Assembly: GCA_963668585.1 (NCBI GenBank)
Contig: OY764869.1
Span: 1,397,292-1,461,291 of the forward strand
Length of the DNA: 64,000 nucleotides
Source of the DNA: Dehalococcoidia bacterium
GTDB lineage: Bacteria; Chloroflexota; Dehalococcoidia; Lucifugimonadales; UBA3495
Direction of reading: 5' to 3'
How positions within the stretch are numbered: position 1 is the first letter of the stretch; each line of letters starts with the position of its first letter. Shown piece after piece: positions 1 to 64,000 of this stretch. The position numbers and the translations under genes were made by a program. Under the pieces are notes generated by a model that saw only the letters and a list, made by a program, of their open reading frames with translations, was not told the DNA's origin and ran no database searches.

Positions 1-6
1 AGTGGG

Positions 7-972
7 TTGCGCTGGATCTCCCTGATGTGGCTGGGACACGTCCCCTGGGCCGGTCGCCATTGGGCGCTGCCGGTGCTCACCGTGCTGGCGCCCTCGTCCC
101 GGTACCATCAGCAACAAGGACGCCGGCACAAGAAGATCACCGACTGGGCGAGACAGATGGTCATGCAACTGCGTCGCTGGCTGCCCGAACGTCCCCTGGT
201 GTTGGTGGGGGACAACAGCTACGCCGTGCTGGATTTGCTCCACTGCTGCCAGTCCCTCCGTGAACCCGTTACCCTGATCGCGAGACTGCGCCTGGACGCT
301 GCCCTCTACGCGCCAGCGCCGCCTCGTCAGCCGGGTCAGGATGGTCGGCCAGCCCTGAACGGCCCGCGGCGACCCGCGCTGAAAACGCTCCTCGACCAGG
401 CCGACGTAACTTGGTCCAGCGCCGAGGTAGCCTGGTACGACGGCACCATCCGCACGCTGGAACTCACGTCCCAGACGGCGGTGTGGTACCGCTCCGGCAA
501 GCCGCCGGTACTCCTGCGCTGGGTGCTGATCCGAGACCCCCAGGGCATCTTCGACCCCCAGGCCTTGCTGTGCACCGACCCGTCGGCGGACCCGACCCAA
601 ATCCTGGAATGGTTTGTCCTGCGCTGGCAACTGGAAGTCACCTTTCAGGAGGTCAGGACCCACCTGGGCGTCGAGACCCAACGCCAGTGGTCGGACCTGG
701 CCATCGCCCGCACCACGCCGGCTCTGCTGAGCCTTTTCACCTGGACCGCACTGGCCGCCCACGCCTTGCAAAAACAACACTCCATGACCCACCGCAGAGC
801 CGCCTGGTACGACAAACCGTCGCCGACTTTCGTGGACGCCATCGCTCTGGTGCGGCGCCACCTGTGGCTGGCGTCAGAAGGTTTCTCACTGTCGGCCGGC
901 AACTCCGACACGCAGGAACTCCCCGTCGCTCTGTACCACCGACTTGTAGATTCCCTTGCTTACGCCGCTTGA
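7..972 (+). CDS. DDE transposase, IS701/IS4-like; N-terminus probably lies off the window edge
   Basis: ORF-track protein has transposase-like blocks (LVLVGDNSYAV; LRWQLEVTFQEVRTHLGVETQRQW) that I remember from IS701/DDE_5-type transposases. The ORF runs to the window start. Confidence 0.6.
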   Translation: MRWISLMWLGHVPWAGRHWALPVLTVLAPSSRYHQQQGRRHKKITDWARQMVMQLRRWLPERPLVLVGDNSYAVLDLLHCCQSLREPVTLIARLRLDAALYAPAPPRQPGQDGRPALNGPRRPALKTLLDQADVTWSSAEVAWYDGTIRTLELTSQTAVWYRSGKPPVLLRWVLIRDPQGIFDPQALLCTDPSADPTQILEWFVLRWQLEVTFQEVRTHLGVETQRQWSDLAIARTTPALLSLFTWTALAAHALQKQHSMTHRRAAWYDKPSPTFVDAIALVRRHLWLASEGFSLSAGNSDTQELPVALYHRLVDSLAYAA

Positions 973-990
973 AAATGCGCAAAGCCCAGC

Positions 991-1625
991 TTGGCCGTCC
1001 GTCGCCAACACCCCTACATCTGGACCACCTGGCTCCCACGCCTTCTCACCGGCGAGAACAGTTGCGAGTGGAGCGTTTGTTTCAAGGCCCACTACGTCGA
1101 ATGGACCCGCCAACCCTCCGACTTCGACCAAGCCCAGTGGATGCTCGACCACACCGCCCTAGTGAACGAGCGAATCGCAAACTGGACTGTCGGCGGCTTC
1201 GACGTCGAGGCTCAAAACAGGTTTGAACTTCGCCCTAGGACGGCAACTCTGGCCGGAAGGCCGGACATCGTCGCCCACAGGGAAGATGAAGCCGTCATCG
1301 TCGACGCCAAGAAAGCGCCAGCCACACCGTTCAGGTCATGATCTACCTGTACGCCATCCCCAAGGCACTCGAGCGGTTCCGGAACGCCAAGCTCAGTGGC
1401 CAAGTTACCTACCGGGACCACACGGTCCGCATAACGGCGGACTCGGTGAATGACCAGTTCGTACAGAATTTTGGAGTCCTAATTCGTTGGCTCGCGCACG
1501 ACACGCCACCCAGGCGGACGCTGAGTCCGCAGGAGTGCCGGTTTTGTGACATCAGCAACGCCGACTGCCCGGAACGCATGAATATCAACCCCCAAGCGGC
1601 GGAAGGCAACACCGAGGACTTCTAA
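991..1625 (+). pseudogene. Cas4-like PD-(D/E)XK / Fe-S nuclease, paralog copy 1, frameshifted near 1316-1340
   Basis: ORFs 991-1341 and 1338-1625 together align with the intact paralog at 53668-54402 (PYIWTTWLPRLLTGENSCEW...; VMIYLYA; CRFCDISNADCP). The frame breaks between IVDAK and QVMIYLY. Confidence 0.75.
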
Positions 1626-3322
1626 ACTGAACCACCGGCCACACGAACCGCGGTGCTCGCCCCTCCGCCGATGGCACTGCCCTCAACCAGTCGGCCAAAG
1701 AACGGTTGAAATGCAAAAACACGCGTCGGGAGCTCCTGAATCCAGAAACTGAAATCGTCCCATTCTCCATCGGGCAACGGGATAGTACTCTCAATAAAAT
1801 CCGGCCGTCCCTCCAGCACGACGTTTGGGTAGAGCCTCGAGATCACCGTCATGGGAACGACGATGGACCGGCGTTTGAAGTAAATCGTGCTGGCCAACTC
1901 CCGTATGGCGTTCGTTCTAGCATCGGCCAACGACGGCCGGTGCCCCTCCTCGTAGGCGAGATAGATGAGGCCCATCTCTCCAGTGGGTATTTGTTCTACC
2001 GCCTGTATCCACAGGCTCTTGACAGTTTGCAATTTCCTTTGTTTGGCAACCGGAGAATCGCTGGTCCATTTCAACAGAAACGGCAACTCTGCCTGTTCGA
2101 CCACAGGGAAGAGGATATTCTCAGCAACTGCGCAAATTCCGTCGAACTCGTCCAACTCCAAGTCGGTTCCAAACACCCTCTCCAGATAATCAGGGCTGTA
2201 CAAGCGAGTTGGTTCAAACTTGTGCGAGACATCAACAGGCCTCAGGTGAACGGAACCCCATTCCGTCTCCTTGTCTGCGTAGGGGGATAGAGATTTACTA
2301 ACGTCACGGACGACTTCGGCTATCTCCGCCGGCGGAAGGTCTACCATCTCCTGTGTGAATGTGATGGCAAGTTCACCGACCAAACCCAGTTCCTTGCGCT
2401 CGGCGCATAGGCGAGCGAACAACTCCCTCATGACAGAGAATTCCTTTCTCTCGTAGCCAGTAAGCGGTTGCCGGCGCTTGCACTCGATGACCACAGGAAC
2501 CGGCACATCGTACAAACGCAAATCCGGCGTCTTTGTTTGGGGAGTCTCCTCTATGAAAGCCACGTCATGGCCTTTGCGAGCGAAGGACGCAGCGACCAGC
2601 AGCTCGAAAATCCTGGCATCCGTCTCGGTACCAGGTGCTTGACAAAGCTCCTTCAGCTTCGCATCAGCGCCCTTGACCTCCTGTAGAGCCTCCAACGAAA
2701 GCCCAAGGGAGCAAATTTGCGGAATAGCCCTCGCAGCAGTGTACGTGTCCAAATACGGCTCTTTCCGAATATTATCGTCGGCGACGACGAGGTAGTTGGC
2801 GAATTTGTGAAGTGCAGGAAAACCCATGGGCCATCGTTCCCGGCCACATAGGAGCAGAGGTTGTAGGACAGCGTTCCGCTGCTCGTCGCTCACAAGCGAC
2901 TGCTGGTCTAGCCACCAAGAACGGGGCACCCGTGAGAGCAGATTTTCCAAGGCCTCGGGTAGCATCTCATCAATGCTATGCGTCGGAGGTACCGTTCTTG
3001 TCGTAAGATTCTCGCGGTGCCATCGCTGGTCAAGGTGCACGGGTTTCCCAATACGAGGATGTTCGTCTCCGTAGGGAGCCAAAGGCCCATACCTGCGCTC
3101 CAGTTCCGTCGCCACAAGATTCGCCTCTGCCCACTGTGTCGCCGCCTTTGCCCACAGAGCAAAGGCTTCTTCACGGAGACCGTTGTCCCATCCCGCCGCT
3201 TCGGATTGTCTCATTCTCTCGCTCGCCGAATGCGCGAAACTTTCAACGAGACGCGTACACTCTTCGTGTAGTGCCACAAGTTCACTATCGCTTTTGTCCC
3301 CTAGATTTGCTTCTTCAACCAT
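1622..3322 (-). CDS. hypothetical 566-aa protein with a central PD-(D/E)XK-like motif
   Basis: Long ORF in a visibly less GC-rich block. Contains the motif string IFELLVAASF...TPDLRLYD...VVIECKRR (E...D...ExK). Confidence 0.6.
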   Translation of the reverse strand: MVEEANLGDKSDSELVALHEECTRLVESFAHSASERMRQSEAAGWDNGLREEAFALWAKAATQWAEANLVATELERRYGPLAPYGDEHPRIGKPVHLDQRWHRENLTTRTVPPTHSIDEMLPEALENLLSRVPRSWWLDQQSLVSDEQRNAVLQPLLLCGRERWPMGFPALHKFANYLVVADDNIRKEPYLDTYTAARAIPQICSLGLSLEALQEVKGADAKLKELCQAPGTETDARIFELLVAASFARKGHDVAFIEETPQTKTPDLRLYDVPVPVVIECKRRQPLTGYERKEFSVMRELFARLCAERKELGLVGELAITFTQEMVDLPPAEIAEVVRDVSKSLSPYADKETEWGSVHLRPVDVSHKFEPTRLYSPDYLERVFGTDLELDEFDGICAVAENILFPVVEQAELPFLLKWTSDSPVAKQRKLQTVKSLWIQAVEQIPTGEMGLIYLAYEEGHRPSLADARTNAIRELASTIYFKRRSIVVPMTVISRLYPNVVLEGRPDFIESTIPLPDGEWDDFSFWIQELPTRVFAFQPFFGRLVEGSAIGGGASTAVRVAGGSV

Positions 3323-3642
3323 GCTTAATAGTTTCCTAGTTTTCGTTCCAGACAGTCAATTGTCCGAGCGTCGAGTCCCACGACGTTTGGCTACCAGCCA
3401 AAGCGACCGTTGCTATCTGGCGAGTAGTACTCCTCTGATGTTCCGAAAAACCCGGGCACAAGCATTCAATTGCTCCACATTCCATCGATTGGGCACATCC
3501 AAGTACTCATCGAACAGAGAAACCAACGAGTTCGAGGTGGGCGAAGGCGTAACCTAGTTCCCGGTGAGAGGCCTCGCCCCAAAGCAGGCTCCCGTCTCCG
3601 GTGTGAAAAGTCACCTGGAGGATCCCGTCCTCCCGTTGCGCG

Positions 3643-4320
3643 CTAACCGTCTCGTATTTGTTCGCAGAGTCCGCCAGCGCTGTCATGGCTGCCCTCCCGT
3701 AGTTTTGGGTTGCGTTTACCGTGGGCGATTCGGCCCAAGCCCAACTTTACACCAGCAGGTTGAAGACCCTCATGACCGCCTGCTCCCGGAAACATGCGGC
3801 CCGATTCATCGGTCTCCTGCGCACCTTCGTCGAACGTTAACACGCCCAAGCACACCGCAGCCATCACCGCTTCAATGCTCGACCTCACGTCCAGCTTCCG
3901 CCGCGGGTTCGTCGAGTGGTTCCGCACCGTGTGCGGGCTCAGCCCCATCTCAACCACGATGTTCGCAATGTCCCATCCAAGCGCCAAGTAGCGCAGCATC
4001 TCAAGCTCCCGGGCAGTGAGCGGCCCACCGGAATCGAATCCGACGGGTTCAACTCGTGGGCACTCGACCAACTCAACGACGCCATCTACGGCTACGTCGT
4101 ACCCCAGTACACCAAGACCGGGACGCTGCAGTGGGCGGAGGGCAGGGGATCCATCCTCCGCCCTTATAAATTGGGCCACACTGCAGATGCGATGATAGAC
4201 CTGTTGCTGACCAACGGCGACGCTGAACATCGACACTCCGGTGGTACGTCTTGCCCGCAGCTTCGACATGGAACGCCATGCGGGGTTTGTCGACTGAAAC
4301 GACATCAAGATTGCCTTCAA
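3643..4320 (-). CDS. LuxR/GerE-type HTH protein with an atypical long C-terminal tail
   Basis: LTARELEMLRYLALGWDIANIVVEMGLSPHTVRNHSTN matches the GerE HTH pattern. Start and natural stop are uncertain. Confidence 0.5.
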   Translation of the reverse strand: MKAILMSFQSTNPAWRSMSKLRARRTTGVSMFSVAVGQQQVYHRICSVAQFIRAEDGSPALRPLQRPGLGVLGYDVAVDGVVELVECPRVEPVGFDSGGPLTARELEMLRYLALGWDIANIVVEMGLSPHTVRNHSTNPRRKLDVRSSIEAVMAAVCLGVLTFDEGAQETDESGRMFPGAGGHEGLQPAGVKLGLGRIAHGKRNPKLREGSHDSAGGLCEQIRDG

Positions 4321-4418
4321 GATTTGATGGAAGAGAGACTGAAGTTGGGAACCCGCCAGGCATGGCTAATCCTTTGCAGGGGTCGGGATCGCCGGGTGTC
4401 ATGCGGCTGTTACTAACT

Positions 4419-5084
4419 TCAGTACTCGTGCCAAGCATCCCTGATGCCAATTCTCTGTTCGTGGACCCACGTGTCGAAACCTCCGAAATAGCTTGCGATC
4501 ACACCGATGATCCCTTTCAAGCGCTGCATTTCCTCTGCGTCGGGCAACTCACTCAATATCGGGTTCTGGTTCTTTCTGTCAACGGGGTACCGAAAGTTGT
4601 ATGAGCCGGCGTCAATTGCGTCAAACTCCGTGATGCGCTCTTCAATGGCGCTGTAGATCGCGTTACCCTGCTCGAATGCGTCATCGGCGGCGTTCGACTC
4701 ATCGTCGAGTTCAATAAGCAGCGCCTTGACCGGTCGCCATGATTGCATCAATGGGTGACCGGGCAAACTAGCGTCGGCATGCTGAGTTGGTATGTCTTGA
4801 TCCGCGCCTTTCTGTTTCCGAAGTGCTTGCAAGTCAAGCATCAGTCCCTTGAGCCCGACCTCAAGATAATGGCGATAGAGAAACATGATGGGACAGGCGA
4901 TGTACACCTGCTCCAGTCCCAGCAGCAAGCGGTTTGGCAGTCCATCCACCAGCAGGTCTGCTGCGTTTTTATATGAGATCGCCACCATATACCACTGGTC
5001 TTGTACAGAATCCGCATTGCCGACGTCCCACCATTCGTTGCCAGTGATGGGTTCGTACAACTTGCTGTCGTCAAATTCCTGCAT
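4419..5084 (-). CDS. hypothetical 221-aa protein (possible HEPN-like, unverified)
   Basis: ATG at 5084 is preceded by GAAGGAG. The upstream part of the ORF-track ORF is a conserved non-coding leader. LYRHYLEVGLK and SYNFRYP are only weakly suggestive. Confidence 0.55.
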   Translation of the reverse strand: MQEFDDSKLYEPITGNEWWDVGNADSVQDQWYMVAISYKNAADLLVDGLPNRLLLGLEQVYIACPIMFLYRHYLEVGLKGLMLDLQALRKQKGADQDIPTQHADASLPGHPLMQSWRPVKALLIELDDESNAADDAFEQGNAIYSAIEERITEFDAIDAGSYNFRYPVDRKNQNPILSELPDAEEMQRLKGIIGVIASYFGGFDTWVHEQRIGIRDAWHEY

Positions 5085-5118
5085 CACCACAATCGCTCCT
5101 TCGTTGTTGCGTACGCCA

Positions 5119-5244
5119 CCATCCACCGGAAAGATAAGTGTAGCGGCGTGCCGAAGAGGTGAGAAAGTGCTCCTGTGATTTTGTGCCAATTGATTTCCAG
5201 ACAGCAAGCCGACCCCAGACCAGGATCACTCAACAGACGTTACC
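5119..5244 (-). promoter_or_regulatory. conserved ~126-nt 5' leader element, copy 1 (paralog at 39709-39835)
   Basis: By-eye alignment gives ~75-80% identity with 39709-39835. Both copies lie just upstream of minus-strand start codons. Long-range stem GTGCTCCTG/CAGGAGCAC plus a conserved 3' tail CACGCCGC.ACACT.ATCTT.TCCGTGGAT.GG. Confidence 0.5.
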
Positions 5245-5258
5245 ACCCAACGTCATCC

Positions 5259-5348
5259 GAGAAGATTGTGAAACTCAACCGCTGGCACAAAGAAAATGCC
5301 GCTGACTGACGGCGCCGGCCACCGGCCTCTTATGACGGGGGCCGGCCG
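5259..5348 (+). repeat. ~90-nt intergenic repeat with a GC-rich hairpin, copy 1 (paralog at 13862-13949)
   Basis: Shares GAGAA.ATTG.GAAACTCAACCGCTG...GCTGACT.ACG.CGCCGGCC...GGCCG with the element downstream of the adhesin gene. Confidence 0.5.
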
Positions 5349-5505
5349 AAATCCGCCACCGTCTCCGGAACCAAGCAACGCATCCGGGACCAATAGCGGC
5401 CCCTGTTGCTGCTCACAAAAACGCGCATTTAATTCCGCAACGTTCTGAGGAGAACATGCCCGGTGGACGACGGTTCATCGCCCATCCTGGCCTGGACCCA
5501 GCGCG

Positions 5506-7482
5506 TCATGCGGGGGCAGCCACGCCGAAGGCACGCTGCGCCGAAACGTCGCCGGCAAAGCGCTCCTCCAGCAATTCAGCAGGCCCGGACGGCAACGCCA
5601 GCGGAACCGTGAACGTGAATTCCGACCCACGCCCAAACTCCGTTTCCACCGTGAGGTCACCGCCGCCCCGGCGCACGACGTCTGCCGCCAGCGGCAGCCC
5701 CAGCCCCGCCCCCAGAGCGCCGTCGCGAGTGGTGAAGAACGGATTGAAAATGCTGGGCAGCACGTCAGCAGCGATGCCGGTCCCATTGTCGGACACGACC
5801 ACCGCGACCTGTTCGCCCCGCAGGCGGGACGACACCAATAGCCTCGGTCCGTAACCAGCGTCGCCATCAGACTCACGGCGAGCCCGCATGGCGTAACAGG
5901 CGTTGGTAAGGAGGTTGATGACCGCCTCGCTGAAGTCACCCGGCACCATGGCAACCTCGCCCACGCTATTCGACAGATCAAACTCCGGCTCGACAACGAA
6001 GTCGCCCCACTCCGACGCAAACGTGTCGCACCCGACACGCACCGCCCTGATCAGGACCGGGTGCAGATCGCTGAGCGCCGGTTCGCCGCCCACCACACCC
6101 AGCGATTGCATCCGCTGCACGATGGTGAGCGCCCTGACGCCGTTGGTTGTCACCCGCTCCAGGCTGTCGGACAACTCCCCTCGGATGTCATCCAGCAACG
6201 TGCGGTCATCGTCTTCGAGTTGCTCGCGGTAGCCGTCCAGCATCTCGAACAACTCGGTGGAAAGCTCGCCCGAGCCCTCGGAAAAGTTCTTCACGAAGTT
6301 CAGCGGGTTGCTGATCTCATGGGCCACGCCCGAGACGATCTCACCCAACGCAGCCAGCTTCTCCTGCGCAACCAGGCGGACCTGCATGGTCTCCAGCTCC
6401 TCATAGGCCTCCCGCAACTCGCCGTACAGCCGCTCTACGAGATTGAGACGCTGCACCTCGAGCGCCTGCCGCCGGAAGACCTCAAGCGCGCTCGCCAGCT
6501 CGCCGATCTCGTCGGACCCGACCTCCGGCACCCGCGTGTCGAGGTCGCCGGACGCCATGGTCCGCATCCGGACGGACAGCCTCGAAAGGCGCCGCACCAC
6601 CATGTTGCCCACCCAGAGCCACGCCGCCAGGGTGGCGAGCAGCACGCTGAGGGCCGAGATGGCGAACAGCAGCAAACGGCCCCGGTCAAAGCTGGCCAGT
6701 GAACCCTCCAGCGCCTTCGAAGAACGCGCCGAAACCTCGTCAAGCAACTGACCCGCCCGGGCACGCATCAGGGCCGAGCGCTCATCGAAGTCGTCCGACA
6801 GGCCAGCCACGAGTTCACGCGTCCCCAGCCACGACTGGCGGACCGCAAAAACCCCCTCTTCCCCCTCCGCCAATTCGCGGATTTCGCCGGATGGGCCGTC
6901 CGACTCAACAATCACGGAATAATTCGCCCACTCAAGGTCCAACGCCGTCTCCGTCGGAGCCGACAGAGCCGCGTTCAGAACACGGACCGCACCGTAGTCG
7001 GAGGAAGGCAATGACCCGGAACCCAACGCACCGCGCAGCTCTTCGGAACGAAGCCGGAGACGGTGCATGACAGGACCAGCCTCATCAAGTCCTGACAGTA
7101 CGTCTACTGCCGCCCATGCCGACTCCAGCACTCGGTCAGCCGGCACCCGCAGGCCGGGCAGGCCGCCCGGGCGGGACAGCGTCGTCCGGAGCTCCTCCAC
7201 CGGGTGTTCAGCGCCTTCCCGCACCGTGCCGGGCGCGCTGGCTGCCCGAGCGCGTCCTTCCGCAACGCGCGAGATCTCACGCTCGCCGAAGGCGGCCAGC
7301 TTGGCCGTAGCGTCGGAAGCCCGCCAAGCGTCTTCCAGGGCAGGAAAGGACTCGCGGGCCAGCCCGTGGCTGAGATCTCCGCTGCGCTCGAAGTAATAGA
7401 CCCCCACACCGCTCGACAGGAGCGTCAAAAGGACGGCCAATCCCAAGGCCGCGTAGAGCTTCGCGCCAATCCGCCTGAACAT
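5506..7482 (-). CDS. sensor histidine kinase (TM - HAMP - HisKA - HATPase)
   Basis: HAMP-like SGDLDTRVPEVGSDEIGELASALEVF; H-box SGVAHEISNPLNF; ATPase blocks DNGTGI, FNPFFTTR, GLGL. Confidence 0.85.
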   Translation of the reverse strand: MFRRIGAKLYAALGLAVLLTLLSSGVGVYYFERSGDLSHGLARESFPALEDAWRASDATAKLAAFGEREISRVAEGRARAASAPGTVREGAEHPVEELRTTLSRPGGLPGLRVPADRVLESAWAAVDVLSGLDEAGPVMHRLRLRSEELRGALGSGSLPSSDYGAVRVLNAALSAPTETALDLEWANYSVIVESDGPSGEIRELAEGEEGVFAVRQSWLGTRELVAGLSDDFDERSALMRARAGQLLDEVSARSSKALEGSLASFDRGRLLLFAISALSVLLATLAAWLWVGNMVVRRLSRLSVRMRTMASGDLDTRVPEVGSDEIGELASALEVFRRQALEVQRLNLVERLYGELREAYEELETMQVRLVAQEKLAALGEIVSGVAHEISNPLNFVKNFSEGSGELSTELFEMLDGYREQLEDDDRTLLDDIRGELSDSLERVTTNGVRALTIVQRMQSLGVVGGEPALSDLHPVLIRAVRVGCDTFASEWGDFVVEPEFDLSNSVGEVAMVPGDFSEAVINLLTNACYAMRARRESDGDAGYGPRLLVSSRLRGEQVAVVVSDNGTGIAADVLPSIFNPFFTTRDGALGAGLGLPLAADVVRRGGGDLTVETEFGRGSEFTFTVPLALPSGPAELLEERFAGDVSAQRAFGVAAPA

Positions 7483-7579
7483 AAAAATTCCTCACAATGC
7501 GCCGGACAGCCCAAGCCAGCTGCTGAACTCAGGCTTCGCGGCGCGAAACATCCGCCGGAACGGCAGGAAATCAATCCAG

Positions 7580-10500
7580 ATGGTAGTGCAAATCACGAAA
7601 GCCTCGACCGCAGCCGCAATCGCCCTGGTCACGGTCGCGATTGTCGTGACTCAGTCCGCGACGGGCTGGGCCCAGACCAACAGCGCCCCCATCATTGCAA
7701 CACCGTCATCTACCAGCCTGCAGTACCTGTTCCCCCGGGGAGCGGCAACCACGCTGAGTTTCCCATCGGCGCCAGCGACCGACTCCGACGGCGACGACAT
7801 CACGTACCGGTTCGTTTTCACCGTCCCGGACACATCCACGACGGACGAGGACGACACCAGGGAAGTGATCGCGGCCGACGCCCTGTTCACCGTAAACCGG
7901 AACGGCAACGCCTTTGCGTTCGACACGGTCCCGAACGTAACGCCCAAGCAGTTCAACGACCTCTACGGCGACGTCGTGAGCCACACGGTGCTGGTGAAGA
8001 TGTACGCCAACGACGGCGCGCAGGACTCGGAATCCCTGTCATTCAACATCAGGGTTTTCCACGACGCCTCCCCGCAGTTCCACCTGGCAGCCGCCTACCA
8101 GGGCAAGCAACGCTGGACCCTCGACCAGGAGATAACCGTCCACGAGGGCCCCGCCGCCAACGCCGAACTGGCGGCCATAATCCTGGGCGACTACGACGAG
8201 AACGGCCAGCCGCGCCCAGGACAGCCGACCCGCCTGGAGAACGCCGGCGATGCGTTGCAGATACCCTGGACCGCCGCCTCTGCCGGAACCAGAACCTGGA
8301 CCCGGGGCAACCGCGACGGCGCCGCAAACAGCCCAAAGATCGAGTGCCTGGACCACGACGGAGCCACCACCCACACGTGGGACGATGCCGGCAGTGAGGA
8401 CAGCCTCCAGTTCGGACTGGAAACCCCGGCGCAGAACGGGGCGGGACACGTCGCCCTGAAGTTCAGCTCGGAGCCCGACTACGAGAGCCCAGGCGACGAC
8501 GACCAGGACAACACCTACCTGGTCAGGCTGGTCAACGACCACGACATACACGGACTGGGCGACGACGACGCCACGCTGGGTTGTGACGGCTCCGCCGTCG
8601 ACGTCGCCATCACGGTCAAGGACGTTGGCCCACCGGCTCCCATCGAAGATTTCACCGTCACGCTGGAGGAAATGGACGACGGCTACACCGTAAACATGAG
8701 ATGGGACAACACGCGCCTCAATCGTTTCATCGAAAACGGCGATTACGTCGATTTTCCCGACCCATACTTCCCCCCCGACGGTCATCAGGATGGAATATCT
8801 GATCGAAAGGGAAACGCCAACCATCTTGACGCACACCGGAGAGACTGAATTTGACGTCAGCATCAACAGGTCCGCGGAGATCACCGGCATACCGGACACC
8901 AAGTACACGTTTACGCTCACGACCCAGAACTCCGAAGGAACGTCGGACCCCGTCACACAGACCATCAGAGTTCCCTGCCTAATCGAAAGCCCAGCAACGC
9001 CCACCGTCTCCCCAACCGGCCCGACGTCATTGGCCGTCTCATGGACTGACCATCCCAGAGAAGACCTGACCATCACGGGTTATGACATCCAGTTCCGCAA
9101 AGTGGATGCCACTGATTGGATCCTGTGGGACAACCCGTCCCTTGCCGGAACCTCAGACACGATAACCACGCTCGCTCCAAACCAGGAGTATGAGGTCCAA
9201 GTCAGAGCCAATACCACCGATGGAAACAGCGATTGGTCCGAATCGCAAACGGCCACGACCAACGCTTTCAACCCCGTCCTGACCCTGCTGTTTCCCAGAG
9301 GCACACCCAACCAGATCGAATTCTCCGGACCACTGGCCGGTGACCCAGGCGGCGGCGGCGCAACCTACGCCTTCTCCTTCGCACGGCCCGACGAAGAAGA
9401 AAGCCTCACGCCCGCCGAAACGCTCCTCACCGTCGCAGGCCCCGACGCCGACCACAACTTCACCATCAGCATAGCCGACGACGTGGCGCCGTCCCAATTT
9501 CGCACCGTCTACGGGAAAGACAGCAACTCCGTGGACCTCACCGGAACCCTCACCGCTTCAAATACCATCGGGCTTTCGACCGACCTCACTTTCACGATCA
9601 CCGTGACCTACGACGACTCCGCACAGTTCTCCACTCCCGCGGTGCATCAGGGCAACAACCGCTGGATCATTGCCGACCCTTACGAAACCTACGAAGGCAC
9701 GACGGAACTCCCCGAGATCTCCATTCTGTGGACGGCCGTAACGGACGGCCACCGGACCTGGGCGGCTGGCACACCCACCGCCATATCGTTTCAATGCTAC
9801 GACCACGACGGATACCATGCCGCCGAGTGGCCAACCGATGCCGAGAAGGACAGCAACCACTTCACCGTAACCTCACCGGCGCCCTCGACATCAGGCGCCG
9901 TCACCGTCGCGTTCACGTCCGCACCCGACTACGAAGCGCCGGATGACGACGAAGGACACACCACGGTGAACGGCGTTGACGAGCCCAACCCGGGCGACAA
10001 CACGTACCACCTGCGGATCACGAACACCCATGAACTCCACGATTTCGAAGGCGAGGTCGGCGAACTTGGCTGCGACGGATCCGCCGTCGACCTCACCATC
10101 ACGGTGAAAGACGTGGGGCCACCCGAAAAGCCCACGATCACGCAGGCCGAGTTCGACCCAAACGACGGCACGCAGATCAACCTGGCCTGGACGGAACCGA
10201 CCACGTTCGACGAAACGGGCGTCTCAGTAGACTTCCCCAGCTCGGATTTCCACGTCGCCAAATACCGATACCGCCACCGATCAACTTCCGAACAGACCTG
10301 GAGTCCGGAGCGCGAGACCACTTCCACCGCCGTGACAATAGCCGGCCTGGCGAACGACGACTACGTCGTGAGCGTCCAGGCCGTCAACTCCGAGGGAGAC
10401 AGCGACTGGACGCAGACGACCGTCAGAACGCAGCAAAACCGTCCGCCGACCATCACCACCGACACCTCCGGCAGAAACATCTTCTACAAGTTCCCCGACG

Positions 10501-13500
10501 GGAAACCCGCCGTGCTTCCATACGACCACGAGCCCGGCTCCGACCCGGACAGCGAAGACACCGTCTCCTACATAGTTCGCGTCGCGCTGTCCGACGACCA
10601 CGACGCGCCGTTCATACCCATCTCCGAAGCCCTGCTCGGCTACACCCGCGACGGCCATGACTTCCTGTTCGAGGCCATCAGGCACATCACACCGGCAGAA
10701 TTCAGAGAAATATACGGCAACGCAGGCGAGGCCGACGGCCTGCAGTTTCTGCTGTACGCCACGGACGGCGAACTGGAGTCAGGCCCAGCGCCGTTCATCA
10801 TGTCCATCTACTACGAACGGTCAGCTTACTTCCACGACGCCGACACGCGCGCCCCCGTCCAACGTTTCATCTACGAGACCCCCTTTCAGACCTACGAGGG
10901 ACCCGCCGCCGGCGACGATATAGCCATCGACTGGTCATCATCCATGAACGGCAGACGCGCCTGGGGCGCCGGCAATTTCTCCGGTCGCATCAGATGCCGC
11001 GACAACACCAACACCCTGACCGTCCACGAATCACCGGACCTCGGCAACGAGGACAGCGACCGCCTCGACGGCCCCACCGGGGAGACCAACGGCCACGAGG
11101 GGACACTCACGCCCCACTTCGCCGTTCCGCCCGACTACGAGAACCCCGCCGACCACGACGGCGACAACACGTATCACGTCCGGATTTACAACGACCACGA
11201 CCTGCTCAACCCGTCCAATGAGGCGAAGACCCCGTCCTGTTCCGGATCCACCCTCGACCTGCAGATAACGATCAAGGACGTCGGCACGCCCGCCCCCATC
11301 GCCCTTGCCGCCGACTTCAACCCCGAAGACCACAGCAAGATCGAGCTTTCCTGGACCACCCCCGCCGGATTCATCGAAGACGACGTCGTAACCGATTTTC
11401 CACACCCCAGCTTTGAGACCAGCTCCTACGACTACCGTTACCGCGCCCCCTCGTCGGACTCCTGGACCGAGGTGACCGGCGTCACCGAAACCAGAGCGAC
11501 CATCGGGAACCTGACCTCGCCCAGCTACGAAGTCCAGGCCAGACCCGTCAACTCGGAAGGCCCAACTCCGTGGCCCACCACCTCCATCAGCGTCAGCCGG
11601 CTGGCAACGCCGGAACAGGTCGCAACGCCCACGGCGTCTTCCCGCAACTCCAGCTCCATCACCATCACCTGGACCGAGCCCAACGACCGCGGAGTAACCA
11701 TCAACGAGTACCGCATTCAGCACAAGCGGACCGCAGACCCGGATTGGCTGCCATTCACGTCGGTAAACGGTTCAAAGCTCACCCTCACGTCCCGAAACCT
11801 CGATTCCGGCACGTCATACGACTTTCAGGTCCAGGCCCTGAATTCCGAAGGCGAAGGCCCATGGTCAGAGACCCTGACCACATCCACCACCAACCCGCCG
11901 CAACCCGACCCGGTGGCTACCATCCAGGCCATCGACTCATCGATCACCGAAGGAGACAGCGCCCAGTTCACGGTGAGCTTGACCCGAAACGCCAACGTCA
12001 CCGTCAACCTCGCCTATTGGTGGAACGGCGGCTATGGCACGACCTCCGGCGGGACGGCGACCTTCACCAACTCCGACTCGACCACCGTGTCGGTGCCGAC
12101 CAACATCATCACCAGCCCCGACCGCGGCAGAATCACCGTCAGCCTCTCCTCAGGCGCCGGATACAACATCGGGAGCCCAAGCTCCGCCATCATCAACATC
12201 GCGCGGACCGACAGCCCGCCCGAGACGCCGGATGCTCCCACCGTGTCGGCTCTCACCACGACGTCACTGCGCGTTACGTGGAACGCGCCCGAAAGCGAAC
12301 TTCCAATCACCGGCTACGAGATCAGATACCGCCAAACGGGCGCCTCCCAATGGGAGCACGAGTTCAGCCGGACCACAAACACGAACATCACCGGTCTCGC
12401 GGTGAACACCGAGTACGAGGTCGGCATACTGGCCATGAACGACGACGCAGACAGCGCGTTCTCGTCGTCAGGCGCCGGCTCGACGATGGACCTGTTTGTC
12501 ACCATCGACTCCGAACAGACGGCGGTCACGGAAGGCGACCGGATCACCTTCACGGTAACACTTTCCCGAGAAACACCCGCCGAGGTGACGGTCAACTTCT
12601 CATGGGCCGGAGACTTCGGAACGTCAACCAGCAACACGGTGCAGATAACAGCCGGAATACACGGCACGGTCGACGTTGCAACCAAAATCGGTACGACCAC
12701 GCGGAACGGCTCCCTGACGGCCGCAATTGCGCCATCAGACGCATACCGTTCCAACGAAACGGTTTCCAAAGTCGCAATAAACAAGCGCGCACCGGACCCA
12801 ACTCCTCGCCCTACTGCCGCACCGACGCCCGAGCCTACCCCAGAGCCAACGCCTGAGCCTACTCTGGAGCCAACGCCTGAGCCTACTCTGGAACCAACGC
12901 CCGAGCCTACTCTGGAACCGACGCCCGAGCCTACCCCAGAGCCAACGCCCGAGCCTACTCTGGAACCGACGCCCGAGCCTACCCCAGAGCCAACGCCGGA
13001 ACCGACTCCCGAGCCAACGCCAGAACCGACACCCGAGCCGACACCCGAGCCATCTCCGCAACAAACGCCGGAACCGACCCCTGAACCTACCGAGGAACCT
13101 ACTCCGACGGAGGAACCTACGCCAGTTCCGACACAGCAACCGCCAACCTCCACTCCGACTCCAGAACCAACGCAGGAAAATGAAGACTCATCAACTCCCG
13201 AGCCTACGGCAGAACCAACTGTGGAGCCGACGGCGCTGCCCACCGTGGAACCCACTGTAGCGCCGACCGTGGAACCAACGATATTGCCCACCGTCCCGCC
13301 GACCGTGCCACCCACTGTGCCACCGACTGTCCTGCCAAGTCCAGCGCCAACCTCACCTCCCCAAATTGAGGCTACGTCGGCGCCTGATCCCACCCAAAAC
13401 CCCGACGTAACCCAAGAGCCGGACACCAGCCAGGACGAGAAATCCCCGCAAGCGCCGACACCAGCGCCAACCAGGACGCCGGAGCCAACCGCCACCAGCG

Positions 13501-13853
13501 TTCCGACCCCCACGCCGATACCCACCGTGACGCCGACTCCCTCTCCAGTGCCTACCCCAACCACCGCACCTGTTGAACCAACCCCCACTGGAATAAAGCC
13601 CCAGCGACCGGCAATGCCGCCACCCGGTCAAAGCCAACCCACACCTGAAGAGCCGCCGGATCAACCTCACATCCTGCTGAGGCCAACAGACTGGGTACCC
13701 AAGCGACTTGAAAATCTGGTGCCCACGACACGCGAAGTCGTCAAAACGATCACCACGCTACCGAGAAACCGCCTGACGCTCGTGGCCGCCCTCGCCGTCG
13801 CACTCGTCGCCGCTGCGGCGGTGTTCATATACCTATTTTCCAGAAGGCACTAG
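7580..13853 (+). pseudogene. giant cadherin-like/FN3 surface protein with Pro/Thr/Glu linker and C-terminal TM anchor, split by a 1-nt indel in a C7 tract
   Basis: ORFs 7580-8848 and 8790-13853 share a repeat architecture (PDYE.P.D.D.DNTY; ITVKDVGPP; FN3 modules). Removing one C at 8770-8776 joins them ([15 protein letters not shown]). Signal peptide at the N-terminus, hydrophobic helix at the C-terminus. Confidence 0.75.
12790..13130 (+). repeat. tandem (T/L)PEPT coding microrepeat; the P/T/E-rich linker continues to ~13650
   Basis: 12-nt periodic units encode [16 protein letters not shown] many times. Confidence 0.9.
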
Positions 13854-13861
13854 GCGAACAC

Positions 13862-13949
13862 GAGAACATTGCGAAACTCAACCGCTGACATAATGAAGGT
13901 GTTGCTGACTTACGACGCCGGCCGCCACCGACGACGGGGCGGCCGTTTT
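13862..13949 (+). terminator. ~90-nt repeat copy 2, ending in a rho-independent terminator of the adhesin gene
   Basis: Stem CGGCCGCC/GGCGGCCG followed by TTTT at 13946-13949. The upstream 50 nt is homologous to 5259-5310. Confidence 0.6.
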
Positions 13950-14090
13950 CACGACTAACGCCAGAACGCCCTCCGTTGCGGCACCGCGCCCGCAAGGAGG
14001 CCATCAACACGATGGTGCGCCCTAAACGTGCCGTCAGACCGGCTGTGGCATGATTAAACTCGACGATGCAACCACTGCAGGGAGACAACG

Positions 14091-14957
14091 GTGACCGCAT
14101 CACAGGACCCCAGTAAGCCAATGCGCTGCAACGCGCGGTCGGTACCGCCCACCTACATCCATGAGCTCGAAGGCAGGCCCAACTTCCGGTGGCACCAGGA
14201 AGACGTCACCATGCCGTTGGCCCGAGCAACAAGCCGACTCACCGAGCTCGTGGCCCTCATCCTCGCCCAAGGTGACCAGGCCGCGAACGAGGCCACGATC
14301 CAGAACCTCACCGACTCGGCGGTAGCCAGCAGTCGGATCGAGGCCGAGTTCCCCGACCCCAACGCAGTACGCCAAGCCATCGCCAAGCGAATAGCGGCCG
14401 GTTCCCAACTCGCCATCCAGAACGAGCCAGGCATCGCGGCAGTTACCGCAGGCGCCGCCCAGCGGCACGACGAACCACTCACGGCCGAACGGCTCCACCA
14501 TTGGCATCGCTGGCTGTTCACGAACGCCGGCCCCGAGCAGATGACAGTCGGCGATTGGCGCGACGACCGGCTCGGACCCATGCAGGTGGTGTCCACATCC
14601 GCCATGGGCCGACAGCCCACCGTGCACTTCGAGGCGCCCGCCGCCGCTAGGCTCGAAGCCGAGATGAACCGGTTCCTCGAATGGTTCAACCAGCCTGGGC
14701 CGGAGCCCGACCTGCGCAAAGTGGCCATCGCCCACCTGTGGTTCGTGACCATCCACCCCTACGACTACGGCAACGGCCGCATCGCGAGAGCCATCACGGA
14801 CCTAGCGCTGTCGCGGTGCGACGGCACGGAAACGCGCGTCTACAGTATGTCCGTCGAGATCATGCGCCAGCGCAACTGCTACTACCGGCACTGTAAACGG
14901 CGGTGGCAAACTGTCGTCGCTGCATGCCCTATGCCGGAAAGAAGGCTCTCAGATTGA
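14091..14957 (+). CDS. Fic/DOC family protein (DUF4172-type N-terminus), probably 3'-truncated
   Basis: Fic motif HPYDYGNGRIAR. N-terminal YIHELEGRPNFRWH. The sequence after YSMSVEIMRQRN departs from the expected family pattern and ends early. Confidence 0.75.
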   Translation: MTASQDPSKPMRCNARSVPPTYIHELEGRPNFRWHQEDVTMPLARATSRLTELVALILAQGDQAANEATIQNLTDSAVASSRIEAEFPDPNAVRQAIAKRIAAGSQLAIQNEPGIAAVTAGAAQRHDEPLTAERLHHWHRWLFTNAGPEQMTVGDWRDDRLGPMQVVSTSAMGRQPTVHFEAPAAARLEAEMNRFLEWFNQPGPEPDLRKVAIAHLWFVTIHPYDYGNGRIARAITDLALSRCDGTETRVYSMSVEIMRQRNCYYRHCKRRWQTVVAACPMPERRLSD

Positions 14958-15029
14958 GTGGTCAGTCAGTTCGAGGCCCGGCGAAGTCGCCGTGTCCCCG
15001 ACATTGCAACACCAAGACGGGGTCAGGAC

Positions 15030-15593
15030 CTATAACCCCCTCCTCGCTGTGGCCCGGCCCACGCGCTTAATGGCGCCAGTCACGTTGATCCGGAACTTCA
15101 TCATGCTCTGCGTGACGCCATAGTGAGCTGAGGCTACCGCCAACGACCAACCGCGCCGGATCACTGAAAGCGCCGCTTCTTCGGGGACCAACAGAGCGCC
15201 ACTCAACCAATTCGCCTCGTCCTCCACGTCTCGGCTCCAGTAACGGCAACCTAGTCCATCTACCGCAGGCTCAGGCGGATGGAGCAGCAGTCCGTGGGCA
15301 AGCTCGTGGCCAACGTCGCTGGCCTGCCTTCCCGGGACGTGGGCGTCGTTGAATACGACGGTCCTCTCATTGCCCCGGAACACGGTGACTCCTGAAAACA
15401 TGTCCTGCCCACCATCCAGGAATAGGTCTGCGGCCAACGGCGCGGATTCACGCAAACTGGACAGCGGGATAACCGGAATTTCAAGGTGCTCGGCCAACCG
15501 CCACACGTCCAGCGGCGAAGCGGGAGCCAATCCCAGCTCGCCCCTGACCTCGCGGGCGACCGCGTTCGCCTCGCTCTTGAAACCTCTGCGCAC
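15030..15593 (-). CDS. ImmA/IrrE-family zinc metallopeptidase (CapP-like)
   Basis: HExxH motif GHELAHGLLLH. Size and position directly downstream of an XRE HTH gene. Confidence 0.8.
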   Translation of the reverse strand: MRRGFKSEANAVAREVRGELGLAPASPLDVWRLAEHLEIPVIPLSSLRESAPLAADLFLDGGQDMFSGVTVFRGNERTVVFNDAHVPGRQASDVGHELAHGLLLHPPEPAVDGLGCRYWSRDVEDEANWLSGALLVPEEAALSVIRRGWSLAVASAHYGVTQSMMKFRINVTGAIKRVGRATARRGL

Positions 15594-15598
15594 GAGTT

Positions 15599-16006
15599 CT
15601 AATCCGTCTTCCTCATGCGCTCGTAGGTGGCTTTCACGAGCTGGTCCAGAGCCTCGGCCGCCTCAGCGGTCAGTTGAGGGTCGCTCTTGAGGTACGTGGA
15701 AATCATCGTCAAGGTTCCCGCCTCGGGCGTGGGCAAGCCATTTCCGACAAACGCGTCCGCGCTCAATCCGGCCCAGGTTACCAACGCCGCAAGGCTATCG
15801 ACGTCGGGTCGCCTGCCCTGGGCCATCCGCGTCAAGGTCGACGCGCTGACCTGCGCTTCCTGTGCGACCTGCTTCCAGGTGTAGCGGCGCGATCTCCTTT
15901 CAGCATCCAGCGCGGCGTAGAAGGTCTCGGCGTCAAACCGCCCCTTTCTCGGTTGACCGGTTTCATCGCCCGGCTCATTGTCGGGTAATTGCTCTCTTGC
16001 AATCAT
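15599..16006 (-). CDS. XRE-family HTH regulator (CapH-like)
   Basis: YTWKQVAQEAQVSASTLTRMAQGRRPDVDSLAALVTWAGL is a classic HTH_3 pattern. Start chosen at MIAREQL (16006). Confidence 0.8.
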   Translation of the reverse strand: MIAREQLPDNEPGDETGQPRKGRFDAETFYAALDAERRSRRYTWKQVAQEAQVSASTLTRMAQGRRPDVDSLAALVTWAGLSADAFVGNGLPTPEAGTLTMISTYLKSDPQLTAEAAEALDQLVKATYERMRKTD

Positions 16007-16025
16007 ACGCCACCTATGCAATAAT
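15997..16025 (+). promoter_or_regulatory. candidate sigma70-like promoter for the Ubl operon (TTGCAA-17-AATAAT), with repeated TGCAAT-like half sites nearby
   Basis: Read directly from the sequence in the 115-bp divergent intergenic region. GCAAT motifs at ~15999, ~16018 and ~16063. Confidence 0.3.
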
Positions 16026-16121
16026 GCGAGTGTCAAATCGAACGTCGATCTGGCAATCACTCTACAGCCTCCGGTGGAAAACTGCAAGACGCACCGGGGA
16101 CACGCCCTGACAAAGGAGAAA

Positions 16122-16385
16122 ATGATGACAACCGCACTCAACGTAGACCAGCCCCGGCGCTCCATCCCGTTCACCATCGACGGTCAGCCCTATACCACGG
16201 ACGACCTCAGCCAGACTGCGGCCGATCTCCTGAGGCTGGCCGGACTGGATCCTGCCACCTACGACCTGGGCGAACTGCGCGGCAAGGAACGACCGGAGAC
16301 CAAGCGTTTCGACGACGCGGACCCAGTGGAGATCGAGAAGGACGCGCGGTTCGTTTCGATCCGGCAGGCCGGAGATGTGGCCTGA
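16122..16385 (+). CDS. single-domain ubiquitin-like (Multiubiquitin-family beta-grasp) protein, 87 aa
   Basis: AAGGAG RBS. Pattern IPFTIDGQPY...TAADLLRLAGLDPATYDL...DPVEIEKDARFVSI matches my memory of the family. Its stop shares a base with the next ATG. Confidence 0.7.
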   Translation: MMTTALNVDQPRRSIPFTIDGQPYTTDDLSQTAADLLRLAGLDPATYDLGELRGKERPETKRFDDADPVEIEKDARFVSIRQAGDVA

Positions 16386-16732
16386 TGGACACCGGCGCCG
16401 AAAAGTTCGTTGACGACATGACCAAGGCCGGCTTCGACGTTTGCGTCGAGGCCGAGGTCGTCACATTCCAGATAACCCCCGTCGACGGTGCCCATGCCGG
16501 ATGTTTGGTCGATACCGGCGTGAGCTCCGGCGAGCTCGACCCTTGGCCCCAAGCGCCTCCGCACTGGGTCCACTTTCCAGACAGTGTTGGCTTCTCCAGA
16601 ACTAATCCCAAACCGTCGCCGAAGTCCGGATGGGTGATGCACAGCCGAAACCTCCACGGGTGGGGGGACGCTCCACCGGCGGTCTGTTGGGCCAGCCATG
16701 TGCGGGCGGTCCTGAGCGAGGCGACCTCATGA
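16385..16732 (+). CDS. E2/UBC-like (Prok-E2-type) protein, 115 aa
   Basis: Translationally coupled between the Ubl and JAB-E1 genes. WPQAPPHWVHFP block. Assignment rests mostly on context; no clear HPN-Cys signature. Confidence 0.5.
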   Translation: MDTGAEKFVDDMTKAGFDVCVEAEVVTFQITPVDGAHAGCLVDTGVSSGELDPWPQAPPHWVHFPDSVGFSRTNPKPSPKSGWVMHSRNLHGWGDAPPAVCWASHVRAVLSEATS

Positions 16733-18237
16733 ACGGCCACACCACCTCGGTCGCCATGACGGCCGCAACGGAACGTGACCTGCTGAACCTGCTGGTCCGG
16801 CACGACGGGCAGGAAGACCTCTGCCTGGCCACCTACAGACCGTCCACCGGTGCGACCAGATCCAGTGCGCTCATCCGGACCGTCATCCCCCCTGAAGAGG
16901 GAGACAGGTTTGTCCACGGCAACGCGACCATCACCGCCGATTACATCCTCAGGAGTGCCCAGATCGCCCAAAACGACCAGTGCGGCCTGGTCTTGCTGCA
17001 CAGTCATCCCGGTGCCGAACGTTGGCAGTTCATGAGCGGGCCCGACCGGGATACGGAGTCAAGCTACGCCTACCTCGTCGGCGAAATCACCGGACTCCCT
17101 CTGGTGGGCATGACGCTCGCCACCGGGAACAACACCTGGTCGGCGCGTCATTGGGACGTAGGATCGGTCAATCAGGTCGACTGCAACCACTGCGCCAACG
17201 TGCGGGTCATCGGTGACCGACTGGCGGTCTCGTGGAATAACACATTGACGCCTCCCCCACCGGCGAACGAGAAACAGGTCCGCTCGGTCAGCGCCTGGGG
17301 AGAACGCTGCCAAGCGGACCTGGCGCGACGGAGGGTCCTCGTTGTTGGAGCCGGCAGCGTGGGTCTCGACGTGATCGTCCGCCTGGCGGCATCGGGACTC
17401 TGCCACCTGACCATCATGGACTTCGACCTCGTTCAAATCCACAACCTGGACCGGCTCATCGGTGCGACCATGCGGGACGCGCGACTGAAGAGACCGAAAA
17501 CCCACGTCGCCCACCGCGAGGCGACGAAAGCGGCCACCGCCGGTGATGTTCGCATCGATGTCTCGGAGCGTTCCATTTGCGAACCGGAAGGGTTGAAGCT
17601 GGCCCTGGACCACGACATCGTCTTTTCATGCGTCGACAGCCCCTGGGCGCGGGCGGTGCTCAACGCCATGGCGTACACCGACTTGATCCCGGTCATTGAT
17701 GGCGGCATACGCATCGACACACTACCCGACCACAGTATGCGGAACGCCATCTGGCGTTCTCACGTCGTCCGGCCACAGCGACCCTGCATGAGCTGCAGTC
17801 GTCAACTGGACCTGGCCGAAGTACCGCTTGACAAACAGGGCCTGCTCGACAACCCCGAGTACATTGCCGGATCCGGTCGCGCCGCCGTGTCCAGCAACCC
17901 GAACGTAGCGCCGCTGTCGGTCAACGCGGTGGGCAGCCAGTTGGCCCAGTACGTAAGCTTCAGCGCGGCACCGGCAGGACTGGGAGACCCTGGGCCGTTG
18001 CGGTACTCACTGAATTCCCACTTTCTTGAACACCTGGAGGACACCACCAGGCCCTACTGTCCAGTGGAGCTGGAAGAAGGCGCTGGTGACCGGCGTACCA
18101 ACCTGACAGGTCGTCACGAAGAGGCCGAAAGGATCCGCCACATCACGCAATCCCCAGGGATGAAGACGCGGTTGCTCCGGTGGGCTGACGACGCCATACA
18201 GGCGGCGACGAGGCGATTGGACCGCCTAACTGGGTGA
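16729..18237 (+). CDS. JAB/JAMM metalloprotease fused to a ThiF/E1-like adenylating enzyme, 502 aa
   Basis: LLHSHPGAERWQFMSGPDRD (HxH...SxxD); VLVVGAGSVGLDV, MDFD, NLDRL, CMSC. ATGA overlap with the upstream gene. Confidence 0.85.
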   Translation: MNGHTTSVAMTAATERDLLNLLVRHDGQEDLCLATYRPSTGATRSSALIRTVIPPEEGDRFVHGNATITADYILRSAQIAQNDQCGLVLLHSHPGAERWQFMSGPDRDTESSYAYLVGEITGLPLVGMTLATGNNTWSARHWDVGSVNQVDCNHCANVRVIGDRLAVSWNNTLTPPPPANEKQVRSVSAWGERCQADLARRRVLVVGAGSVGLDVIVRLAASGLCHLTIMDFDLVQIHNLDRLIGATMRDARLKRPKTHVAHREATKAATAGDVRIDVSERSICEPEGLKLALDHDIVFSCVDSPWARAVLNAMAYTDLIPVIDGGIRIDTLPDHSMRNAIWRSHVVRPQRPCMSCSRQLDLAEVPLDKQGLLDNPEYIAGSGRAAVSSNPNVAPLSVNAVGSQLAQYVSFSAAPAGLGDPGPLRYSLNSHFLEHLEDTTRPYCPVELEEGAGDRRTNLTGRHEEAERIRHITQSPGMKTRLLRWADDAIQAATRRLDRLTG

Positions 18238-18439
18238 GAACCGGCGGGGAACGCTCCCGTTGGCGGAAGATCCCGACCTCCAACCTCGCTCACCGACTGC
18301 ACGGATCCGTGCAGGTCGTTGGTATGCCCGGGCTGTGGCACATTGCCCCACGGCGGCCGGCCTTACGGATACCGTAATCCAGGGTCCGAACGGTGGTGCG
18401 TTCCACGTTCCAACCGGCGAGTATTCGCGATGTTGTTGC

Positions 18440-18468
18440 TTGACCGCCTATGAATGCTCGTTTATGAT
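18440..18468 (+). promoter_or_regulatory. near-consensus sigma70 promoter TTGACC-17-TATGAT
   Basis: Read directly. Followed at ~18544-18565 by hairpin GTAGCCGA/TCGGCTAC and a T-run at ~18583-18588. Confidence 0.45.
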
Positions 18469-18785
18469 GCAATCCCTAAACTTTCAGCGGGCCGACACAG
18501 ACGCGTGCATCCCTCGCCCAACGTTCATGGCAACCCTACGGTCGTAGCCGATTGAAGTCGGCTACCGGTTGGATCGTTGCGGTTTTTTCCCGACAACCCG
18601 CCATGCTATCTACAATGCAAACAGAACCGTCCTCGTGCCTGCCTGCCGCGAAAGCGCCTCGTCTACCATCCCTGCGTGGGCAAACGAGTGCATCTTTTCG
18701 CCTTCACTTACCCGAAACACCAATCTCCAAACGCACATTCAGCACCCGTTTCGGTAAGTGGAGTTCACCCGAAGGAGGAGAACTC

Positions 18786-18962
18786 ATGGCCGACCAAAAG
18801 CCCAACCGTACCGACGCTGTCGAGATGGCCAAGGAGGTTGAGCGCATCATCAGACACACGCCGCCCGATGTGATCCGGGACATGGAAAAGCGGCTGCAAG
18901 AATTGCGCCAGACGCCTGAGGCGAGCACCTCTGATGAATTGATGCATAAACGCGCCGGTTGA
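18786..18962 (+). CDS. small hypothetical protein, 58 aa
   Basis: GGAGGAG RBS 5 nt before the ATG; followed by a strong terminator. Confidence 0.4.
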   Translation: MADQKPNRTDAVEMAKEVERIIRHTPPDVIRDMEKRLQELRQTPEASTSDELMHKRAG

Positions 18963-18992
18963 CCATCGACCATCTTGTTGGAGTCCCTACGG

Positions 18993-19019
18993 GAGCCAGG
19001 GCGCGACCCTGGCTCTTTT
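18993..19019 (+). terminator. rho-independent terminator
   Basis: GAGCCAGGG-cgcga-CCCTGGCTC followed by TTTT. Confidence 0.65.
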
Positions 19020-19047
19020 ATGTTGAGAAATCGAGGCCAGCATCATC

Positions 19048-20571
19048 GTGTTTGAACGTTTTCAGGTAGTTCGCGCAGCCGACGTTTTCGCCGACGAGAA
19101 CCTGCAACCGTACCCCGAGAACGTAGCCGACCGGTTGCGGGAAGTCCTGTCGTCTCTGGACCCGCCGGCCAGAACCGCGGTAATCGAGAGCGACTATACC
19201 GATGTTGACTACTCGGCGTCCTACTACGACCAGCGCGGACGGTCTTTCACCCCCGACCGGCGGGTCACCAAGCGCATCCATTTCTTCGCGGCGGAATTTT
19301 CAGATGAGGACTTGATCGAAGCCAGTCAGCACACCATCAGCACGATGCAGGACTCCTACCTGGGGTTCGCCGTCTTACGGCCGGAAACGCCCGTCACACT
19401 TGGCAGGACCGTCATAGCCTGCCCCTCCACAATTCGCCGACACCCGGTGAGGTTCCCGACCAGGAGCACCACCAAAGTGGACCTGGCTGGCATCCCGCTT
19501 GAGGTGGAGTCGTGCCCCTACATGTCACAGGACGCCAAGATCATGGTTTGCGCGACCGCCGCGCTCTGGATGTCCTCATCGAACCTGGTCGACAAAATTC
19601 CCGGCATCCCGTTCCGGACCACCGCCGAAATCACCGCCCTGGCAATGTCTTTGGACCGGCCCTTCGGGCCCGCCGTCGTGCAACGAGGACTGTCCATCGT
19701 TGAGATGGAGCAAGCCTTCATCCGAATGGGTTTCGACCCCCGGAGGCACGAGTTCCCCAGCGCCGACCGAATAGTCGAAATCTGCCACCTGTTTTCCGAC
19801 AGTGGCATCCCGCCCGTCCTCGGCATCACGTTCGGACCAGTCGGCCACGCGGTCACCGTTGTCGGCTACACCCTGGGAGCTCCGCCGGACCCGGTTCCGG
19901 CATTCCGTGATGTGGCTTCAGCCCACCAGTACGTCCCTTACCTGGTAGTCCACGACGACCAGAGGGGGATGTATCTCCTCGCCGAACTGGAGGACGACCC
20001 GGTAGACGGCGACCGCCGCACTGCAGTGTTGACGCTTCACACACCCAACGGGCCCGAGCGCGCGCGCTGTACGGCCATTTTGGTTCCATTCCCCCGAAGG
20101 GTGATGCTGGACGCCCTGGAAGTGACGGCTCAAGCAGGATACTGGATTGAGTTCGGAAAACGCTTCGGCGTGATCGAAGATCGCAAAGTGGTTTCCCGCA
20201 AACTCCTCGTCAGGTCGAACAGCTACAAGCAAAAGCTGCTCGAGAATCGGCGCTCACCCTCGAAACCCGATGGGTACCCGAAGGAACTCGTGGACTTTGC
20301 GAGGGCGCTGCCAATGCCAAGGTACGTATGGCTGATTGAGGTCTCCTACGTGAAGGATTGGGATCCGACCAATCCAGCGCTGCCTCCAGTGATCGCGGAG
20401 TTCGTGCTTGACAGCACTCTAACGGAGGACCGGCGTCCAGACTTCTTGATGGCTCACTTCCCTGGTAGATTGCTTGGGAATGTGGTCAAAGAAAGCGGGG
20501 TCGAACTGGTTCCGGAAACCGTATCCGACGACGGAGACCATCTGCCTTTCCCTGACATCCCGCGGCCATAA
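19048..20571 (+). CDS. papain-fold (C39-like) cysteine peptidase domain protein, 507 aa
   Basis: Ordered Q...C / H / D signature: SQDAKIMVCATAALW, VGHAVTVVGY, LVVHDDQRG. GTG start. Confidence 0.6.
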   Translation: MFERFQVVRAADVFADENLQPYPENVADRLREVLSSLDPPARTAVIESDYTDVDYSASYYDQRGRSFTPDRRVTKRIHFFAAEFSDEDLIEASQHTISTMQDSYLGFAVLRPETPVTLGRTVIACPSTIRRHPVRFPTRSTTKVDLAGIPLEVESCPYMSQDAKIMVCATAALWMSSSNLVDKIPGIPFRTTAEITALAMSLDRPFGPAVVQRGLSIVEMEQAFIRMGFDPRRHEFPSADRIVEICHLFSDSGIPPVLGITFGPVGHAVTVVGYTLGAPPDPVPAFRDVASAHQYVPYLVVHDDQRGMYLLAELEDDPVDGDRRTAVLTLHTPNGPERARCTAILVPFPRRVMLDALEVTAQAGYWIEFGKRFGVIEDRKVVSRKLLVRSNSYKQKLLENRRSPSKPDGYPKELVDFARALPMPRYVWLIEVSYVKDWDPTNPALPPVIAEFVLDSTLTEDRRPDFLMAHFPGRLLGNVVKESGVELVPETVSDDGDHLPFPDIPRP

Positions 20572-20947
20572 CGGAGTTGAGCACGGCGGTCGGCATCAGC
20601 CGCCGTCAACTACGCTGAACGCGACGGCAAAAGGCCAGGACGCCCACCGGGGAGATGATGAGCTGAGCCCCCAGGTCGGCTCTGGCCTGCTGTTGCATCA
20701 TTGAGCATCCCAGGGATTCATGGGACCATTCCCGCCGTTTCTCCGCCGAAATGCAGTTCAGACGCACGGTAGACGCCAACCACAATAAACGAATGGGAGT
20801 AACCAAGAAGCTCTCTTTAGCCATGAGCACAATGTCACAATCCTGCATACCCACCGATGCGAACTGACGGTGGCCGTACACAAATGTGTTGTCCCGCTAC
20901 ACCAAACAACGAAGACAACACTCCGGAACAGGCGCACGCCGCCCACG

Positions 20948-21391
20948 TCAAAGAAGAACCATTCCGATGGAAGCGAGGGTAGTTCCCACGTTTACAGCCG
21001 TCAGCCAATCCGAAGGCGAAGCGCCGGTAAAGAGACCAGACACCGGACCGGTGGATATATCCACCACGCTCTCTTCAGTAGCTCGGAGTTCCTGACCGCT
21101 CATTGTCTCTTCGGTGCGGTCGACATTCTCCATAGCCTGCGGGTTGAGCGGGTCCACCAAGGTTGCCTTCGAAAAACATTGGCGAGCCGCCCGCGGATCT
21201 CCCATCCTGTGGGCCATCACACCCGTGTTGTTCCATATCATCGACGAAATTCTGGAAGGCAAGAATGGATCATCGACGAGCCTCTTTAGCAGATTCATAC
21301 CGGTCGTGAACTCGTTTAACCGGCCCTTGCACATCCCCATTAGATAAACCAACTCCCAAGAGCGGTGGCCCAACGCCTCAGCCCTCGTCAA
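20948..21391 (-). CDS. TPR-like protein with a C-terminal hydrophobic segment
   Basis: GDPRAARQCFSKATLVDPLNPQAMEN resembles a TPR motif. Lies downstream of the response regulator. Confidence 0.45.
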   Translation of the reverse strand: MTRAEALGHRSWELVYLMGMCKGRLNEFTTGMNLLKRLVDDPFLPSRISSMIWNNTGVMAHRMGDPRAARQCFSKATLVDPLNPQAMENVDRTEETMSGQELRATEESVVDISTGPVSGLFTGASPSDWLTAVNVGTTLASIGMVLL

Positions 21392-21458
21392 GTCGGAAAG
21401 TGCCTACCCGTACATCTGCATCTCGAAAGCAGCAGTAGCGCAGGCTACCGGACCCGGC

Positions 21459-22133
21459 CTACGCCGGCTCCGGGTAATCATCCAGCAGACCGCTCTGAAC
21501 CGCCCAGACGACCAGCTCCTGCTTGTTGGTGAATTGGAGCTTCCGCTGGATGCCGTAGATCGAGTTGCGAGCCGTGATGGGCTGGATGCCGCACGCCTCG
21601 CCGATCTCAGCGTAGGTGCGGCCCCGAGCAAAGAGCGCCAGCATTCTCTGCTCCCGGTCGCTGATGCTGTCCGCTGCCGGACCGCCCGCCGGCCGGACCG
21701 CCGAACGGATCCCGGCCAGCACCCGCCGCATCGCGTCGCTGGGGATCCGGTACTCCCCGGCCGCCACGTCCCGCACCGCGTCGATGAACTCCGCCATGCC
21801 GCAGACCTTCTGCAGGTATCCCGTCGCACCCGCCGCGAGCGAGTCCACCACCGCATCCTGCTCCGTAGACATCGTGAGCACCAGCACCCTGGAGTTCGGG
21901 GTCTCCTCCATGATCTCACGGCACGCGTCGATCCCGTTCTTCACCGGCATGATCAGGTCCAGGACCACCACGTCAGGACGCAATTCTGACGCCATCTCCA
22001 CCGCCATCTGCCCGTCCGACGCCTGTCCGACCACCCGAAACTCCGCGCTGCTTTCCAGAACCCGGCACAGGCCTTCACGAACGATCTCGTGGTCGTCCAC
22101 CAGCAGCACCGTCACGCCCGACGCGTCCAACAT
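21459..22133 (-). CDS. NarL/LuxR-family response regulator
   Basis: Receiver domain VLLVDDHEIVREGL...VVVLDLIMP; C-terminal GerE HTH REQRMLALFARGRTYAEIGEACGIQPITARNSI. Confidence 0.9.
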   Translation of the reverse strand: MLDASGVTVLLVDDHEIVREGLCRVLESSAEFRVVGQASDGQMAVEMASELRPDVVVLDLIMPVKNGIDACREIMEETPNSRVLVLTMSTEQDAVVDSLAAGATGYLQKVCGMAEFIDAVRDVAAGEYRIPSDAMRRVLAGIRSAVRPAGGPAADSISDREQRMLALFARGRTYAEIGEACGIQPITARNSIYGIQRKLQFTNKQELVVWAVQSGLLDDYPEPA

Positions 22134-22134
22134 C

Positions 22135-23649
22135 TCACTCGCCTCCTTGACTTGGCTCGAATGGAACCCGGCACGCCACTGTCGCGCCGGCCCCGCTGTC
22201 GTTATTCGCAACCTCCAGGACCCCGCCGAGGAGTTCGGCATCCGCGCGCATGTTGCGGAACCCGTGGCCCCGAAGCTGGTAATCCTCCGGCAACCCCAGG
22301 CCGTCGTCCGTCACCGACACCACCAGGTCGACCTGCCTGAAGTCCAGCACAATATCGACCCGACCGGCCTGGGCGTGACGAAACACGTTGGTCATCGCGT
22401 TGTGGGCGATTGAGAACAGCAGACTCTTGGTCGCCACCGGCAGCTCCGGTTCGACGCCCAGCTGCCGGACCTCCGCGGGAATCGACGAGACGGCGGTGAA
22501 AGTCGCCGCGTGCGAACTCAGCGTGGTCCCCAGCGCCTGCCCCTCGAAGATCACCCCGACGTCGATGGGATGGCGCAGCGACCAGATCGCCCACCGCGCA
22601 AGCTGTCCCGTCGCCTCCAGGCTGGTCGTCAACTGCGGTTGGGACGAACCGGCCAGGCCCTTCGCATGGTCGATGCCAATGCCAATCATGTATGCCGACT
22701 GGCCCACCGAATCGTGGATGGTCTGCGAAAGCTTGATGCGTTCCCACTGCAGTTGCTGTTCCCGAGCCACCGCTTCCCGGCGTCTAATGCGCTCGTACCT
22801 GGAGACCAGGCTGACCACGCAGGTGATGGCGTACAGCGCCAGGATCCGTTGGAACAGTTGCTTTTCATCGTTCGCCTCGAAGTCCACTCCAGCGCCCACC
22901 GTCAAGCTCAAGACGGTGTACACCACCGCCACCAGTGTAGCCCAGGCGCAGCTCAACCTGATCGACGTGAACACCACTGCAAACGCGGCCAGCATCACCA
23001 GGTAACCGGGATAGAAGCTACTCGCGAATCCACCCGACATTGAAACACTGAACGAGATCCAGAAAATGTCCAACGCGAAGAGCCCCAGCAGCCACCGGGC
23101 GGACACCATCCGCCCCGACCGGATCCGGTAGAACACGTAGCCGTTGATCACAGCCGGCGTCAGCGCGTACAGGGTGTTCAGAGCGTAGAAGCGATCCAGG
23201 TAGCCGGCCGGATAGTTGATCTCGATCAAAGCTCCGATTACCCAGGACCAACGTAACCACACGCTGATGATCGCTCCATACCGGAGCTCATCCGGGTCCA
23301 GACCTTCCGCCAACAGCCATTGCATCGGCTTTCCGAACGGCGTGGCCAGAAACGTACCCGCTTTCAATCGCCAACTCCCGTTGAGCTGCTCCGAGCCGCC
23401 GTGCCCCAGGCGGTGGAACACGACCACAGTCTTCCCATGGATGATACTGAATCTCAGCCGGTTTGCAAGGGCCGTCCGGCGAGTTCTCGTTGTGGAATGG
23501 CCATGCCAGCCTCGGCCAAAACGACCGGCGCCACGAACGGCGAGCCAACCCTGGTGCGTTACATCCGAATGGTAAGGGTAATAATCACTGAACACTGAGG
23601 CATTTATTGATTGTTTCGTATCGCCCATGCTGATACAACCTGGCCGCAT
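22135..23649 (-). CDS. membrane sensor histidine kinase (HisKA_3/NarX-DesK type); start uncertain
   Basis: Several TM helices. H-box LSQTIHDSVGQ. HATPase NVFRHA...VTDDGLGLP...GHGFRNM. Abuts the response-regulator gene. Confidence 0.8.
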   Translation of the reverse strand: MRPGCISMGDTKQSINASVFSDYYPYHSDVTHQGWLAVRGAGRFGRGWHGHSTTRTRRTALANRLRFSIIHGKTVVVFHRLGHGGSEQLNGSWRLKAGTFLATPFGKPMQWLLAEGLDPDELRYGAIISVWLRWSWVIGALIEINYPAGYLDRFYALNTLYALTPAVINGYVFYRIRSGRMVSARWLLGLFALDIFWISFSVSMSGGFASSFYPGYLVMLAAFAVVFTSIRLSCAWATLVAVVYTVLSLTVGAGVDFEANDEKQLFQRILALYAITCVVSLVSRYERIRRREAVAREQQLQWERIKLSQTIHDSVGQSAYMIGIGIDHAKGLAGSSQPQLTTSLEATGQLARWAIWSLRHPIDVGVIFEGQALGTTLSSHAATFTAVSSIPAEVRQLGVEPELPVATKSLLFSIAHNAMTNVFRHAQAGRVDIVLDFRQVDLVVSVTDDGLGLPEDYQLRGHGFRNMRADAELLGGVLEVANNDSGAGATVACRVPFEPSQGGE

Positions 23650-23840
23650 ATTTGATGATTAGTAACCATCACGTCAAAACGCCAATCTGATCCGACTGCT
23701 GGTGCCAATGTGTGCTGAGGCGAATATTCGCCGAACGGAATCCGGTCTCTGCCCGTCCGGCGCGCCACACTTGCGGCCGAGGGAAGACGCCGGACAGCAC
23801 ACCGGATTGCCGTGCCTGAAACGGCAAAAGGGAGCTCCAT

Positions 23841-24164
23841 ATGACAGCGCCGCAGAGCATCGGGGATAAAACGGTCGCGGCGGTGTCCCTGATCGAGGAA
23901 GCTTGCCTGATCGTGCTGCTGGAGGACTGGACTCGACGCGACAACGCCGATGGTGTGTGCGTGGAAGAGATCACGCGTCGGATCGGCCTGGCCGTTTGGT
24001 TGGGCCTGCGGATCAGCACGTTGGTGGTAGAGAAGGTGTTGCAGAACCTCAGCGGAGCGGGCAAAGCCGAGCTGGTTGCCGAGACGCTGACTGGCTCCAC
24101 GTGGACCATAGCCGAGAGCGAGGCCACGATACGGCCTATGCCAGCCTCGCCGGAACCAATGTAA
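23841..24164 (+). CDS. small winged-helix-like protein, paralog of 42046-42381
   Basis: Shares IEEACL(I/A)(V/I)LLE...GV...(E/D)(I/V)..RIG...WLG......VVE(K/R)(V/I)L with the second copy. Confidence 0.5.
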   Translation: MTAPQSIGDKTVAAVSLIEEACLIVLLEDWTRRDNADGVCVEEITRRIGLAVWLGLRISTLVVEKVLQNLSGAGKAELVAETLTGSTWTIAESEATIRPMPASPEPM

Positions 24165-24469
24165 TGGCGGCGCTACAACATCGGCAACCGGCGGAGGGGT
24201 GGGTCCGTGCACAGCGTACGGGCCGTTCGGGCACCGGTTGGTGGACCCATAGACCATCCCGGCCCTCGTGGGCGTCCCTCCTCCCAGGCGATACCGACCT
24301 TTTCGCCGGCGGCGTCCGCATGCCGCGCCGCCGACACCGGCGGGGCGGACCCAGGCGCCGGCAGACGCCTGGGTCTCGCAGTGGGGCGGCTGGCGCGAAC
24401 GGCGTGGGCCCTGGCGCTGGCGTTCCCGGCGGCCGGCTCCGCAGCCGCCGTCCCCACCAGGCCACTGCG

Positions 24470-24940
24470 CCCGCCGAGGCTGCCGCAGTGGTTGAGCTGG
24501 CGATCCAGCGCGACGCGGTGGCCAACCACACCCGCTGCACCGAGCTGCTGAGTGAGCGGGAGGGCAATGACCTGAGCCGGCCCACGGTGCGGCGCATCCT
24601 GACCAAGGCCGGCATCGCCAGTCCCCGCAGCCGGCGCTCGCCACAACACCGTTTCCGCCGCCCGCGAATGCACCAGGCTGGGCTGCTGGCGCAGCTGGAC
24701 GGCAGCCATCACCTTTGGTTGGAAGACCGGGGACCGCAATCTGCTCTGCTGCTGGCGATGGATGACGCCACCGGCGCGGTGGACAGCGCCGTGTTTCGCA
24801 CCGGCGAGGACACCAGGGGCTGCTTCATGTTCCTTTCCATTTTCCTGGAGAGCTTGATCCAAAGGTGGGGCATCCCCCTGGCGCTGTACTGCGGTCGCCA
24901 TGCTGTCTTCAAGCACAACGCGCGCCAGCCGGAGACCGCG
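24470..24940 (+). pseudogene. ISNCY-family transposase fragment (HTH plus first part of the rve/DDE core)
   Basis: SRPTVRRILTKAGIASPRSRRSPQHRFRRPRMHQAGLLAQLDGSHHLWLEDRGPQSALLLAMDDATG...WGIPLALYCGRHAVF matches my memory of the ISNCY pattern. The rest of the DDE domain is absent. Confidence 0.6.
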
Positions 24941-25179
24941 GCGGAAGCCAGCCGGTCCACCCGCGGCCGGCGGGAATTGGAAATCCGGCAGGTTTTCGCC
25001 CGTTGGTCCCCGGGCCCAAAACTCCAACGCATCGTCAGCAACGTGGGGGAGCACCGCATCAGCAGGTTGCAGCAGCGGCGTCTGGCCGTCCTGGAACCGG
25101 TGCGTATCGATGAAGCCGCGGTCAACACCGCTGCCGGGAAGGACGTCGTTGGCAAGGCGACGATCACTTGGGGGCGTAC

Positions 25180-25345
25180 GCCCACGCCCGCCCAACTGGC
25201 CCGGCGGAAAGGGTTGTCCCTGCGGTCTATCTCTCGGGAATTGGGCATTTCTCGCGTAACCGTGCGCAAGTACGCCCGCGCCGAGCAACCGCCCGCCAAG
25301 AAGCTCAGCGCCGCGGAACGGGACCAGCTGAAGGCGCTACGCAAA
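25180..25345 (+). pseudogene. isolated IS-type HTH fragment (IS21 IstA-like N-terminus)
   Basis: GLSLRSISRELGISRVTVRKYARAEQ; no transposase body follows. Confidence 0.3.
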
Positions 25346-25601
25346 TCTACAACGGTCGCCAACTGGGCAAAGGGACATCGTCGCTGTCCGTTTAACACGA
25401 CGGAATCGCTGGACAACAACACATCGCGTCCGGTGGTGAGACCCATTGAGCGTTTCAGCCAGGCAACCTTTTTCAAACCAGGAGTAATGAACCATGTTCA
25501 GTGTCAAAGGTAGAGCATCCAATCGGTTGGTTGTTGGCAGAGGTACGGACGCGGCGAGCGGCGGGCGTATTCCGGACCGCCGTTCCTGGCGGGGTGTGAG
25601 C

Positions 25602-28600
25602 ATGCGCCTGCGCCTGCTGGCCGGGCTGGGCCTGGCGGTCGCTCTGCTGGCGTTCCTGGCAACCCTGGCCGCGCTGCCGGCCCCGCCCCTGCAGGCGCAG
25701 GCGCTCCCCGCCGCGACCGAGGTCCCCAACGGCTGGAGTCTCAAGCCTGACGGCCTGGGCACCGGCGACAAGTTCCGGCTGCTGTTCCTGTCCTCGACAG
25801 TGCGCACCGCCCAGGCCACCGACATCGCGGATTACAACACCTGGATCCAGAACCGCGCCGCAGCCGGCCACGACGACATCCAGGCCTACAGCCAGAGTTT
25901 CCGGGTGGTGGGCTGCACCGCCGACGTGGACGCCCGGGACAACACCGCTACCAACACCAACATCGACGGCGAGGGCGTGCCCATCTACTGGCTCAACGGC
26001 AATAAGGCCGCGGATGACAACGCAGATTTCTATGACGGGGACTGGGACGACGAGGTCGGCGACAGGGATGAGTCAGGCACAGACGGCCTCAATACCGACT
26101 TGGATGACAACCGCCCCTGGACCGGCTGCGGCCATGACGGCACGGAGGGTTTTAGGTCACTTGATAATTCTTCGCGGGCGCTCGGCGCGGCTGTCGTGCG
26201 CTATGGCTATCCCAAGCATCCCGATGCCTTCTACGGTCCCCTCAGCGGCTTCAACGACCTCGCCACTTTCCCGCACCCCATGTACGGGCTCTCGCAGGTC
26301 TTCGAGGTTGGGCCACCGGAAGTCCTGGTCAGCAACACGCATCTGAGTCCGTTGACCAATAGCAGCCGTTTGTTTCAAGCTCAGAGCTTCGAAACCGGGC
26401 CCAACGCGGATGGCTACACGGTCTCCGAGGTTGACGTGTGGTTGGGAAATGCCTCAGGCAGAAGCACCAGCGTCAGTATCAAGGAGAACAACGCCAGCGA
26501 TGAACCGGGCGATCTGGTGGCCACCCTCGCCAACCCAACGTCCTTGACGGACGACAGCCCCAACACCTTCACGGCGCCGGACGTAATCACGCTGGCTGCG
26601 AACACGCGCTACTGGATAACCGTGAACGAGGGAATCTCATCCAACCAGGCGTCAGTTCGCATTACTGAGCTATATGCCGAGGTCGGCGAGACGGGCTGGA
26701 GCATCGGCAACGGCCGCCTGCAAGAAGTTTTTGGTATCTGGCGCTCCAATCCCGAAACCCTGTTGATAGCAATCAGGGGCTCCGGTGTAGGCGTCGAATT
26801 CTCCACCAACGCGACGCTGAGCGGCCTGGCGCTGGAGGTCGCGGACGGCGGCGAGACCATTGCGGTGAGTCCGACCTCCGATGCTTACGTCTACACGGCA
26901 GTGGTGGCCAACCCGACCGGCGCGGTGAAGCTGACGGCGACGAAGCACCACGATGGTGCCACGGTGGCCATCACCAACGACGACGACCCCGCCACGCCCG
27001 GGGAGGCGGAGCTGGACCTGGGCGTCGGGTTCAACACGCTGACGGTCACGGTGACGGCGGAGGATGCCGACATCACGCTGACCTACACGGTAACCGTGGA
27101 ACGCTATATCCCCGAGATCCTGGTCAACAACACGCGTCTGGGTGGGAGGACCGGTACCGTAGAGGACGTTCTCGCTCAGAGCTTCGAAACGGGCGCCAAC
27201 CCGGAAGGCTACACGGTCTCCGAGATTGATATACGGTTAGGAGATGTCTCAGGCAGGAGCACCAGTGTCAGGATCAGGAAGAACAACGCCAGCAATCGAC
27301 CGGGCGACCCGGTAGCCACCCTGACCAACCCGGGGACGTTGACGGCTGGCAGCCTCAACACGTTCACGGCGCCGGCCGGCACGACGCTGGATAGGAACAC
27401 AACCTACTGGATAACCACGAACGAGGGAATCTCACCCTCATCCCAGAGGGCGCGTTTTTTTCGTGATGACAGAAATGAAGATCTCGGCGAGCCAGGCTGG
27501 AGCATCGGCGACGACTATCTATGGAGACATGCCGAGACGGAAAGCTGTAAAAACGATAACACATCCCTCCTGATAGAAATCAGGGGCATCTATGGGGTGC
27601 TCCTGCCGGCGCCGCGCCTGCCGGCGGTCGACGACCCGCAGGCGATCTGGCTGGCGACGCTCACGGTGGGGAACCCGGGCTCGGGCCAGCAGGGCTACGA
27701 CGGCGCGCATTGCGGCCGGGGCGGCCTGAGCGACACCGCGTTCACCTACCTGGGCGACAACACCCCGGTCCCGCCAGGGGGGACCCCGCCCTACACCATC
27801 GACCTGATGGCTTACAACCGTGCGTTGGGCAACTTCGAACTCTCCCTCGATCGGAGGTTCATGCAAGATAGCGCCGCAAACATAGTCGTGGATGTGGACG
27901 GGACGCAACTGCGATTTTCGAATGCGACGTATGCCGCGTCCTCCAATGTCTTGCCCCCCCATACCTACTCGTGGACCATGACCGACCCCTCGTGGCCGGT
28001 CGGCGAGGAGGTGCGGGTGAAGATCCTGGTGCTCAAGGATACCGACGGCCCGGTTGACCTGATGGCGACGACCACCCTGTCCCCGCACACGACCCCGACC
28101 GGATGGAAGTACGAGACGCGAAACCTGACCCTGACCTGGACGGCGCCGACCAGCGGGGGGACCGTGACCGGCTACCGGTTGGAGTACCAGCCGGACCCGG
28201 CGTTCCAGTGGAAGACGCTGGTGGGGAACCAGTCGGAGATGTCCTATACACAGAGCGGCAAATTGAGGGACGTGGTGGACTACTACCGCGTGGCGGCGCT
28301 GCGCTCGGGCGAGTCGCCGAGCTACTCCGATATAGTGCGGGTGCAGGTGCCGCCGGAGACAACGAAGGTCCCGCAGCAGGTGGGCTATATGGAGGCCGGT
28401 ACGGCGCCGTGCTCGGGCGTGAAGGTGGCCTGGAACCGGGCGTACACGGGGATCGGCAAGAGCGGGGACGGGGCCGGGAGCGGCGTGCGGGCCCGGGGCT
28501 ACCAGGTGCAGTATGCGGTGGACGACGGCAAGTATCCGCATTACGTGGTCTATGGGCAGGACTGGTCCACCGTCACGCTGCCGAACTGGCTGAACGGCCT

Positions 28601-30962
28601 GAAGTGGAAAGCCTGGTCCGGGCCGGTCGAGGAGATCGAGTCCCTGGAACGCAGGATGTATTCGCCGGACCTGAAGACGGTGATCACCGGGCTGGTTCCG
28701 GGCGAGAAGTACCAGGTCCGGGTGCGCGGCTGCAATGACGCGCGCTGCGGCGAGTGGACCATTCCGCAGCTGGCGGAGGCGGGGACGGCTATGGCGAACG
28801 CGGTGGCGGCGCAACCCCTCACGGCCAGCTTCGAGTCGGCGCCGGAGGCGCATGACGGGGAGAGCGGGTTCCAGGTGCGGATCGCCTTCAGCGAGGATGT
28901 GGAGATTACCCCCGAGGACATGCGCGACCACGCGCTGCTGGTCAGCGGCGGCACGGTGACCGGCGCCGAGGGGGTGGACGGTCGCCAGGACCTGTGGGAG
29001 CTGACGTTGGAGCCCTCGGGTACCGGTCCGGTGTCGATCCTGACGCCGCCGGGCCGGGCCTGCACGGAGACCGGGGCGCTGTGCACGGCGGACGGGCGGT
29101 CGCTGACGGATTCGCCGGCCCTCGTGGTGCCCGGCCCGCCGGCACGGCAGGCCAACAGCCCGGCCACGGGAGCGCCGGGCATCAGCGGCACGGCCCAGGT
29201 GGGCGAGACGTTGATGGCGGACACGTCGGGCATTGAGGACGATGACGGGTTGGCCAACGCGACCTACAGCTACCAGTGGGTCGCCAACAACGGAAACACC
29301 GATACGGACATCGCAGGTGCGACGGATGCCGCCTACACCCTGGTGTCCGACGACGCGGGGAGGACCGTCAAGGTGCGGGTCACCTTCACCGACGACGCGG
29401 GCAACCCGGAAGCCCTGACCAGCGCGGCCACGGATGAGGTTGACTTTGCCGTCCAGCAGCAGGGGGCGGCCAACAACCCCGCCACCGGCCTGCCCACCAT
29501 CAGCGGAACCGTCCGGGTGGGAGAGACGCTGACGGCGGACACCTCGGGCATTGCCGACGCGGACGGTCTGGACAATGCCGCCTTCAGCTACCAGTGGCTG
29601 GCCGACGCTGCGGACATCGCGGGGGCCACCGCATCGACCCACTCGTTGGTCGCTGCCGATGCGGGGAAGGCCATCAAGGTGCGGGTCAGCTTCACCGACG
29701 ACGACGGCAACCCTGAATCACTGACCAGCGCCGCCACAGACCCGGTGGAGGCAGCGCCTGAGCCGCCAGCCAAGCCCACGGGACTGTCCGCCACCGTGGT
29801 CTCCCACGACGCCGTGACCCTAACCTGGGACGACCCGCAGGACGACGCCATCACCGGCTACGTCATCCTGCGCCGCGACCGGGCGATCCATCCCATTGGG
29901 ACCTTCGTCACCCTGACCGGCGACACCGGCTCGGCGGACACCACCTACACCGACGCTACGGTCGAGCCGGAAAAGGAGTACGTGTTCCGCATCAAGGCCA
30001 TCAACGAGCAGGGGGAGGTGAGCGAGATGTCCCACTGGCTTCGGGCCGACACCCCGGCGGTGCCCGTGCCCGACCAGCCCACGGGACTGTCTGCCGCCGT
30101 CTCCCACGACGCCGTGACCCTCGCCTGGGACAACCCGCAGGACGATGCCGTCACCGGCTACGTGATCCTGCGGCGCGACCGGGCGATCCACCCGGTGGGG
30201 ACCTTCGTCACCCTGACCGGCGACAGCGGCTCGGCGGACACCACCTACACCGACGACACGGTCGAGCCGGAAAAGGAGTACGTGTTCCGCATCAAGGCCA
30301 TCAACGAGCACGGGGAAGTGAGCGAGATGTCCCACTGGGTCCGGGCCGACACCCCGGCAGCGCCCCAGTCCGACAGTCCGGCCACCGGGGAGCCAACCAT
30401 CACCGGCACGGCCCAGGTGCGGGAGACCCTCAGCGTGGACACCTCGGACATCGCGGACGCTGACGGGTTGGACAACGCCGTCTTTGCCTACCAGTGGCTG
30501 GGCGACGACGCTGAAATCGGCGGGGCCACCGACTCGACCTACACCCTGGTTGACGACGACGAGGGCCAGACCGTCAAGGTGCGGGTCACTTTCACCGACG
30601 ACCTGGGGAACGAGACCACGCTGACCAGCGCGGCCACGGACGCGGTGGAGGCCAAGCGGAACACGGCCGCTACGGGGCGACCGACCATCAGCGGGACTGT
30701 TCGGGTGGAGGAGACGCTGACGGCCGATACCTCGGGGATCGAAGACGCCGACGGGTTGACCAACGTCTCCTACAAATACCAGTGGGTTGTGACTGACGGC
30801 GGTGCGTATATCGACATCTCGGGCGAGACGGGAGCGACCTACACCCTGGTGTCTGCCGACCGCGGTTTGCGCATCCTGGTGCGGGTGTCCTTCACCGACG
30901 ACGCCGGCAATCGGGAGAAGCTGACCAGTGCGGTGACTGAGGTGGTGGCGGCCGCGCCCTAG
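25602..30962 (+). CDS. giant secreted multidomain protein, 1786 aa (beta-sandwich modules, cadherin-like beta-sandwich, FN3, about five ~95-aa Ig-like repeats)
   Basis: Signal peptide MRLRLLAGLGLAVALLAFLATLAALPAPPLQAQA. FN3 (TWD.P..D..TGY). Repeats ISGT.(Q/R)VGETL.ADTSGI.D.DGL...Y.YQW. Confidence 0.85.
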   Translation: MRLRLLAGLGLAVALLAFLATLAALPAPPLQAQALPAATEVPNGWSLKPDGLGTGDKFRLLFLSSTVRTAQATDIADYNTWIQNRAAAGHDDIQAYSQSFRVVGCTADVDARDNTATNTNIDGEGVPIYWLNGNKAADDNADFYDGDWDDEVGDRDESGTDGLNTDLDDNRPWTGCGHDGTEGFRSLDNSSRALGAAVVRYGYPKHPDAFYGPLSGFNDLATFPHPMYGLSQVFEVGPPEVLVSNTHLSPLTNSSRLFQAQSFETGPNADGYTVSEVDVWLGNASGRSTSVSIKENNASDEPGDLVATLANPTSLTDDSPNTFTAPDVITLAANTRYWITVNEGISSNQASVRITELYAEVGETGWSIGNGRLQEVFGIWRSNPETLLIAIRGSGVGVEFSTNATLSGLALEVADGGETIAVSPTSDAYVYTAVVANPTGAVKLTATKHHDGATVAITNDDDPATPGEAELDLGVGFNTLTVTVTAEDADITLTYTVTVERYIPEILVNNTRLGGRTGTVEDVLAQSFETGANPEGYTVSEIDIRLGDVSGRSTSVRIRKNNASNRPGDPVATLTNPGTLTAGSLNTFTAPAGTTLDRNTTYWITTNEGISPSSQRARFFRDDRNEDLGEPGWSIGDDYLWRHAETESCKNDNTSLLIEIRGIYGVLLPAPRLPAVDDPQAIWLATLTVGNPGSGQQGYDGAHCGRGGLSDTAFTYLGDNTPVPPGGTPPYTIDLMAYNRALGNFELSLDRRFMQDSAANIVVDVDGTQLRFSNATYAASSNVLPPHTYSWTMTDPSWPVGEEVRVKILVLKDTDGPVDLMATTTLSPHTTPTGWKYETRNLTLTWTAPTSGGTVTGYRLEYQPDPAFQWKTLVGNQSEMSYTQSGKLRDVVDYYRVAALRSGESPSYSDIVRVQVPPETTKVPQQVGYMEAGTAPCSGVKVAWNRAYTGIGKSGDGAGSGVRARGYQVQYAVDDGKYPHYVVYGQDWSTVTLPNWLNGLKWKAWSGPVEEIESLERRMYSPDLKTVITGLVPGEKYQVRVRGCNDARCGEWTIPQLAEAGTAMANAVAAQPLTASFESAPEAHDGESGFQVRIAFSEDVEITPEDMRDHALLVSGGTVTGAEGVDGRQDLWELTLEPSGTGPVSILTPPGRACTETGALCTADGRSLTDSPALVVPGPPARQANSPATGAPGISGTAQVGETLMADTSGIEDDDGLANATYSYQWVANNGNTDTDIAGATDAAYTLVSDDAGRTVKVRVTFTDDAGNPEALTSAATDEVDFAVQQQGAANNPATGLPTISGTVRVGETLTADTSGIADADGLDNAAFSYQWLADAADIAGATASTHSLVAADAGKAIKVRVSFTDDDGNPESLTSAATDPVEAAPEPPAKPTGLSATVVSHDAVTLTWDDPQDDAITGYVILRRDRAIHPIGTFVTLTGDTGSADTTYTDATVEPEKEYVFRIKAINEQGEVSEMSHWLRADTPAVPVPDQPTGLSAAVSHDAVTLAWDNPQDDAVTGYVILRRDRAIHPVGTFVTLTGDSGSADTTYTDDTVEPEKEYVFRIKAINEHGEVSEMSHWVRADTPAAPQSDSPATGEPTITGTAQVRETLSVDTSDIADADGLDNAVFAYQWLGDDAEIGGATDSTYTLVDDDEGQTVKVRVTFTDDLGNETTLTSAATDAVEAKRNTAATGRPTISGTVRVEETLTADTSGIEDADGLTNVSYKYQWVVTDGGAYIDISGETGATYTLVSADRGLRILVRVSFTDDAGNREKLTSAVTEVVAAAP
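29765..30365 (+). repeat. two tandem 300-bp FN3-encoding units, ~90-97% identical
   Basis: 29801-30060 and 30101-30360 align with an exact 300-nt offset. Confidence 0.9.
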
Positions 30963-30965
30963 CCA

Positions 30966-31021
30966 AGCATTCCCCCCCACCGGCCGCTCCCCTAATGACG
31001 CGCCGGTGTGGGAGGAATGCT
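30966..31021 (+). terminator. long imperfect hairpin after the giant gene, no T-tract
   Basis: AGCATTCCCCCCCACCGGC ... GCCGGTGTGGGAGGAATGCT. Confidence 0.35.
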
Positions 31022-31132
31022 GACCGCCGACACTTCGGACCTATCCGACCCGGAAAGGGATAAACGGAAGTTCTGTAAATGACGGGATACTTCAGGAAGA
31101 CCAGGAACCCCACCTTTTTTAGAGGCACATTG

Positions 31133-32671
31133 ATGAAGAACCTTTGGACGCTCGGATTTGCAGTAATGGCACTTGCCCTGTTGGTTGTCCCCGGCACGGC
31201 TGGGACTGTCGCTGCGCAGGAAGAGCAGCGGATGCCGTCCGTTCCCACGAACGTGGAAATTGAGCTAACTCACAGTGGAAAGGGTACGGGTCAAGCGAGG
31301 AAGTTCGCTGCGATTGTATCGTGGGAATACGACCCCAGTGACGATGGGTACGCAATTTATTCATCGGAACTGCTGTCGAACGGAACAACTGGTGCCCCCG
31401 TGTGCATGCTGGCCGGAGGCTATGACAAGAGCCAGTCCAAGAAGACGGTGTTAGCTGTATTTGAACAGTTCGGCAACAGACAGCTTTATTGGGGTCCGGA
31501 CAAGGAATACAAACTTCTGATCCACTCGGTGAATGAAAAAGGCGATGGCATCACCCCAGCAGAGGACCTGTCCTGCAATCCCGAAGATATTTACCCAGAT
31601 GGGGATAAGTGGGGATTCGTGGATGCCAGTTACGCACAATTGGACGAGCATGCACCGTCGGACTATGGCCTGGACGATTGGCCTCCGGGATTTACGGACC
31701 CGGACGAAGAAACCAAGAAACATGCGGGGGTTGTTCGTCTCAGTATTTCTGACGCATACACGTCAGATGCGCTGTCGGTCCCGGAACCAGAAGTTACTCC
31801 TCTGGACGAGCTCCCGCCGATAACCGGCCTAAAAACAGTAGGAACTCCTCAGCATCGATCCGTCCGACTCACGTGGGATGAAGCATCAGAAGATGATGGG
31901 GTCGAGGGGTACGTGATCCAGAAGGAATGGTTAGGTACTCTGCCGGAAACAGATAATCCCGGCTATGAGTCCTCTGCCCAAGGGAAACAGACCGTTTGCG
32001 TACTATGGACACATGGTGTCATCAGGAATTCTGTGCACGACGTATTCGTTGGCGCATATGAAGACACAGGCGATCAGAATACGTACCGATACTCGGTGTA
32101 TCCAATCAATTCCAATTACGACGTCCATGGTGGCAACAATACCCGTCGCACGAAGTGTGATGGGGCGAACAACACGCCTGATTCTCCGTCAGCCGCCATC
32201 GACGTCACATTGGACCCAATTTCGGCTCATGTAGTCCGAGATGGCGGAGTGATGTCGCTGTCATCTCCGGCACGCCCCAGGAATATAGCACTGTCCACGA
32301 GGACCCGCGGACCTGGACCAGCAAGGGTGGTGCTATATTGGAACGGGAACGAGTTTGATCCGGGGTACGTTGTCCGATATCGGGAGAGCGATGCAACCGA
32401 CTGGATAGATGCTCCGGCTCCCACGAATGCGCATGGTGAACTCGTCCCAACCGTTGCCACCAATTGGCCCCGCATGTGGGGTGTCATAGGACCGAATCCG
32501 GCGGGATTCAGTTATCAAAAGTATAAAGAAGCCCATAAAGCGCGGCGTTTCCGATTGCCACGTAGCACGCGTTACGACTTCCAAGTGGGAACATGTCATA
32601 CCCTCGCATGCGAGGAAGGGAAGATAAGCTGGGCGCCGGTGAGCTCAATCACAACGGCCTCGGGCAACTAA
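31133..32671 (+). CDS. secreted FN3-domain protein, 512 aa, in a lower-GC segment
   Basis: Signal peptide MKNLWTLGFAVMALALLVVPGTAGTVAAQ; FN3-like SVRLTWDEASEDDGVEGYVIQKEW. Confidence 0.7.
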   Translation: MKNLWTLGFAVMALALLVVPGTAGTVAAQEEQRMPSVPTNVEIELTHSGKGTGQARKFAAIVSWEYDPSDDGYAIYSSELLSNGTTGAPVCMLAGGYDKSQSKKTVLAVFEQFGNRQLYWGPDKEYKLLIHSVNEKGDGITPAEDLSCNPEDIYPDGDKWGFVDASYAQLDEHAPSDYGLDDWPPGFTDPDEETKKHAGVVRLSISDAYTSDALSVPEPEVTPLDELPPITGLKTVGTPQHRSVRLTWDEASEDDGVEGYVIQKEWLGTLPETDNPGYESSAQGKQTVCVLWTHGVIRNSVHDVFVGAYEDTGDQNTYRYSVYPINSNYDVHGGNNTRRTKCDGANNTPDSPSAAIDVTLDPISAHVVRDGGVMSLSSPARPRNIALSTRTRGPGPARVVLYWNGNEFDPGYVVRYRESDATDWIDAPAPTNAHGELVPTVATNWPRMWGVIGPNPAGFSYQKYKEAHKARRFRLPRSTRYDFQVGTCHTLACEEGKISWAPVSSITTASGN

Positions 32672-33536
32672 AGACCAGCAGAGCCCTGGTTCATCCAAGG
32701 CTCTGCCGACCGGCGAGCGGTGTCCCGGTTCCAGCAGGATCTCAACCAGCTCCCGTCGTCGAAGCCGGCCGCGGCGCAGGAGACGAGTTCCGAGTGGCGG
32801 GCGGTGCACAGGCGGTTGCAGTCGGTGTCGCCCTGGTCGGATAGTATGAGGCGCACGGCGCCGGCCACCTCGGCGGTGCGGGGCCTGGAGGTGTAGGCGG
32901 CTCCGGGCGGGCTGCAGGCGTTCTGCGATGATGACGCCGGCAATGTAGCGGGGAAAGTTGCCGCGCTGCAGGTCCCAGAAGGCCATGGTGCCGTCCAGCA
33001 GGGCCAGTACCGGCCGGTCGTCGGGCAGGCTTTCGACGGCGTCGGCCAGGCGTTCCACCTCATGCACGGTGTCAAGCGCGCCGAGCAGCGTCCGGCGATC
33101 AGGGTCTCGCCGGACGCGCCTTCGGGGGGACGGAGATACAGGTCGGCGTCGTCCACGGCCAGGGTGGGCTCGCTGAACAGCTGGCAGCCGAAGTCCTCGC
33201 CGTAAGTGAGGATGCGCCGGCCAGGTTGATCAGGTGGCAGCGCAGGAGCAGGTGGCGGTCGACGTCGATGTGGGAACCTTCCACGGACAGCGCGGTCCAG
33301 TCCTGGGGAGCCTGGGGCGGCGTTCGGCTGCCCAGCAGGCCATCGGAGCTGGTGCAGGCGGAGATGTAGGGCCGACAGCCCACCGCGGCGGTGCGAAAGG
33401 CCGCCTCGTCGGTTGAGACCTTGAAAGCCCGGTCGATGGCGTCGTCCAGGCGCTGATGGCGGCTCTGGATGCCATGGGTGACGCCGTCCAGCGCGGACAG
33501 CAGCTGGTATGTGGTGAGGCCCAGGTCCAGCGCCAT
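32668..33536 (-). pseudogene. NurA-like nuclease gene with at least 3 frameshifts
   Basis: Pieces in three frames read consecutively (SVEGSHIDVDRH...LINL | GRRILTYGEDFG... | PVLALLDGTMAFWDLQRGNFP... | YTSRPRTAEVAGAVRLIL). Family call is from memory only. Confidence 0.4.
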
Positions 33537-33558
33537 GCTGATTGGTGACAGCGTCCGG

Positions 33559-33723
33559 TCAGGGAAGGACGCCGATGCGGAACTTCTTCGTGCCGCACTC
33601 CGCGCAGATGGACCGGGTGGCGGCGCGGCCGTTCTTCATGGTCACGGCCTCGATGTCCTTGGACGCGGTCTTGGCCTTGCACTTCACGCAGTAAATCTCA
33701 ATGCTCGCGGATGGGGTGGTCAT
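33559..33723 (-). CDS. DUF5679-type small zinc-ribbon protein, 54 aa
   Basis: IEIYCVKCKAKT...VTMKNGRAATRSICAECGTKKFRI. Confidence 0.7.
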   Translation of the reverse strand: MTTPSASIEIYCVKCKAKTASKDIEAVTMKNGRAATRSICAECGTKKFRIGVLP

Positions 33724-34168
33724 CGTCGGAAACTGCTGGTCCGGGAAAGGTGGTGGCAAGTGTACTTCACGGCCGTGGCTGCCCGGCTGATCGGTGGTCA
33801 GCGGTTCACAATTTCCGGACACCTGCCCCTTACGCCGGCGTGGGGAGGGCCGATACAATGGTCTTACCGCTGCGGGCGGTGCGGCCGACGAACCCCGCCG
33901 TCTGCCCGCAGTGGACTACCGGACCAGGTTGCAGCTCCCCCTGCGGTGGCACGCCACCGAGCGCACGGTGGTCTGTGCGGGGTCCATCTTTGGCGTGAGG
34001 CAGCCGGTGGGGCTCGCTGGAGGTGAGGGCTCGTTGAAACCGGCGGTGGCCAACGTGACCTTTTTCCACCCCTGGGCGAAGTGCCGGCGCAGCCTGCGGG
34101 TCACGAACGGGATGCCCCATCCTGACCTGATCCGGTACCCACGCCCTGTTCGCACGAGAGCCGACTTC

Positions 34169-35014
34169 ATGAGCCAGCAGCCCCGGGGCGTCCTGATCGC
34201 CATCGACTGGGAGAACATCAGACGCGGCGCGCAGCTCTACCAGCGCAACGTCAGGCCGGCCGAACTGTGCCGGGCCATGCAGGGCGTGGGCCGCATCTTC
34301 GGAGAGGTGGCGGGCGGCAAGGCCTTCGGCGACTGGTCGCTTCAGGCCGATGATGGGCGGGAGTTCACCGAGCAGGACATCGTCCTGTATCACGCTCCCC
34401 GCACCAGCACGGGCAAGGACCGTTCCGATCCGGCCATCCTGCTGGAGGTCTACGAGTGGATCAGGGACCGTGACGACTGCGGCACGGTGATCCTGGGCTC
34501 CGGCGACGCCGGCTACCAGGTCCTGGTGGACCGGGCCAGGCTCCACGGGCGACGCATCGTGGTGTGCGCCTTCAGTCGGTCGGTGTCTACTGACATGCTG
34601 GCCACGGCGCCGTTCTTCCCGCTTGAGGCCGAGCTGGGCATTCAGACGGCGGAGCACGGCGACGTCAACGTGACACTCTCCGCGGTCCCGGAGGTCGACG
34701 ACGCGGGCACTGACGACGTGCTGGAGCGGTTCGTCCGGGAGATACACAACCTGGAAGGCCGGCTGAACTTCGTGGGGTACAGCATGCTGTGCAACCAGTG
34801 GATGCTGGAGTGGGGGATGGGGTGGAACGAGCACGAGTGCCGGAGTCTGATTGACCAATACCAGGAGGCGGGAATCGTGGAACGCCACGAGGTGGTCAAC
34901 CGCAACAACCCCGATTGGCCCACGTCCGCCATACGGCTGGTGCGCACCAGCGAGGCGGTGCGCCGTGCGCTGGGGTTCAGCGACGGGTCTGTATCAAACC
35001 TAGTCCCGGCGTGA
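34169..35014 (+). CDS. NYN (LabA-like) domain protein
   Basis: VLIAIDWENIRRGA...GKDRSDPAILLEVYEW...VILGSGDAGYQVLVDRARLHGRRIVV. Confidence 0.8.
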   Translation: MSQQPRGVLIAIDWENIRRGAQLYQRNVRPAELCRAMQGVGRIFGEVAGGKAFGDWSLQADDGREFTEQDIVLYHAPRTSTGKDRSDPAILLEVYEWIRDRDDCGTVILGSGDAGYQVLVDRARLHGRRIVVCAFSRSVSTDMLATAPFFPLEAELGIQTAEHGDVNVTLSAVPEVDDAGTDDVLERFVREIHNLEGRLNFVGYSMLCNQWMLEWGMGWNEHECRSLIDQYQEAGIVERHEVVNRNNPDWPTSAIRLVRTSEAVRRALGFSDGSVSNLVPA

Positions 35015-35673
35015 TGACGGCGCCGGGACGGGGAGTCATCTCGAGGGTCTCCCCGGTCTCGTTGTGGGTGCGGATGGCGCTTACGGTGGTGTTGCGGGCG
35101 TAGGTCATGGCGTTCACTGGTGCGGGCCTGGCGCCGATTGTGGGCCGGCAGCGGGTCCAGGAGACGTTGAACCGGTCGGCAATCCAGTAATGCTGAATAT
35201 CCATGACGGCAGAATACACCGAGACGAACTCTGCCAAACGGGACCAGCGTCAGCAGTTTCGCCCCGAATGACGGCGAGGGCAAAAGGCCAAAAGTGGCAG
35301 AGTTTGGGGCAAAGTCTGCCACTACCATAGCGATAATTGTTCATGCTCGTTTCCCGGGTGAGACTGGGGCCACGATATGACATCACGCAAATTGCCACCC
35401 GTCGTATGATGGCGCACGTCAACGCTGAAGCCGTGGGTAACAAACGGTTGTCCCCGATCAGACCAAACATGCCCGTCAGGGAAGTTCGACAAATCAATCA
35501 GTCGCGCTGACGACGGTTTACATGCACCACAGCCGACTCGGCGGAGTGGCGAAATCGCCTCGTTGAAACCCATGGCGGTGGGCAAGCACGGGCGGCGCAG
35601 GTTATAGTCAACGGCGCGAAATCGATGGTGGCCAATCCGCCGTCGTCCGGCGCAGCAGAGCGGAGCGAGCAGC

Positions 35674-36183
35674 ATGGTGTGGATACAAGTGGAGGTGGTG
35701 GGTGATGCCGACGAGGTGATCCGGTTCTTGGGCCACCTGGGCGGACAGGGCGGAGGCGCCGTCCGTATTCCCGATGGGCGGCAGATCATCGCTCCAGAAC
35801 CGGCGCCGGTGGCAGCTTCTCCAGCGCCACCGTCTGGCGGCTGGACGGAGGAGTTGGCCGCCGACTTCACGGCGAGCCTTGATCCCGTGGCGAGGCGTGT
35901 GATGCTCCACGTCTGGCGGGCCGGTGCGGCGGGTATCCATCGGAGCGCACTGTGCCGGCGTGCGGGGCTGACGCCGACGGAGCTGATCTCGTCGCTGATG
36001 CGGATAGGCCACGCGCTGCGGAGGTTCCAGCGGGAACGGGGAATGGCGCTGCCCCGGCCGATGGCGGCCAACAGTCCGCTGCAGAGCTACTCCGTCGATC
36101 CCGACTTCGCCGCAGTGGCGGCGTCCCAGATGTTTGGCGAGAGGATGGCGGACCAGCTGTCCAGTGGCTTGAGGCGCCCCTGA
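35674..36183 (+). CDS. hypothetical protein
   Basis: ORF with protein-like composition; no family recognised. Confidence 0.35.
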   Translation: MVWIQVEVVGDADEVIRFLGHLGGQGGGAVRIPDGRQIIAPEPAPVAASPAPPSGGWTEELAADFTASLDPVARRVMLHVWRAGAAGIHRSALCRRAGLTPTELISSLMRIGHALRRFQRERGMALPRPMAANSPLQSYSVDPDFAAVAASQMFGERMADQLSSGLRRP

Positions 36184-36186
36184 CGA

Positions 36187-36489
36187 ATGCGCATTATTGG
36201 GCGCCTGGAAGAACCAACCGTGCAGCGGTTGTTGAACACGCTGCTGATGGTTGTCTGCCTGTGGACCCTGCTGGCCTGTGGGATGGACTCCGACGACAGG
36301 ATGGTGCATCGATACGCTCGATGCCTGGCGGACACCAACACCACCCTGCACCGGCTGACCGTGCCCAGCGCCAGCGGGACTGTTGCGCTGAGCGCCCAGG
36401 CGGTGGAGGAACGGTTGAGTGGTCAACTGGAGCAGGGCGAGATCACGATGGCGAAGATCAGGGCCGACTACGCTCGCCACTGCGAATAG
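36187..36489 (+). CDS. putative lipoprotein, 100 aa
   Basis: Lipobox-like LLACG after a hydrophobic N-terminus. Confidence 0.4.
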   Translation: MRIIGRLEEPTVQRLLNTLLMVVCLWTLLACGMDSDDRMVHRYARCLADTNTTLHRLTVPSASGTVALSAQAVEERLSGQLEQGEITMAKIRADYARHCE

Positions 36490-36554
36490 GAGACCAGACG
36501 TGTTCTGGTGTTTTTTCTGAATTTTGCATGACGTCCAGTTGTTCAGGTAAGGCA

Positions 36555-37762
36555 ATGAAATCAGTCAGGGTCCTGGTTTCCGGTCTCACCCCCTGGTTAG
36601 TTGGCGCGGCGTTGACGGTTGCCGTCGCCGGGATAGCGTGTCTGGGCGCGACCGACCAGGGTGAATGAGACCCAGGCATTTCCGATGACCAAATCCTGTT
36701 TGGGCAATCGGCGGCTTTCAGGGGCCCGGCCAAGGAATTGGGCCGGGAGATGCGCCTGGGCATTCTGGCTGCGTTTCACGAGGCCAACCAAGCAGGGGGG
36801 GTCATGGTCGTGAATTGCAGCTCAAAACTATCGACGACGCCTACGACCCCGACCTTGCGTTTCACACCACTCAGTGGCTCATTGAGAAAGTCCAGGTATT
36901 CGCCCTGATCGGAGCGGTCGGCACGCCCACATCTCGGGTCGCATCCCCGGTTGCCCACGCCGTCGGCATACCCTTTCTGGCCCCGTTCACCAGAGCGGAA
37001 TTCTTGCGTGACCCGGCGTTGGACAACGTGCTCAACCTCCGCGCCTCTTACCACCAGGAAACGGAGGAGATGGTCGCTCGGCTGACCGAGGATTTGGGAC
37101 TAACCCGAGTCGCGGTGTTCTATCAGGACGATGCTTTCGGCAGGGACGGGCTGGAGGGCGTGCGGCTGGCGTTGGAACGTCGCGGCCGGGAACCCATCGG
37201 TTCGTGGCACTACCAGCGGACCACCGGCGCAGCAAGGCAGGCGGCAACCAAAATCGTTGTGGCCAACCCCCAAGCAGTCATCATGATTGGTACGCAGGAG
37301 GCGGTCGCCACGGCGATGAAGTTGGTGAAACGAGACATAAATCCGGTGTTCATGACCGTCTCTTTTGCAGGTGGCAACGCCCTGGCCAAGGCACTCGGGG
37401 ACGATGGGCCCGGCGTTTACATCACTCAGGTGGTGCCCTTTCCAGAGGACGCAGGCGTCCCGGTGGTCGCCAGGTACCAGGCAGCCCTTTCCCGTTACGA
37501 TCCCCGCGCAGAGCTCGGGTTTGTTTCCTTGGAAGGTTACCTGGCCGGTCGCCTGGCCATCTTCGGCCTTGAGGCCTGTGGTCGAGAGCTGACCCGTGAT
37601 TGCTTCATTGAGGCACTTCATACATCTGGGGTCATCGATGTCGATGGTTTCCGGCTGAAATACGGTCCCGAAGACAACCAGGGGTCGGACGCAGTGTTCC
37701 TCACCGTGATTGTTGAGGACGGGAATCTCCACCAAGTGGATGAACTGGGGGACGGTTACTGA
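36555..37762 (+). pseudogene. LivJ-like (PBP type 1) ABC substrate-binding protein with an in-frame TGA and a G7-tract frameshift
   Basis: Signal peptide, then TGA at 36666-36668 in frame, then ISDDQILFGQSAAFRGPAKELG...QAGG. The frame shifts at G7 36795-36801 into ORF 36815-37762 (ELQLKTIDDAYDP...). Confidence 0.75.
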
Positions 37763-38165
37763 TGCGTCCATTCCGCATTCCCAGCCGTTGTTTCAGTGTG
37801 AGATGGCCGCATCAGCGGTCGTCATCGCGGCAATGACCGCATCAGCGCCGCGGGATGCACGGTACTCACGTACTCCACGTCGTGCCGGTTCCACCGCTGA
37901 TCCCGAAAGGGATTTTTGGAGGTTTTCATAGCGAATGGATCCTTTACGCAGAGATGAATGGCGCAGGAGGAACGCAATGCCCGCCCCGATCTACTCACCA
38001 ATCCGGCGGTTTGCTGGCCGGAACAGCCCCGCCGCATCATCTCCTATCGATCAGTCAGTTTGCGGAAACCGGACGTCGCAATCGGGATGATGCGGTGCGT
38101 TCCGCCATCGACACCTTGCCAAAGCAAGGCCGGCAAGTGAGACCGGCAGGCCGGAGAATCTCGGC

Positions 38166-38516
38166 GTGATTCCAATCAGCAAACGCTCCCTGATGAGCGG
38201 CATCATGCTGCTCTCGTTCGCGTTCCTGTCCTGGTACGGTATCGGCTGCGGATACGAAGAAGCCTTGGAAGGTGAGGAGCCCGTGGCAACCACGCGCTGG
38301 GAATACCCGGATCCCGGCGCTCCGGAAAACTGGGGCAGCCTGACCGACGAGTTCCGCACCTGTGAGGCAGGCGTTGAACAGTCCCCGGTCAACCTTGCCG
38401 GCTACGCCCTCAGCGACGCTGCGCCGCCGCCCAGCTGCATCACGCAAAAATCACCGTGGCCAGCGCCAAACCCACCCGACGGAGGATGTATTGTCGCATC
38501 GTCAGTAATGCCTTGA
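38166..38516 (+). pseudogene. alpha-carbonic anhydrase N-terminal fragment
   Basis: WEYPDPGAPENWGSLTDEFRTCEAGVEQSPVNL matches the alpha-CA N-terminal signature. The catalytic His region is absent. Confidence 0.5.
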
Positions 38517-38950
38517 TGACGCTATGATTGCGCTACACCTGACGCTGCTTCACATTCAACGGATCCTGCGGCCAGTCGGCCAGCAGGTTCATGCCGAGCG
38601 CCACCAGTAGGATAATACGGCGAATATCCGCCGAGACATTCCAATGCGGTTCGTTAGGCATCCTGAATCGCCCTGGCAATTGATACCCAATTTAGTTCGC
38701 CCAACGGCCATCACGTAAACTTGGCCGAGTATCAGCCGCAGGCGCTGCACGTCGGGAACCAGGACCAGTTGCGACGTCGGTTGGCCTGGTTCACCCCGCA
38801 CTTCCCGTAGATCACCGCCGCCGGACCCGCCTGGCCCTGCTGCTAGCCAGTTGGTGCCAGCGCCAACGCTGCCTGCTCTGTTCTCTGGCCGGTGAACGCC
38901 GCGAATTGGCGGCCCTGCCCAAACGGCAGAGCGTCGGCGACCGGAGGCCG

Positions 38951-39694
38951 TCAAAAGAGATCAGCGTCCTGGCCGAGCCACTTCCTGATGAGGGCGTTCA
39001 GTGAGCCGTCATCCTTCATTTCGCTTACGGCCTGGTCCAGCTTGTCCCTTAACGGACCATCGTCTTCCCGAACGCCGACACCGGTACCGAAGTCGAGCTT
39101 CACCTCCGGGCCAACGATGGTCAGCCTTCCCTCGTATCCCGCCATACTCTCATGGGCGAACTCCCGGTCCACCAGCGCCGCATCCGCTTCGCCGCTCAAC
39201 ACGGCCTCAATAGGTTCTGAGGCCAGTTTGTACTCCAACAGCGTTACTCCGGTTTGGGACACAAGATAGCTGGCCTGGACCGTGGCCACCTGAGCGGCCA
39301 CCTTGCCATTGGCCGCTTCGTCGCCGCCACCGGCCAGAGCTACGTAGACCGATCGGGCGGGCGGGATGTACGGCTGAGTGAAATCGATGACTTCATCCCG
39401 CTCATCGGTGATGCTCATCCCGGCCAGGATGGTGTCGTACTTGCCATCCAGCAAGTTAGGGATGATGGTGTTCCATTCGTTGGTTACCCACGTGCACTCA
39501 AGGTTGGCCCGCCGGCACAGCTCATCACCCAACTCCCGCTCTAATCCGTCGACCTCACCATCATCATTGATGAAGTTGAAGGGGGGATAGGCCCCCTCGG
39601 TCCCCATACGGACAACATCGGGCGCACTGGAGCACGACAGGGAAACGGCAAGGAGTACCGCAAGCATTGCAACGAAGAAGATGGGTCTGATCAT
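38951..39694 (-). CDS. amino-acid ABC transporter substrate-binding protein (family 3)
   Basis: MGTEGAYPPFNFINDDGEVDG...DTILAGMSITDERDEVIDFTQPY; lipoprotein-like signal peptide. Confidence 0.85.
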   Translation of the reverse strand: MIRPIFFVAMLAVLLAVSLSCSSAPDVVRMGTEGAYPPFNFINDDGEVDGLERELGDELCRRANLECTWVTNEWNTIIPNLLDGKYDTILAGMSITDERDEVIDFTQPYIPPARSVYVALAGGGDEAANGKVAAQVATVQASYLVSQTGVTLLEYKLASEPIEAVLSGEADAALVDREFAHESMAGYEGRLTIVGPEVKLDFGTGVGVREDDGPLRDKLDQAVSEMKDDGSLNALIRKWLGQDADLF

Positions 39695-39708
39695 GTTCGT
39701 TTTTAACT

Positions 39709-39835
39709 CCAATCCACGGACAAGATGAGTGTGGCGGCGTGCTGAAGGGGTTAGAAAGTGCTCCTGTGCTTCGGGGATAATGGTTTTGGAAAGACAAAAC
39801 CGACCCGAAATCAGGAGCACTCAATAGATAATACC
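39709..39835 (-). promoter_or_regulatory. conserved ~127-nt 5' leader element, copy 2
   Basis: Homologous to 5119-5244. Forms an extended hairpin (GTGCTCCTG..TTCGGG..GGTTTTG/CAAAACC..CCCGAA..CAGGAGCAC). Ends 14 nt before the SBP start codon. Confidence 0.5.
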
Positions 39836-39951
39836 ACTTGACCATCTCGACCGCATTCAAATCGCCTAGGCAGTCAGGGCAATCGCATATCAGATTATTC
39901 CAAAAAATCAGGCGAAAATAACCCCTGAGATTTGGTTGACTGAGGTGCGTA

Positions 39952-41136
39952 GTGGCTATGGATGATGTGCCGCTTTCAATTGCGGAACGGTTCGGAACAC
40001 TCGAAGACCCGAGAACCGGACACGCCAGACGGCACCAGCTGCTGGACATCATCGTCATCACTCTTTGCGCGGTGATCTGCGGCGCCGACAACTGGGTGGA
40101 GATTGCGGAATTCGGCAAGGCCAAGGAGGATTCGTTCCGGCGGTTCTTGAAGTTGCCTAACGGCATACCCTCCCACGACACCTTCGGGAGAGTGTTTGGT
40201 CTGCTGGACCCGGAGCAGTTTTCGGCCTGCTTCATGGACTGGGTACGCTCGGTGAGCGACCTGGCTCAGGGCGAGGTGGTGGCAATAGACGGCAAGACCA
40301 TGCGGGGTTGTCACGACCGGGCCAACGGTCGAGGTCCGCTGCATATGGTGAGCGCCTGGGCCACCGATAACCGGATGGTGCTGGGGCAGACCCGCACCGG
40401 TGCCCACTCCAACGAGATCACGGCGATACCGGAACTGCTCAAGGTGCTGGAACTGAAGGGTTGCCTGGTAGCGATAGATGCCATGGGCTGCCAGAGGAAC
40501 ATCGCCCACCAAGTGGCGCAGGGGGGCGCTGACTATCTGCTGGCGGTGAAAGCTAATCAGGGTGAGTTGCATGAGAACATCAAGGACCTGTTCGCCTGCT
40601 GTAAGCGCGTGGAATGGGATGGTGTGGCTTACAGCCACCACGAACAGGTGGGCAAAGACCACGGCCGGCTGGAACGCCGCCAGTGCTGGGTAATCATCGA
40701 CCCAGAGGAACTGGCCTACGTGGACCCACAACGCCAATGGGCCAGCCTGGGCGCCGTGGCCCGGGTCAGCTACCGCCGGCACGCTGCCACCGATGCCGCA
40801 ACAGATGATGCCGCAACAGATGATGCCCCAACAGATGATGCCCCAACCGATACCCGCTACTACATCTGCAGCTATCCGGCGGACGCTGCCACTCTTTTGG
40901 CATCGGCCAGAAGCCACTGGAGCATCGAGAACAGCCTGCACCGGGTGTTGGACGTGGCCTTCGACGACCACCACAGCCGGGTGAGGACCGGCCACTCCGA
41001 GCGGAACCTGGCGGTGATCAGGCACTTGGCCTTGAACCTGCTCAAGCAGGAACGCAGCGCAAAAATCGGCATCAAAGCCAAACGTAAAAAAGCTGGATGG
41101 GACTTCGACTACCTGCTCAAAGTCCTGTCCCAGTGA
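39952..41136 (+). CDS. ISAs1-family transposase (H-repeat-associated type)
   Basis: FGTLEDPRTGHARRHQLLDIIVITLCAVICGADNWVEIAEFGKAK...HWSIENSLHRVLDVAFDDHHSRVRTG. Confidence 0.9.
   Translation: MAMDDVPLSIAERFGTLEDPRTGHARRHQLLDIIVITLCAVICGADNWVEIAEFGKAKEDSFRRFLKLPNGIPSHDTFGRVFGLLDPEQFSACFMDWVRSVSDLAQGEVVAIDGKTMRGCHDRANGRGPLHMVSAWATDNRMVLGQTRTGAHSNEITAIPELLKVLELKGCLVAIDAMGCQRNIAHQVAQGGADYLLAVKANQGELHENIKDLFACCKRVEWDGVAYSHHEQVGKDHGRLERRQCWVIIDPEELAYVDPQRQWASLGAVARVSYRRHAATDAATDDAATDDAPTDDAPTDTRYYICSYPADAATLLASARSHWSIENSLHRVLDVAFDDHHSRVRTGHSERNLAVIRHLALNLLKQERSAKIGIKAKRKKAGWDFDYLLKVLSQ
40795..40854 (+). repeat. 4 x 15-bp tandem repeat inside the ISAs1 transposase ORF
   Basis: GCCGCAACAGATGAT x2, GCCCCAACAGATGAT, GCCCCAACCGATACC, encoding (A/P)(A/P)TDD repeats. 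Confidence 0.85.
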
Positions 41137-41396
41137 AATGCGATTGCCTTGTTATGATTTCCCAGCATGATGAAAATTCATCGTATATTCTGATAATATG
41201 TTGTCGTTTTGGACGCACTGTCCGATGAATTATCATCATATCTAAACCAAATTAGAGAGCAAACAACCGATACTCCAGGCAGATGTCCTGCGGTCTGAGC
41301 AGACATAAACAGACCGCCGACCAGAGAGGCCAATGCCCGAAGGCCTGGGACTTAATCAGCGCCCACGCCCAGCGGTGAACGAGGCATTACCGGGAC

Positions 41397-42014
41397 ATGG
41401 AAGCAGCCGGCAAAAAGCGAAGGAACGCGGAAGTGTCCGGAGACCGACTCTCCAGGATGGCTGAGGCCCGTCTGCGCATTGCCCCGGACCTGGACGTAGA
41501 CGACGCCCCGCAGTGGGGCATTGACGGCGCCTGCTCGCTGACCGGTACCTGGTACGGCAAGCTGTTTGCTTTGGCGACTCCGCGGTACGGAAGACCAACC
41601 TGCGTCTTTCCCGACGGCTTACCGAAACGGCTCAAGCGGCTCAGTGGGATGGCCGTCGTAAAGTTCATGGAATCGAACATGGGGGAAAACATCCACTTCG
41701 CACTCTCCGCAACGACCGTTGACAACGACGGCATTGAGCGCGAAGAAGCGCGCTTCTTCCAGAGACCCGACGACAGGCTGCGGCTGCACCGGGTGGACAG
41801 CGACGCCCGATGGCGCACCGTTCGATTCAGCAATGCGTCGGGATTACGGCGCCAAGAGAACACCTCGGTTGACCAAGGCAAGTTCATCCTTTTCCGACAG
41901 CTCAACCACACCTCCGAAAAGAACCGGGGGACCCCGCTAAACCTCTACCGAGGTTTGCCCCAGCAAGGGGTCAGGCGCACGGTTCCAGCACGCCAGCAAT
42001 TTCAGGGTTCGTGA
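41397..42014 (+). CDS. hypothetical protein (weak call)
   Basis: ORF only. An equally long antisense ORF exists. Confidence 0.25.
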   Translation: MEAAGKKRRNAEVSGDRLSRMAEARLRIAPDLDVDDAPQWGIDGACSLTGTWYGKLFALATPRYGRPTCVFPDGLPKRLKRLSGMAVVKFMESNMGENIHFALSATTVDNDGIEREEARFFQRPDDRLRLHRVDSDARWRTVRFSNASGLRRQENTSVDQGKFILFRQLNHTSEKNRGTPLNLYRGLPQQGVRRTVPARQQFQGS

Positions 42015-42045
42015 GTAGAGGCACGAAAAGAAGGAGGAAAACGCC

Positions 42046-42381
42046 ATGGATAAGGATTGGGTGCCGGCCAACAAGGCGGTGAACGCCGGGTCTCAGATTG
42101 AAGAAGCCTGTTTGGCAATCCTGTTGGAAGAGCGCACGAGGGGACGCCATGCTGGCGGAGTGTCGACGGCGGACGTAGCTGCGCGAATCGGGCCGGAGCG
42201 TTGGCTGGGTGTCTGCGTGACCGAAATCGTCGTCGAACGAATACTGCTGGAAGCAGGCAAAGTGGAGCGGCACTCAATTGGGCCAATGCCCGAAGGATGG
42301 GAAATCACGGACGACGAGGCGATGATCCGGCTCCCTTCACGTCCTGGCCGTGCGTGGCTTAGTTTCGAGCCAGGGCCTTGA
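42046..42381 (+). CDS. small winged-helix-like protein, paralog of 23841-24164
   Basis: GGAGG RBS; shared motif IEEACLAILLEE. Followed by two perfect hairpins. Confidence 0.5.
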   Translation: MDKDWVPANKAVNAGSQIEEACLAILLEERTRGRHAGGVSTADVAARIGPERWLGVCVTEIVVERILLEAGKVERHSIGPMPEGWEITDDEAMIRLPSRPGRAWLSFEPGP

Positions 42382-42575
42382 TGGGATAAGCGGCGGTGAC
42401 CGCCGCGTAGGGGTGCCCGACGAGGTGAAACAGGGCGGGCACCCCTACGCCAGGGACCGCTTGCTGGCGGCGCCGGTCCTGATCTCCATGTTGGCGTCTC
42501 GGCCCAGTCGCAAAGATGCCCAAACGACAATCCTACGAAGAAAGGAAAATCGAACACGCGGAGGCATGACGAGAC

Positions 42576-43066
42576 GTGAGCGCCCTGGGAATAGAAGACG
42601 CAATCCGTCAGGTGATGGAGGCCTACCGTCGGCACGACGGCTGGCTCTCCAGAGACAAGACCAGGACGCGGTACGCCGCTGTCGACCCCATCCTGTGGGC
42701 TCTCCGCTGGCGCACCTGGAATCCGGCAGAATTCCAACCCGACTTTAGCCTGGGCCAGCGGGGCCAGGTGGATTACGCGCTCTTCGACAGCAACGGCAAC
42801 CTTGCTGTTTTGATTGAAGTCCATGTTGCGCGGTCGCGGCTCAGCCGCGACCGCATCCAGCTGTGGAACCACACCGCGGGATGACCCACGGAATAGGCGT
42901 CCTGACCCACGGGTTCTACTGGGAGGTCTATGACCTAAGCATCAAGACCCGCAACATCGACTGGCGGTGCGTAGCGAGACTGGCTCTGGACCCTGCGGAG
43001 CCCGACGGATTTCAGCGCGTTGCTGACGCTCTGCACCACTGGCTCGACCGGAGTAATTGGCCATGA
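42576..43066 (+). pseudogene. HsdR_N-like PD-(D/E)XK domain gene, frameshifted near 42865
   Basis: VDPILWALRW...GQVDYALFDSNGNLAVLIEV, then in another frame GIGVLTHGFYWEVYDL. Confidence 0.4.
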
Positions 43067-43227
43067 CGTCGGCAAAAGGAGGTGCTCATTCTCGGCAAGA
43101 TGACGTGATCCACCACGACGCAGTCCAGTCACGCACAGTCGCGGCGTCTGATTGCGAACCGTGCCTCACACCGAACCCAACAACTCAACCAACTGACGCC
43201 CGTCAGGGCGCCAAAGGAGCAGAAACC

Positions 43228-43716
43228 ATGTCAGTCAGCGAACCAGATGAATTTGAACTCCACGACAACATGCCTGAGCGCATGGAGAGGATGAATTCCG
43301 AACGCTCCCGAAGAGGCAGGAGAGAAGCCGCCCAAAGAGGATTTTACACATCGTCGATAGCCCCATACGGCTACCGGAAAGTCACCGTAATGGACTCGGG
43401 GAAGCGACACAACAAGCTTGAGCCGGATCCCCAACACGCGGACACAGTGCGGAGGATCTTCGGGGCCCGGCTGCAGGGCGCCACAGAGCGGGGCATCGCG
43501 GAACAACTGAACCAGGAGGGCATCCTATCGGCGACAGGGCAACGGTGGGACGCAGGAAAAGTGCGGCGCATCCTGCGCAACGAGGTCTACTGTGGGACCA
43601 TCGTGGTTGGGAGACGAGCCGCGGGGAACGCCGAAGCCCCGGTCAGAGTGCCGAACGCTTTCTCTGCGATCATCTCCCAGGACGAGTTCGACCAGGTGCA
43701 AAGGATGGACGAGTAG
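43228..43716 (+). pseudogene. large serine recombinase fragment: recombinase domain only, no catalytic domain
   Basis: RGFYTSSIAPYGYRKV...DTVRRIFGARLQGATERGIAEQLNQEGILSATGQRWDAGKVRRILRNEVYCGTIVVGR...ISQDEFDQVQ. Has its own AAAGGAG RBS. Confidence 0.6.
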
Positions 43717-44046
43717 CCCGTTCCGGACCAGCGTCTCGCTCGTTACGACGGTCTCACCAATGATGTGAAGCGTCATGCCAGCGAGGCCGATCCTGGCTTA
43801 CGGGCGCCGGCTCAGTGGAACGGCCCCTGACCGGGCATCATCCGAACGCGACCGGCGAACCCATGGCGAAACGGATTGAGAGCCCATCGGCCCCCTGACC
43901 ACCAGGGCAGTTTCCGGTCCCCTGCGTGCCTGTCAGAGCCGCGAACGCCAATTTGATGACACCAGGCCGTTGCGGCCCCAGGCAAATCCCAAATAAGCTC
44001 GGGGGCATCCCCGCCCGCGGATACCGCTTTGGCGATCCCCCGAGCA

Positions 44047-44678
44047 AAACCCTACATCTGGACCACCTGGCTTCCCAGGCTGCTGACCGGCGAGAATTCC
44101 TGTTAATGGAGCGTCTGGTTCAAGGCCCACTACCAGGACTGGGCCAGGGTTCCGTCGACTTCAACCAGGCCCAGTGGCTGCTCGACCATACCGCGCTGCT
44201 CAACGGGCGAAGAGCCAACTGGGAAGTCGGCGGCTATGACGTCGACGCCGAGGCCCAGAACAGCTTCGCACTCCGCGGCAGGTCAGCGACGCTTTCTGGC
44301 AAACCTGACCTGATTGCACACCGCGAAAACGAGGCCGTCATCGTCGACGCCAAGACCGGCCACAACAGCCCCAGCCACGTCGTGCAGGTCATGATCTACC
44401 TGTACGCCGTCCCAAGAGCACTGGAACGCTACCGCGACGCCAAGCTCCGCGGTCAGGTCACATACCGCGACCACACGGTCCGTATTCCGGCGGATGCCGT
44501 CGACGACCAGTTCGTGCAGAACCTGGGCGCGTTGATTCGCCGGCTCTCAGCCGGCGAGCCGGCGAGGAGGGTGCCCAGCCAGCAGGAATGCCGGTTCTGC
44601 GACATCAGCGCCGCCGATTGCCCAGTTCGCGTGGACGAAGCCTCCGCGCCAGACGCTGGAGAAACCGCCGACTTTTGA
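44047..44678 (+). pseudogene. Cas4-like nuclease paralog copy 2, with an in-frame TAA (44104-44106) plus a 1-nt frameshift
   Basis: PYIWTTWLPRLLTGENSC*WSVWFKAHY in frame 1, then DFNQAQWLLDHTALL...VMIYLYAVP...CRFCDISAADCP in frame 0. Confidence 0.8.
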
Positions 44679-44750
44679 AAGCGAGCCAGAACCGTCGGCG
44701 GTCTGACTTGTGCGGGAGCCGAACGCTCCAGTAGTCTCGGGAGCGTCATC

Positions 44751-45255
44751 ATGACTACCCGACCCTGGCATCCCATCACCCCACTCCAGCCGCAATCCGA
44801 CCGCGACTTCTCCCAGGACGACGACCTGCGGCTCCGGTGGCTCGAACACCGGTCGAACGCCGGAGACGCCGACCTGACCGAGCTACACCGCAGCTGGGCC
44901 ATCGAGACCGGCATCATCGAGGGCATCTACCAGCTGGACGAAGCTCAAACGCGAACCCTCATCGAACAGGGCTTCGAGCCCTCCGCCATCCCGCCGTCCG
45001 GCACCGGCCAGGACCCCGACAACTTGCTCGCCATCCTGCAGGACCACATGACGGCCCTCGACGCCATCTACTCAGGAGTCCGCCGCGAACGCTCCATCGG
45101 CCGGACGGCCATCCGCCAGCTGCACCAGGTCATCGTCGCCCACCAGCCAACCTACCGGGCCATGAACCAGTTCGGACAGCGATTCGACGCCACGCTACAC
45201 GCCGGCACCTTCAAAACCATGCCCAACAACCCGACGCGGCCCGACGGCGTGCTAC
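44751..45255 (+). pseudogene. Fic-family gene, N-terminal part only (lacks the HPFx(D/E)GNGR motif)
   Basis: WAIETGIIEGIYQLDEAQT...IRQLHQVIV...LHAGTFKTMPNNPTRPDG follows the Fic pre-motif pattern, then switches abruptly to Cas4-like sequence. Confidence 0.55.
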
Positions 45256-45534
45256 ATGTACGCACTGCCGCGCGCCCTCGAGCAGTACAGGGACGCCCGC
45301 ATCTCGGGCGAGATCCACTACCCCAACCGCATCCAGCGCGTGCCACAGGGCGGCGTAGATCGCGGGTTCATCCACCGCCTCATCACGCTCATTCACCGTG
45401 TGGCGGCGCCAGACCCGCCACCCTGGACGCCCAGCGGGCCAGAGTGCCGCTTCTGCGACATCACGGACGCTGACTGCCCAGAACGCGTCGAAGCGGAACC
45501 CGAGACGGAACAGGCAACCACCGACGACTTCTGA
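45256..45534 (+). pseudogene. Cas4-like nuclease, 3' fragment (copy 3), fused to the truncated Fic gene
   Basis: MYALPRALEQYRDARISGEIHYP...CRFCDITDADCPERVE aligns with the C-terminal third of the intact paralog. Confidence 0.7.
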
Positions 45535-45765
45535 CCAGCGTCATTGACCACCCCATGGTCGCGTCATGACGTCTCCGCACGGCACCGTCAATGGTCGCCC
45601 TATCACGATTCTCCGTCCACCAACCCTAACCGCACGGATGCCAACCATCCCGCGATATGGCACCCAGCGCGCCACACAACGCCCCGAACAGCGACGCCGG
45701 TCGCCCCGTCGTCAGGGCGGCCGGCTTTGCCGTAGGTGAACGACAGCGTGATTAGTATGGGTTAG

Positions 45766-48700
45766 TTAGTTGTTCAGCCCTGGAACGGTGATCTCCAGCT
45801 GTTCGGTGAGCTTACGGCCGTCTGAGGCGCAGATTGCTCCCTCGTCCTGGCAGTCCGTGGTGGGCGGCAGGACAATGGTGACGGCGTCGTTGCCGTCCGG
45901 CGTGATGCTGATCTCCCACCTGACGTTGTTCATGGCGCTGTTGGGCTCCAGCCGCCGTGCTTTCACTACTTCGCCTGCTGTGACCGTGAAGGCGTGGTCT
46001 CGCAGGGTGACGTAGTTGATCGGGATCTGCTCGCTGAACCGCAGCTCGAAGGTGAACGTGGTGCCATCATGGGACTCAGGCACCTCATGTTCGGTGGCCG
46101 TGAGCGGAGTTGCCGCCACGACGGTGGCGGTGGCCCCGCTGTTCAGCGTCTCGTCGTTGCCGGCGTTGTCGGTGAAGGACACCCTGACCTTGATGGTGTT
46201 GCCGGCGTCGGCTTCCGCCAGGGTGTAGCTGCGGCCGGTCGCGCCGGTGATCGCGGTATCGGAGCTGCCGTCGTTGGTGAGCCACTGGTAGGTGAACGTG
46301 TCGTTGTTGATGCCGTTGCCGTCGCTAATGCTCGAGGTGTCGGCCGTCAGGATCTGACCCACGCGGGCGTTGCCCTGGATGGCGGGCGCTCCGGTGGGCG
46401 CATCGTTCCGCCGAGGTACGCTTACGGTGAGGTCACCGGAGAGCTTCCGTCCATCGGCGGTGCAGATGGCGCCCTGGGCCTCGCAGTCCGTGGTGGCGGG
46501 CAGCGTGAGGGTTGCCGTGGCGTTGCCGTTCGGTGCAACGTGGACGGTCCACCGCTGGTTGTCGTTGCTGACCAGCCGGTTGGCTTTGACCACGTCGCCG
46601 CCGGTGACCGTGAAGGCGTGGTCTCGCAGCGTGGCGTAGCTCAGCGCGACGTGCTCGCCGAACCACAGCTCAAAGGTGAAGGTTTGACTTCCGTCGTGCG
46701 ACGTTGGCACTTCGTGGGTGGTGGCTGTCAGCATGGCCGGGGTATTGTTGGTTACGCTCTGATTGGCGAAGGATGCGGCGGCGTTGCCGGCGAGGTCCTG
46801 GAGCCGTGTTGCGGACTCGTCGGTTGGGGCGGTGTAGTCCACCGTCACCACGTTGCCGGCTATTACCGGCGTTGCCAGGGTTAGGGATGCGGCGGCTCCC
46901 GAAAGTGTGACCATCTCGACGGCCCGATTGCTGCCCGCGGCGGTCACGTAAAAGGCTGACGTACCCGGCGCAGCGTTCTCTTGCAGGGTTTCGTTGAAGG
47001 TGATGGTGAGTTCGGCGCCGTCCACTGAGGCGGACGTGACAGATGGGGGCGTGGTCTCCCGCGGTGTGGCGGTTACCTCTCCGGAGGGTTCTCCGTCGCC
47101 GCTGTCGTTGGTGGCCACGACGCGCACGGTGTATTCCACACCGTCCATCAATCCATCGATGACGTATGAGGTCTTGGTCGCGTCTGCCTGGGACACATCT
47201 TCCGTGGGGTCCCAATCGTTTGATGCGCTCTTCCACTGGATGGTGTATCCGGTGGGAGCTGTGCCTGCGGCCGGCGCCGTCCAGGTGGCGCTCAGTTTGC
47301 CGCTGCTGTGCGGGACGACCTGCAGATGCGTGGGGGCTTCGGGGACATCTCCCTCGCTGGACCCCTCATCCCGGGACGAATTACCGGCCGAGCCGTCGCC
47401 AGTTTGGTTGGTGACTGTCTGGTCAGTGAAGGATGCAGCGACGTTGCTGGCCGCGTCCTGCACGGGGTTGCTGCTGGGCGCGGTATAGCTCACGGTGACG
47501 GTGTCGTCGCTGGTGGCCGTGCTGACCAACGTGAGGTTCACCGTGCTGCCGTTGATGACTACTGTGGAAGGACTGGCTACCGAGTTGCTGCCCACGGTCA
47601 CCGAGTAGGCGCTCTGTGCCGGCGTGGAGTCGGTATCGAGGTCCTCGTTGTAGGCCAGCGCCAGCGACGCTCCGTTCACTGTCGCCGCCTCGAGCGCTGG
47701 CGCGGTGGTGTCCGGCGTATTGTTGGTCACCACCTGCCTGCTGAAGGAGGTCGCGGCGTTGCCCGCCGCATCCTGCACCCTGCCCACCCCTTCGCCCGTG
47801 GAGGCTGTGTAGTCAACCGTGACAATGTCCCGCGCCTCCACCGGCGGCGACAGCATCAGCAGCACCTGGGATCCGCCAATGCCGCCACCCAAGACCGTGT
47901 GGGGAGCGCTGTTGACGCTCACCGTGAAGGCACTGAACAACAGCGTGGCGCTGCTGTCCAGCGTTTCACTGTAGGTCAACTCCAGTGTGCCTCCGTTCAC
48001 GGTGGCCAACTGTAGCTGAGGAGCGATGTCATCGGACGGGGGAGTCCACTGAACACCGGCGCCCTGGTGGGCGGTGTCGGCAACGTGTCCGGCTGCGTTG
48101 CGGATGGTCCCGCCGTTCGGGACCAGGGAGTTGGGATTGATCAGAAGCGAACTGTGTTCCCCATCCGTTGCGACGAGGGTATAGTCGAAGACCAACTGGT
48201 CGGTGCCGCTGCCGCGCAGGTAGTGGGCGGACCTGGCCGCCGTCATGCCCAGCAGGACCGGAACCGAAGGTGTCCCGCCGGACGTGTCGACGTTGACCGC
48301 CTGGCTGAAGGTGAACGTGACCTCGACCGTTTCACCCGCGCCGAAGACCCCGTCCGCGCCCGGCTCGCCAAAGGTGGGCGCTCCGATGATCCCGGTCGCC
48401 TCGGCGTGGCCCTCTGACGTGGACGGCATCGTGCCCTCTTCGTTGGAGCGGTAGGTGCGGTGTCCCAGGATAGCCGCGTCGCCGGTCGCCACGCTGGAGA
48501 TGCTGCCGGACGGCGCCAGGGAATTGCTCGGATCGCGCAGGGCAAGCGAGTCCCGCGAGAGGCGAATCTGGTCGAAGGAGATTTCGCCGTCGACCTGCCC
48601 CAGTGTGTGGGTGAACACCATCCGCTCGGTACCGGAGCCGGTGGGGTGATAGAGCAGGGAGGCTTGCCCGCCGTAGAAGAGGGCCACGCGCGGAAAACCG

Positions 48701-51700
48701 CTTGGATTGGTGTCGACCGTCACGGCTTCGCTCCAGACCAGGGTCACCGTCACCGTGTCGTCCGCGGCATACCTTCCGTCCTCGCCGTCGGGCTGGCTGA
48801 ACTCGGCGTTCACTATCCAGGGCCCGGTGGTCTTCAGGCAACGCAGCCCCACGTCCTCCGCGTGCTGGCAGTTGTGCTTCCCCACTGGGCTGGAGCGACA
48901 GTCCAGTAAGTGCGACTCGCCGCCGTCGCAACTCAGGTCGTCCAGCCAGATCGGTTGGTCCCTATCGCCCGGCGGAAAGATCCCGCTGCCGAAGCGGCCG
49001 CTGTTCACCGAACCGTCCGGGAAGCCCAGCGCCCGGCAGGCCGTGTCCGCATCCTCTGTGCTCCAAAAGTCGTCGCAGATCGTCCCCCATTCGCCTTTGT
49101 AGTAAATCTCCAGGCGGCCCTCGCAGGGTTCCTCGTCATCGGCAATTGGCGGTCCGTCAACGAGTCGGAGGTCTCCGGTATTGTCGTCTACCGTAACCGG
49201 CAGCGCCTCCATCATCGCCTCGTATTCGCCGCCCGATGCGTTATGGGACAGGGTTTCCAGGTCGTCCTCGCGGTTGCCGTCGTGTGCCGCGGCGACGGTC
49301 AGGGTCTGCAAGGTGTTCCAGTTGGCGGCTGAGAAGTTCAGGGTGTCGTTGAGCAGGCTGGATCCGGTCAGGGTCAGGTCGGTGCCGCTGTGCCCGGTGA
49401 TGTTCAGGGCGACCGCCGCGGTGGGCTCGGTGGCCAGCTTGACGCCGTAGTCGGCCGTGCCGCTCTCGGGCACCGTCAGCTCGAGCGGCTGGAGAATGAT
49501 GCCCAGCGGGTCATTGTCGTTGACGGTGACCGTCAGGTCGGCGTCAACGCCATCGTATTCTGCCCCCACCGCCATGTGGGCCAGCGTCTCGGAGTCGGCC
49601 ACGCCGTCATCGTCGTGAGCCGTTTCGACGGTCACCGTCTGGGGCATGTTCCAGTTGAGCGAGGTGAACGTGAGGACGTCATTGGTCAGCCTGTTGCTCA
49701 CCAGTTCCAGGTCGGTGCCGGTGTGGCCGGTGATCGTGACGCTCACGTTCACCGTCGGCTCCGTCGCGAGGGCGACCGTGTAGCCGACGCTGTCTTCTTC
49801 CTCCACCGTCAACGAGGTGGGGCTGAAGAGGATATCCGCCGTGTCGTCGTCGGTGATGGAGACGGTGGTATCACCTTGCGTCCCGGCGCTGACCCGGGGG
49901 TCCGGCATGGTCCCGAATCCCAGAGTCACTTTCTCGTTGTCGTCGTCGATCAGGTCCTGGGTGACCTCGATGGTGAAGGTCTTGGAGCCAGTATCTCCGT
50001 CATTGAAGGTGACGCTGGGCATCACGGTGTAGTCGGCGGCGCTGGCCGTGCCCTGGGGCGTGGCCGTGATGGGGATGATGATGGTGCGCTCAGGGTCCGC
50101 GCTCACGCTCACGGAGACCTGCTGCGTGGCGCCTTCGGCCGCGGTATAGGCAGCCTGGGCGAACGACACCGTCACGGTGGGGTGGTCGTCGTCGCCGATG
50201 GTCAGCGTCGTTTCATTCGCGGTGCCAGGGGTTATCCGCTCGGGAAGGCTGGTTCCGAACCCCAGCTTGACGCTCTCGTCGTCGTCGTCGGCATCGTCGT
50301 CCTCCGCTTCAAAGGTTATGGTTTTCTCGGTCTCGTCCGCGGCGAAGGGCACGCTGGTGGGCACGGTATAGTCGGCGGAGGTGGCGCCGTCCTGTCCCGT
50401 GGCCGTGATGGGGATGGTCACCTCGCGCTCGGGCGCCGCGCTCAGCCTGACGGTCACGTTGACGGTGTCTCCTTCGGCGACCGTATAGTCGCTTTGGGGG
50501 AACTGGACCGTCACGTGCGGATGGTCGTCATCGGCGATGTTCACCGTGGTCTCACCGGTGGCGCCGACCAGGAGGCGGTCCGAGAGGTCGGATCCGAATG
50601 CCAGAACCACCTTCTCCCCGTCGTCGTCAAGGTCATCCTGGAGGGCAGTGAAATCGACGGTGGCCTCCGTGTCGCCGGCGGCAACCGTCAAGGTATCCGA
50701 TGTCAGAGAGTAGTCCTGGTCGCTGGCGCCGTCCTGGTTGGTCGCGGCGATGGGTATCTCGACGGAGTCCGGCAACGGACCACCCAGTGATACGGTGATA
50801 CCGACGTCATCTCCCTCGCCCACCGTGTGGGAGTCGCTCCCGAACTGCAACGACACAGGAAGCATGTCAATGGCAACCCGCACGGTGCTTCCTGAGGACA
50901 AGCTGAGACTGGAGTTGCTCCAGGTGACGGAGTTTCCGGCAGCATCGAAGGTGCCGTCCGACAGACGGAAATCCTGAGTCCCCACCCGCAGCCTGGTGTT
51001 CTGCAGCAGGCCCGGGTCCGGTTGCCGGTCCAGCACGAGTTTCAACTGGTTGCCGTCCCGTACAGTCAGTTGATCGACCACGTAGGCGGAGCCGCTGCGG
51101 CGCACCACCCGGTTGGACAGTGATCCCTGTAACGTTTCGCCCGGCCCCGGGTCGCGGAAGCCCAGGATCTGCGGCCCCCCGGCCGTGGCCGCTTCCAGGT
51201 CGGCGCACCAGAATCGGAAGCAGCCGACGGTCCTCCCGTCAACCTTGTGGCTGTTGCCCGCGTCCTGGCTGCTGTGGGTCAGGATGAGGGGGCGATTGTT
51301 GGCTGCGGTCCTGATGTTGCTGCTCCCGCTGGAGCCCAGGCTGTTGGCGCCGATGTTGAATCCGTTTTCGGTGTCCACGTCCGTGCTTTGCACGACGTAA
51401 CTGTACAGCAGCGTATTGGTGCCGCTTCCCGAGATGTATTCGGCGCGGCGTGCCTGATCTCCCAAGTTTAGCCGCGCCGTACCGCTAACGTGAACTACTT
51501 CCGCGGTGAACCTGTACTCGATCTCCAGGTTTTCACCGCCCTTGTAGGTATCCCCGTCCAGGGGCTGGGAAACCACCACCACGCTGTCAAGTTCCTCAGT
51601 TTCATCTGCGAAGACCTGCATTTTCAGGGAGTTTGCGGAATAATCATCGTCAGAATTGATGTCCTCGGTGTGGTTGCCCAAGCTCCATCCGGTAGCGGCC

Positions 51701-52662
51701 TCGGGATCCTCACTGTCGCTGGTGGCCAGTTCTACTTTCCCGTTTCCACCCGCTATTCCAACTACGACCCAATAGGTCGTGTTGGCAGCGAGGAATAGTC
51801 CATCGGAACTGTAGTCGATTTGCGCGATGTCGCCGGTGCTGACGGTTCCATTGGCGGTCAGAGCCTCGATGGTCGTTCCGATTGTGTTTCCCGATGCGTT
51901 GTTCCTGATGCTGACGCCGACCCAAGCGCCAGATTCTCTGGTCATGAGGAGCCGAACCTTGTTCAGCACGTATTTCGTGCTGCCTGTGGTGAAAGACGTT
52001 CCGATGACCCGAGCTTCCGCCAAGTTCGACGACTGCTCTCCCCGCGCCCGGTTGCTGACCGCCAGTTTGTCGGCAGGCGCGGAAGTGGCGAAAACCGTCA
52101 TGCTGATGGAGTGGGTACTAACGAAGTTCCCATCACGGTCCCTGGTGTCGTCGCCGATGGTCCAGTGTCTAAGCCCATCTTGGTCATCGTTTATGTCCGC
52201 TACACGAATCTTGGCCGTTCCGCCAAACGCTGACACCGCCACCCAATACGTCGTGAACGGCTCCAGGTAGGTGGTACCGTCCGGAGTGTAATTAGCGAAT
52301 TGCCGCGCGCCAAGTGTGCCAGCGTCGCCCGACATTCTCGCGTAGGTACTTCCCGGCTTGCCCGCGTTATCATGCAGGATGACCATACCGACTTGCGCAC
52401 TATCATCTGAACTCAATGTTACCCGGACACGATCCAGTTGGTGGCGAACGTTGGCGGTGGTGAATTTGGTTACCCTCCAATTAGTTTCGGGCCACTGGAT
52501 ACGGACGCCGCCGGATTGGGCAGTATTCTCCACTACGACGGTTGACTGCTGGGCGTGGCTTTCATCGCCGTTTCCGAGCATCAATAACGCCACCAGCACA
52601 GCGAACATGAGCATCATCGTCGGAGTGCGGCGGCGCCTCGGGCCGAGACGTCTCAAGGACAT
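45766..52662 (-). CDS. giant secreted multidomain protein, 2298 aa (beta-sandwich modules, Calx-beta repeats, SRCR, Ig-like/FN3 modules)
   Basis: Signal peptide MSLRRLGPRRRRTPTMMLMFAVLVALLMLG. Calx-beta-like repeats (V.F....Y.V.EGD...V.V.LS...). SRCR block. C-terminal modules shared with 25602-30962. Confidence 0.9.
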   Translation of the reverse strand: MSLRRLGPRRRRTPTMMLMFAVLVALLMLGNGDESHAQQSTVVVENTAQSGGVRIQWPETNWRVTKFTTANVRHQLDRVRVTLSSDDSAQVGMVILHDNAGKPGSTYARMSGDAGTLGARQFANYTPDGTTYLEPFTTYWVAVSAFGGTAKIRVADINDDQDGLRHWTIGDDTRDRDGNFVSTHSISMTVFATSAPADKLAVSNRARGEQSSNLAEARVIGTSFTTGSTKYVLNKVRLLMTRESGAWVGVSIRNNASGNTIGTTIEALTANGTVSTGDIAQIDYSSDGLFLAANTTYWVVVGIAGGNGKVELATSDSEDPEAATGWSLGNHTEDINSDDDYSANSLKMQVFADETEELDSVVVVSQPLDGDTYKGGENLEIEYRFTAEVVHVSGTARLNLGDQARRAEYISGSGTNTLLYSYVVQSTDVDTENGFNIGANSLGSSGSSNIRTAANNRPLILTHSSQDAGNSHKVDGRTVGCFRFWCADLEAATAGGPQILGFRDPGPGETLQGSLSNRVVRRSGSAYVVDQLTVRDGNQLKLVLDRQPDPGLLQNTRLRVGTQDFRLSDGTFDAAGNSVTWSNSSLSLSSGSTVRVAIDMLPVSLQFGSDSHTVGEGDDVGITVSLGGPLPDSVEIPIAATNQDGASDQDYSLTSDTLTVAAGDTEATVDFTALQDDLDDDGEKVVLAFGSDLSDRLLVGATGETTVNIADDDHPHVTVQFPQSDYTVAEGDTVNVTVRLSAAPEREVTIPITATGQDGATSADYTVPTSVPFAADETEKTITFEAEDDDADDDDESVKLGFGTSLPERITPGTANETTLTIGDDDHPTVTVSFAQAAYTAAEGATQQVSVSVSADPERTIIIPITATPQGTASAADYTVMPSVTFNDGDTGSKTFTIEVTQDLIDDDNEKVTLGFGTMPDPRVSAGTQGDTTVSITDDDTADILFSPTSLTVEEEDSVGYTVALATEPTVNVSVTITGHTGTDLELVSNRLTNDVLTFTSLNWNMPQTVTVETAHDDDGVADSETLAHMAVGAEYDGVDADLTVTVNDNDPLGIILQPLELTVPESGTADYGVKLATEPTAAVALNITGHSGTDLTLTGSSLLNDTLNFSAANWNTLQTLTVAAAHDGNREDDLETLSHNASGGEYEAMMEALPVTVDDNTGDLRLVDGPPIADDEEPCEGRLEIYYKGEWGTICDDFWSTEDADTACRALGFPDGSVNSGRFGSGIFPPGDRDQPIWLDDLSCDGGESHLLDCRSSPVGKHNCQHAEDVGLRCLKTTGPWIVNAEFSQPDGEDGRYAADDTVTVTLVWSEAVTVDTNPSGFPRVALFYGGQASLLYHPTGSGTERMVFTHTLGQVDGEISFDQIRLSRDSLALRDPSNSLAPSGSISSVATGDAAILGHRTYRSNEEGTMPSTSEGHAEATGIIGAPTFGEPGADGVFGAGETVEVTFTFSQAVNVDTSGGTPSVPVLLGMTAARSAHYLRGSGTDQLVFDYTLVATDGEHSSLLINPNSLVPNGGTIRNAAGHVADTAHQGAGVQWTPPSDDIAPQLQLATVNGGTLELTYSETLDSSATLLFSAFTVSVNSAPHTVLGGGIGGSQVLLMLSPPVEARDIVTVDYTASTGEGVGRVQDAAGNAATSFSRQVVTNNTPDTTAPALEAATVNGASLALAYNEDLDTDSTPAQSAYSVTVGSNSVASPSTVVINGSTVNLTLVSTATSDDTVTVSYTAPSSNPVQDAASNVAASFTDQTVTNQTGDGSAGNSSRDEGSSEGDVPEAPTHLQVVPHSSGKLSATWTAPAAGTAPTGYTIQWKSASNDWDPTEDVSQADATKTSYVIDGLMDGVEYTVRVVATNDSGDGEPSGEVTATPRETTPPSVTSASVDGAELTITFNETLQENAAPGTSAFYVTAAGSNRAVEMVTLSGAAASLTLATPVIAGNVVTVDYTAPTDESATRLQDLAGNAAASFANQSVTNNTPAMLTATTHEVPTSHDGSQTFTFELWFGEHVALSYATLRDHAFTVTGGDVVKANRLVSNDNQRWTVHVAPNGNATATLTLPATTDCEAQGAICTADGRKLSGDLTVSVPRRNDAPTGAPAIQGNARVGQILTADTSSISDGNGINNDTFTYQWLTNDGSSDTAITGATGRSYTLAEADAGNTIKVRVSFTDNAGNDETLNSGATATVVAATPLTATEHEVPESHDGTTFTFELRFSEQIPINYVTLRDHAFTVTAGEVVKARRLEPNSAMNNVRWEISITPDGNDAVTIVLPPTTDCQDEGAICASDGRKLTEQLEITVPGLNN

Positions 52663-52934
52663 CTTCTTGACCCCCGCTCCACTACCGACTGTGCCCGAAG
52701 CGCCGGACCACGCAGCCTGGCACCACACCCGAGGCCCGTAAACCGGCGATGATGCTCCGTGACAAGCAGGCTCTGGCCTCGGGATACCCCCAGGGTGAAG
52801 CCAGCTTGGATGACCGGAGAACAGTACCGCCGGCATCGCCGGCAACACTGACTGTGAGCAGGTAGCAGGTCTACCCTTCTACCCGCTTGCCTCAAATGAT
52901 CGGAGCACGCCATCAAACTGTCTCGGGTAGCGGG

Positions 52935-53375
52935 TTACACCTGCAACCCGTTTGCCGCAGGAGCCGTATGACCCACGTGCAGGTTCCATAGCCGAATGCC
53001 GGCCACCACCATCAGGATGGGCAGTGCCGCCCCCAGCACGGACCAGAACTGTCCGTCCGGCACATTGCCTGGCGAGAGCGAAAGCGCCCAGTTCCAGTAG
53101 TAGATGATGCCCGCAGCCACCACCCCATAGAAGACCGTGTTGACTTCGAGATACCGCTTCAGGTCAGAAGACCCTTCGCCGTCCATCCTGCGCTTGCCAG
53201 CGTAGCTCGCCACCACCGTGATGAGCACCGCAGGCGCGATGAACCAGTTCATGTAGCGCCACAACGTGAACGGCGCATCACCCGCGTGATAAAACGGTGT
53301 GACAATGAAATGGATGGCAACGGCAATGCCGACCAGCACCACGTAAGCCGCCGCAACGCGAAGGACGTAAGACAT
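52935..53375 (-). CDS. small integral membrane protein (~4 TM)
   Basis: Hydrophobic segments in MSYVLRVAAAYVVLVGIAVAIHFIV... No family recognised. Confidence 0.55.
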   Translation of the reverse strand: MSYVLRVAAAYVVLVGIAVAIHFIVTPFYHAGDAPFTLWRYMNWFIAPAVLITVVASYAGKRRMDGEGSSDLKRYLEVNTVFYGVVAAGIIYYWNWALSLSPGNVPDGQFWSVLGAALPILMVVAGIRLWNLHVGHTAPAANGLQV

Positions 53376-53667
53376 GACGCTCCTCTTATCCCCGTGAACC
53401 TCTACACAGTTATTGAGTTCGCGCAGCAACACCAACGACCGACACACCCTCACCCGGTGACGCCGCACGAACCGCTCACCTCATCCACGTTATCCCGTGG
53501 ATGACATCGACCCACCGACCGGTCGGGCGAGCCCATGCCCACGTCTTATTTGACGTACAACGTTCAGGTTAGACCACCGATGTGAAATGGCCGTGAATTA
53601 TCGGGTAGATATTGTGCGGATTTCGTGCAGATTCATCCCGGCTACAACAAACCAGCCCGACATTTTG

Positions 53668-54402
53668 ATGACAGCAGCCCATGGCGGGCGGCGCTCAGGC
53701 ACCAATAAACTGGAGGCATCCCCAACGACCAACGCCGAGAGCCCCCACATGCCCGCTGCTCAACGCGCCTTCCCCTACATCTGGACGACCTGGCTTCCCC
53801 GCCTACTCACCGGTGAGAACTCCTGCGAGTGGGCGATCTGGTTCAAAGCCCACTACGTCGAATGGACACGGCAACCCTCCGACTTCGATCAGGCCGAGTG
53901 GCTCATGCGCCACACGGCGCTGCTGAACCAGCAACGCCAAGAATGGCTCGACCGTGGCTACGCCGTCCACATCGAGGGTCAGAATGCCTTCCAGCTGCGC
54001 GGGAAGGCAGCCACACTGGCCGGCCGCCCCGACCTCGTGGTGCTCGCCGACCGAGACGCCACCATCATCGACGTCAAGACCGGTCGAGAACAGCCTTGGC
54101 ACCGCGTACAGGTCATGATCTACCAGTACGCTCTACCTCTGGCCCTGCCGCAGTACCGGGACGTCAGGATCGGCGGCGAGGTCATATACCCTACGCGCAC
54201 GGTGCGAGTCCCGAGGGGAGCGCTACCCAACCAGTTCATCGAGGATCTAGGCGCCCTGATCCGGCGGCTGGCGGCCGACGTCCCGCCCCAGCGGGTGCCG
54301 AGCGCACAGGAGTGCCGGTTCTGCGACATCACGGCCGGCGATTGTCCGGACCGGGTTGAAGCGAACCGAGACACACCAGAGGGAACGACGGCGGACTTCT
54401 GA
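53668..54402 (+). CDS. Cas4-like PD-(D/E)XK nuclease with a 4-Cys cluster; the only intact paralog (alternative start at 53749)
   Basis: ENSCEW...; RPDLVVLADRDATIIDVKTG; QVMIYQY; CRFCDITAGDCP (C...CxxCx6C). Confidence 0.8.
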   Translation: MTAAHGGRRSGTNKLEASPTTNAESPHMPAAQRAFPYIWTTWLPRLLTGENSCEWAIWFKAHYVEWTRQPSDFDQAEWLMRHTALLNQQRQEWLDRGYAVHIEGQNAFQLRGKAATLAGRPDLVVLADRDATIIDVKTGREQPWHRVQVMIYQYALPLALPQYRDVRIGGEVIYPTRTVRVPRGALPNQFIEDLGALIRRLAADVPPQRVPSAQECRFCDITAGDCPDRVEANRDTPEGTTADF

Positions 54403-54495
54403 GCGTCCGGCGGCGCTGGACGACGATCAGGTTTGACCGGGCGGAACCGGGCAGATAGCATCAATCCAAAGACCAGTTGGCAGGAGGCTCACGAC

Positions 54496-54786
54496 ATGAC
54501 CACCAGCGCGGACATTCTCAAAGAGGCCGCCCGGATCGTACGCACGGAACTGCCCAAACACCTGTCCGGCGAGTTCGCCATCAACGGCGTCGAGGCGGAG
54601 AGTCTGCCCAGCCCGGACGACGAAGATTACATCCACGTCAACGTGATCCTCGAGGACAACCATCCAGAGCTGGACGCCCGCGAATTGCTGGACTTCAAGC
54701 AGGCCATCAGGCCGATGTTCGAGGGGGCCGGCGTCGAGCCGATACCCGCCATCTCGTTCTCGAACCGGAGTGAGCTGGCCAGATGA
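54496..54786 (+). CDS. small protein, possible antitoxin partner of the following gene
   Basis: AGGAGG RBS. ATGA stop/start overlap with 54783. Confidence 0.4.
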   Translation: MTTSADILKEAARIVRTELPKHLSGEFAINGVEAESLPSPDDEDYIHVNVILEDNHPELDARELLDFKQAIRPMFEGAGVEPIPAISFSNRSELAR

Positions 54787-55289
54787 CCCAGCCCGGAAGT
54801 GTGATGCCACGCGCAATCTTTTGGCGAAACCTCATCTTCGCAGGCCGGGACCTGCTCAACCCACAGCGGAACGGCGAGCCACCGACGGACGAGCATGTCA
54901 GGCGCGCCATCAGCAGCGGCTACTACGGACTGTTCCACGCCCTGGCCTCCAGCAACGCGGACGTGCTGATTGGAACACCACACGACCCAATTACTGCGGC
55001 GGCATGGACTCGGGTTTACCGAGGAATCGACCACGGTCCGGCCCGACAAGAGCTACGGCAGCACCGACAGGAATTCTCGACGGGAGCGCAAAACTTCGCG
55101 GACCTCTTCGGCGAATTGCAAGATAGGCGCAACTCAACGGATTATGACCCAGGCGCGGTTCTGACCGGTCATCAGGCTACCGTCTGGCTCGCCATGGCAG
55201 AATTCGTGTGCATCGACTATCTGCAAGTAGACCGCGATGAACGAGCCTACATCGCGAGCCTGACGGTGACGCGAGGACGGCGATCATGA
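54783..55289 (+). CDS. HEPN-like domain protein (tentative)
   Basis: RRAISSGYYGLFHALAS and LQDRRNSTDYD resemble HEPN helices and motif. Confidence 0.45.
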   Translation: MTQPGSVMPRAIFWRNLIFAGRDLLNPQRNGEPPTDEHVRRAISSGYYGLFHALASSNADVLIGTPHDPITAAAWTRVYRGIDHGPARQELRQHRQEFSTGAQNFADLFGELQDRRNSTDYDPGAVLTGHQATVWLAMAEFVCIDYLQVDRDERAYIASLTVTRGRRS

Positions 55290-55646
55290 TGACGCCACCG
55301 TGGACGCGAACGGAGTAATGGCGTTCCCGACTGGTGACAATGGGCGATAGCGCGAGAGATACGCCGCGTACCCGGGCACCAAAAGCCCAGCGGCGCCCCT
55401 ATGGGACACCACGGCCGCAAGACCGTCCGGACCGCCCGAACACGGCGCCACGAAACAGCTGGGGATTGGCGAGGACTGCGTACTCGACAGGGCCTTCAGA
55501 GCGCCCAGGACGGCGTCGCAGGCTAGAACCCACCCACTGCGTCGGCGAACCGCCCGACATGGCAGCGATGGCGCGCTGAGCGGCCCGTCAGCACGAATGG
55601 AGCGCAGGAGCCGGCCAGCAACACAAACTCACGGCCGAACAGGAGA

Positions 55647-56012
55647 TTGTCGATGAGCACGGAGACATATCAGCAGGCGAGTGAGCATCTGCTAGCCCGG
55701 GCTAGGAATGACCTCGCTGTCGGCGACCTTGCCCAGGCGTCCGAGAACGGATGGGGCGCCGCCGCCCAGATCCTCAAGGCCGTGGCCGAAGCGCGCGGCT
55801 GGGACCACGACCGGCGCCGCCACCTGTCCGCCGTGGCCAGCCGGCTGAGGGCGGAGACCGGCGACCGGGACATCTACCGGTTCTTCGCGGTGGCCAACCT
55901 GCTGCACGAGAACTTCTACGAGAACGAGATGGAAACCGACGACGTAGCAGACGGCCTGGACGACGTCGAGAACCTGATCGACCGGCTGCTACCCATGCTG
56001 ACCCAAACGTAG
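55647..56012 (+). CDS. PaREP1/HEPN-like family protein
   Basis: GDLAQASENGWGAAAQILKAVAEARGW...H..L......L...AVANLLHENFYENEM pattern. Confidence 0.5.
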   Translation: MSMSTETYQQASEHLLARARNDLAVGDLAQASENGWGAAAQILKAVAEARGWDHDRRRHLSAVASRLRAETGDRDIYRFFAVANLLHENFYENEMETDDVADGLDDVENLIDRLLPMLTQT

Positions 56013-57061
56013 TCCCTCGCCGACCAAACCAATATAGACTGCCAAAGCCCGCCGACCGAAATCAACGGGCTTTGTCCATAAGGTACAGCCCCTGGCGATC
56101 AGCCGTTGACTGCTGCCAATAGGAGTGCCCGATCTGTTCCGCCAAGCCTCTGAACGCCGCCGAACGCCTACGGTTCGCGGACGCGACAGCCACCGCCCAC
56201 ATCGACTCCGACGACCTGACCGACCGGCCGCCTCCCTGGTGAACGCACGGACACAACCGGGCCCCAGCCGAAAGATGAGGCGGGAGGTACCTGAGACGGG
56301 TGTGGACATGCGCTGCCCGCTCCAGACGCCGCCTGTATCTGCGTTTCCGCGCCGCGACGCACAGCAGCGACGCTGTGAGACCGTCCGAAGAAACGGTGGG
56401 GAGACCAGTTTCATCGGTACACCACACGCTCAACGGCAGCCGGTACGCCGCGATGAACTGGCGAGCGACCGGAGGCTCACAGTATAGTTCGACACCTCGA
56501 CAGCCTCGTCGGCCGGCGCGGACCGGCGGCACATCGTCCTCGGGGCCCCTCAGAGCGCCGTGGACGCAGTCGCAGCCGAGGAACACCAACTGGGGCAGCG
56601 AACCGCTCGACGCGGCAACCACGGCCAGCGCCAATCTCTCCAAGGGCGCGCGGGGACCCGAGGACTGGCGACCCGACGCCCGGTCGTACTGGTGCCAGTA
56701 CGCCATCGACTGGATCGCCATCAAGTCCACCTGGGAACTCACCGTCACGCAGGCCGAACGCGACGCTCTCGAGGAGATGCTCAACACTTGCAGGGAACCG
56801 CCAAACCTGTGGGTATCTCAAGGCAGCACCGCCCTACCACAGCACCGGAACCACATGCGACCGCCACGCCGACGGTGAAGACGTACAGCTCGTGCGACGC
56901 GGCACGGGCAACGGGCGAGACCCGCGTGCAGGGCAGCAAAGGCGGGAGAAGGTTCCCACCGCGGATGGCACCAAGTGCACGAGAAGGCAACGGAGGCGGT
57001 GTGGCCCGCGAGAAGTAAATCAGATCGTCGCGACAGCGGAAAACAGCAGTTGTCGCACGCT

Positions 57062-57895
57062 CTAGTCCAGCCCCACACGTCGCAGCGTGTATGCGTCCCC
57101 GGCCATAATTTCCCCAATCTTGGCCGGCAGGCCGCGAAAATCATCGGTCGACGCCGAAATCAACCTTCCGGTCAACGCTCCGCTTTCGTCTGAGGCCAGC
57201 CACACTGCCAGCTCGGCGCACTCGTCTATGGAGGCGCCGCCGCCCGACGTTACCCTCAGCCCGAGCTGATGGATGAAGTCCGCGCCCGCCTCGGCGGCCT
57301 GCTCGGTCATCTTGTCCCACATGCTGGTATGGACCGAGCCCGGCCCCAGGGCGTTCACCGCAATTCCCTTGCCGTCTAGTTCCTGCGCCAAAACTTCGGT
57401 AAGCCGCACCACCGCCGCCTTGCTGGAGCAGTAGGCCGACATGTTGCTCCACGCATTGGTCGCGCCGGCTCCCGACAGGTTGATGATCTTCCCTTCTGAC
57501 TGCGCCAGCATGACAGGAATGACAGCCCTGCACACCAGGAAGGTGCCGGTGAGGTTGACGCTGATGGTATTTACCCAATCAGCGATGTCGTTGCCCTGCA
57601 ACGGCCCGACGGGCCCAGAGATGCCGGCATTGTTGACCAGAACGTCAATACGTCCGAATCGCTCAACAGCCGTGTGGACCAACCGTTCTGTGTCCTTCTT
57701 GCTGGTAATGTCGGTGGGAACGGCGACCGCTTCAGCGCCCAGTTCCGAAACGGCACCGACGACCTTTAGCAACTCGGATTCGCTGCGTGCGGCGAGCGCC
57801 AGATTTGCGCCTTCACGGGCATAGGCCAAGGCGATAGCTCGCCCAATGCCCCGCCCGGCACCCGTGATGATTGCTACCTGACCATCCAGTTTCAT
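57062..57895 (-). CDS. SDR-family oxidoreductase
   Basis: ITGAGRGIGRAIA; NNAG; S...YCSSKAA catalytic pattern. Confidence 0.9.
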   Translation of the reverse strand: MKLDGQVAIITGAGRGIGRAIALAYAREGANLALAARSESELLKVVGAVSELGAEAVAVPTDITSKKDTERLVHTAVERFGRIDVLVNNAGISGPVGPLQGNDIADWVNTISVNLTGTFLVCRAVIPVMLAQSEGKIINLSGAGATNAWSNMSAYCSSKAAVVRLTEVLAQELDGKGIAVNALGPGSVHTSMWDKMTEQAAEAGADFIHQLGLRVTSGGGASIDECAELAVWLASDESGALTGRLISASTDDFRGLPAKIGEIMAGDAYTLRRVGLD

Positions 57896-58129
57896 CGTGT
57901 AACCTCCCGGGGAGTCCCAATCAAGGCGGGTGGAACATCGGAAAATCAACCCGTCGTTCCTGCGCGAGATTTTGGTCATACTAATCCCGGAACGCACTGC
58001 AGGCAAAACGGCAGAGGAGATCTTCCCCACAGGCCCTAGAACGCTCCCGGAGGCCGTTTCCAGCGGACATTCGGCGGGCTGATACGGCGATCCTACAACC
58101 ATCCACAAATCACGACCACCCGGCCACAG

Positions 58130-58154
58130 GGACAGGCAACAGCCTGTCCTTTTT
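58130..58154 (+). terminator. plus-strand rho-independent terminator 24 nt upstream of the 58178 start codon
   Basis: GGACAGGC-aaca-GCCTGTCC followed by TTTTT. No plus-strand gene lies upstream. Confidence 0.55.
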
Positions 58155-58177
58155 CTTTGGCTAACAAAGGAGCAGAA

Positions 58178-58630
58178 ATGCCGGCTCCCCGCATACTACC
58201 CCTGGGATTCATCGACAGAACCACCGACGACGGCGCAATCATGCTGCTAACCACGCCCAGCGAATCCCACGACCTGCGTGTCGAGACGGCGGTCACACTG
58301 GCCAGTCGGAGCATTGGACAAACCAACGCCACCGCCAGAGTACGCGGCATAATAACCGCCGTGGGCTACGTCACCGCCACCTTCAAGATGGTGGAGACCC
58401 AAAAGACATCCAACTGGCCCGAGGACGAGCAGGTGCTACAGCGGGGAACTCCCATATACCAAGCACTGCCCGGCAGCTTCACTCCCGACCCCGTGAGAAC
58501 AATCAGCAGGGAACAGGCGGAAAGTCTCAACAGGCTCGCAGCCCGGTACCGAGAAACCACCTACCCAACACCGCCGACCATCGTCACGCCACGCCAACCT
58601 CCAAGGAACGGCAGACACCCAGACCCATAG
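58178..58630 (+). CDS. hypothetical protein, 150 aa
   Basis: AAGGAG RBS; ORF only. Confidence 0.45.
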   Translation: MPAPRILPLGFIDRTTDDGAIMLLTTPSESHDLRVETAVTLASRSIGQTNATARVRGIITAVGYVTATFKMVETQKTSNWPEDEQVLQRGTPIYQALPGSFTPDPVRTISREQAESLNRLAARYRETTYPTPPTIVTPRQPPRNGRHPDP

Positions 58631-58709
58631 CCGTTCAGCAGCAAAACCGCATTCTTGACGAATACCGCGCATTCTGAAAAACTATTACTGAAGCAAGGAG
58701 AAAGATCAT

Positions 58710-59408
58710 ATGACTGACAAAACCGTCGTGGATGGCAGCTTGCCTTCGCTCGATGAAATCGTCCACTGCGCCAACTGCGGAGCCAGAATGGCGCACACCG
58801 GGCAAATCTACTACTGCCCAACCCCCTCGTCCGATTCTGGACGCGACTGTCCCACCAACCCGGTTGGCACGCAACTCCTGCTCCGCACAGTGTTCAACGG
58901 GCTGCTGAACAGGCTCGTCACCGATGACAAAGTTCTTCACCTGACCCAGGCCATCAAGGCAACCATCGAACCGCACGAGAATGCCCAGCGCAAGAGGATG
59001 GAACGCGCCGAGGCGGCTCTGGCAGACGCGAACGCCCAGGAACCCACCGTCTTCCAAGCCGCGGAAAACCGCACCAAGCATTACCAAGACACGACAACCG
59101 AGGTCGGCGCACTGGACCAGCTCACCGCGGCACGCGCCCTTGAGTCCATGGCCGCCCGTGACGAGCTGGACAAGATCTCCTTCATCAGCGACGAGCAGGG
59201 GATCCGGGATGATGCCACCAACCCGGCCACCTTCCTGGAAGGCAACAGCCTCGACGAGGCCCAAGAATTGCTGGACCTCCTGGTCGAGAAAATCATGGTC
59301 GACTCGAAGACCGCACTCATCGTGTACCAGGTCGATATGCCCACCGCCTCACCGTCGGAAACCATCAAAGAGGACCGCATGGAACTCTACCCCGCGTTCA
59401 TGCTCTGA
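58710..59408 (+). pseudogene. large serine recombinase fragment: zinc-ribbon plus coiled-coil C-terminal region only
   Basis: HCANCGARMAHTGQIYYCPT...DCP, a long coiled-coil, and LLVEKIMVDSKTALIVYQV parallel residues ~330-520 of the recombinase at 60596-63268. Has its own AAGGAG RBS. Confidence 0.55.
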
Positions 59409-59437
59409 CCAGGCATCAACACATAAAGAAAAAATAA

Positions 59438-59471
59438 GGAGCAACTCTCAAATCGAGAGTTGCTCCTTTTT
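59438..59471. terminator. bidirectional rho-independent terminator
   Basis: 12-bp stem GGAGCAACTCTC/GAGAGTTGCTCC, flanked by an A-run and a T-run. Confidence 0.75.
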
Positions 59472-59735
59472 ATGGGTCGGGAGTACTCACGGAGCAGACC
59501 ACCTGGTCAGTGGTCAATGCGACACCGACCCCAACGTTTCCATTAGGCTGCCAGCGACAGCCCCAAGCTCGCTCTAAACAGTATCACCTTCGTGCAAATC
59601 GAACGCTTCCGTGCAAATCAACGCTTCATGCTCTTTGGTCACTTGCGGCATTTCTTTCCCAAAGGTCCTCAATAGTCAATCTAACAGCGAACCCAGCGTT
59701 TTCCTTGGGCTGCCAGCGACAGCCCTAAACGTGCT

Positions 59736-60032
59736 CTAAACAGCGGCATCTTCGCCGGAATCGAAGGCTTCATATTCTTTAGCCACTCGCGGCATTTCTT
59801 CCCAGAGGTCCGAGGCCGATTCCTCTGATACGGGTTCTTCATCTCGAAGAGCCTTGAGCTTGGCGAACAGCGCACATCTCTGTTTCAAGACCGCTCTCAC
59901 CAGCACCTCGTCAGCCCGTATCAATTTGTCGTTGTCCGTATGGACAACTTTTTTGTTCACCTCCGGTCCGATGGTATGATCGTGTGCACGTTCGTTCATC
60001 TGATATACTGGCTCGAGCTTTGCTCCAGTCAT
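59736..60032 (-). CDS. small hypothetical protein divergent from the XRE gene; start uncertain
   Basis: ORF-track 59736-60068. cro/cI-like divergent arrangement. Confidence 0.4.
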   Translation of the reverse strand: MTGAKLEPVYQMNERAHDHTIGPEVNKKVVHTDNDKLIRADEVLVRAVLKQRCALFAKLKALRDEEPVSEESASDLWEEMPRVAKEYEAFDSGEDAAV

Positions 60033-60115
60033 CTCCTTTTTGGGTAGTCGATGCAAGCACCGCCGCACCTATTATAGCAGAGCGAACAGCAATTCCAGGG
60101 AAGGATGGCAGGAAA

Positions 60116-60583
60116 ATGGTCACGAAAGAACGGATTTCCGAAAAAGACGTAGACACCGAGGCCGAATCCCCACCAGACCAGAGGAACCCCAAAACCAGAC
60201 AGCGCCCGCCCATTGGCGAACTGCTCAAGCAGCTTCGCGGAACCAAGACACTCCGGCAGGTGGAAGCCGACACCGGGATCACCAACGCCTATCTGAGCAA
60301 CCTGGAACTCGGCCTCAAAAAGCCCGGCATGAGGACGTTGACCAAGCTCAGCCGCTACTACTCCGTATCCATGGACCACCTGCTCAGTGTCGCCGGCATG
60401 GAGGGAGAAGTCCCGCAACCAGCCGGCGCGGACTCGGTCATGGACATCCAGCGAGCGTTTGACTTCGTCATCACCGACCCCAACGTAGCCCACTATCAGA
60501 AGCCGGCAGACATCCTGCCACTCGATGCGCAGAAATTCGTCGTCCAGATCTACCAGCACTACACCGGTAGGAAACTCCTGTAA
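60116..60583 (+). CDS. XRE-family HTH regulator
   Basis: IGELLKQLRGTKTLRQVEADTGITNAYLSNLELGLKKPGMRTLTKLSRYY. Confidence 0.8.
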   Translation: MVTKERISEKDVDTEAESPPDQRNPKTRQRPPIGELLKQLRGTKTLRQVEADTGITNAYLSNLELGLKKPGMRTLTKLSRYYSVSMDHLLSVAGMEGEVPQPAGADSVMDIQRAFDFVITDPNVAHYQKPADILPLDAQKFVVQIYQHYTGRKLL

Positions 60584-60718
60584 GAGAGCAAAATAATGTC
60601 GCCTACCACCATGTACCATTCCGCCGCGCAACAGACTGCGGTACAACTGAACATCGCCAGAAAGGCCGTGAGATACCGCAGGGTGTCGGGTAAATCCCAA
60701 AAGGACAACTTCTCCCTA

Positions 60719-61561
60719 GGGAGTGTCGTCAAAACAATGTGAGGGTGATAGATTGGAGTGAGTTGGGAGAGTTTGGAGGGTGGGGAGTATGCGAGCAGCG
60801 CACCGGCGCCACGATATGACTGATGATGTTTGGGAGCGATTGAGGCCGCATCTGCCCGGGGGAGAGGGCAAGCAGGGCCGACCGGCCCATGACAACCGTC
60901 GGTTTATCGACGCCGTGTGCTGGATTTTGCGTACCGGAGCGCCCTGGCGGGATTTGCCGCCGGACTACGGAGACTGGAAGAACACTCACCGGCGGTTCTG
61001 CCGCTGGCGGGATCGGGGAGTGTGGGCCGGACTGCTGGAGGCGGTGATGGATGACCCTGATTTCGAATGGCTGATGATCGACGCCAGCTATATCAAGGCC
61101 CATCCCCATAGCGCTGGGGCCCGGGGCGGCAACCAGGCCATGGGCCGCACCAAAGGGGGCTGAACAGCAAGCTGCACCTGGCGGTGGACTCCCACGGCAT
61201 GCCGGTCAGGCTGGCCGTTACCGAGGGCACGGCAGCCGACTCCTCCCAGGCATTGCCTCTGATCCAGGGGATCGAGGCCCAGTGCCTGCTGGCGGACAGA
61301 GCCTACGACACCAATGAAATCATAGCCACGGCCCGGGAATTGGGCATGGACCCAGTGATACCACCGAAGAGGAACCGGAGGGAGCAGCGGGACCATGACC
61401 CGGCGCTGTACCGGTTGAGACACCTGGTGGAGAACGGTTTTCTGGAGTTCAAGCAGTGGCGCGGCGTGGCGACCCGTTATGCCAAGAGAGCCGCGTCTTA
61501 CCTGGCCATCTGCCAACTCCGGGCAGTGATGGTCTGGAGCAAACTCTTTTGACGACACCCC
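60719..61561 (+). mobile_element. complete IS5-family (IS427-group) element, 843 bp, with a CTA target duplication
   Basis: IRs GGGAGTGTCGTCAAAA (60719-60734) and TTTTGACGACACCCC (61547-61561). CTA at 60716-60718 and 61562-61564. Confidence 0.85.
60780..61552 (+). CDS. IS5/IS427-group transposase, orfA-orfB joined by a probable -1 frameshift near 61150-61163
   Basis: DDVWERLRPHLPG...RFIDAVCWILRTGAPWRDLP; DASYIKAH; ADRAYD; VENGFLEFKQWRGVATRYAK. orfB is in the -1 frame after AAAGGGGG. Confidence 0.85.
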
Positions 61562-63145
61562 CTACGAACCCAAGACGCACGTTCCGCGCAATACTGCGAA
61601 TCCAAGGGCCTAACTATCGACAAAATATTCACAGACGTGGGCACCGGATTATCCGCCACGGGACGCCGTGGATTCACCGGAATGTGCGACTACGTCTTCG
61701 ACAAAACAACCTGCGTTACCGACGTAGTCTTCAATGACATAGATCGCTTCACCCGAAACTTGGGGCATTTCATCGAATACACCGAGCGCATGGTCAATGC
61801 CGGCATCACATTGCACATAGCGATCGACGCCGAGGAATACGACTACTACTCGGCGGAGAAATGGATGGATCGAGCTGTCAGCGCACAGAAGGAAAGCAGG
61901 CGGATCTCCATACGCACCAAGGGTGGTCAGAGAACCGCCACAGAACTGGGTCACCACATCGGACCCGCGCCTTGGGGCTACATGCTCGAGCACGAGACGG
62001 ACGAGTTGGACGAGAACGGTTATCACGCCATCTGCGGCAAGCTGGTCCCAGACCCGGACCTATGGCCTCACGTCCTGGAGTTCTGGCGTTTGGCCGAAGA
62101 GGGCACCACACCAATGTCCCTCGCCCGACACATGCGTCTACAGGGTCTCCCGTCCCCCAGAGGGAAGGAATGGACTGGCGATACAGCGCGCGGGATCATG
62201 AAGAACCCGAAATATTTCGGCTTGCTCTTCCGTGGATCGAATCCCAAGTCCCGGATACCGGGACCCCAGGAAAATGCCCCACCTATCTTTCGGGAAGACA
62301 ACCATGAGGCAGCAGTCAGCCGTGAGGGCTGGGAAAAAGTAAACAAGGGAATCGCGAGCAGGCACAGGAGCCGAGCGCCAACCCGCTCTCACTCCAGCCC
62401 AAACCCTTTGAGCAACTTCCTCAAGTGCGGTCATTGCGCGCTCCTGGGAATAGACTCAAACCTTGAGTTGCAACGACAGAAAGGCAAATTGGTCGTACGC
62501 TGCTCGCGAAAGAAGAATATGGGCGCTGACGTATGCGATTTCAAGAGCGCCAACCTGATCACATTGCTGGAACGCATCAAAGACAGAGTGGTGCATCACT
62601 TCCTCACCCCGGAAACCCTCGCTAGGGTAGTTAGCGGCGTCGCCGAAGCCAGCAGACCGATGCTAGCACAACGGCAGACCCAATTAACCCATATCCGTGA
62701 ACGGAAGCAGGAGGTCAACACCGCGATCAAGAACATCAACGACGTGTTGAAAAAAGCTGGCGCTCAAGCCCCAAACCTGCAATCGCTCATAGACGACCTT
62801 GCCAACCTCGAGATTGAACGGGCAGACCTCGAAAAAGAAGGCAGCCAGATTGATGAGGCTACGGAAGAGGCTCTCCGCTTCGTGAACGACCCAGCCGGCA
62901 TCATCGAAACGGCCTTGGACTACAAGACCTGGACCAACCCTGAGGACCCGGAAGCGATCAAGGAGTTCTTGCAGATTTTCATCGAAAAAGTGGAAGTCTT
63001 TGAGCTCGAGGAAGGCGCCACGGACCAGCGTGCGGTGATCCACTACGACATACGAGCATTCGGCGCAGGAGCAAAAGGCGCCTCAGCCACCGAGACCATC
63101 CACATAGGTAAAAAAAAGTCCCTAAACGTGTCCGCAGATAATTGT

Positions 63146-63296
63146 GGTTTAGATGGGTTCACGGGGATAGACCCGGAGCGATTTATGCCACCCAGGACCG
63201 GAAACAGGTTCCCCCGCACGCGCGGGGATAGACCCGACGCATCAGCCTGGACCCGTTGGTTCAGGTAGGTTCCCCCGCACACGCGGGGATAGGCGA
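63146..63296 (+). CRISPR. orphan type I-E-like mini-array: 3 repeats (29 nt) and 2 spacers (32 nt)
   Basis: GGTTCCCCCGCACGCGCGGGGATAGACCC at 63207-63235. Variant GGTTCCCCCGCACACGCGGGGATAGGCGA at 63268-63296. Half-degenerate GGTTTAGATGGGTTCACGGGGATAGACCC at 63146-63174. Spacing is exactly 32 nt. No cas genes in the window. Confidence 0.7.
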
Positions 63297-63356
63297 GGGG
63301 CAGACAGTTCGTCCGCCCCTATGCACATTCATCCCGTCCATCATTGTGAGATGCGA

Positions 63357-64000
63357 CTACGCCCGCCGCAGGCCCAGGTGGTCGTAGCGGAAGCGCCGGT
63401 CGCCGATGCTGAACTCGAACCCGCCGCCGGCCGGCGCGGGCTCCACCGAATCAGGCGGCTCGATCCCTGGCAGCCACCGCGTTGATAGCGCGATGCGGTC
63501 GATAGCGCGTGATGCGTCAAAGGGGCTGGCGGCCTCCGGTTGGAACGTGATTTCCACCCGGTCGTCGCCCAGCCTGGTGCGTATCCGCTCGTCGTCGCTG
63601 GGGAACAACACGTCCAGGTTGTCAGTGAAGAATGACTTGTCCCGGCGAATGAGGTGTCCGCGCGCGGTCTGCACATCGGCGATGTGGCCGCCGGCGGTGC
63701 CGATGGAATGTTCCTTCCACTCGTCTCCCAATTCCTCAGTGATCCGCTCCAGAACCTCGGGATGGGTCGCCATCTCCACCAGTTCCCGATTCATCTCCGG
63801 TATGCGCCATTGGGAATACTGATCAACCAGCCGGCGGGTTGCCTCAAGGATGTGCAGGTTGCGGTACACGCCGCCGTGGGGCCCCAGCCCGTTGGCGGTA
63901 CCGCCGGAGGAGAGCAGCGGCGATAGGTCATCCCCCGGCGTGAGCACGATGCAGCGAGGCTCGGTGTAGTCGCCGGGTCGGGTTCCGTCATTCTGCCGAT
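63357..64000 (-). CDS. hypothetical protein, 5'-partial (continues past the window end)
   Basis: The reading frame stays open to position 64000. No family recognised. Confidence 0.45.
   Translation of the reverse strand, partial: RQNDGTRPGDYTEPRCIVLTPGDDLSPLLSSGGTANGLGPHGGVYRNLHILEATRRLVDQYSQWRIPEMNRELVEMATHPEVLERITEELGDEWKEHSIGTAGGHIADVQTARGHLIRRDKSFFTDNLDVLFPSDDERIRTRLGDDRVEITFQPEAASPFDASRAIDRIALSTRWLPGIEPPDSVEPAPAGGGFEFSIGDRRFRYDHLGLRRA

Follow-up and report, generated by a model that had tools for sequence, protein, structure and literature searches.

What kind of ubiquitin-like pathway is encoded by the compact operon in this 64,000-nucleotide window of a Dehalococcoidia genome, and which neighboring genes belong to it? 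The five ORFs of the original prediction, a three-gene conjugation operon and a divergent XRE/ImmA pair, were all present and intact, with stop/start overlaps exactly as described, and homologous loci in two other Dehalococcoidia genomes (81%) and at 77% identity were found to retain all of them. The predicted span, ending at 18237, proved too short. The conserved cassette occupies 5.5 kb (15030-20590): the 81% nucleotide identity to the two other genomes runs across exactly 15058-20590, flanked by unrelated sequence, and the same gene set recurs at 77% JAB-E1 identity with transposases, an AIPR gene, and a helicase as neighbors. Beyond 18237, the cassette contains a promoter and a 58-aa ORF, then a terminator and the gene for a papain-fold cysteine peptidase (507 aa). 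Sequence and structure comparisons established its components as a Multi_ubiq ubiquitin-like protein (Ubl), a cysteine-less UBC-fold E2, a BubCD-homologous JAB-E1 fusion, an XRE plus M78 pair, and a co-inherited module of the 58-aa ORF and the peptidase. As a whole, 15030-20590 is probably a mobile cassette for a ubiquitin-like conjugation pathway of the Bub type (operon type 6e), together with XRE/M78 regulators and a peptidase module.

The relationship to Bub can be read from the third gene of the operon (16729-18237, plus strand), whose start overlaps the stop of the E2-like gene (ATGA, 16729-16732) and which encodes a 502-aa fusion of a JAB/JAMM peptidase with an E1 adenylation domain. The Type I Bub operon (formerly 6E.1) of Citrobacter sp. 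RHBSTW-00271 comprises BubAB, BubCD, and BubE, and its crystal structures (PDB 9ea4, 9ea8, and 9eae) and in vitro protein conjugation were reported by Ye, Gong, Chambers, and Corbett in 2024 (bioRxiv 10.1101/2024.11.21.623953). BubCD (9ea4) was the best solved-structure match of the fusion (1.9e-17 for the lone sequence, 4.3e-34 for a profile search), and the match covered both homologous domains, although identity is only ~25%. The predicted E1 domain was also recognized by ThiF (residues 183-357, E 5e-27), whereas the JAB half had no Pfam, NCBIfam, or PADLOC match and is assigned as a putative JAB peptidase by its alignment to BubCD. The predicted motifs (HSHP, S103..D106, GAGSVG, MDFD, NLDR, and C353xxC356) were all present and conserved. 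The JAMM residues (E29, H91, H93, S103, and D106) and adenylation residues (GxGxxG at 207-212, D231, N239, R242, and D303) are invariant among relatives between 100% and 26% identity, and cysteines 353, 356, and 444 form a CxxC...C zinc site that the aligned segment of Citrobacter BubCD lacks. JAB, Ubl, and E1 sets are also known in sulfur transfer, and the E1 domain scores on ThiF, MoeB, and SAMP-E1 models. A sulfur-carrier or cofactor pathway (ThiS/MoaD-ThiF/MoeB or CysO-Mec), in which the Ubl would be thiocarboxylated and not attached to proteins, is nevertheless very improbable: these NCBIfam scores fell far below the curated cutoffs, a rhodanese domain and an acceptor enzyme are absent, the Ubl and E1 genes are separated by one for a UBC-fold protein, BubCD as the closest solved relative performs protein conjugation, and the cassette appears mobile and repressor controlled.

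The Ubl and E2 are encoded by separate overlapping genes, whereas they are fused in Citrobacter. The Ubl gene (16122-16385, plus strand; ribosome-binding site GGAG 8 nt upstream of the start) encodes an 87-aa BubA-like precursor with one Multi_ubiq-type beta-grasp domain, compared with three in Citrobacter. Its predicted Multiubiquitin character was borne out by the family and not by the lone sequence, which scored 18.4 bits against Multi_ubiq, below the 24.5-bit cutoff; Multi_ubiq matched 8 of the 11 family members, and the family profile matched solved Bub/Bil multi-ubiquitin proteins (9cd2, 7.7e-7; 8u38, 2.5e-5). The protein ends in ...FVSIRQAG84-DVA, with three residues after Gly84, and this G-x-V-A C terminus is kept in loci L001, L002, L008, and L009; the Ubl of Type I Bub likewise has a conserved glycine that needs proteolytic exposure. 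The A of the Ubl TGA (16383-16385) doubles as the first base of the ATG (16385-16387) of the E2-like gene (16385-16732, plus strand), whose 115-aa BubB-like product had no Pfam, NCBIfam, or PADLOC match. Its E2 status, as a divergent Prok-E2_E protein, is suggested by an AF2 model with a UBC fold (pLDDT 92) and by a Foldseek list composed mostly of UbcH7-type E2s and Citrobacter BubB (9eae_C), with weak scores (E ~0.1, probability 0.8-0.93). Moreover, a 42%-identical relative (L004) carries a canonical Ubl3-E2 fusion (Multi_ubiq, 2e-25), in which the domain homologous to the E2-like protein reaches the Prok-E2_E threshold. The protein bears the signature W54-P-x-x-P-P-H-W-x-H-F and the invariant residues T73, N74, H86, S87, and R88. 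The BubCD match, the UBC-fold model, and the Ubl profile matches bear out the proposed Ubl/E2-like/JAB-E1 conjugation operon.

The comparison originally drawn with Bil and CBASS did not hold for the chemistry, which differs in that conserved cysteines are missing from the crossover loop of the E1 and from the E2-like protein. Residues 357-443 of the fusion contain no cysteine; Tyr378 in the crossover loop is invariant, and its YI[AT]G motif is the counterpart of GYITG at Citrobacter Y370. Given this tyrosine, the invariant Ser87, and the lack of conserved cysteines, the cassette fits oxyester chemistry as in Bub, where a cysteine-free crossover loop bearing an invariant Tyr is likewise combined with a UBC-fold E2 that has an invariant Ser and no cysteine. 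The reported Bub pattern of a +2 His and an Asp beside the serine, both invariant, was not reproduced, the cassette E2 having its His at -1 of Ser87. BilABCD (Type I/II Bil, operon type 6C) shares the set of Ubl, E2, JAB, and E1, often with CapH/CapP, but its E1 is multidomain and includes a catalytic-cysteine domain, its E2 is of a cysteine-containing CEHH type, and its JAB is a protein of its own; the cassette proteins did not match Bil proteins. Canonical ubiquitination through thioesters, as in Bil or eukaryotes, could draw on three cysteines of the E2-like protein (C20, C40, and C101) and on those of the E1 domain, but can hardly be credited, as none of the former is conserved among relatives, the conserved E1 cysteines are those of the structural zinc site, the crossover loop is wholly cysteine-free, and the single adenylation domain lacks the added inactive and cysteine domains found in BilD. 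By analogy with characterized Bub, the JAB would trim the Ubl after Gly84, taking off Asp-Val-Ala, the E1 would adenylate Gly84 and then carry the Ubl on Tyr378 as an oxyester, and the E2-like protein would receive the Ubl at Ser87 and pass it onto target lysines.

The divergent arm consists, as predicted, of a 136-aa XRE-family HTH repressor (15599-16009, minus strand; HTH_31 9.8e-7 and HTH_3 3.7e-5, above threshold) and, 5 nt further on in the same orientation, a 187-aa ImmA/IrrE-type M78 zinc peptidase (15030-15593, minus strand; Peptidase_M78 1.6e-12) with the active-site residues H96-E97-xx-H100 and E126. The arrangement is divergent, but the shared control region measures 112 bp (16010-16121) and not 115 bp. 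As read from the sequence, a sigma-70-like promoter (TTGCAA-17-AATAAT, 15997-16025) is accompanied by three GCAAT[CA]A repeats (15998 to 16059), which are candidate operator half-sites, and the region is 91% identical among three genomes versus 81% for the whole cassette. This layout resembles CapH and CapP (Lau et al. 2022, bioRxiv 10.1101/2022.04.27.489752; PMC13228613), where the gene for an XRE HTH repressor, with that for an M78 HExxH peptidase behind it, points away from the operon under its control and has a promoter region in common with it. The proposed CapP likeness held only for position and active site. Cys116, between HExxH and the third zinc ligand, aligns with the CapP cysteine switch but is kept only among close relatives, and the PADLOC capP match (9.5e-7) covered only profile positions 6-124 of 242. 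Comparison with the CapP domain map revealed no GAF domain in the 187-aa short form, whereas E. coli CapP has 288 aa. Thus, the CapP-type ssDNA groove at the peptidase/GAF interface cannot exist here in that form, a point against the overall reading; this ImmA is closer in size to ICE/prophage ImmA. The IrrE/DdrO and ImmA/ImmR pairs are related to CapH/CapP. In L004, the XRE and M78 pair is also divergent from the operon, while XRE genes of this type (E 1e-30 to 1e-36) also stand beside distant Bub-like operons without any ImmA. By analogy with CapH/CapP and ImmR/ImmA, the XRE protein would repress the shared promoter via the GCAAT[CA]A repeats, and a stress or infection signal would lead ImmA to cleave it and so induce the operon. 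Type I Bub, too, is located in mobile elements and frequently has XRE and M78 regulators, CapH plus CapP being found at 31% of 544 Bub operons (bioRxiv 10.1101/2024.11.21.623953). A defense or stress role is a reasonable reading; the defense role stays unproven, since the Bub authors could not demonstrate phage protection for any Bub operon.

The core architecture, for which the original prediction knew of no exact characterized member, is not new. Iyer, Burroughs, and Aravind (2006; PMC1779556) described it as the "6e" operon, now called Type I Bub, and their account matches the cassette: a polyUbl or solo Ubl, a JAB-E1 fusion, high mobility, and an inactive E2/RWD-like domain that is either fused or encoded by its own gene between the Ubl and JAB+E1 genes. 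The 6e metal-binding protein "Y" (C-x3-C-x35-38-H-x2-C) was not found in the cassette, and the regulators and papain-fold partner are not given in PMC1779556. Departures from described Bub are the Ubl/E2 split, the three-residue Ubl tail, the short GAF-less ImmA, and the absence of BubE. This DUF6527 protease, the defining protein of Bub, takes the Ubl off targets in described operons; the cassette has no such gene and contains the papain-fold peptidase and small ORF. Because operons with DUF6527 were the basis of the published Bub catalogue, the present clade lies outside it.

The co-conserved small ORF and peptidase had been missed when no target or effector gene was thought evident. An internal sigma-70-like promoter (TTGACC-17-TATGAT, 18440-18468, plus strand; 10/12 consensus matches) precedes a conserved leader of ~310 nt, nearly invariant in L001 and L002, which had no Rfam match and a fold z-score of -1.66. 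The small ORF (58 aa; 18786-18962, plus strand) has a GGAGG ribosome-binding site, a PP[DE]V core, and the C terminus ELMxKRxG; it is also called as a 58-aa gene in L006, L091, and L092, and only this part of a longer 136-aa ORF is still conserved at 77% JAB-E1 identity. An intrinsic-terminator-like hairpin follows (18991-19017, plus strand; 11-bp stem, then a T run), identical in L001 and L002. The three-domain, 507-aa peptidase (19048-20571, plus strand) has the invariant residues Q161, C168, H267, D303, and D304 and a confident AF2 model (pLDDT 91.6), which in Foldseek matched staphopains (best fold match), IdeC, UfSP2, the C39 domain of PCAT1, and the ubiquitin clippase BpJOS. Its central domain shares Q...C...H...D and the papain fold with staphopain A/B (C47), UfSP2, Josephin-type BpJOS, C39, and C39_2, and remote relatives carry Peptidase_C39_2, but no Pfam family exists for the protein itself, and with its conserved N- and C-terminal domains no known structure matched it over its whole length (TMq <= 0.25). 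The substrate cannot be read from fold similarity.

Among 80 metagenomic loci with peptidase relatives at 23-31% identity, the peptidase was convergent with a Bub-like JAB-E1/E2-like/Ubl/XRE set in 15 (stops 0-11 nt apart, one at 98 nt) and adjoined a BilABCD operon in 11, as it does, with a small ORF, in L005. Linked loci formed separate clades in a neighbor-joining tree, and 31 of the 34 loci in these clades with sufficient flank are linked; a small ORF with a strictly conserved C terminus, ELMxKRxG or KF[AS]xR in two unrelated families, precedes the peptidase in both groups. A conserved cysteine protease with a tiny partner gene is common to two unrelated families of bacterial ubiquitin-like systems; no paper on this link was found in the literature. 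Our preferred reading, a tentative one, is that the peptidase takes over the deconjugating or regulating role of BubE, with the small protein as its partner, either inhibitor or adaptor, and both transcribed from their own promoter. Against it count the size of the family (3,450 clusters at E<=1e-30), the biggest clade of which stands alone, lacking a neighboring E1 and adjoining restriction-modification and helicase genes, the module's own promoter with a terminator just upstream of the peptidase gene, and the retention of the gene in Bil operons despite their own JAB deubiquitinase. Except for family size, the same points favor a somewhat unlikely alternative, in which the module is an effector arm: the peptidase would be a protease toxin or executioner restrained by the small protein, and conjugation of the peptidase, the inhibitor, or a phage protein would free or redirect it. 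The conserved small-partner C termini also recall staphopain/staphostatin protease-inhibitor pairs; however, the peptidase has no signal peptide, membrane or secretion signal, or recognizable death-effector domain, and the stop-to-stop layout equally suits any functional partnership. That the peptidase module is independent, merely sharing defense-island or mobile-element space with a five-gene Bub-like locus, seems doubtful: around half of the metagenomic loci that could be evaluated have no E1 gene nearby, L006 has the small ORF and peptidase without a Ubl system, and L008 and L009 (69-72% JAB-E1 identity) have other regulators and no such module, but the linkage is clade specific and nearly universal within three clades, occurs in two gene orders and two unrelated conjugation families with stops 0-11 nt apart in all convergent loci except one, and in the Dehalococcoidia genomes the module is inherited as part of the 81%-identical block, between flanks that differ.

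The core of the cassette at 15030-20590 (ImmA, XRE, Ubl, E2-like and JAB-E1 genes) is of a known kind and is explained by published work, and what is new here is a form without BubE, the DUF6527 (PF20137) protein of Bub operons, that carries a papain-fold peptidase and small-ORF module common to Bil operons (BilABCD, operon type 6C); this form was not found described in the literature searched. According to the ORF list and direct reading of the sequence, the Ubl gene occupies 16122-16385 (+ strand), with GGAG 8 nt 5' of its ATG, the 115-aa E2-like ORF occupies 16385-16732 (+), its ATG sharing one base with the Ubl TGA (16383-16385), and the 502-aa JAB-E1 gene occupies 16729-18237 (+), its start overlapping the E2-like stop as ATGA (16729-16732). 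The XRE gene lies divergently at 15599-16009 (-) in the ORF list, followed 5 nt past its end by the ImmA gene at 15030-15593 (-). Every coordinate of these five ORFs in the original prediction, together with the stop/start overlaps, was borne out, while the divergent XRE and Ubl genes proved to be separated by 112 bp rather than 115 bp. The kind of system, a Ubl/E2-like/JAB-E1 conjugation operon with a divergent XRE and M78 pair, had also been recognized correctly; thus, the observation holds and the interpretation holds in part, the supposed novelty of the architecture and the extent of the locus having to be revised.

Regarding extent, the locus had been drawn too short. Identity to two other Dehalococcoidia genomes (L001 and L002) was 81% at the nucleotide level over exactly 15058-20590, with unrelated flanks, placing the end of the conserved block at 20590. 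The same seven units occur in relatives at 87% and 77% JAB-E1 identity, whose neighbors are transposases, a replication-relaxation gene, an AIPR gene, and a helicase. A three-way genome alignment combined with a signal scan resolved the downstream unit into a promoter close to consensus at 18440-18468 (+; TTGACC-17-TATGAT), a 58-aa ORF at 18786-18962 (+) that has GGAGG as its ribosome-binding site, a terminator hairpin at 18991-19017 (+) that is conserved in full, and a 507-aa ORF at 19048-20571 (+). The segment at 18440-18785 contains a leader of ∼310 nt after the promoter that is almost invariant in the three genomes, above the coding average, with several hairpins; it had no Rfam match, and its fold was not better than shuffled (z -1.66), and it may serve to regulate the unit formed by the small ORF and the peptidase. 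A longer 136-aa reading of the small ORF (18552-18962) was rejected as a gene, considering that non-triplet indels occur among the three genomes 5' of 18786 and that only the 58-aa part is kept at greater distance. Directly upstream of the cassette, at 14091-14957 (+), lies a gene whose Fic/DOC product has DUF4172 at its N terminus and resembles SoFic according to PADLOC (5e-26); it covers SoFic profile positions 17 to 239 of 361, may be truncated, and lies outside the block shared with L001 and L002.

The JAB-E1 protein connects the locus to a characterized system. Its closest PDB match was Citrobacter BubCD (9ea4), at 1.9e-17 with the single sequence and at 4.3e-34 with a 14-sequence profile, the latter over residues 7 to 412 and hence both domains, which substantiates the predicted JAB and E1 content of 16729-18237 and a JAB/JAMM-E1 fusion homologous to BubCD. 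In the 14-sequence alignment, which reaches down to 26% identity, the JAMM residues E29, H91, H93, S103, and D106, the E1 residues G207, G209, and G212 (GxGxxG), D231, N239, R242, and D303, and the zinc cysteines 353, 356, and 444 are invariant. Moreover, the crossover region (residues 357 to 443) contains zero cysteines, and Tyr378 is invariant in all 14 sequences, a cysteine-less crossover loop with an invariant Tyr being a further likeness to Type I Bub (6E.1). Tyr378 lies in YI[AT]G and Citrobacter Y370 in GYITG, an equivalence that rests on the motif, HMMER placing the gap differently. Pfam assigned ThiF to residues 183 to 357 (E 5e-27) and gave no match for the JAB half; NCBIfam ThiF/MoeB matches to the E1 domain were all below threshold. 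A genome-contig scan using one protein yielded four loci. In L004, a related locus from a Hyphomicrobium MAG, the JAB-E1 frame at 5989-7491 is broken into ORFs 5989-6222 and 6235-7491 by a frameshift, stop, or assembly error inside the JAB domain.

The 87-residue partner encoded at the head of the operon is a single beta-grasp domain ending in FVSIRQAG84-DVA. Pfam scored it at 18.4 bits on Multi_ubiq, below the cut-off of 24.5 bits, and the single sequence returned only noise against the PDB. The family profile matched solved multi-ubiquitin proteins, namely, 9cd2 from a Type II Bub operon (7.7e-7), 8u38 from a Bil operon (2.5e-5), and 9d5b, and Multi_ubiq (PF14452) matched 8 of 11 family members; the beta-grasp assignment originally made is thereby upheld, and a Multi_ubiq-type Ubl is shared with Bub. 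The G-x-V-A ending is kept across the clade, and, considering the conserved Gly84, the three-residue tail presumably needs trimming. Glycine is missing from the C-terminal region of the Ubl in a distant Bub-like clade whose operons converge on the peptidase; the strictly conserved ending there is RFLAI[PE]NDDNS (L007 11385-11651; also L019, L023-L025, L036, L037, L039, L056, L084, and L089).

For the E2-like ORF, Pfam gave no match, and PDB sequence searches with the single sequence and a 7-sequence profile returned nothing, including no BubB chain; thus, the assignment was reached by fold comparison. The AF2 model was confident (pLDDT 92), and Foldseek related it to UbcH7-type E2s and to Citrobacter BubB with weak E-values near 0.1 (BubB 9eae_C, TM 0.52/0.48, probability 0.85), suggesting a UBC fold resembling BubB. 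Among 40 homologues, W54, P55, P58, P59, H60, W61, T73, N74, H86, S87, and R88 are invariant, and no cysteine is conserved. The WPxxPPHWxHF stretch probably represents the E2 'YPxxPPxxxF' signature, with S87 at the active-site position. The Bub E2 has an invariant Ser, a His at +2, and an Asp, whereas the protein here has the invariant S87, a His at -1, and no identified Asp equivalent.

The architecture had been regarded as uncharacterized; together with the XRE/M78 pairing, it proved to be already known as operon type 6e/Bub and partly characterized, as the following descriptions make clear. Type 6e combines a JAB-E1 fusion with a polyUbl, an E2/RWD-like domain that is inactive, and a metal-binding protein; the E2-like domain may be encoded on its own, between the Ubl and JAB+E1 genes, and one species has a solo Ubl (Iyer et al. 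2006, PMC1779556); a Ubl, an inactive E2/RWD-like protein, and a JAB-E1 fusion likewise share one neighborhood here. Ye et al. 2024 (10.1101/2024.11.21.623953) renamed 6E as Bub and determined structures of BubCD, both by itself and with BubA and BubB. In Bub, conjugation runs via Tyr and Ser oxyesters and requires Citrobacter Y370, the BubAB fusion is cut by the JAB domain at a conserved Gly to free BubA, and conjugates are taken off by BubE (DUF6527), a Ser-His protease (10.1101/2024.11.21.623953). CapH and CapP adjoin 31% of 544 Bub operons, and no phage protection was found for any Bub operon tested (10.1101/2024.11.21.623953). The canonical order, a three-domain Ubl fused to Prok-E2_E and followed by JAB-E1, is seen in L004 (42% identity), which also has a divergent XRE and M78 pair, whereas the Ubl and E2-like genes of the window are separate and share one base.

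Another difference is that described Bub carries the DUF6527 BubE and the locus here has no DUF6527 gene. No cassette ORF had a Pfam match to DUF6527, PF20137 was absent from the Pfam tables of seven related loci (L005-L009, L091, and L092), and the CxCxC...S...C..H motif occurred in none of the six frames of the window, where the search for BubE outside the cassette was by this motif only. Since the published catalogue was compiled from DUF6527-containing operons, the clade falls outside it; the locus thus defines a widespread Bub-like clade invisible to that catalogue. Other ubiquitin-like systems fit less well. [quoted passage not shown] Type II CBASS (Cap2/Cap3) has an E2-E1 fusion, a CD-NTase, and an effector, but the cassette has no CD-NTase, and the PADLOC E1-E2 models, in a collection containing neither a Bub nor a Bil model, match only the Rossmann segment of JAB-E1 (residues ∼195 to 373).

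With respect to the regulators, Pfam identified Peptidase_M78 in ImmA (1.6e-12, stopping at residue 170) and HTH_31/HTH_3 in XRE. The Pfam check proposed in the original prediction came out in part: ThiF, Peptidase_M78, and HTH_31/HTH_3 appeared in Pfam, Multi_ubiq stayed below its cut-off, and the E2-like ORF and JAB half had no match, while PADLOC offered only Rossmann-level 'E1-E2' matches for JAB-E1 and RmrA/capP matches for ImmA. The zinc site H96/E97/H100/E126 of ImmA is intact, and Cys116, which has the spacing of a 'cysteine switch', is conserved only in close relatives. As in CapH/CapP, the XRE and M78 genes sit together and divergent from the operon, an arrangement also found in L001, L002, L092, and L004. 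E. coli CapP is 288 aa, with a GAF domain forming half of the ssDNA-binding groove (PMC13228613). That protein comprises peptidase, HTH, and GAF domains, the groove lying between peptidase and GAF, whereas ImmA here (187 aa; aligned relatives, 168 to 236 aa) has no GAF domain, its capP match covering profile positions 6 to 124 of 242. The divergent region is 91% conserved and contains three GCAAT[CA]A repeats as candidate operator sites. Regulators vary among related loci. In L008 and L009 (5361-7185; 69 to 72% JAB-E1 identity), another set takes the place of the XRE/ImmA pair, consisting of an M78 peptidase encoded on the same strand as the operon, a divergent 209-aa weak HTH_31 protein, and a divergent 175- to 242-aa protein with a sigma-70 region 4-like segment. 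In L003 (3661-5176), from a Paractinoplanes relative (44% identity), the upstream divergent slot has no XRE/ImmA and is occupied by genes for a 299-aa weakly HATPase-like protein (below threshold) and a STAS-like DUF4325/HTH protein, and a 685-aa acidic protein of no recognized family lies 3' of JAB-E1.

By analogy with Bub, CapH/CapP, and ImmR/ImmA, XRE would repress the divergent promoter, perhaps at the GCAAT[CA]A repeats, until some signal, which in CapH/CapP is DNA damage or ssDNA, leads ImmA, here without the GAF domain, to cleave it. Following the Bub scheme, the JAB domain would then trim the DVA tail off the Ubl, the E1 domain would adenylate Gly84, and the Ubl could pass from Tyr378 to Ser87 and on to target lysines.

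The 507-aa protein had no match in Pfam, NCBIfam, or PADLOC, although a few remote relatives carry Peptidase_C39_2. Its AF2 model was confident (pLDDT 91.6), and Foldseek matched the central domain to staphopains, IdeC, a Treponema papain-like protease, UfSP2, the PCAT1 C39 domain, and the BpJOS ubiquitin clippase (probabilities of 0.94 to 1.0 for staphopain, IdeC, UfSP2, and C39); no structure matched the whole protein at full length. Among 61 sequences, the most distant at ∼20% identity, Q161, C168, H267, D303, and D304 do not vary, and the Gln oxyanion residue, Cys nucleophile, His, and Asp of papain-fold cysteine peptidases are all present. The family comprises 3,450 clusters (50% identity) at E ≤ 1e-30. 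In both linked groups (Bil-linked and Bub-like-linked), 5' of the peptidase there is a small ORF from one of two families with strictly conserved C termini, ELMxKRxG (window type) and KF[AS]xR, between which no kinship was detectable (hhalign probability, 0.5%). The C-terminal residue is always Gly in the window type. Members of the KF[AS][WLF]R family are 64 to 100 aa and lie 5' of the peptidase in Bil-linked and Bub-like-linked loci (for instance, L012 5503-5796, L015 8647-8865, L028 8647-8877, and L074 1113-1307).

To our knowledge of the literature searched, no papain-like gene linked to Bil or Bub has been described, and the linkage was found repeatedly. In L005, a peptidase relative at 57% identity adjoins a BilABCD operon, and in L007, a 25% relative faces, in convergent orientation, a Ubl/Prok-E2_E/JAB-ThiF set that includes an XRE like that of the window. 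A metagenome scan, in which ORFs were searched by HMM, gave 80 loci with peptidase relatives at 23 to 31% identity: 15 have the peptidase convergent with a JAB-E1/E2-like/Ubl/XRE set, the ORF ends lying 0 to 11 nt apart stop to stop in 14 of them, and 11 have it next to a Bil operon, often accompanied by an M78 gene. In the neighbor-joining tree, one large clade is unlinked, and the window type, Bil-linked, and Bub-like-linked sequences each fall into a block of their own; 31 of the 34 evaluable loci in these three linked blocks are linked. That the module is merely co-located with the Ubl operon is accordingly improbable, although it finds some support in the 54 of 80 loci with neither a Bub-like nor a Bil set (in the 26 with at least 1.5 kb downstream, restriction-modification or helicase genes are the neighbors and no family recurs), the occurrence in L006 of a 51% relative and 58-aa ORF without a Ubl system, and the absence of the module from L008 and L009 at 69 to 72% JAB-E1 identity. 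In L006, a large FN3 protein lies just 5' of the small-ORF and peptidase pair. In viral collections, JAB-E1 had no relatives and the peptidase a single remote one, so that a phage-borne origin is unsupported; BFVD matches were confined to the papain domain of lysin-like proteins from phages.

We tentatively favor a deconjugating or regulatory role for the peptidase in BubE's place. Two facts speak against a simple deconjugase: a JAB deubiquitinase of their own is retained by Bil operons, and the peptidase family is mostly autonomous. Close behind comes the less favored reading that the peptidase and the small protein preceding it in both linked groups are an effector and its inhibitor. Beyond the window, the ∼500-aa peptidase family and its small upstream ORF might, with due reserve, be an unrecognized common component of Bub-like (cysteine-less) and Bil (cysteine-based) systems, possibly a new class of Ubl protease replacing BubE or the long-sought effector/target arm under control of the Ubl machinery. 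Bub chemistry has been worked out; the cysteine peptidase and small protein co-evolving with Bub-like and Bil operons are a testable partner, and, if that partner is a deconjugase or effector, they offer a route to what bacterial ubiquitin-like systems do.

The window derives from the chromosome of a Dehalococcoidia-like organism and contains no tRNA genes. Pairs of sensor kinase and LuxR-type regulator genes flank the region at 21459-23649 (-) and 3643-7482 (-), with HisKA_3/HATPase_c and Response_reg-GerE domains in one pair and HAMP/HATPase_c and GerE in the other, and are ordinary chromosomal context, not a defense island. At 23600-25500, 3 kb downstream of the cassette, GC reaches 0.70 and several long ORFs overlap on both strands, including a 536-aa HTH-like, transposase-looking ORF; this segment may be an insertion element. 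Three giant ORFs, at 8790-13853 (1687 aa), 25494-30962 (1822 aa), and 45766-52848 (2360 aa), probably encode cell-surface proteins; the 1822-aa ORF scores on fn3 and Cadherin-like models, and the 1687-aa ORF looks rich in repeats, with a long linker of Pro/Thr/Glu and a hydrophobic anchor at the C terminus.

Follow-up and report, generated by a model that had tools for sequence, protein, structure and literature searches.

Next to the 3' end of a type I-E cas3 gene, the 64-kb stretch of DNA analysed here (64,000 nt in all, called the window below) carries what is probably the point at which an integrative element, by its right end, was joined to a type I-E CRISPR array of the host. The element is represented by the gene of a large serine recombinase (LSR), the reading frame of which continues into the array, and the array starts with the 3' half of a repeat (Table 1). 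This reading is based on the anatomy of the array, on a breakpoint common to the LSR genes, on the recurrence of this breakpoint across the LSR family, and on the host origin of the arrays beside it.

Table 1. Coordinates in the window of the recombinase gene, the array, and their neighbours
Feature	Position	Strand	Remarks
SDR gene	57062..57895	-	intact, directly left of the conserved module; site CATGACAGGAAT|GAC at 57510-57523
Conserved module left of LSR	58157..60583		in every homologous locus; four genes
157-aa protein (left module)	58157-58630	+	
232-aa protein (left module)	58710-59408	+	stand-alone zinc ribbon/coiled coil
Small ORF (left module)	59736-60068	-	
XRE-type HTH regulator (left module)	60116-60583	+	
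LSR, first 41 codons (MSPTTMYHSAAQQTAVQLNIARKAVRYRRVSGKSQKDNFSL)	60596..60718	+	catalytic-serine motif RRVSG; aligns with homologue N-termini
IS5-family insertion sequence	60719..61562	+	844 bp, splits the LSR gene; 25-nt imperfect terminal inverted repeats
LSR ORF, remainder	61565..63268	+	Resolvase, Recombinase, zinc ribbon, coiled coil
Element-side arm and putative crossover core of the LSR attachment site, TGTGGTTTAGATGGGTTCACGGGGAT	63143..63168	+	homology with L133/L134 stops at 63168/63169
3' half of type I-E repeat, CGGGGATAGACCC	63162..63174	+	8-nt 5' handle kept; 61-nt register with next repeat
Spacer 1 (GGAGCGATTTATGCCACCCAGGACCGGAAACA)	63175..63206	+	
Full consensus type I-E repeat, GGTTCCCCCGCACGCGCGGGGATAGACCC	63207..63235	+	forms canonical arrays beside I-E cas operons elsewhere
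Spacer 2 (GACGCATCAGCCTGGACCCGTTGGTTCAGGTA)	63236..63267	+	
Terminal repeat	63268..63296	+	hairpin kept, degenerate 3' end (..GGGGATAGGCGA); orthologous to terminal repeats of the L047/L140 cas3-side mini-arrays
GC-rich hairpin GGGGCAGAC-AGTTC-GTCCGCCCC	63297..63319		between terminal repeat and cas3 stop; equivalent at the same place in L047 and L140
Type I-E cas3, 3' end	63357..64000	-	C-terminal 213 aa; stop codon 63357-63359; gene runs off the window

The array consists of two type I-E repeats and one 3' half, which bears out an initial annotation, made from the sequence alone, of three I-E-like repeats separated by 32-nt spacers. It has the features expected of type I-E, namely repeats of about 29 nt, a GC hairpin (CCCCGC/GCGGGG), the handle ATAGACC-N, and unique spacers of about 32 nt; the spacer length of 32 nt gives a repeat period of 61 nt. 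The full repeat is a perfect copy of the consensus, while the terminal repeat differs from it only at position 14 and in its last five bases (GGCGA) and is indeed degenerate at its 3' end, as had been noticed. The first unit, with a formal 29-nt span of 63146-63174, keeps only GGTT and the 3' half, also as annotated, but the GGTT belongs to a conserved TGTGGTTTAG (Cys-Gly-Leu) in the LSR gene. Neither half of the repeat recurs elsewhere in the 64-kb window, and the number of full-repeat matches expected in shuffled sequence is 0. An Rfam search gave no match at gathering scores or at E<=1, and no CRISPR-DR model matched. The spacers were compared with IMG/VR, every sixth base being left free; the virome search that the initial annotation had proposed yielded no meaningful match of either spacer, nor did the window or any compared locus.

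The recombinase has the domains of a large serine recombinase (phrog_95, E=7e-56), and its gene is interrupted by an IS5-family element, which is flanked by a target duplication (TA at 60717-18 and 61563-64) and whose transposase is in two parts (60780-61163, DUF4096; 61184-61552, DDE_Tnp_1). Conservation of the LSR protein stops at ..NCGLDGFTG (around 63166). The last 34 codons of the ORF are the half repeat, spacer 1, the second repeat, and spacer 2, and they translate as ..NCGLDGFTGIDP..FPRTRGDRP.. before the stop codon TAG at 63266-63268, so the read-through described initially is real. In doing this, the ORF passes through ..CACGGGGAT, its putative crossover site.

The same passage from recombinase to repeat is found in other members of the family. 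The peptide TGID[PR] is read by 12 of the 49 full-length LSR clusters, the window's included, and P0059 is a thirteenth CRISPR-reading cluster; nine of these 13, which are scattered over the family tree, also read FPRTRGDRP or PHTRG. Twelve homologue clusters besides that of the window, 38-68% identical, enter I-E repeats at the same nucleotide. The initial annotation had considered that the pattern might be no more than a conserved coding C-terminus of LSR homologues: the homologues do read through the repeats, but the residues encoded by the spacers differ, and the arrays extend far past the ORF. At the DNA level, eight loci all have the sequence ..TGTGN..(14-17 nt)..NGGGAT|AGACC followed by a unique spacer and then by a run of repeats that numbers from 2 to at least 42; in the arrays of the twelve other clusters the number is 6 to at least 42. 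Three variants of the repeat exist among the arrays that adjoin an LSR.

The closest relatives by nucleotide identity, L134 (88%) and L133 (82%), break at the window's junction nucleotide, and what they carry past the break is, in antisense, the 5' half of an SDR gene, not a repeat. Past the break in L131, the DNA reads as the antisense of a putative CoA-transferase-like gene. Since the LSR has one breakpoint, with CRISPR repeats and SDR genes alike as neighbours, the half repeat is best read, on these alignments, as the right junction of the LSR in a host repeat. The first spacers at the junction tend to carry GTG..TATC, the mirror of the inverted element arm (GTGAACCCATC), a tendency that fits a putative choice of half-site by the LSR. 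The conserved start of the first spacers also raised the idea that spacer 1 is borne by the element; this idea was abandoned because the SDR-joined relatives break before the spacer and because the similarity fits a half-site preference. The LSR family is absent from IMG/VR, and a metagenome scan produced only two relevant loci. No report of a serine recombinase that targets CRISPR repeats was found in the limited collection of literature searched.

An evenly balanced proposition is that an LSR family of Dehalococcoidia-type Chloroflexota, with some members from a marine-sponge metagenome, has as its recurrent attachment site the 3' half of the I-E repeat, namely GGGGAT|AGACC together with a spacer start that suits it. 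Each landing would then sever an array from its leader and cas genes and, because the crossover would be inside the integrase ORF, would also rewrite the C-terminus of the integrase.

Are the neighbouring arrays host DNA? The window's repeat occurs in at least 120 genome stretches, mostly Dehalococcoidia MAG chromosomes, in arrays of up to 130 units, and type I-E cas operons (cas8e-cas2) adjoin dozens of the canonical arrays built from it. In none of the 120 genome stretches listed does an LSR adjoin the repeat, which counts against the junction reading. A comparison of two LSR-bearing loci, L135 and L137, showed 95% identity over 9 kb downstream and two oldest spacers in common, while their LSR modules are only 76% identical; in these orthologous arrays all the leader-side spacers differ, and an LSR is at that end in both. 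Similarly, L001, which has an LSR, and L069, which does not, have a trailer and flank in common (91%). The arrays beside LSRs behave as host arrays.

These comparisons bear on the idea, put forward in the initial annotation in terms of inter-element conflict, of a mini-array that travels with the mobile element and whose crRNAs, or crRNA-like regulator, use the host Cas proteins against rivals or silence the host cas genes. The linkage of LSR and array does recur in many loci, 2-kb direct repeats that stay unexplained enclose the LSR and the array together in L137, and phage and prophage mini-arrays of such a kind are described (PMC10120712; bioRxiv 10.1101/2024.10.29.618823). Nevertheless, this idea is very unlikely: the trailer repeat, the hairpin, and cas3 are also found in LSR-free genomes; arrays adjoining an LSR reach at least 42 repeats; old trailer-end spacers are common to genomes with different LSR modules, as in L135 and L137; a trailer is common to L001 and L069 when only the former has an LSR; the repeat variants vary by host; and no target of the spacers was found in IMG/VR or in the sequences compared.

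The region 5' of the first repeat contains no recognisable leader with a promoter: the DNA there is conserved LSR coding sequence, and this includes the AT-rich patch at 63105-63145 pointed out initially, which encodes IHIGKKKSL..NCG and is not a leader. Another possibility would be for the 3' end of the LSR gene itself to act now as leader and promoter, with the adjoining array still transcribed and still gaining spacers, as the different leader-side spacers at the LSR end of the L135 and L137 arrays might be taken to indicate. This is hardly credible given that no sigma-70-type promoter is predicted in 62800-63500, that the conservation there is of a protein rather than of a leader, that the L135 and L137 LSR modules are too divergent for inheritance in place, and that there is no cas1 or cas2 gene nearby. 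A sequence common to L047 and the LSR arm, GTGG(AA)TTTAGA, was considered as a -10 box or host-side arm and was dropped; the resemblance stays unexplained.

On its other side, the array lies against cas3. The ORF on the minus strand matches the PADLOC model of Cas3e (E=9e-11), and its product is 65% identical to the end of Cas3 in L047. The window therefore does contain a cas gene, contrary to the initial annotation, and with the C-terminus of Cas3e adjacent, the array is not the orphan it was thought to be. No Cascade, cas1, or cas2 genes were found within the window, and the genes cas8e-cas2 are missing for at least 63 kb on the side of the array away from cas3. Two relatives without an LSR, L047 and L140, have the same terminal repeat, hairpin, and cas3 stop as the window, and a complete cas8e-cas2 operon alongside. 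At the same place, a half repeat (CGGGGATAG[A/T]CC) is followed in both by a spacer of 32 nt and by a terminal repeat of the same kind. The single spacer of these mini-arrays matches the cas8e promoter, as in creR-type regulators: the seed-anchored match is of 13 consecutive nt in L047 and of 10 nt in L140 (20/33 overall), and it is located 36-87 nt upstream of the cas8e start with an AA-N flank. First repeats truncated at the 5' end are thus present without any LSR in L047 and L140, and also in L069 and L077.

This observation leads to another explanation for the half repeat. The window's array might be a native regulatory mini-array of the creR type, situated between cas3 and cas8e, in which the first repeat is natively cut down to its 5' handle and to which the LSR became adjacent after an unrelated rearrangement, without having made the half repeat. 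The L047 and L140 mini-arrays resemble it in position and parts, their spacers have the seed-anchored matches upstream of cas8e, and I-E creR and other regulatory mini-arrays have been described with this architecture (bioRxiv 10.1101/2023.03.10.532045; PMC10120712). We nevertheless consider this explanation unlikely, because there are two spacers in the window's unit, the repeat between them is a perfect copy of the consensus, and neither spacer has a seed match, of the cas8e-promoter type or otherwise, anywhere in the window. Moreover, the LSR arm meets GGGGAT exactly, as in the 12 other clusters where the arrays are long and not beside cas3, and this is also the nucleotide at which the SDR-joined relatives break off. 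With a first repeat truncated beforehand, recombination by the LSR at the core would still be needed for the joint. The target may thus have been no full repeat but a regulatory one that was truncated from the start.

If the half repeat is an LSR junction, as we prefer to read it, the reading frame of the LSR would run through its own attachment site. Its last codons would then be the element-side arm, ..Cys-Gly-Leu-x-x-x-Thr-Gly, corresponding to TGTGG..CAC[G/A]GGGAT, and the stop codon would be supplied by the DNA of the landing site. The partner here would have been one of the repeats in the small array that adjoins cas3 at its 3' end, and a crossover in GGGGAT would have swapped the 5' half of this repeat for the LSR arm, to give the order half repeat, spacer 1, repeat, spacer 2, terminal repeat, cas3. 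To judge by the relatives, the DNA on the replaced side would have been the cas8e promoter and the whole cas8e-cas2 operon; these genes are missing for at least 63 kb, which would leave both Cas3 and what remains of the array separated from Cascade, the adaptation genes, and any leader. The cas8e side of the array, which lies against cas3 and on the opposite strand as in CreR, is now taken by the LSR element. The insertion of the IS5-family element would have come later, splitting the LSR gene and freezing the junction. We infer this order of events, the catalysis of the joint by the LSR, and any benefit to the element, which might be an escape from CRISPR or a safe landing site. Of the interpretations offered initially, the common LSR breakpoint and the host-like arrays support the one in which an element has integrated in or next to a CRISPR array and the half repeat marks where they join, and that of a relic array is apt as a description, for what is left is the trailer-end remnant of a small array next to cas3.

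The other end of the element is less simple. A left junction was sought using the 5' half of the repeat (<=6 mismatches), CCCCGC..GCGGGG or GGTTSCCCCGC, and an inverted copy of the element arm. Neither a left junction nor an attP was found in the window or in the 10 kb upstream of eight LSR loci, which likewise counts against the junction reading; the only near-match, of 12 nt at 41240, is within chance expectation. Five LSR clusters have in common a tail that reads TGLG-stop, which may represent the junction of the circular form. Parts of the array bound the window's element on its right side only, rather than the same array being on both sides. On its left is the intact SDR gene, as in the SDR-joined relatives, and the SDR site CATGACAGGAAT|GAC is the point at which, in L133 and L134, the LSR end meets an SDR 5' fragment. 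As a single simple insertion fails to explain both an SDR gene on the left and a CRISPR junction on the right, a secondary rearrangement must be assumed, and the element may be larger or rearranged. Multi-copy PD-(D/E)XK genes were considered as the left end and rejected, their copies having only coding sequence in common.

The integration of mobile elements into CRISPR arrays is already known. The temperate phage PhiAP1.1 reportedly integrates into the type II-A CRISPR repeats of Streptococcus pyogenes, a finding attributed to Varble and colleagues; its attachment site is said to resemble the repeat, and its integration to part pieces of the array from their expression context. The window's element is similar in that a CRISPR repeat is its proposed attachment site and in that parts of the array lose their expression context. 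It differs in its large serine recombinase, in the type I-E system, and in its Chloroflexota (Dehalococcoidia) hosts; it is not recognisably a phage, the family being absent from IMG/VR, only its right junction was found, and no anti-CRISPR gene was identified.

A comparison can also be made with the PhiC31/Bxb1/A118 class of large serine integrases, which are found in phages and integrative elements (attachment sites are surveyed in PMC10083194) and to which the window's LSR is similar in its Resolvase, Recombinase, zinc-ribbon, and coiled-coil parts, in an attachment site that adjoins the integrase gene, and in the different targets of related enzymes. Unlike in that class, the putative crossover is inside the integrase ORF, as a result of which the C-terminal tail and stop codon would change with the target, and the proposed target is a repeated, palindromic repeat of an immune system. 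In the myxophage Mx8, attP is inside the gene of a tyrosine integrase.

Chacon Machado and Peters (Mob DNA 2025, PMC11837452) showed that cyanobacterial Tn7-like transposons target CRISPR arrays by TnsD-guided transposition, with insertion at a fixed position within spacers. These transposons, too, are an element family with the CRISPR array as its preferred target, kin with other targets, and a fixed position relative to the repeat, whereas for the window's element we propose a conservative site-specific recombination inside the repeat, which would destroy its 5' half. Insertion sequences that inactivate CRISPR-Cas (PMC10359306) likewise involve the physical disruption of a CRISPR-cas locus by a mobile element; in contrast to such untargeted transposition into cas genes, the window's joint falls on one particular nucleotide of the repeat and is found again in other members of the recombinase family. 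Finally, the regulatory mini-arrays or CreR of type I-E lie between cas3 and cas8 (Liu et al., bioRxiv 10.1101/2023.03.10.532045; Shmakov et al., PMC10120712). The window's array resembles them in its position and orientation beside cas3, in a first repeat that keeps the 5' handle, and in a last repeat that keeps the hairpin, and L047 and L140 do so in the seed match of the spacer to the cas8e promoter with its AA-N flank; the window's copy differs in that it has two spacers with a perfect repeat between them, lacks an adjoining cas8e promoter or operon, and has no detectable spacer target.

Should the LSR family indeed target I-E repeats, it would represent a third and mechanistically different route of mobile elements to CRISPR arrays, after the streptococcal prophage and the cyanobacterial Tn7-like transposons. 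Integration itself could then be an anti-CRISPR move, or arrays could be multi-copy safe harbours; the arrays in defence-rich symbiont genomes would be landing pads, and integration could dismantle a CRISPR-cas locus. The family would also provide naturally occurring serine integrases whose target is short, known, and abundant and whose tail is swapped on integration, a point of practical interest for integrase engineering. For annotation, it is a warning that "mini-arrays" fused to an ORF can be recombination junctions. A by-product of the analysis is the documentation of creR-type autoregulatory mini-arrays in the type I-E systems of Dehalococcoidia.

The three-repeat pattern reported by the initial annotation is real: a half repeat, a full repeat and a terminal repeat follow one another at an exact period of 61 nt. 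They have the type I-E build (a CCCCGC/GCGGGG stem and an ATAGACC-N 3' handle), and the third copy keeps the hairpin, having lost only its final bases. No other copy of either repeat half was found in the rest of the 64 kb, the full-length repeat had zero matches in shuffled sequence, and an Rfam search returned no model that fits it. The description of the array as an orphan in a window free of cas genes proved wrong: the minus-strand ORF at 63357-64000, which begins 60 nt past the terminal repeat and extends beyond the window edge, is the C-terminus of a type I-E Cas3 (PADLOC Cas3e, E=9e-11), and its homologues have the source annotation Cas3 and the domain Cas3-like_C_2. Genes for Cascade, cas1 or cas2 are absent within the window. 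A large serine recombinase (LSR) with Resolvase and Recombinase domains (phrog_95 integrase, E=7e-56) is encoded by the ORF that terminates at 63268. This gene is broken, split by an IS5-family element (DUF4096 and DDE_Tnp_1, in two frames), and its remainder runs from 61565. Two pairs of transposases related to this element occur at one relative's locus, L001, and a second, truncated serine-recombinase gene with the Recombinase domain only lies at 43057-43716.

Coordinates of the features at the recombinase-array junction, elsewhere in the window and in the loci of relatives (window coordinates unless a locus is named; the slash marks the breakpoint)
Feature	Position	Strand or context
Giant ORFs, 1687, 1822 and 2360 aa	8790-13853, 25494-30962, 45766-52848	
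SDR gene, intact	57062-57895	-
SDR entries in relatives	L133:11681-12133; L134:2184-2597	
Stand-alone zinc-ribbon/coiled-coil protein, 232 aa	58710-59408	+
LSR, first 41 codons, including ..YRRVSGKSQKDNFSL	60596-60718	
IS5-family element, 844 bp, 25-nt inverted ends, TA duplication	60719-61562	41 codons into LSR gene
LSR end and half repeat, ..AATTGTGGTTTAGATGGGTTCA/CGGGGATAGACCC	63162-63174	
Spacer, 32 nt	between 63162-63174 and 63207-63235	between half repeat and full repeat
Full repeat GGTTCCCCCGCACGCGCGGGGATAGACCC	63207-63235	
Spacer, 32 nt	between 63207-63235 and 63268-63296	between full and terminal repeats
Terminal repeat GGTTCCCCCGCACACGCGGGGATAGGCGA	63268-63296	
One-spacer mini-arrays	L047:7301-7458; L140:11074-11254	LSR-free Dehalococcoidia type I-E loci

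The same junction is seen repeatedly in the LSR family. In the alignment of homologues, conservation ends at ..NCG-x-x-x-x-TG, beyond which the sequence is arbitrary. The tail TGID[PR], which is the translated half repeat, occurs in 13 of 60 homologue clusters, including that of the window; these are 38-100% identical to the window LSR and are dispersed in the family tree among clusters with other tails, and nine of them run on into FPRTRGDRP or PHTRG, that is, full repeats in two frames. At the DNA level, all of the eight loci checked (the window, L001, L002, L130, L135, L136, L137 and L138) have the order TGTGN, 14-17 nt, NGGGAT/AGACC, a unique spacer and the array. The LSR-joined arrays have about 6, at least 7, 10-11, 20, about 35 and at least 42 repeats, with three repeat variants. 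In the nearest relatives, L134 (88% nt identity) and L133 (82%), homology to the window ends exactly at 63168/63169, past which lies the 5' half of an SDR gene in antisense; in the more distant L131 and in cluster P0036, what follows reads as a putative CoA-transferase-like gene, also antisense. A breakpoint that is shared while the partner DNA is unrelated is the signature of a site-specific crossover rather than that of a conserved coding tail or a gene-owned array. The half repeat is thus probably the integration junction between an LSR element and a host array, a reading already offered by the initial annotation and one that holds because CRISPR-joined and SDR-joined relatives share the breakpoint. 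Five diverged LSR clusters (P0032, P0039, P0043, P0047 and P0048) have a common tail, TGLG-stop, directly past the crossover point; it could stand for the attP state before integration or for a further conserved target. Near the left end of L097, an array end passes straight into the putative mid-part of a serine recombinase gene.

The arrays are host arrays to which different LSR elements joined independently, since loci with different modules, or with none, have trailers or flanks in common. L135, on a 4.83 Mb contig, and L137 are 95% identical across 9 kb downstream of the array and have two trailer-end spacers in common, whereas the remaining spacers all differ and the LSR modules are just 76% identical. 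L001 has its terminal repeat, trailer and flanking gene in common (91% nt identity) with L069, which is without an LSR and has only a truncated repeat, a spacer and a terminal repeat. Similarly, the terminal repeat, hairpin and cas3 are common to the window, L047 and L140. An element-borne weapon, another of the readings of the initial annotation, is therefore unsupported, the arrays being host DNA also found at LSR-free loci. The first spacers next to the junction tend to contain GTG..TATC, mirroring the inverted element arm GTGAACCCATC; a recombinase that reads about 20 bp per side and chooses repeats with a suitable neighbour would be expected to leave this pattern. Several loci have other irregularities. 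In L137, the copies of a 1.96-kb direct repeat (95-2046 and 14925-16879; 91% identical), each with DinB, SnoaL and the initial 180 nt of a PD-(D/E)XK gene, lie on either side of a segment with the nuclease, module, LSR, array, a BBE oxidase and two IS elements; the repeat could delimit a larger composite element or reflect a duplication. In L012 (7380-7470), only 2 nt separate a full repeat from another 3' half repeat behind it, and in L077 (7150-7250) and L069 (reverse strand, 5960-6060) the first repeats are 5'-truncated with no LSR of the window's family nearby.

Which array was joined in the window is indicated by L047, a Dehalococcoidia MAG chromosome with an intact I-E arrangement: cas3, cas8e, cas11e, cas7e, cas5e, cas6e, cas1e, cas2e, a 50-nt leader and a long array on a single strand; L140 has the same gene arrangement. 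In both, the cas3-cas8e intergenic region contains a mini-array on the opposite strand, in which a half repeat (CGGGGATAG[A/T]CC) precedes a single 32-nt spacer and a terminal repeat that is degenerate in the same way as that of the window; a hairpin and the cas3 stop come next. Seed-anchored matches to these spacers, with an AA-N flank, lie upstream of the cas8e start codon at a distance of 36-87 nt; L047 has 13 consecutive matching nt, and L140 has 10 consecutive nt and 20/33 overall. Regulatory mini-arrays of the creR type between cas3 and cas8 are already known in type I-E (bioRxiv 10.1101/2023.03.10.532045; PMC10120712), and those of L047 and L140, having the same architecture and logic, look like new members of this class. 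The window array is their positional counterpart. However, it has two spacers and a perfect middle repeat, its spacers have no detectable target in the window or the relatives' loci, and the LSR gene stands where the cas8e promoter and operon would be; as a description of this array, the "relic" of the initial annotation is true. In L139 (8442-11086) and L140 (8381-10834), cas3 is called as two adjoining ORFs (HD plus helicase; C-terminal domain), and database matches to the C-terminal part are nearly all short proteins of 120-367 aa; the two ORFs could reflect either a real split or frameshift or a long-read assembly artefact.

In the most probable mechanism, the last codons of the integrase gene would hold the crossover core of the attachment site of the element. 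The LSR arm would recombine with GGGGAT/AGACC of a I-E repeat, either full or truncated beforehand, which would join the LSR ORF to the array and take the 5' half of the repeat off that side. In the window, the joining would have taken place at the small array next to cas3, and the later IS insertion would have inactivated the integrase. The leader-side content of the relatives is absent from the window for at least 63 kb, so its CRISPR-cas locus has been taken apart or, at the least, split. The left junction of the element is the main gap; it was not found in the window or in the 10 kb upstream of eight LSR loci. A complication comes from the SDR gene, a predicted second attachment target of the window's LSR clade: L133 and L134 have an intact copy to the left of the module and, at the LSR end, a 5' fragment that has been displaced, as if the element brought a replacement 5' half, whereas the window has the intact copy only. 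Its element is thus bordered on the left by an intact SDR gene, as in these relatives, and on the right by the CRISPR joint. Conjecturally, a secondary event would account for both ends and for the loss of the Cascade genes, for example if a copy of the element in the SDR gene had recombined with another copy in the array.

A streptococcal prophage is a mobile element that reportedly integrates into CRISPR repeats. No description of a family of serine recombinases joined to repeats of type I-E turned up in our literature search. Targeting of CRISPR arrays is known for Tn7-like transposons (PMC11837452).

A conserved module on the left side of the LSR is present at all homologous loci and comprises a ~150-aa protein, the 232-aa protein, a small reverse-strand ORF and an XRE-type regulator. 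The similarity of the 232-aa protein to serine integrases is confined to their zinc-ribbon and coiled-coil part (phrog_95 positions 375-561), and its gene is always two genes upstream of the LSR (window, L001, L002, L130, L131, L133 and L135-L138); the protein may act in directionality or regulation by mimicking the integrase's own C-terminal domain. Between this gene and the small reverse-strand ORF, an intergenic ~150-nt tandem duplication (59507-59811; 70% identical) has GGCTGCCAGCGACAGCC hairpins.

The LSR loci lie in defence-rich neighbourhoods, as indicated by RM, AbiE, AAA_15/21 and retron-type RT genes and by a set in which a ThiF/E1-like gene adjoins a pair of M78 peptidase and HTH genes (window 15030-18237; L001:19978-21785). 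This set, to which L001 adds a Multi_ubiq gene, is similar to ubiquitin-like defence cassettes. Three diverged copies of a Cas4-like PD-(D/E)XK nuclease gene lie at 973-1622, 43926-44678 and 53587-54402, and the same nuclease flanks the LSR-array region on both sides in L135 and L137. The giant ORFs of the window have fibronectin-III, cadherin-like, SRCR, Calx-beta and SWM-repeat domains, and these giant fn3, cadherin, SRCR and Calx-beta proteins, together with the origin of L130 and L131 in a metagenome (MKWU) of the sponge Aplysina aerophoba, would be compatible with a Chloroflexota host that is associated with sponges. In L002, proteins related to the giant ORFs lie upstream of the LSR module. 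Finally, three IMG/VR viral contigs (L003, L006 and L008) have single perfect copies of the I-E repeat of the window without a neighbouring repeat, which may be solitary units of the kind proposed as RNA anti-CRISPRs.
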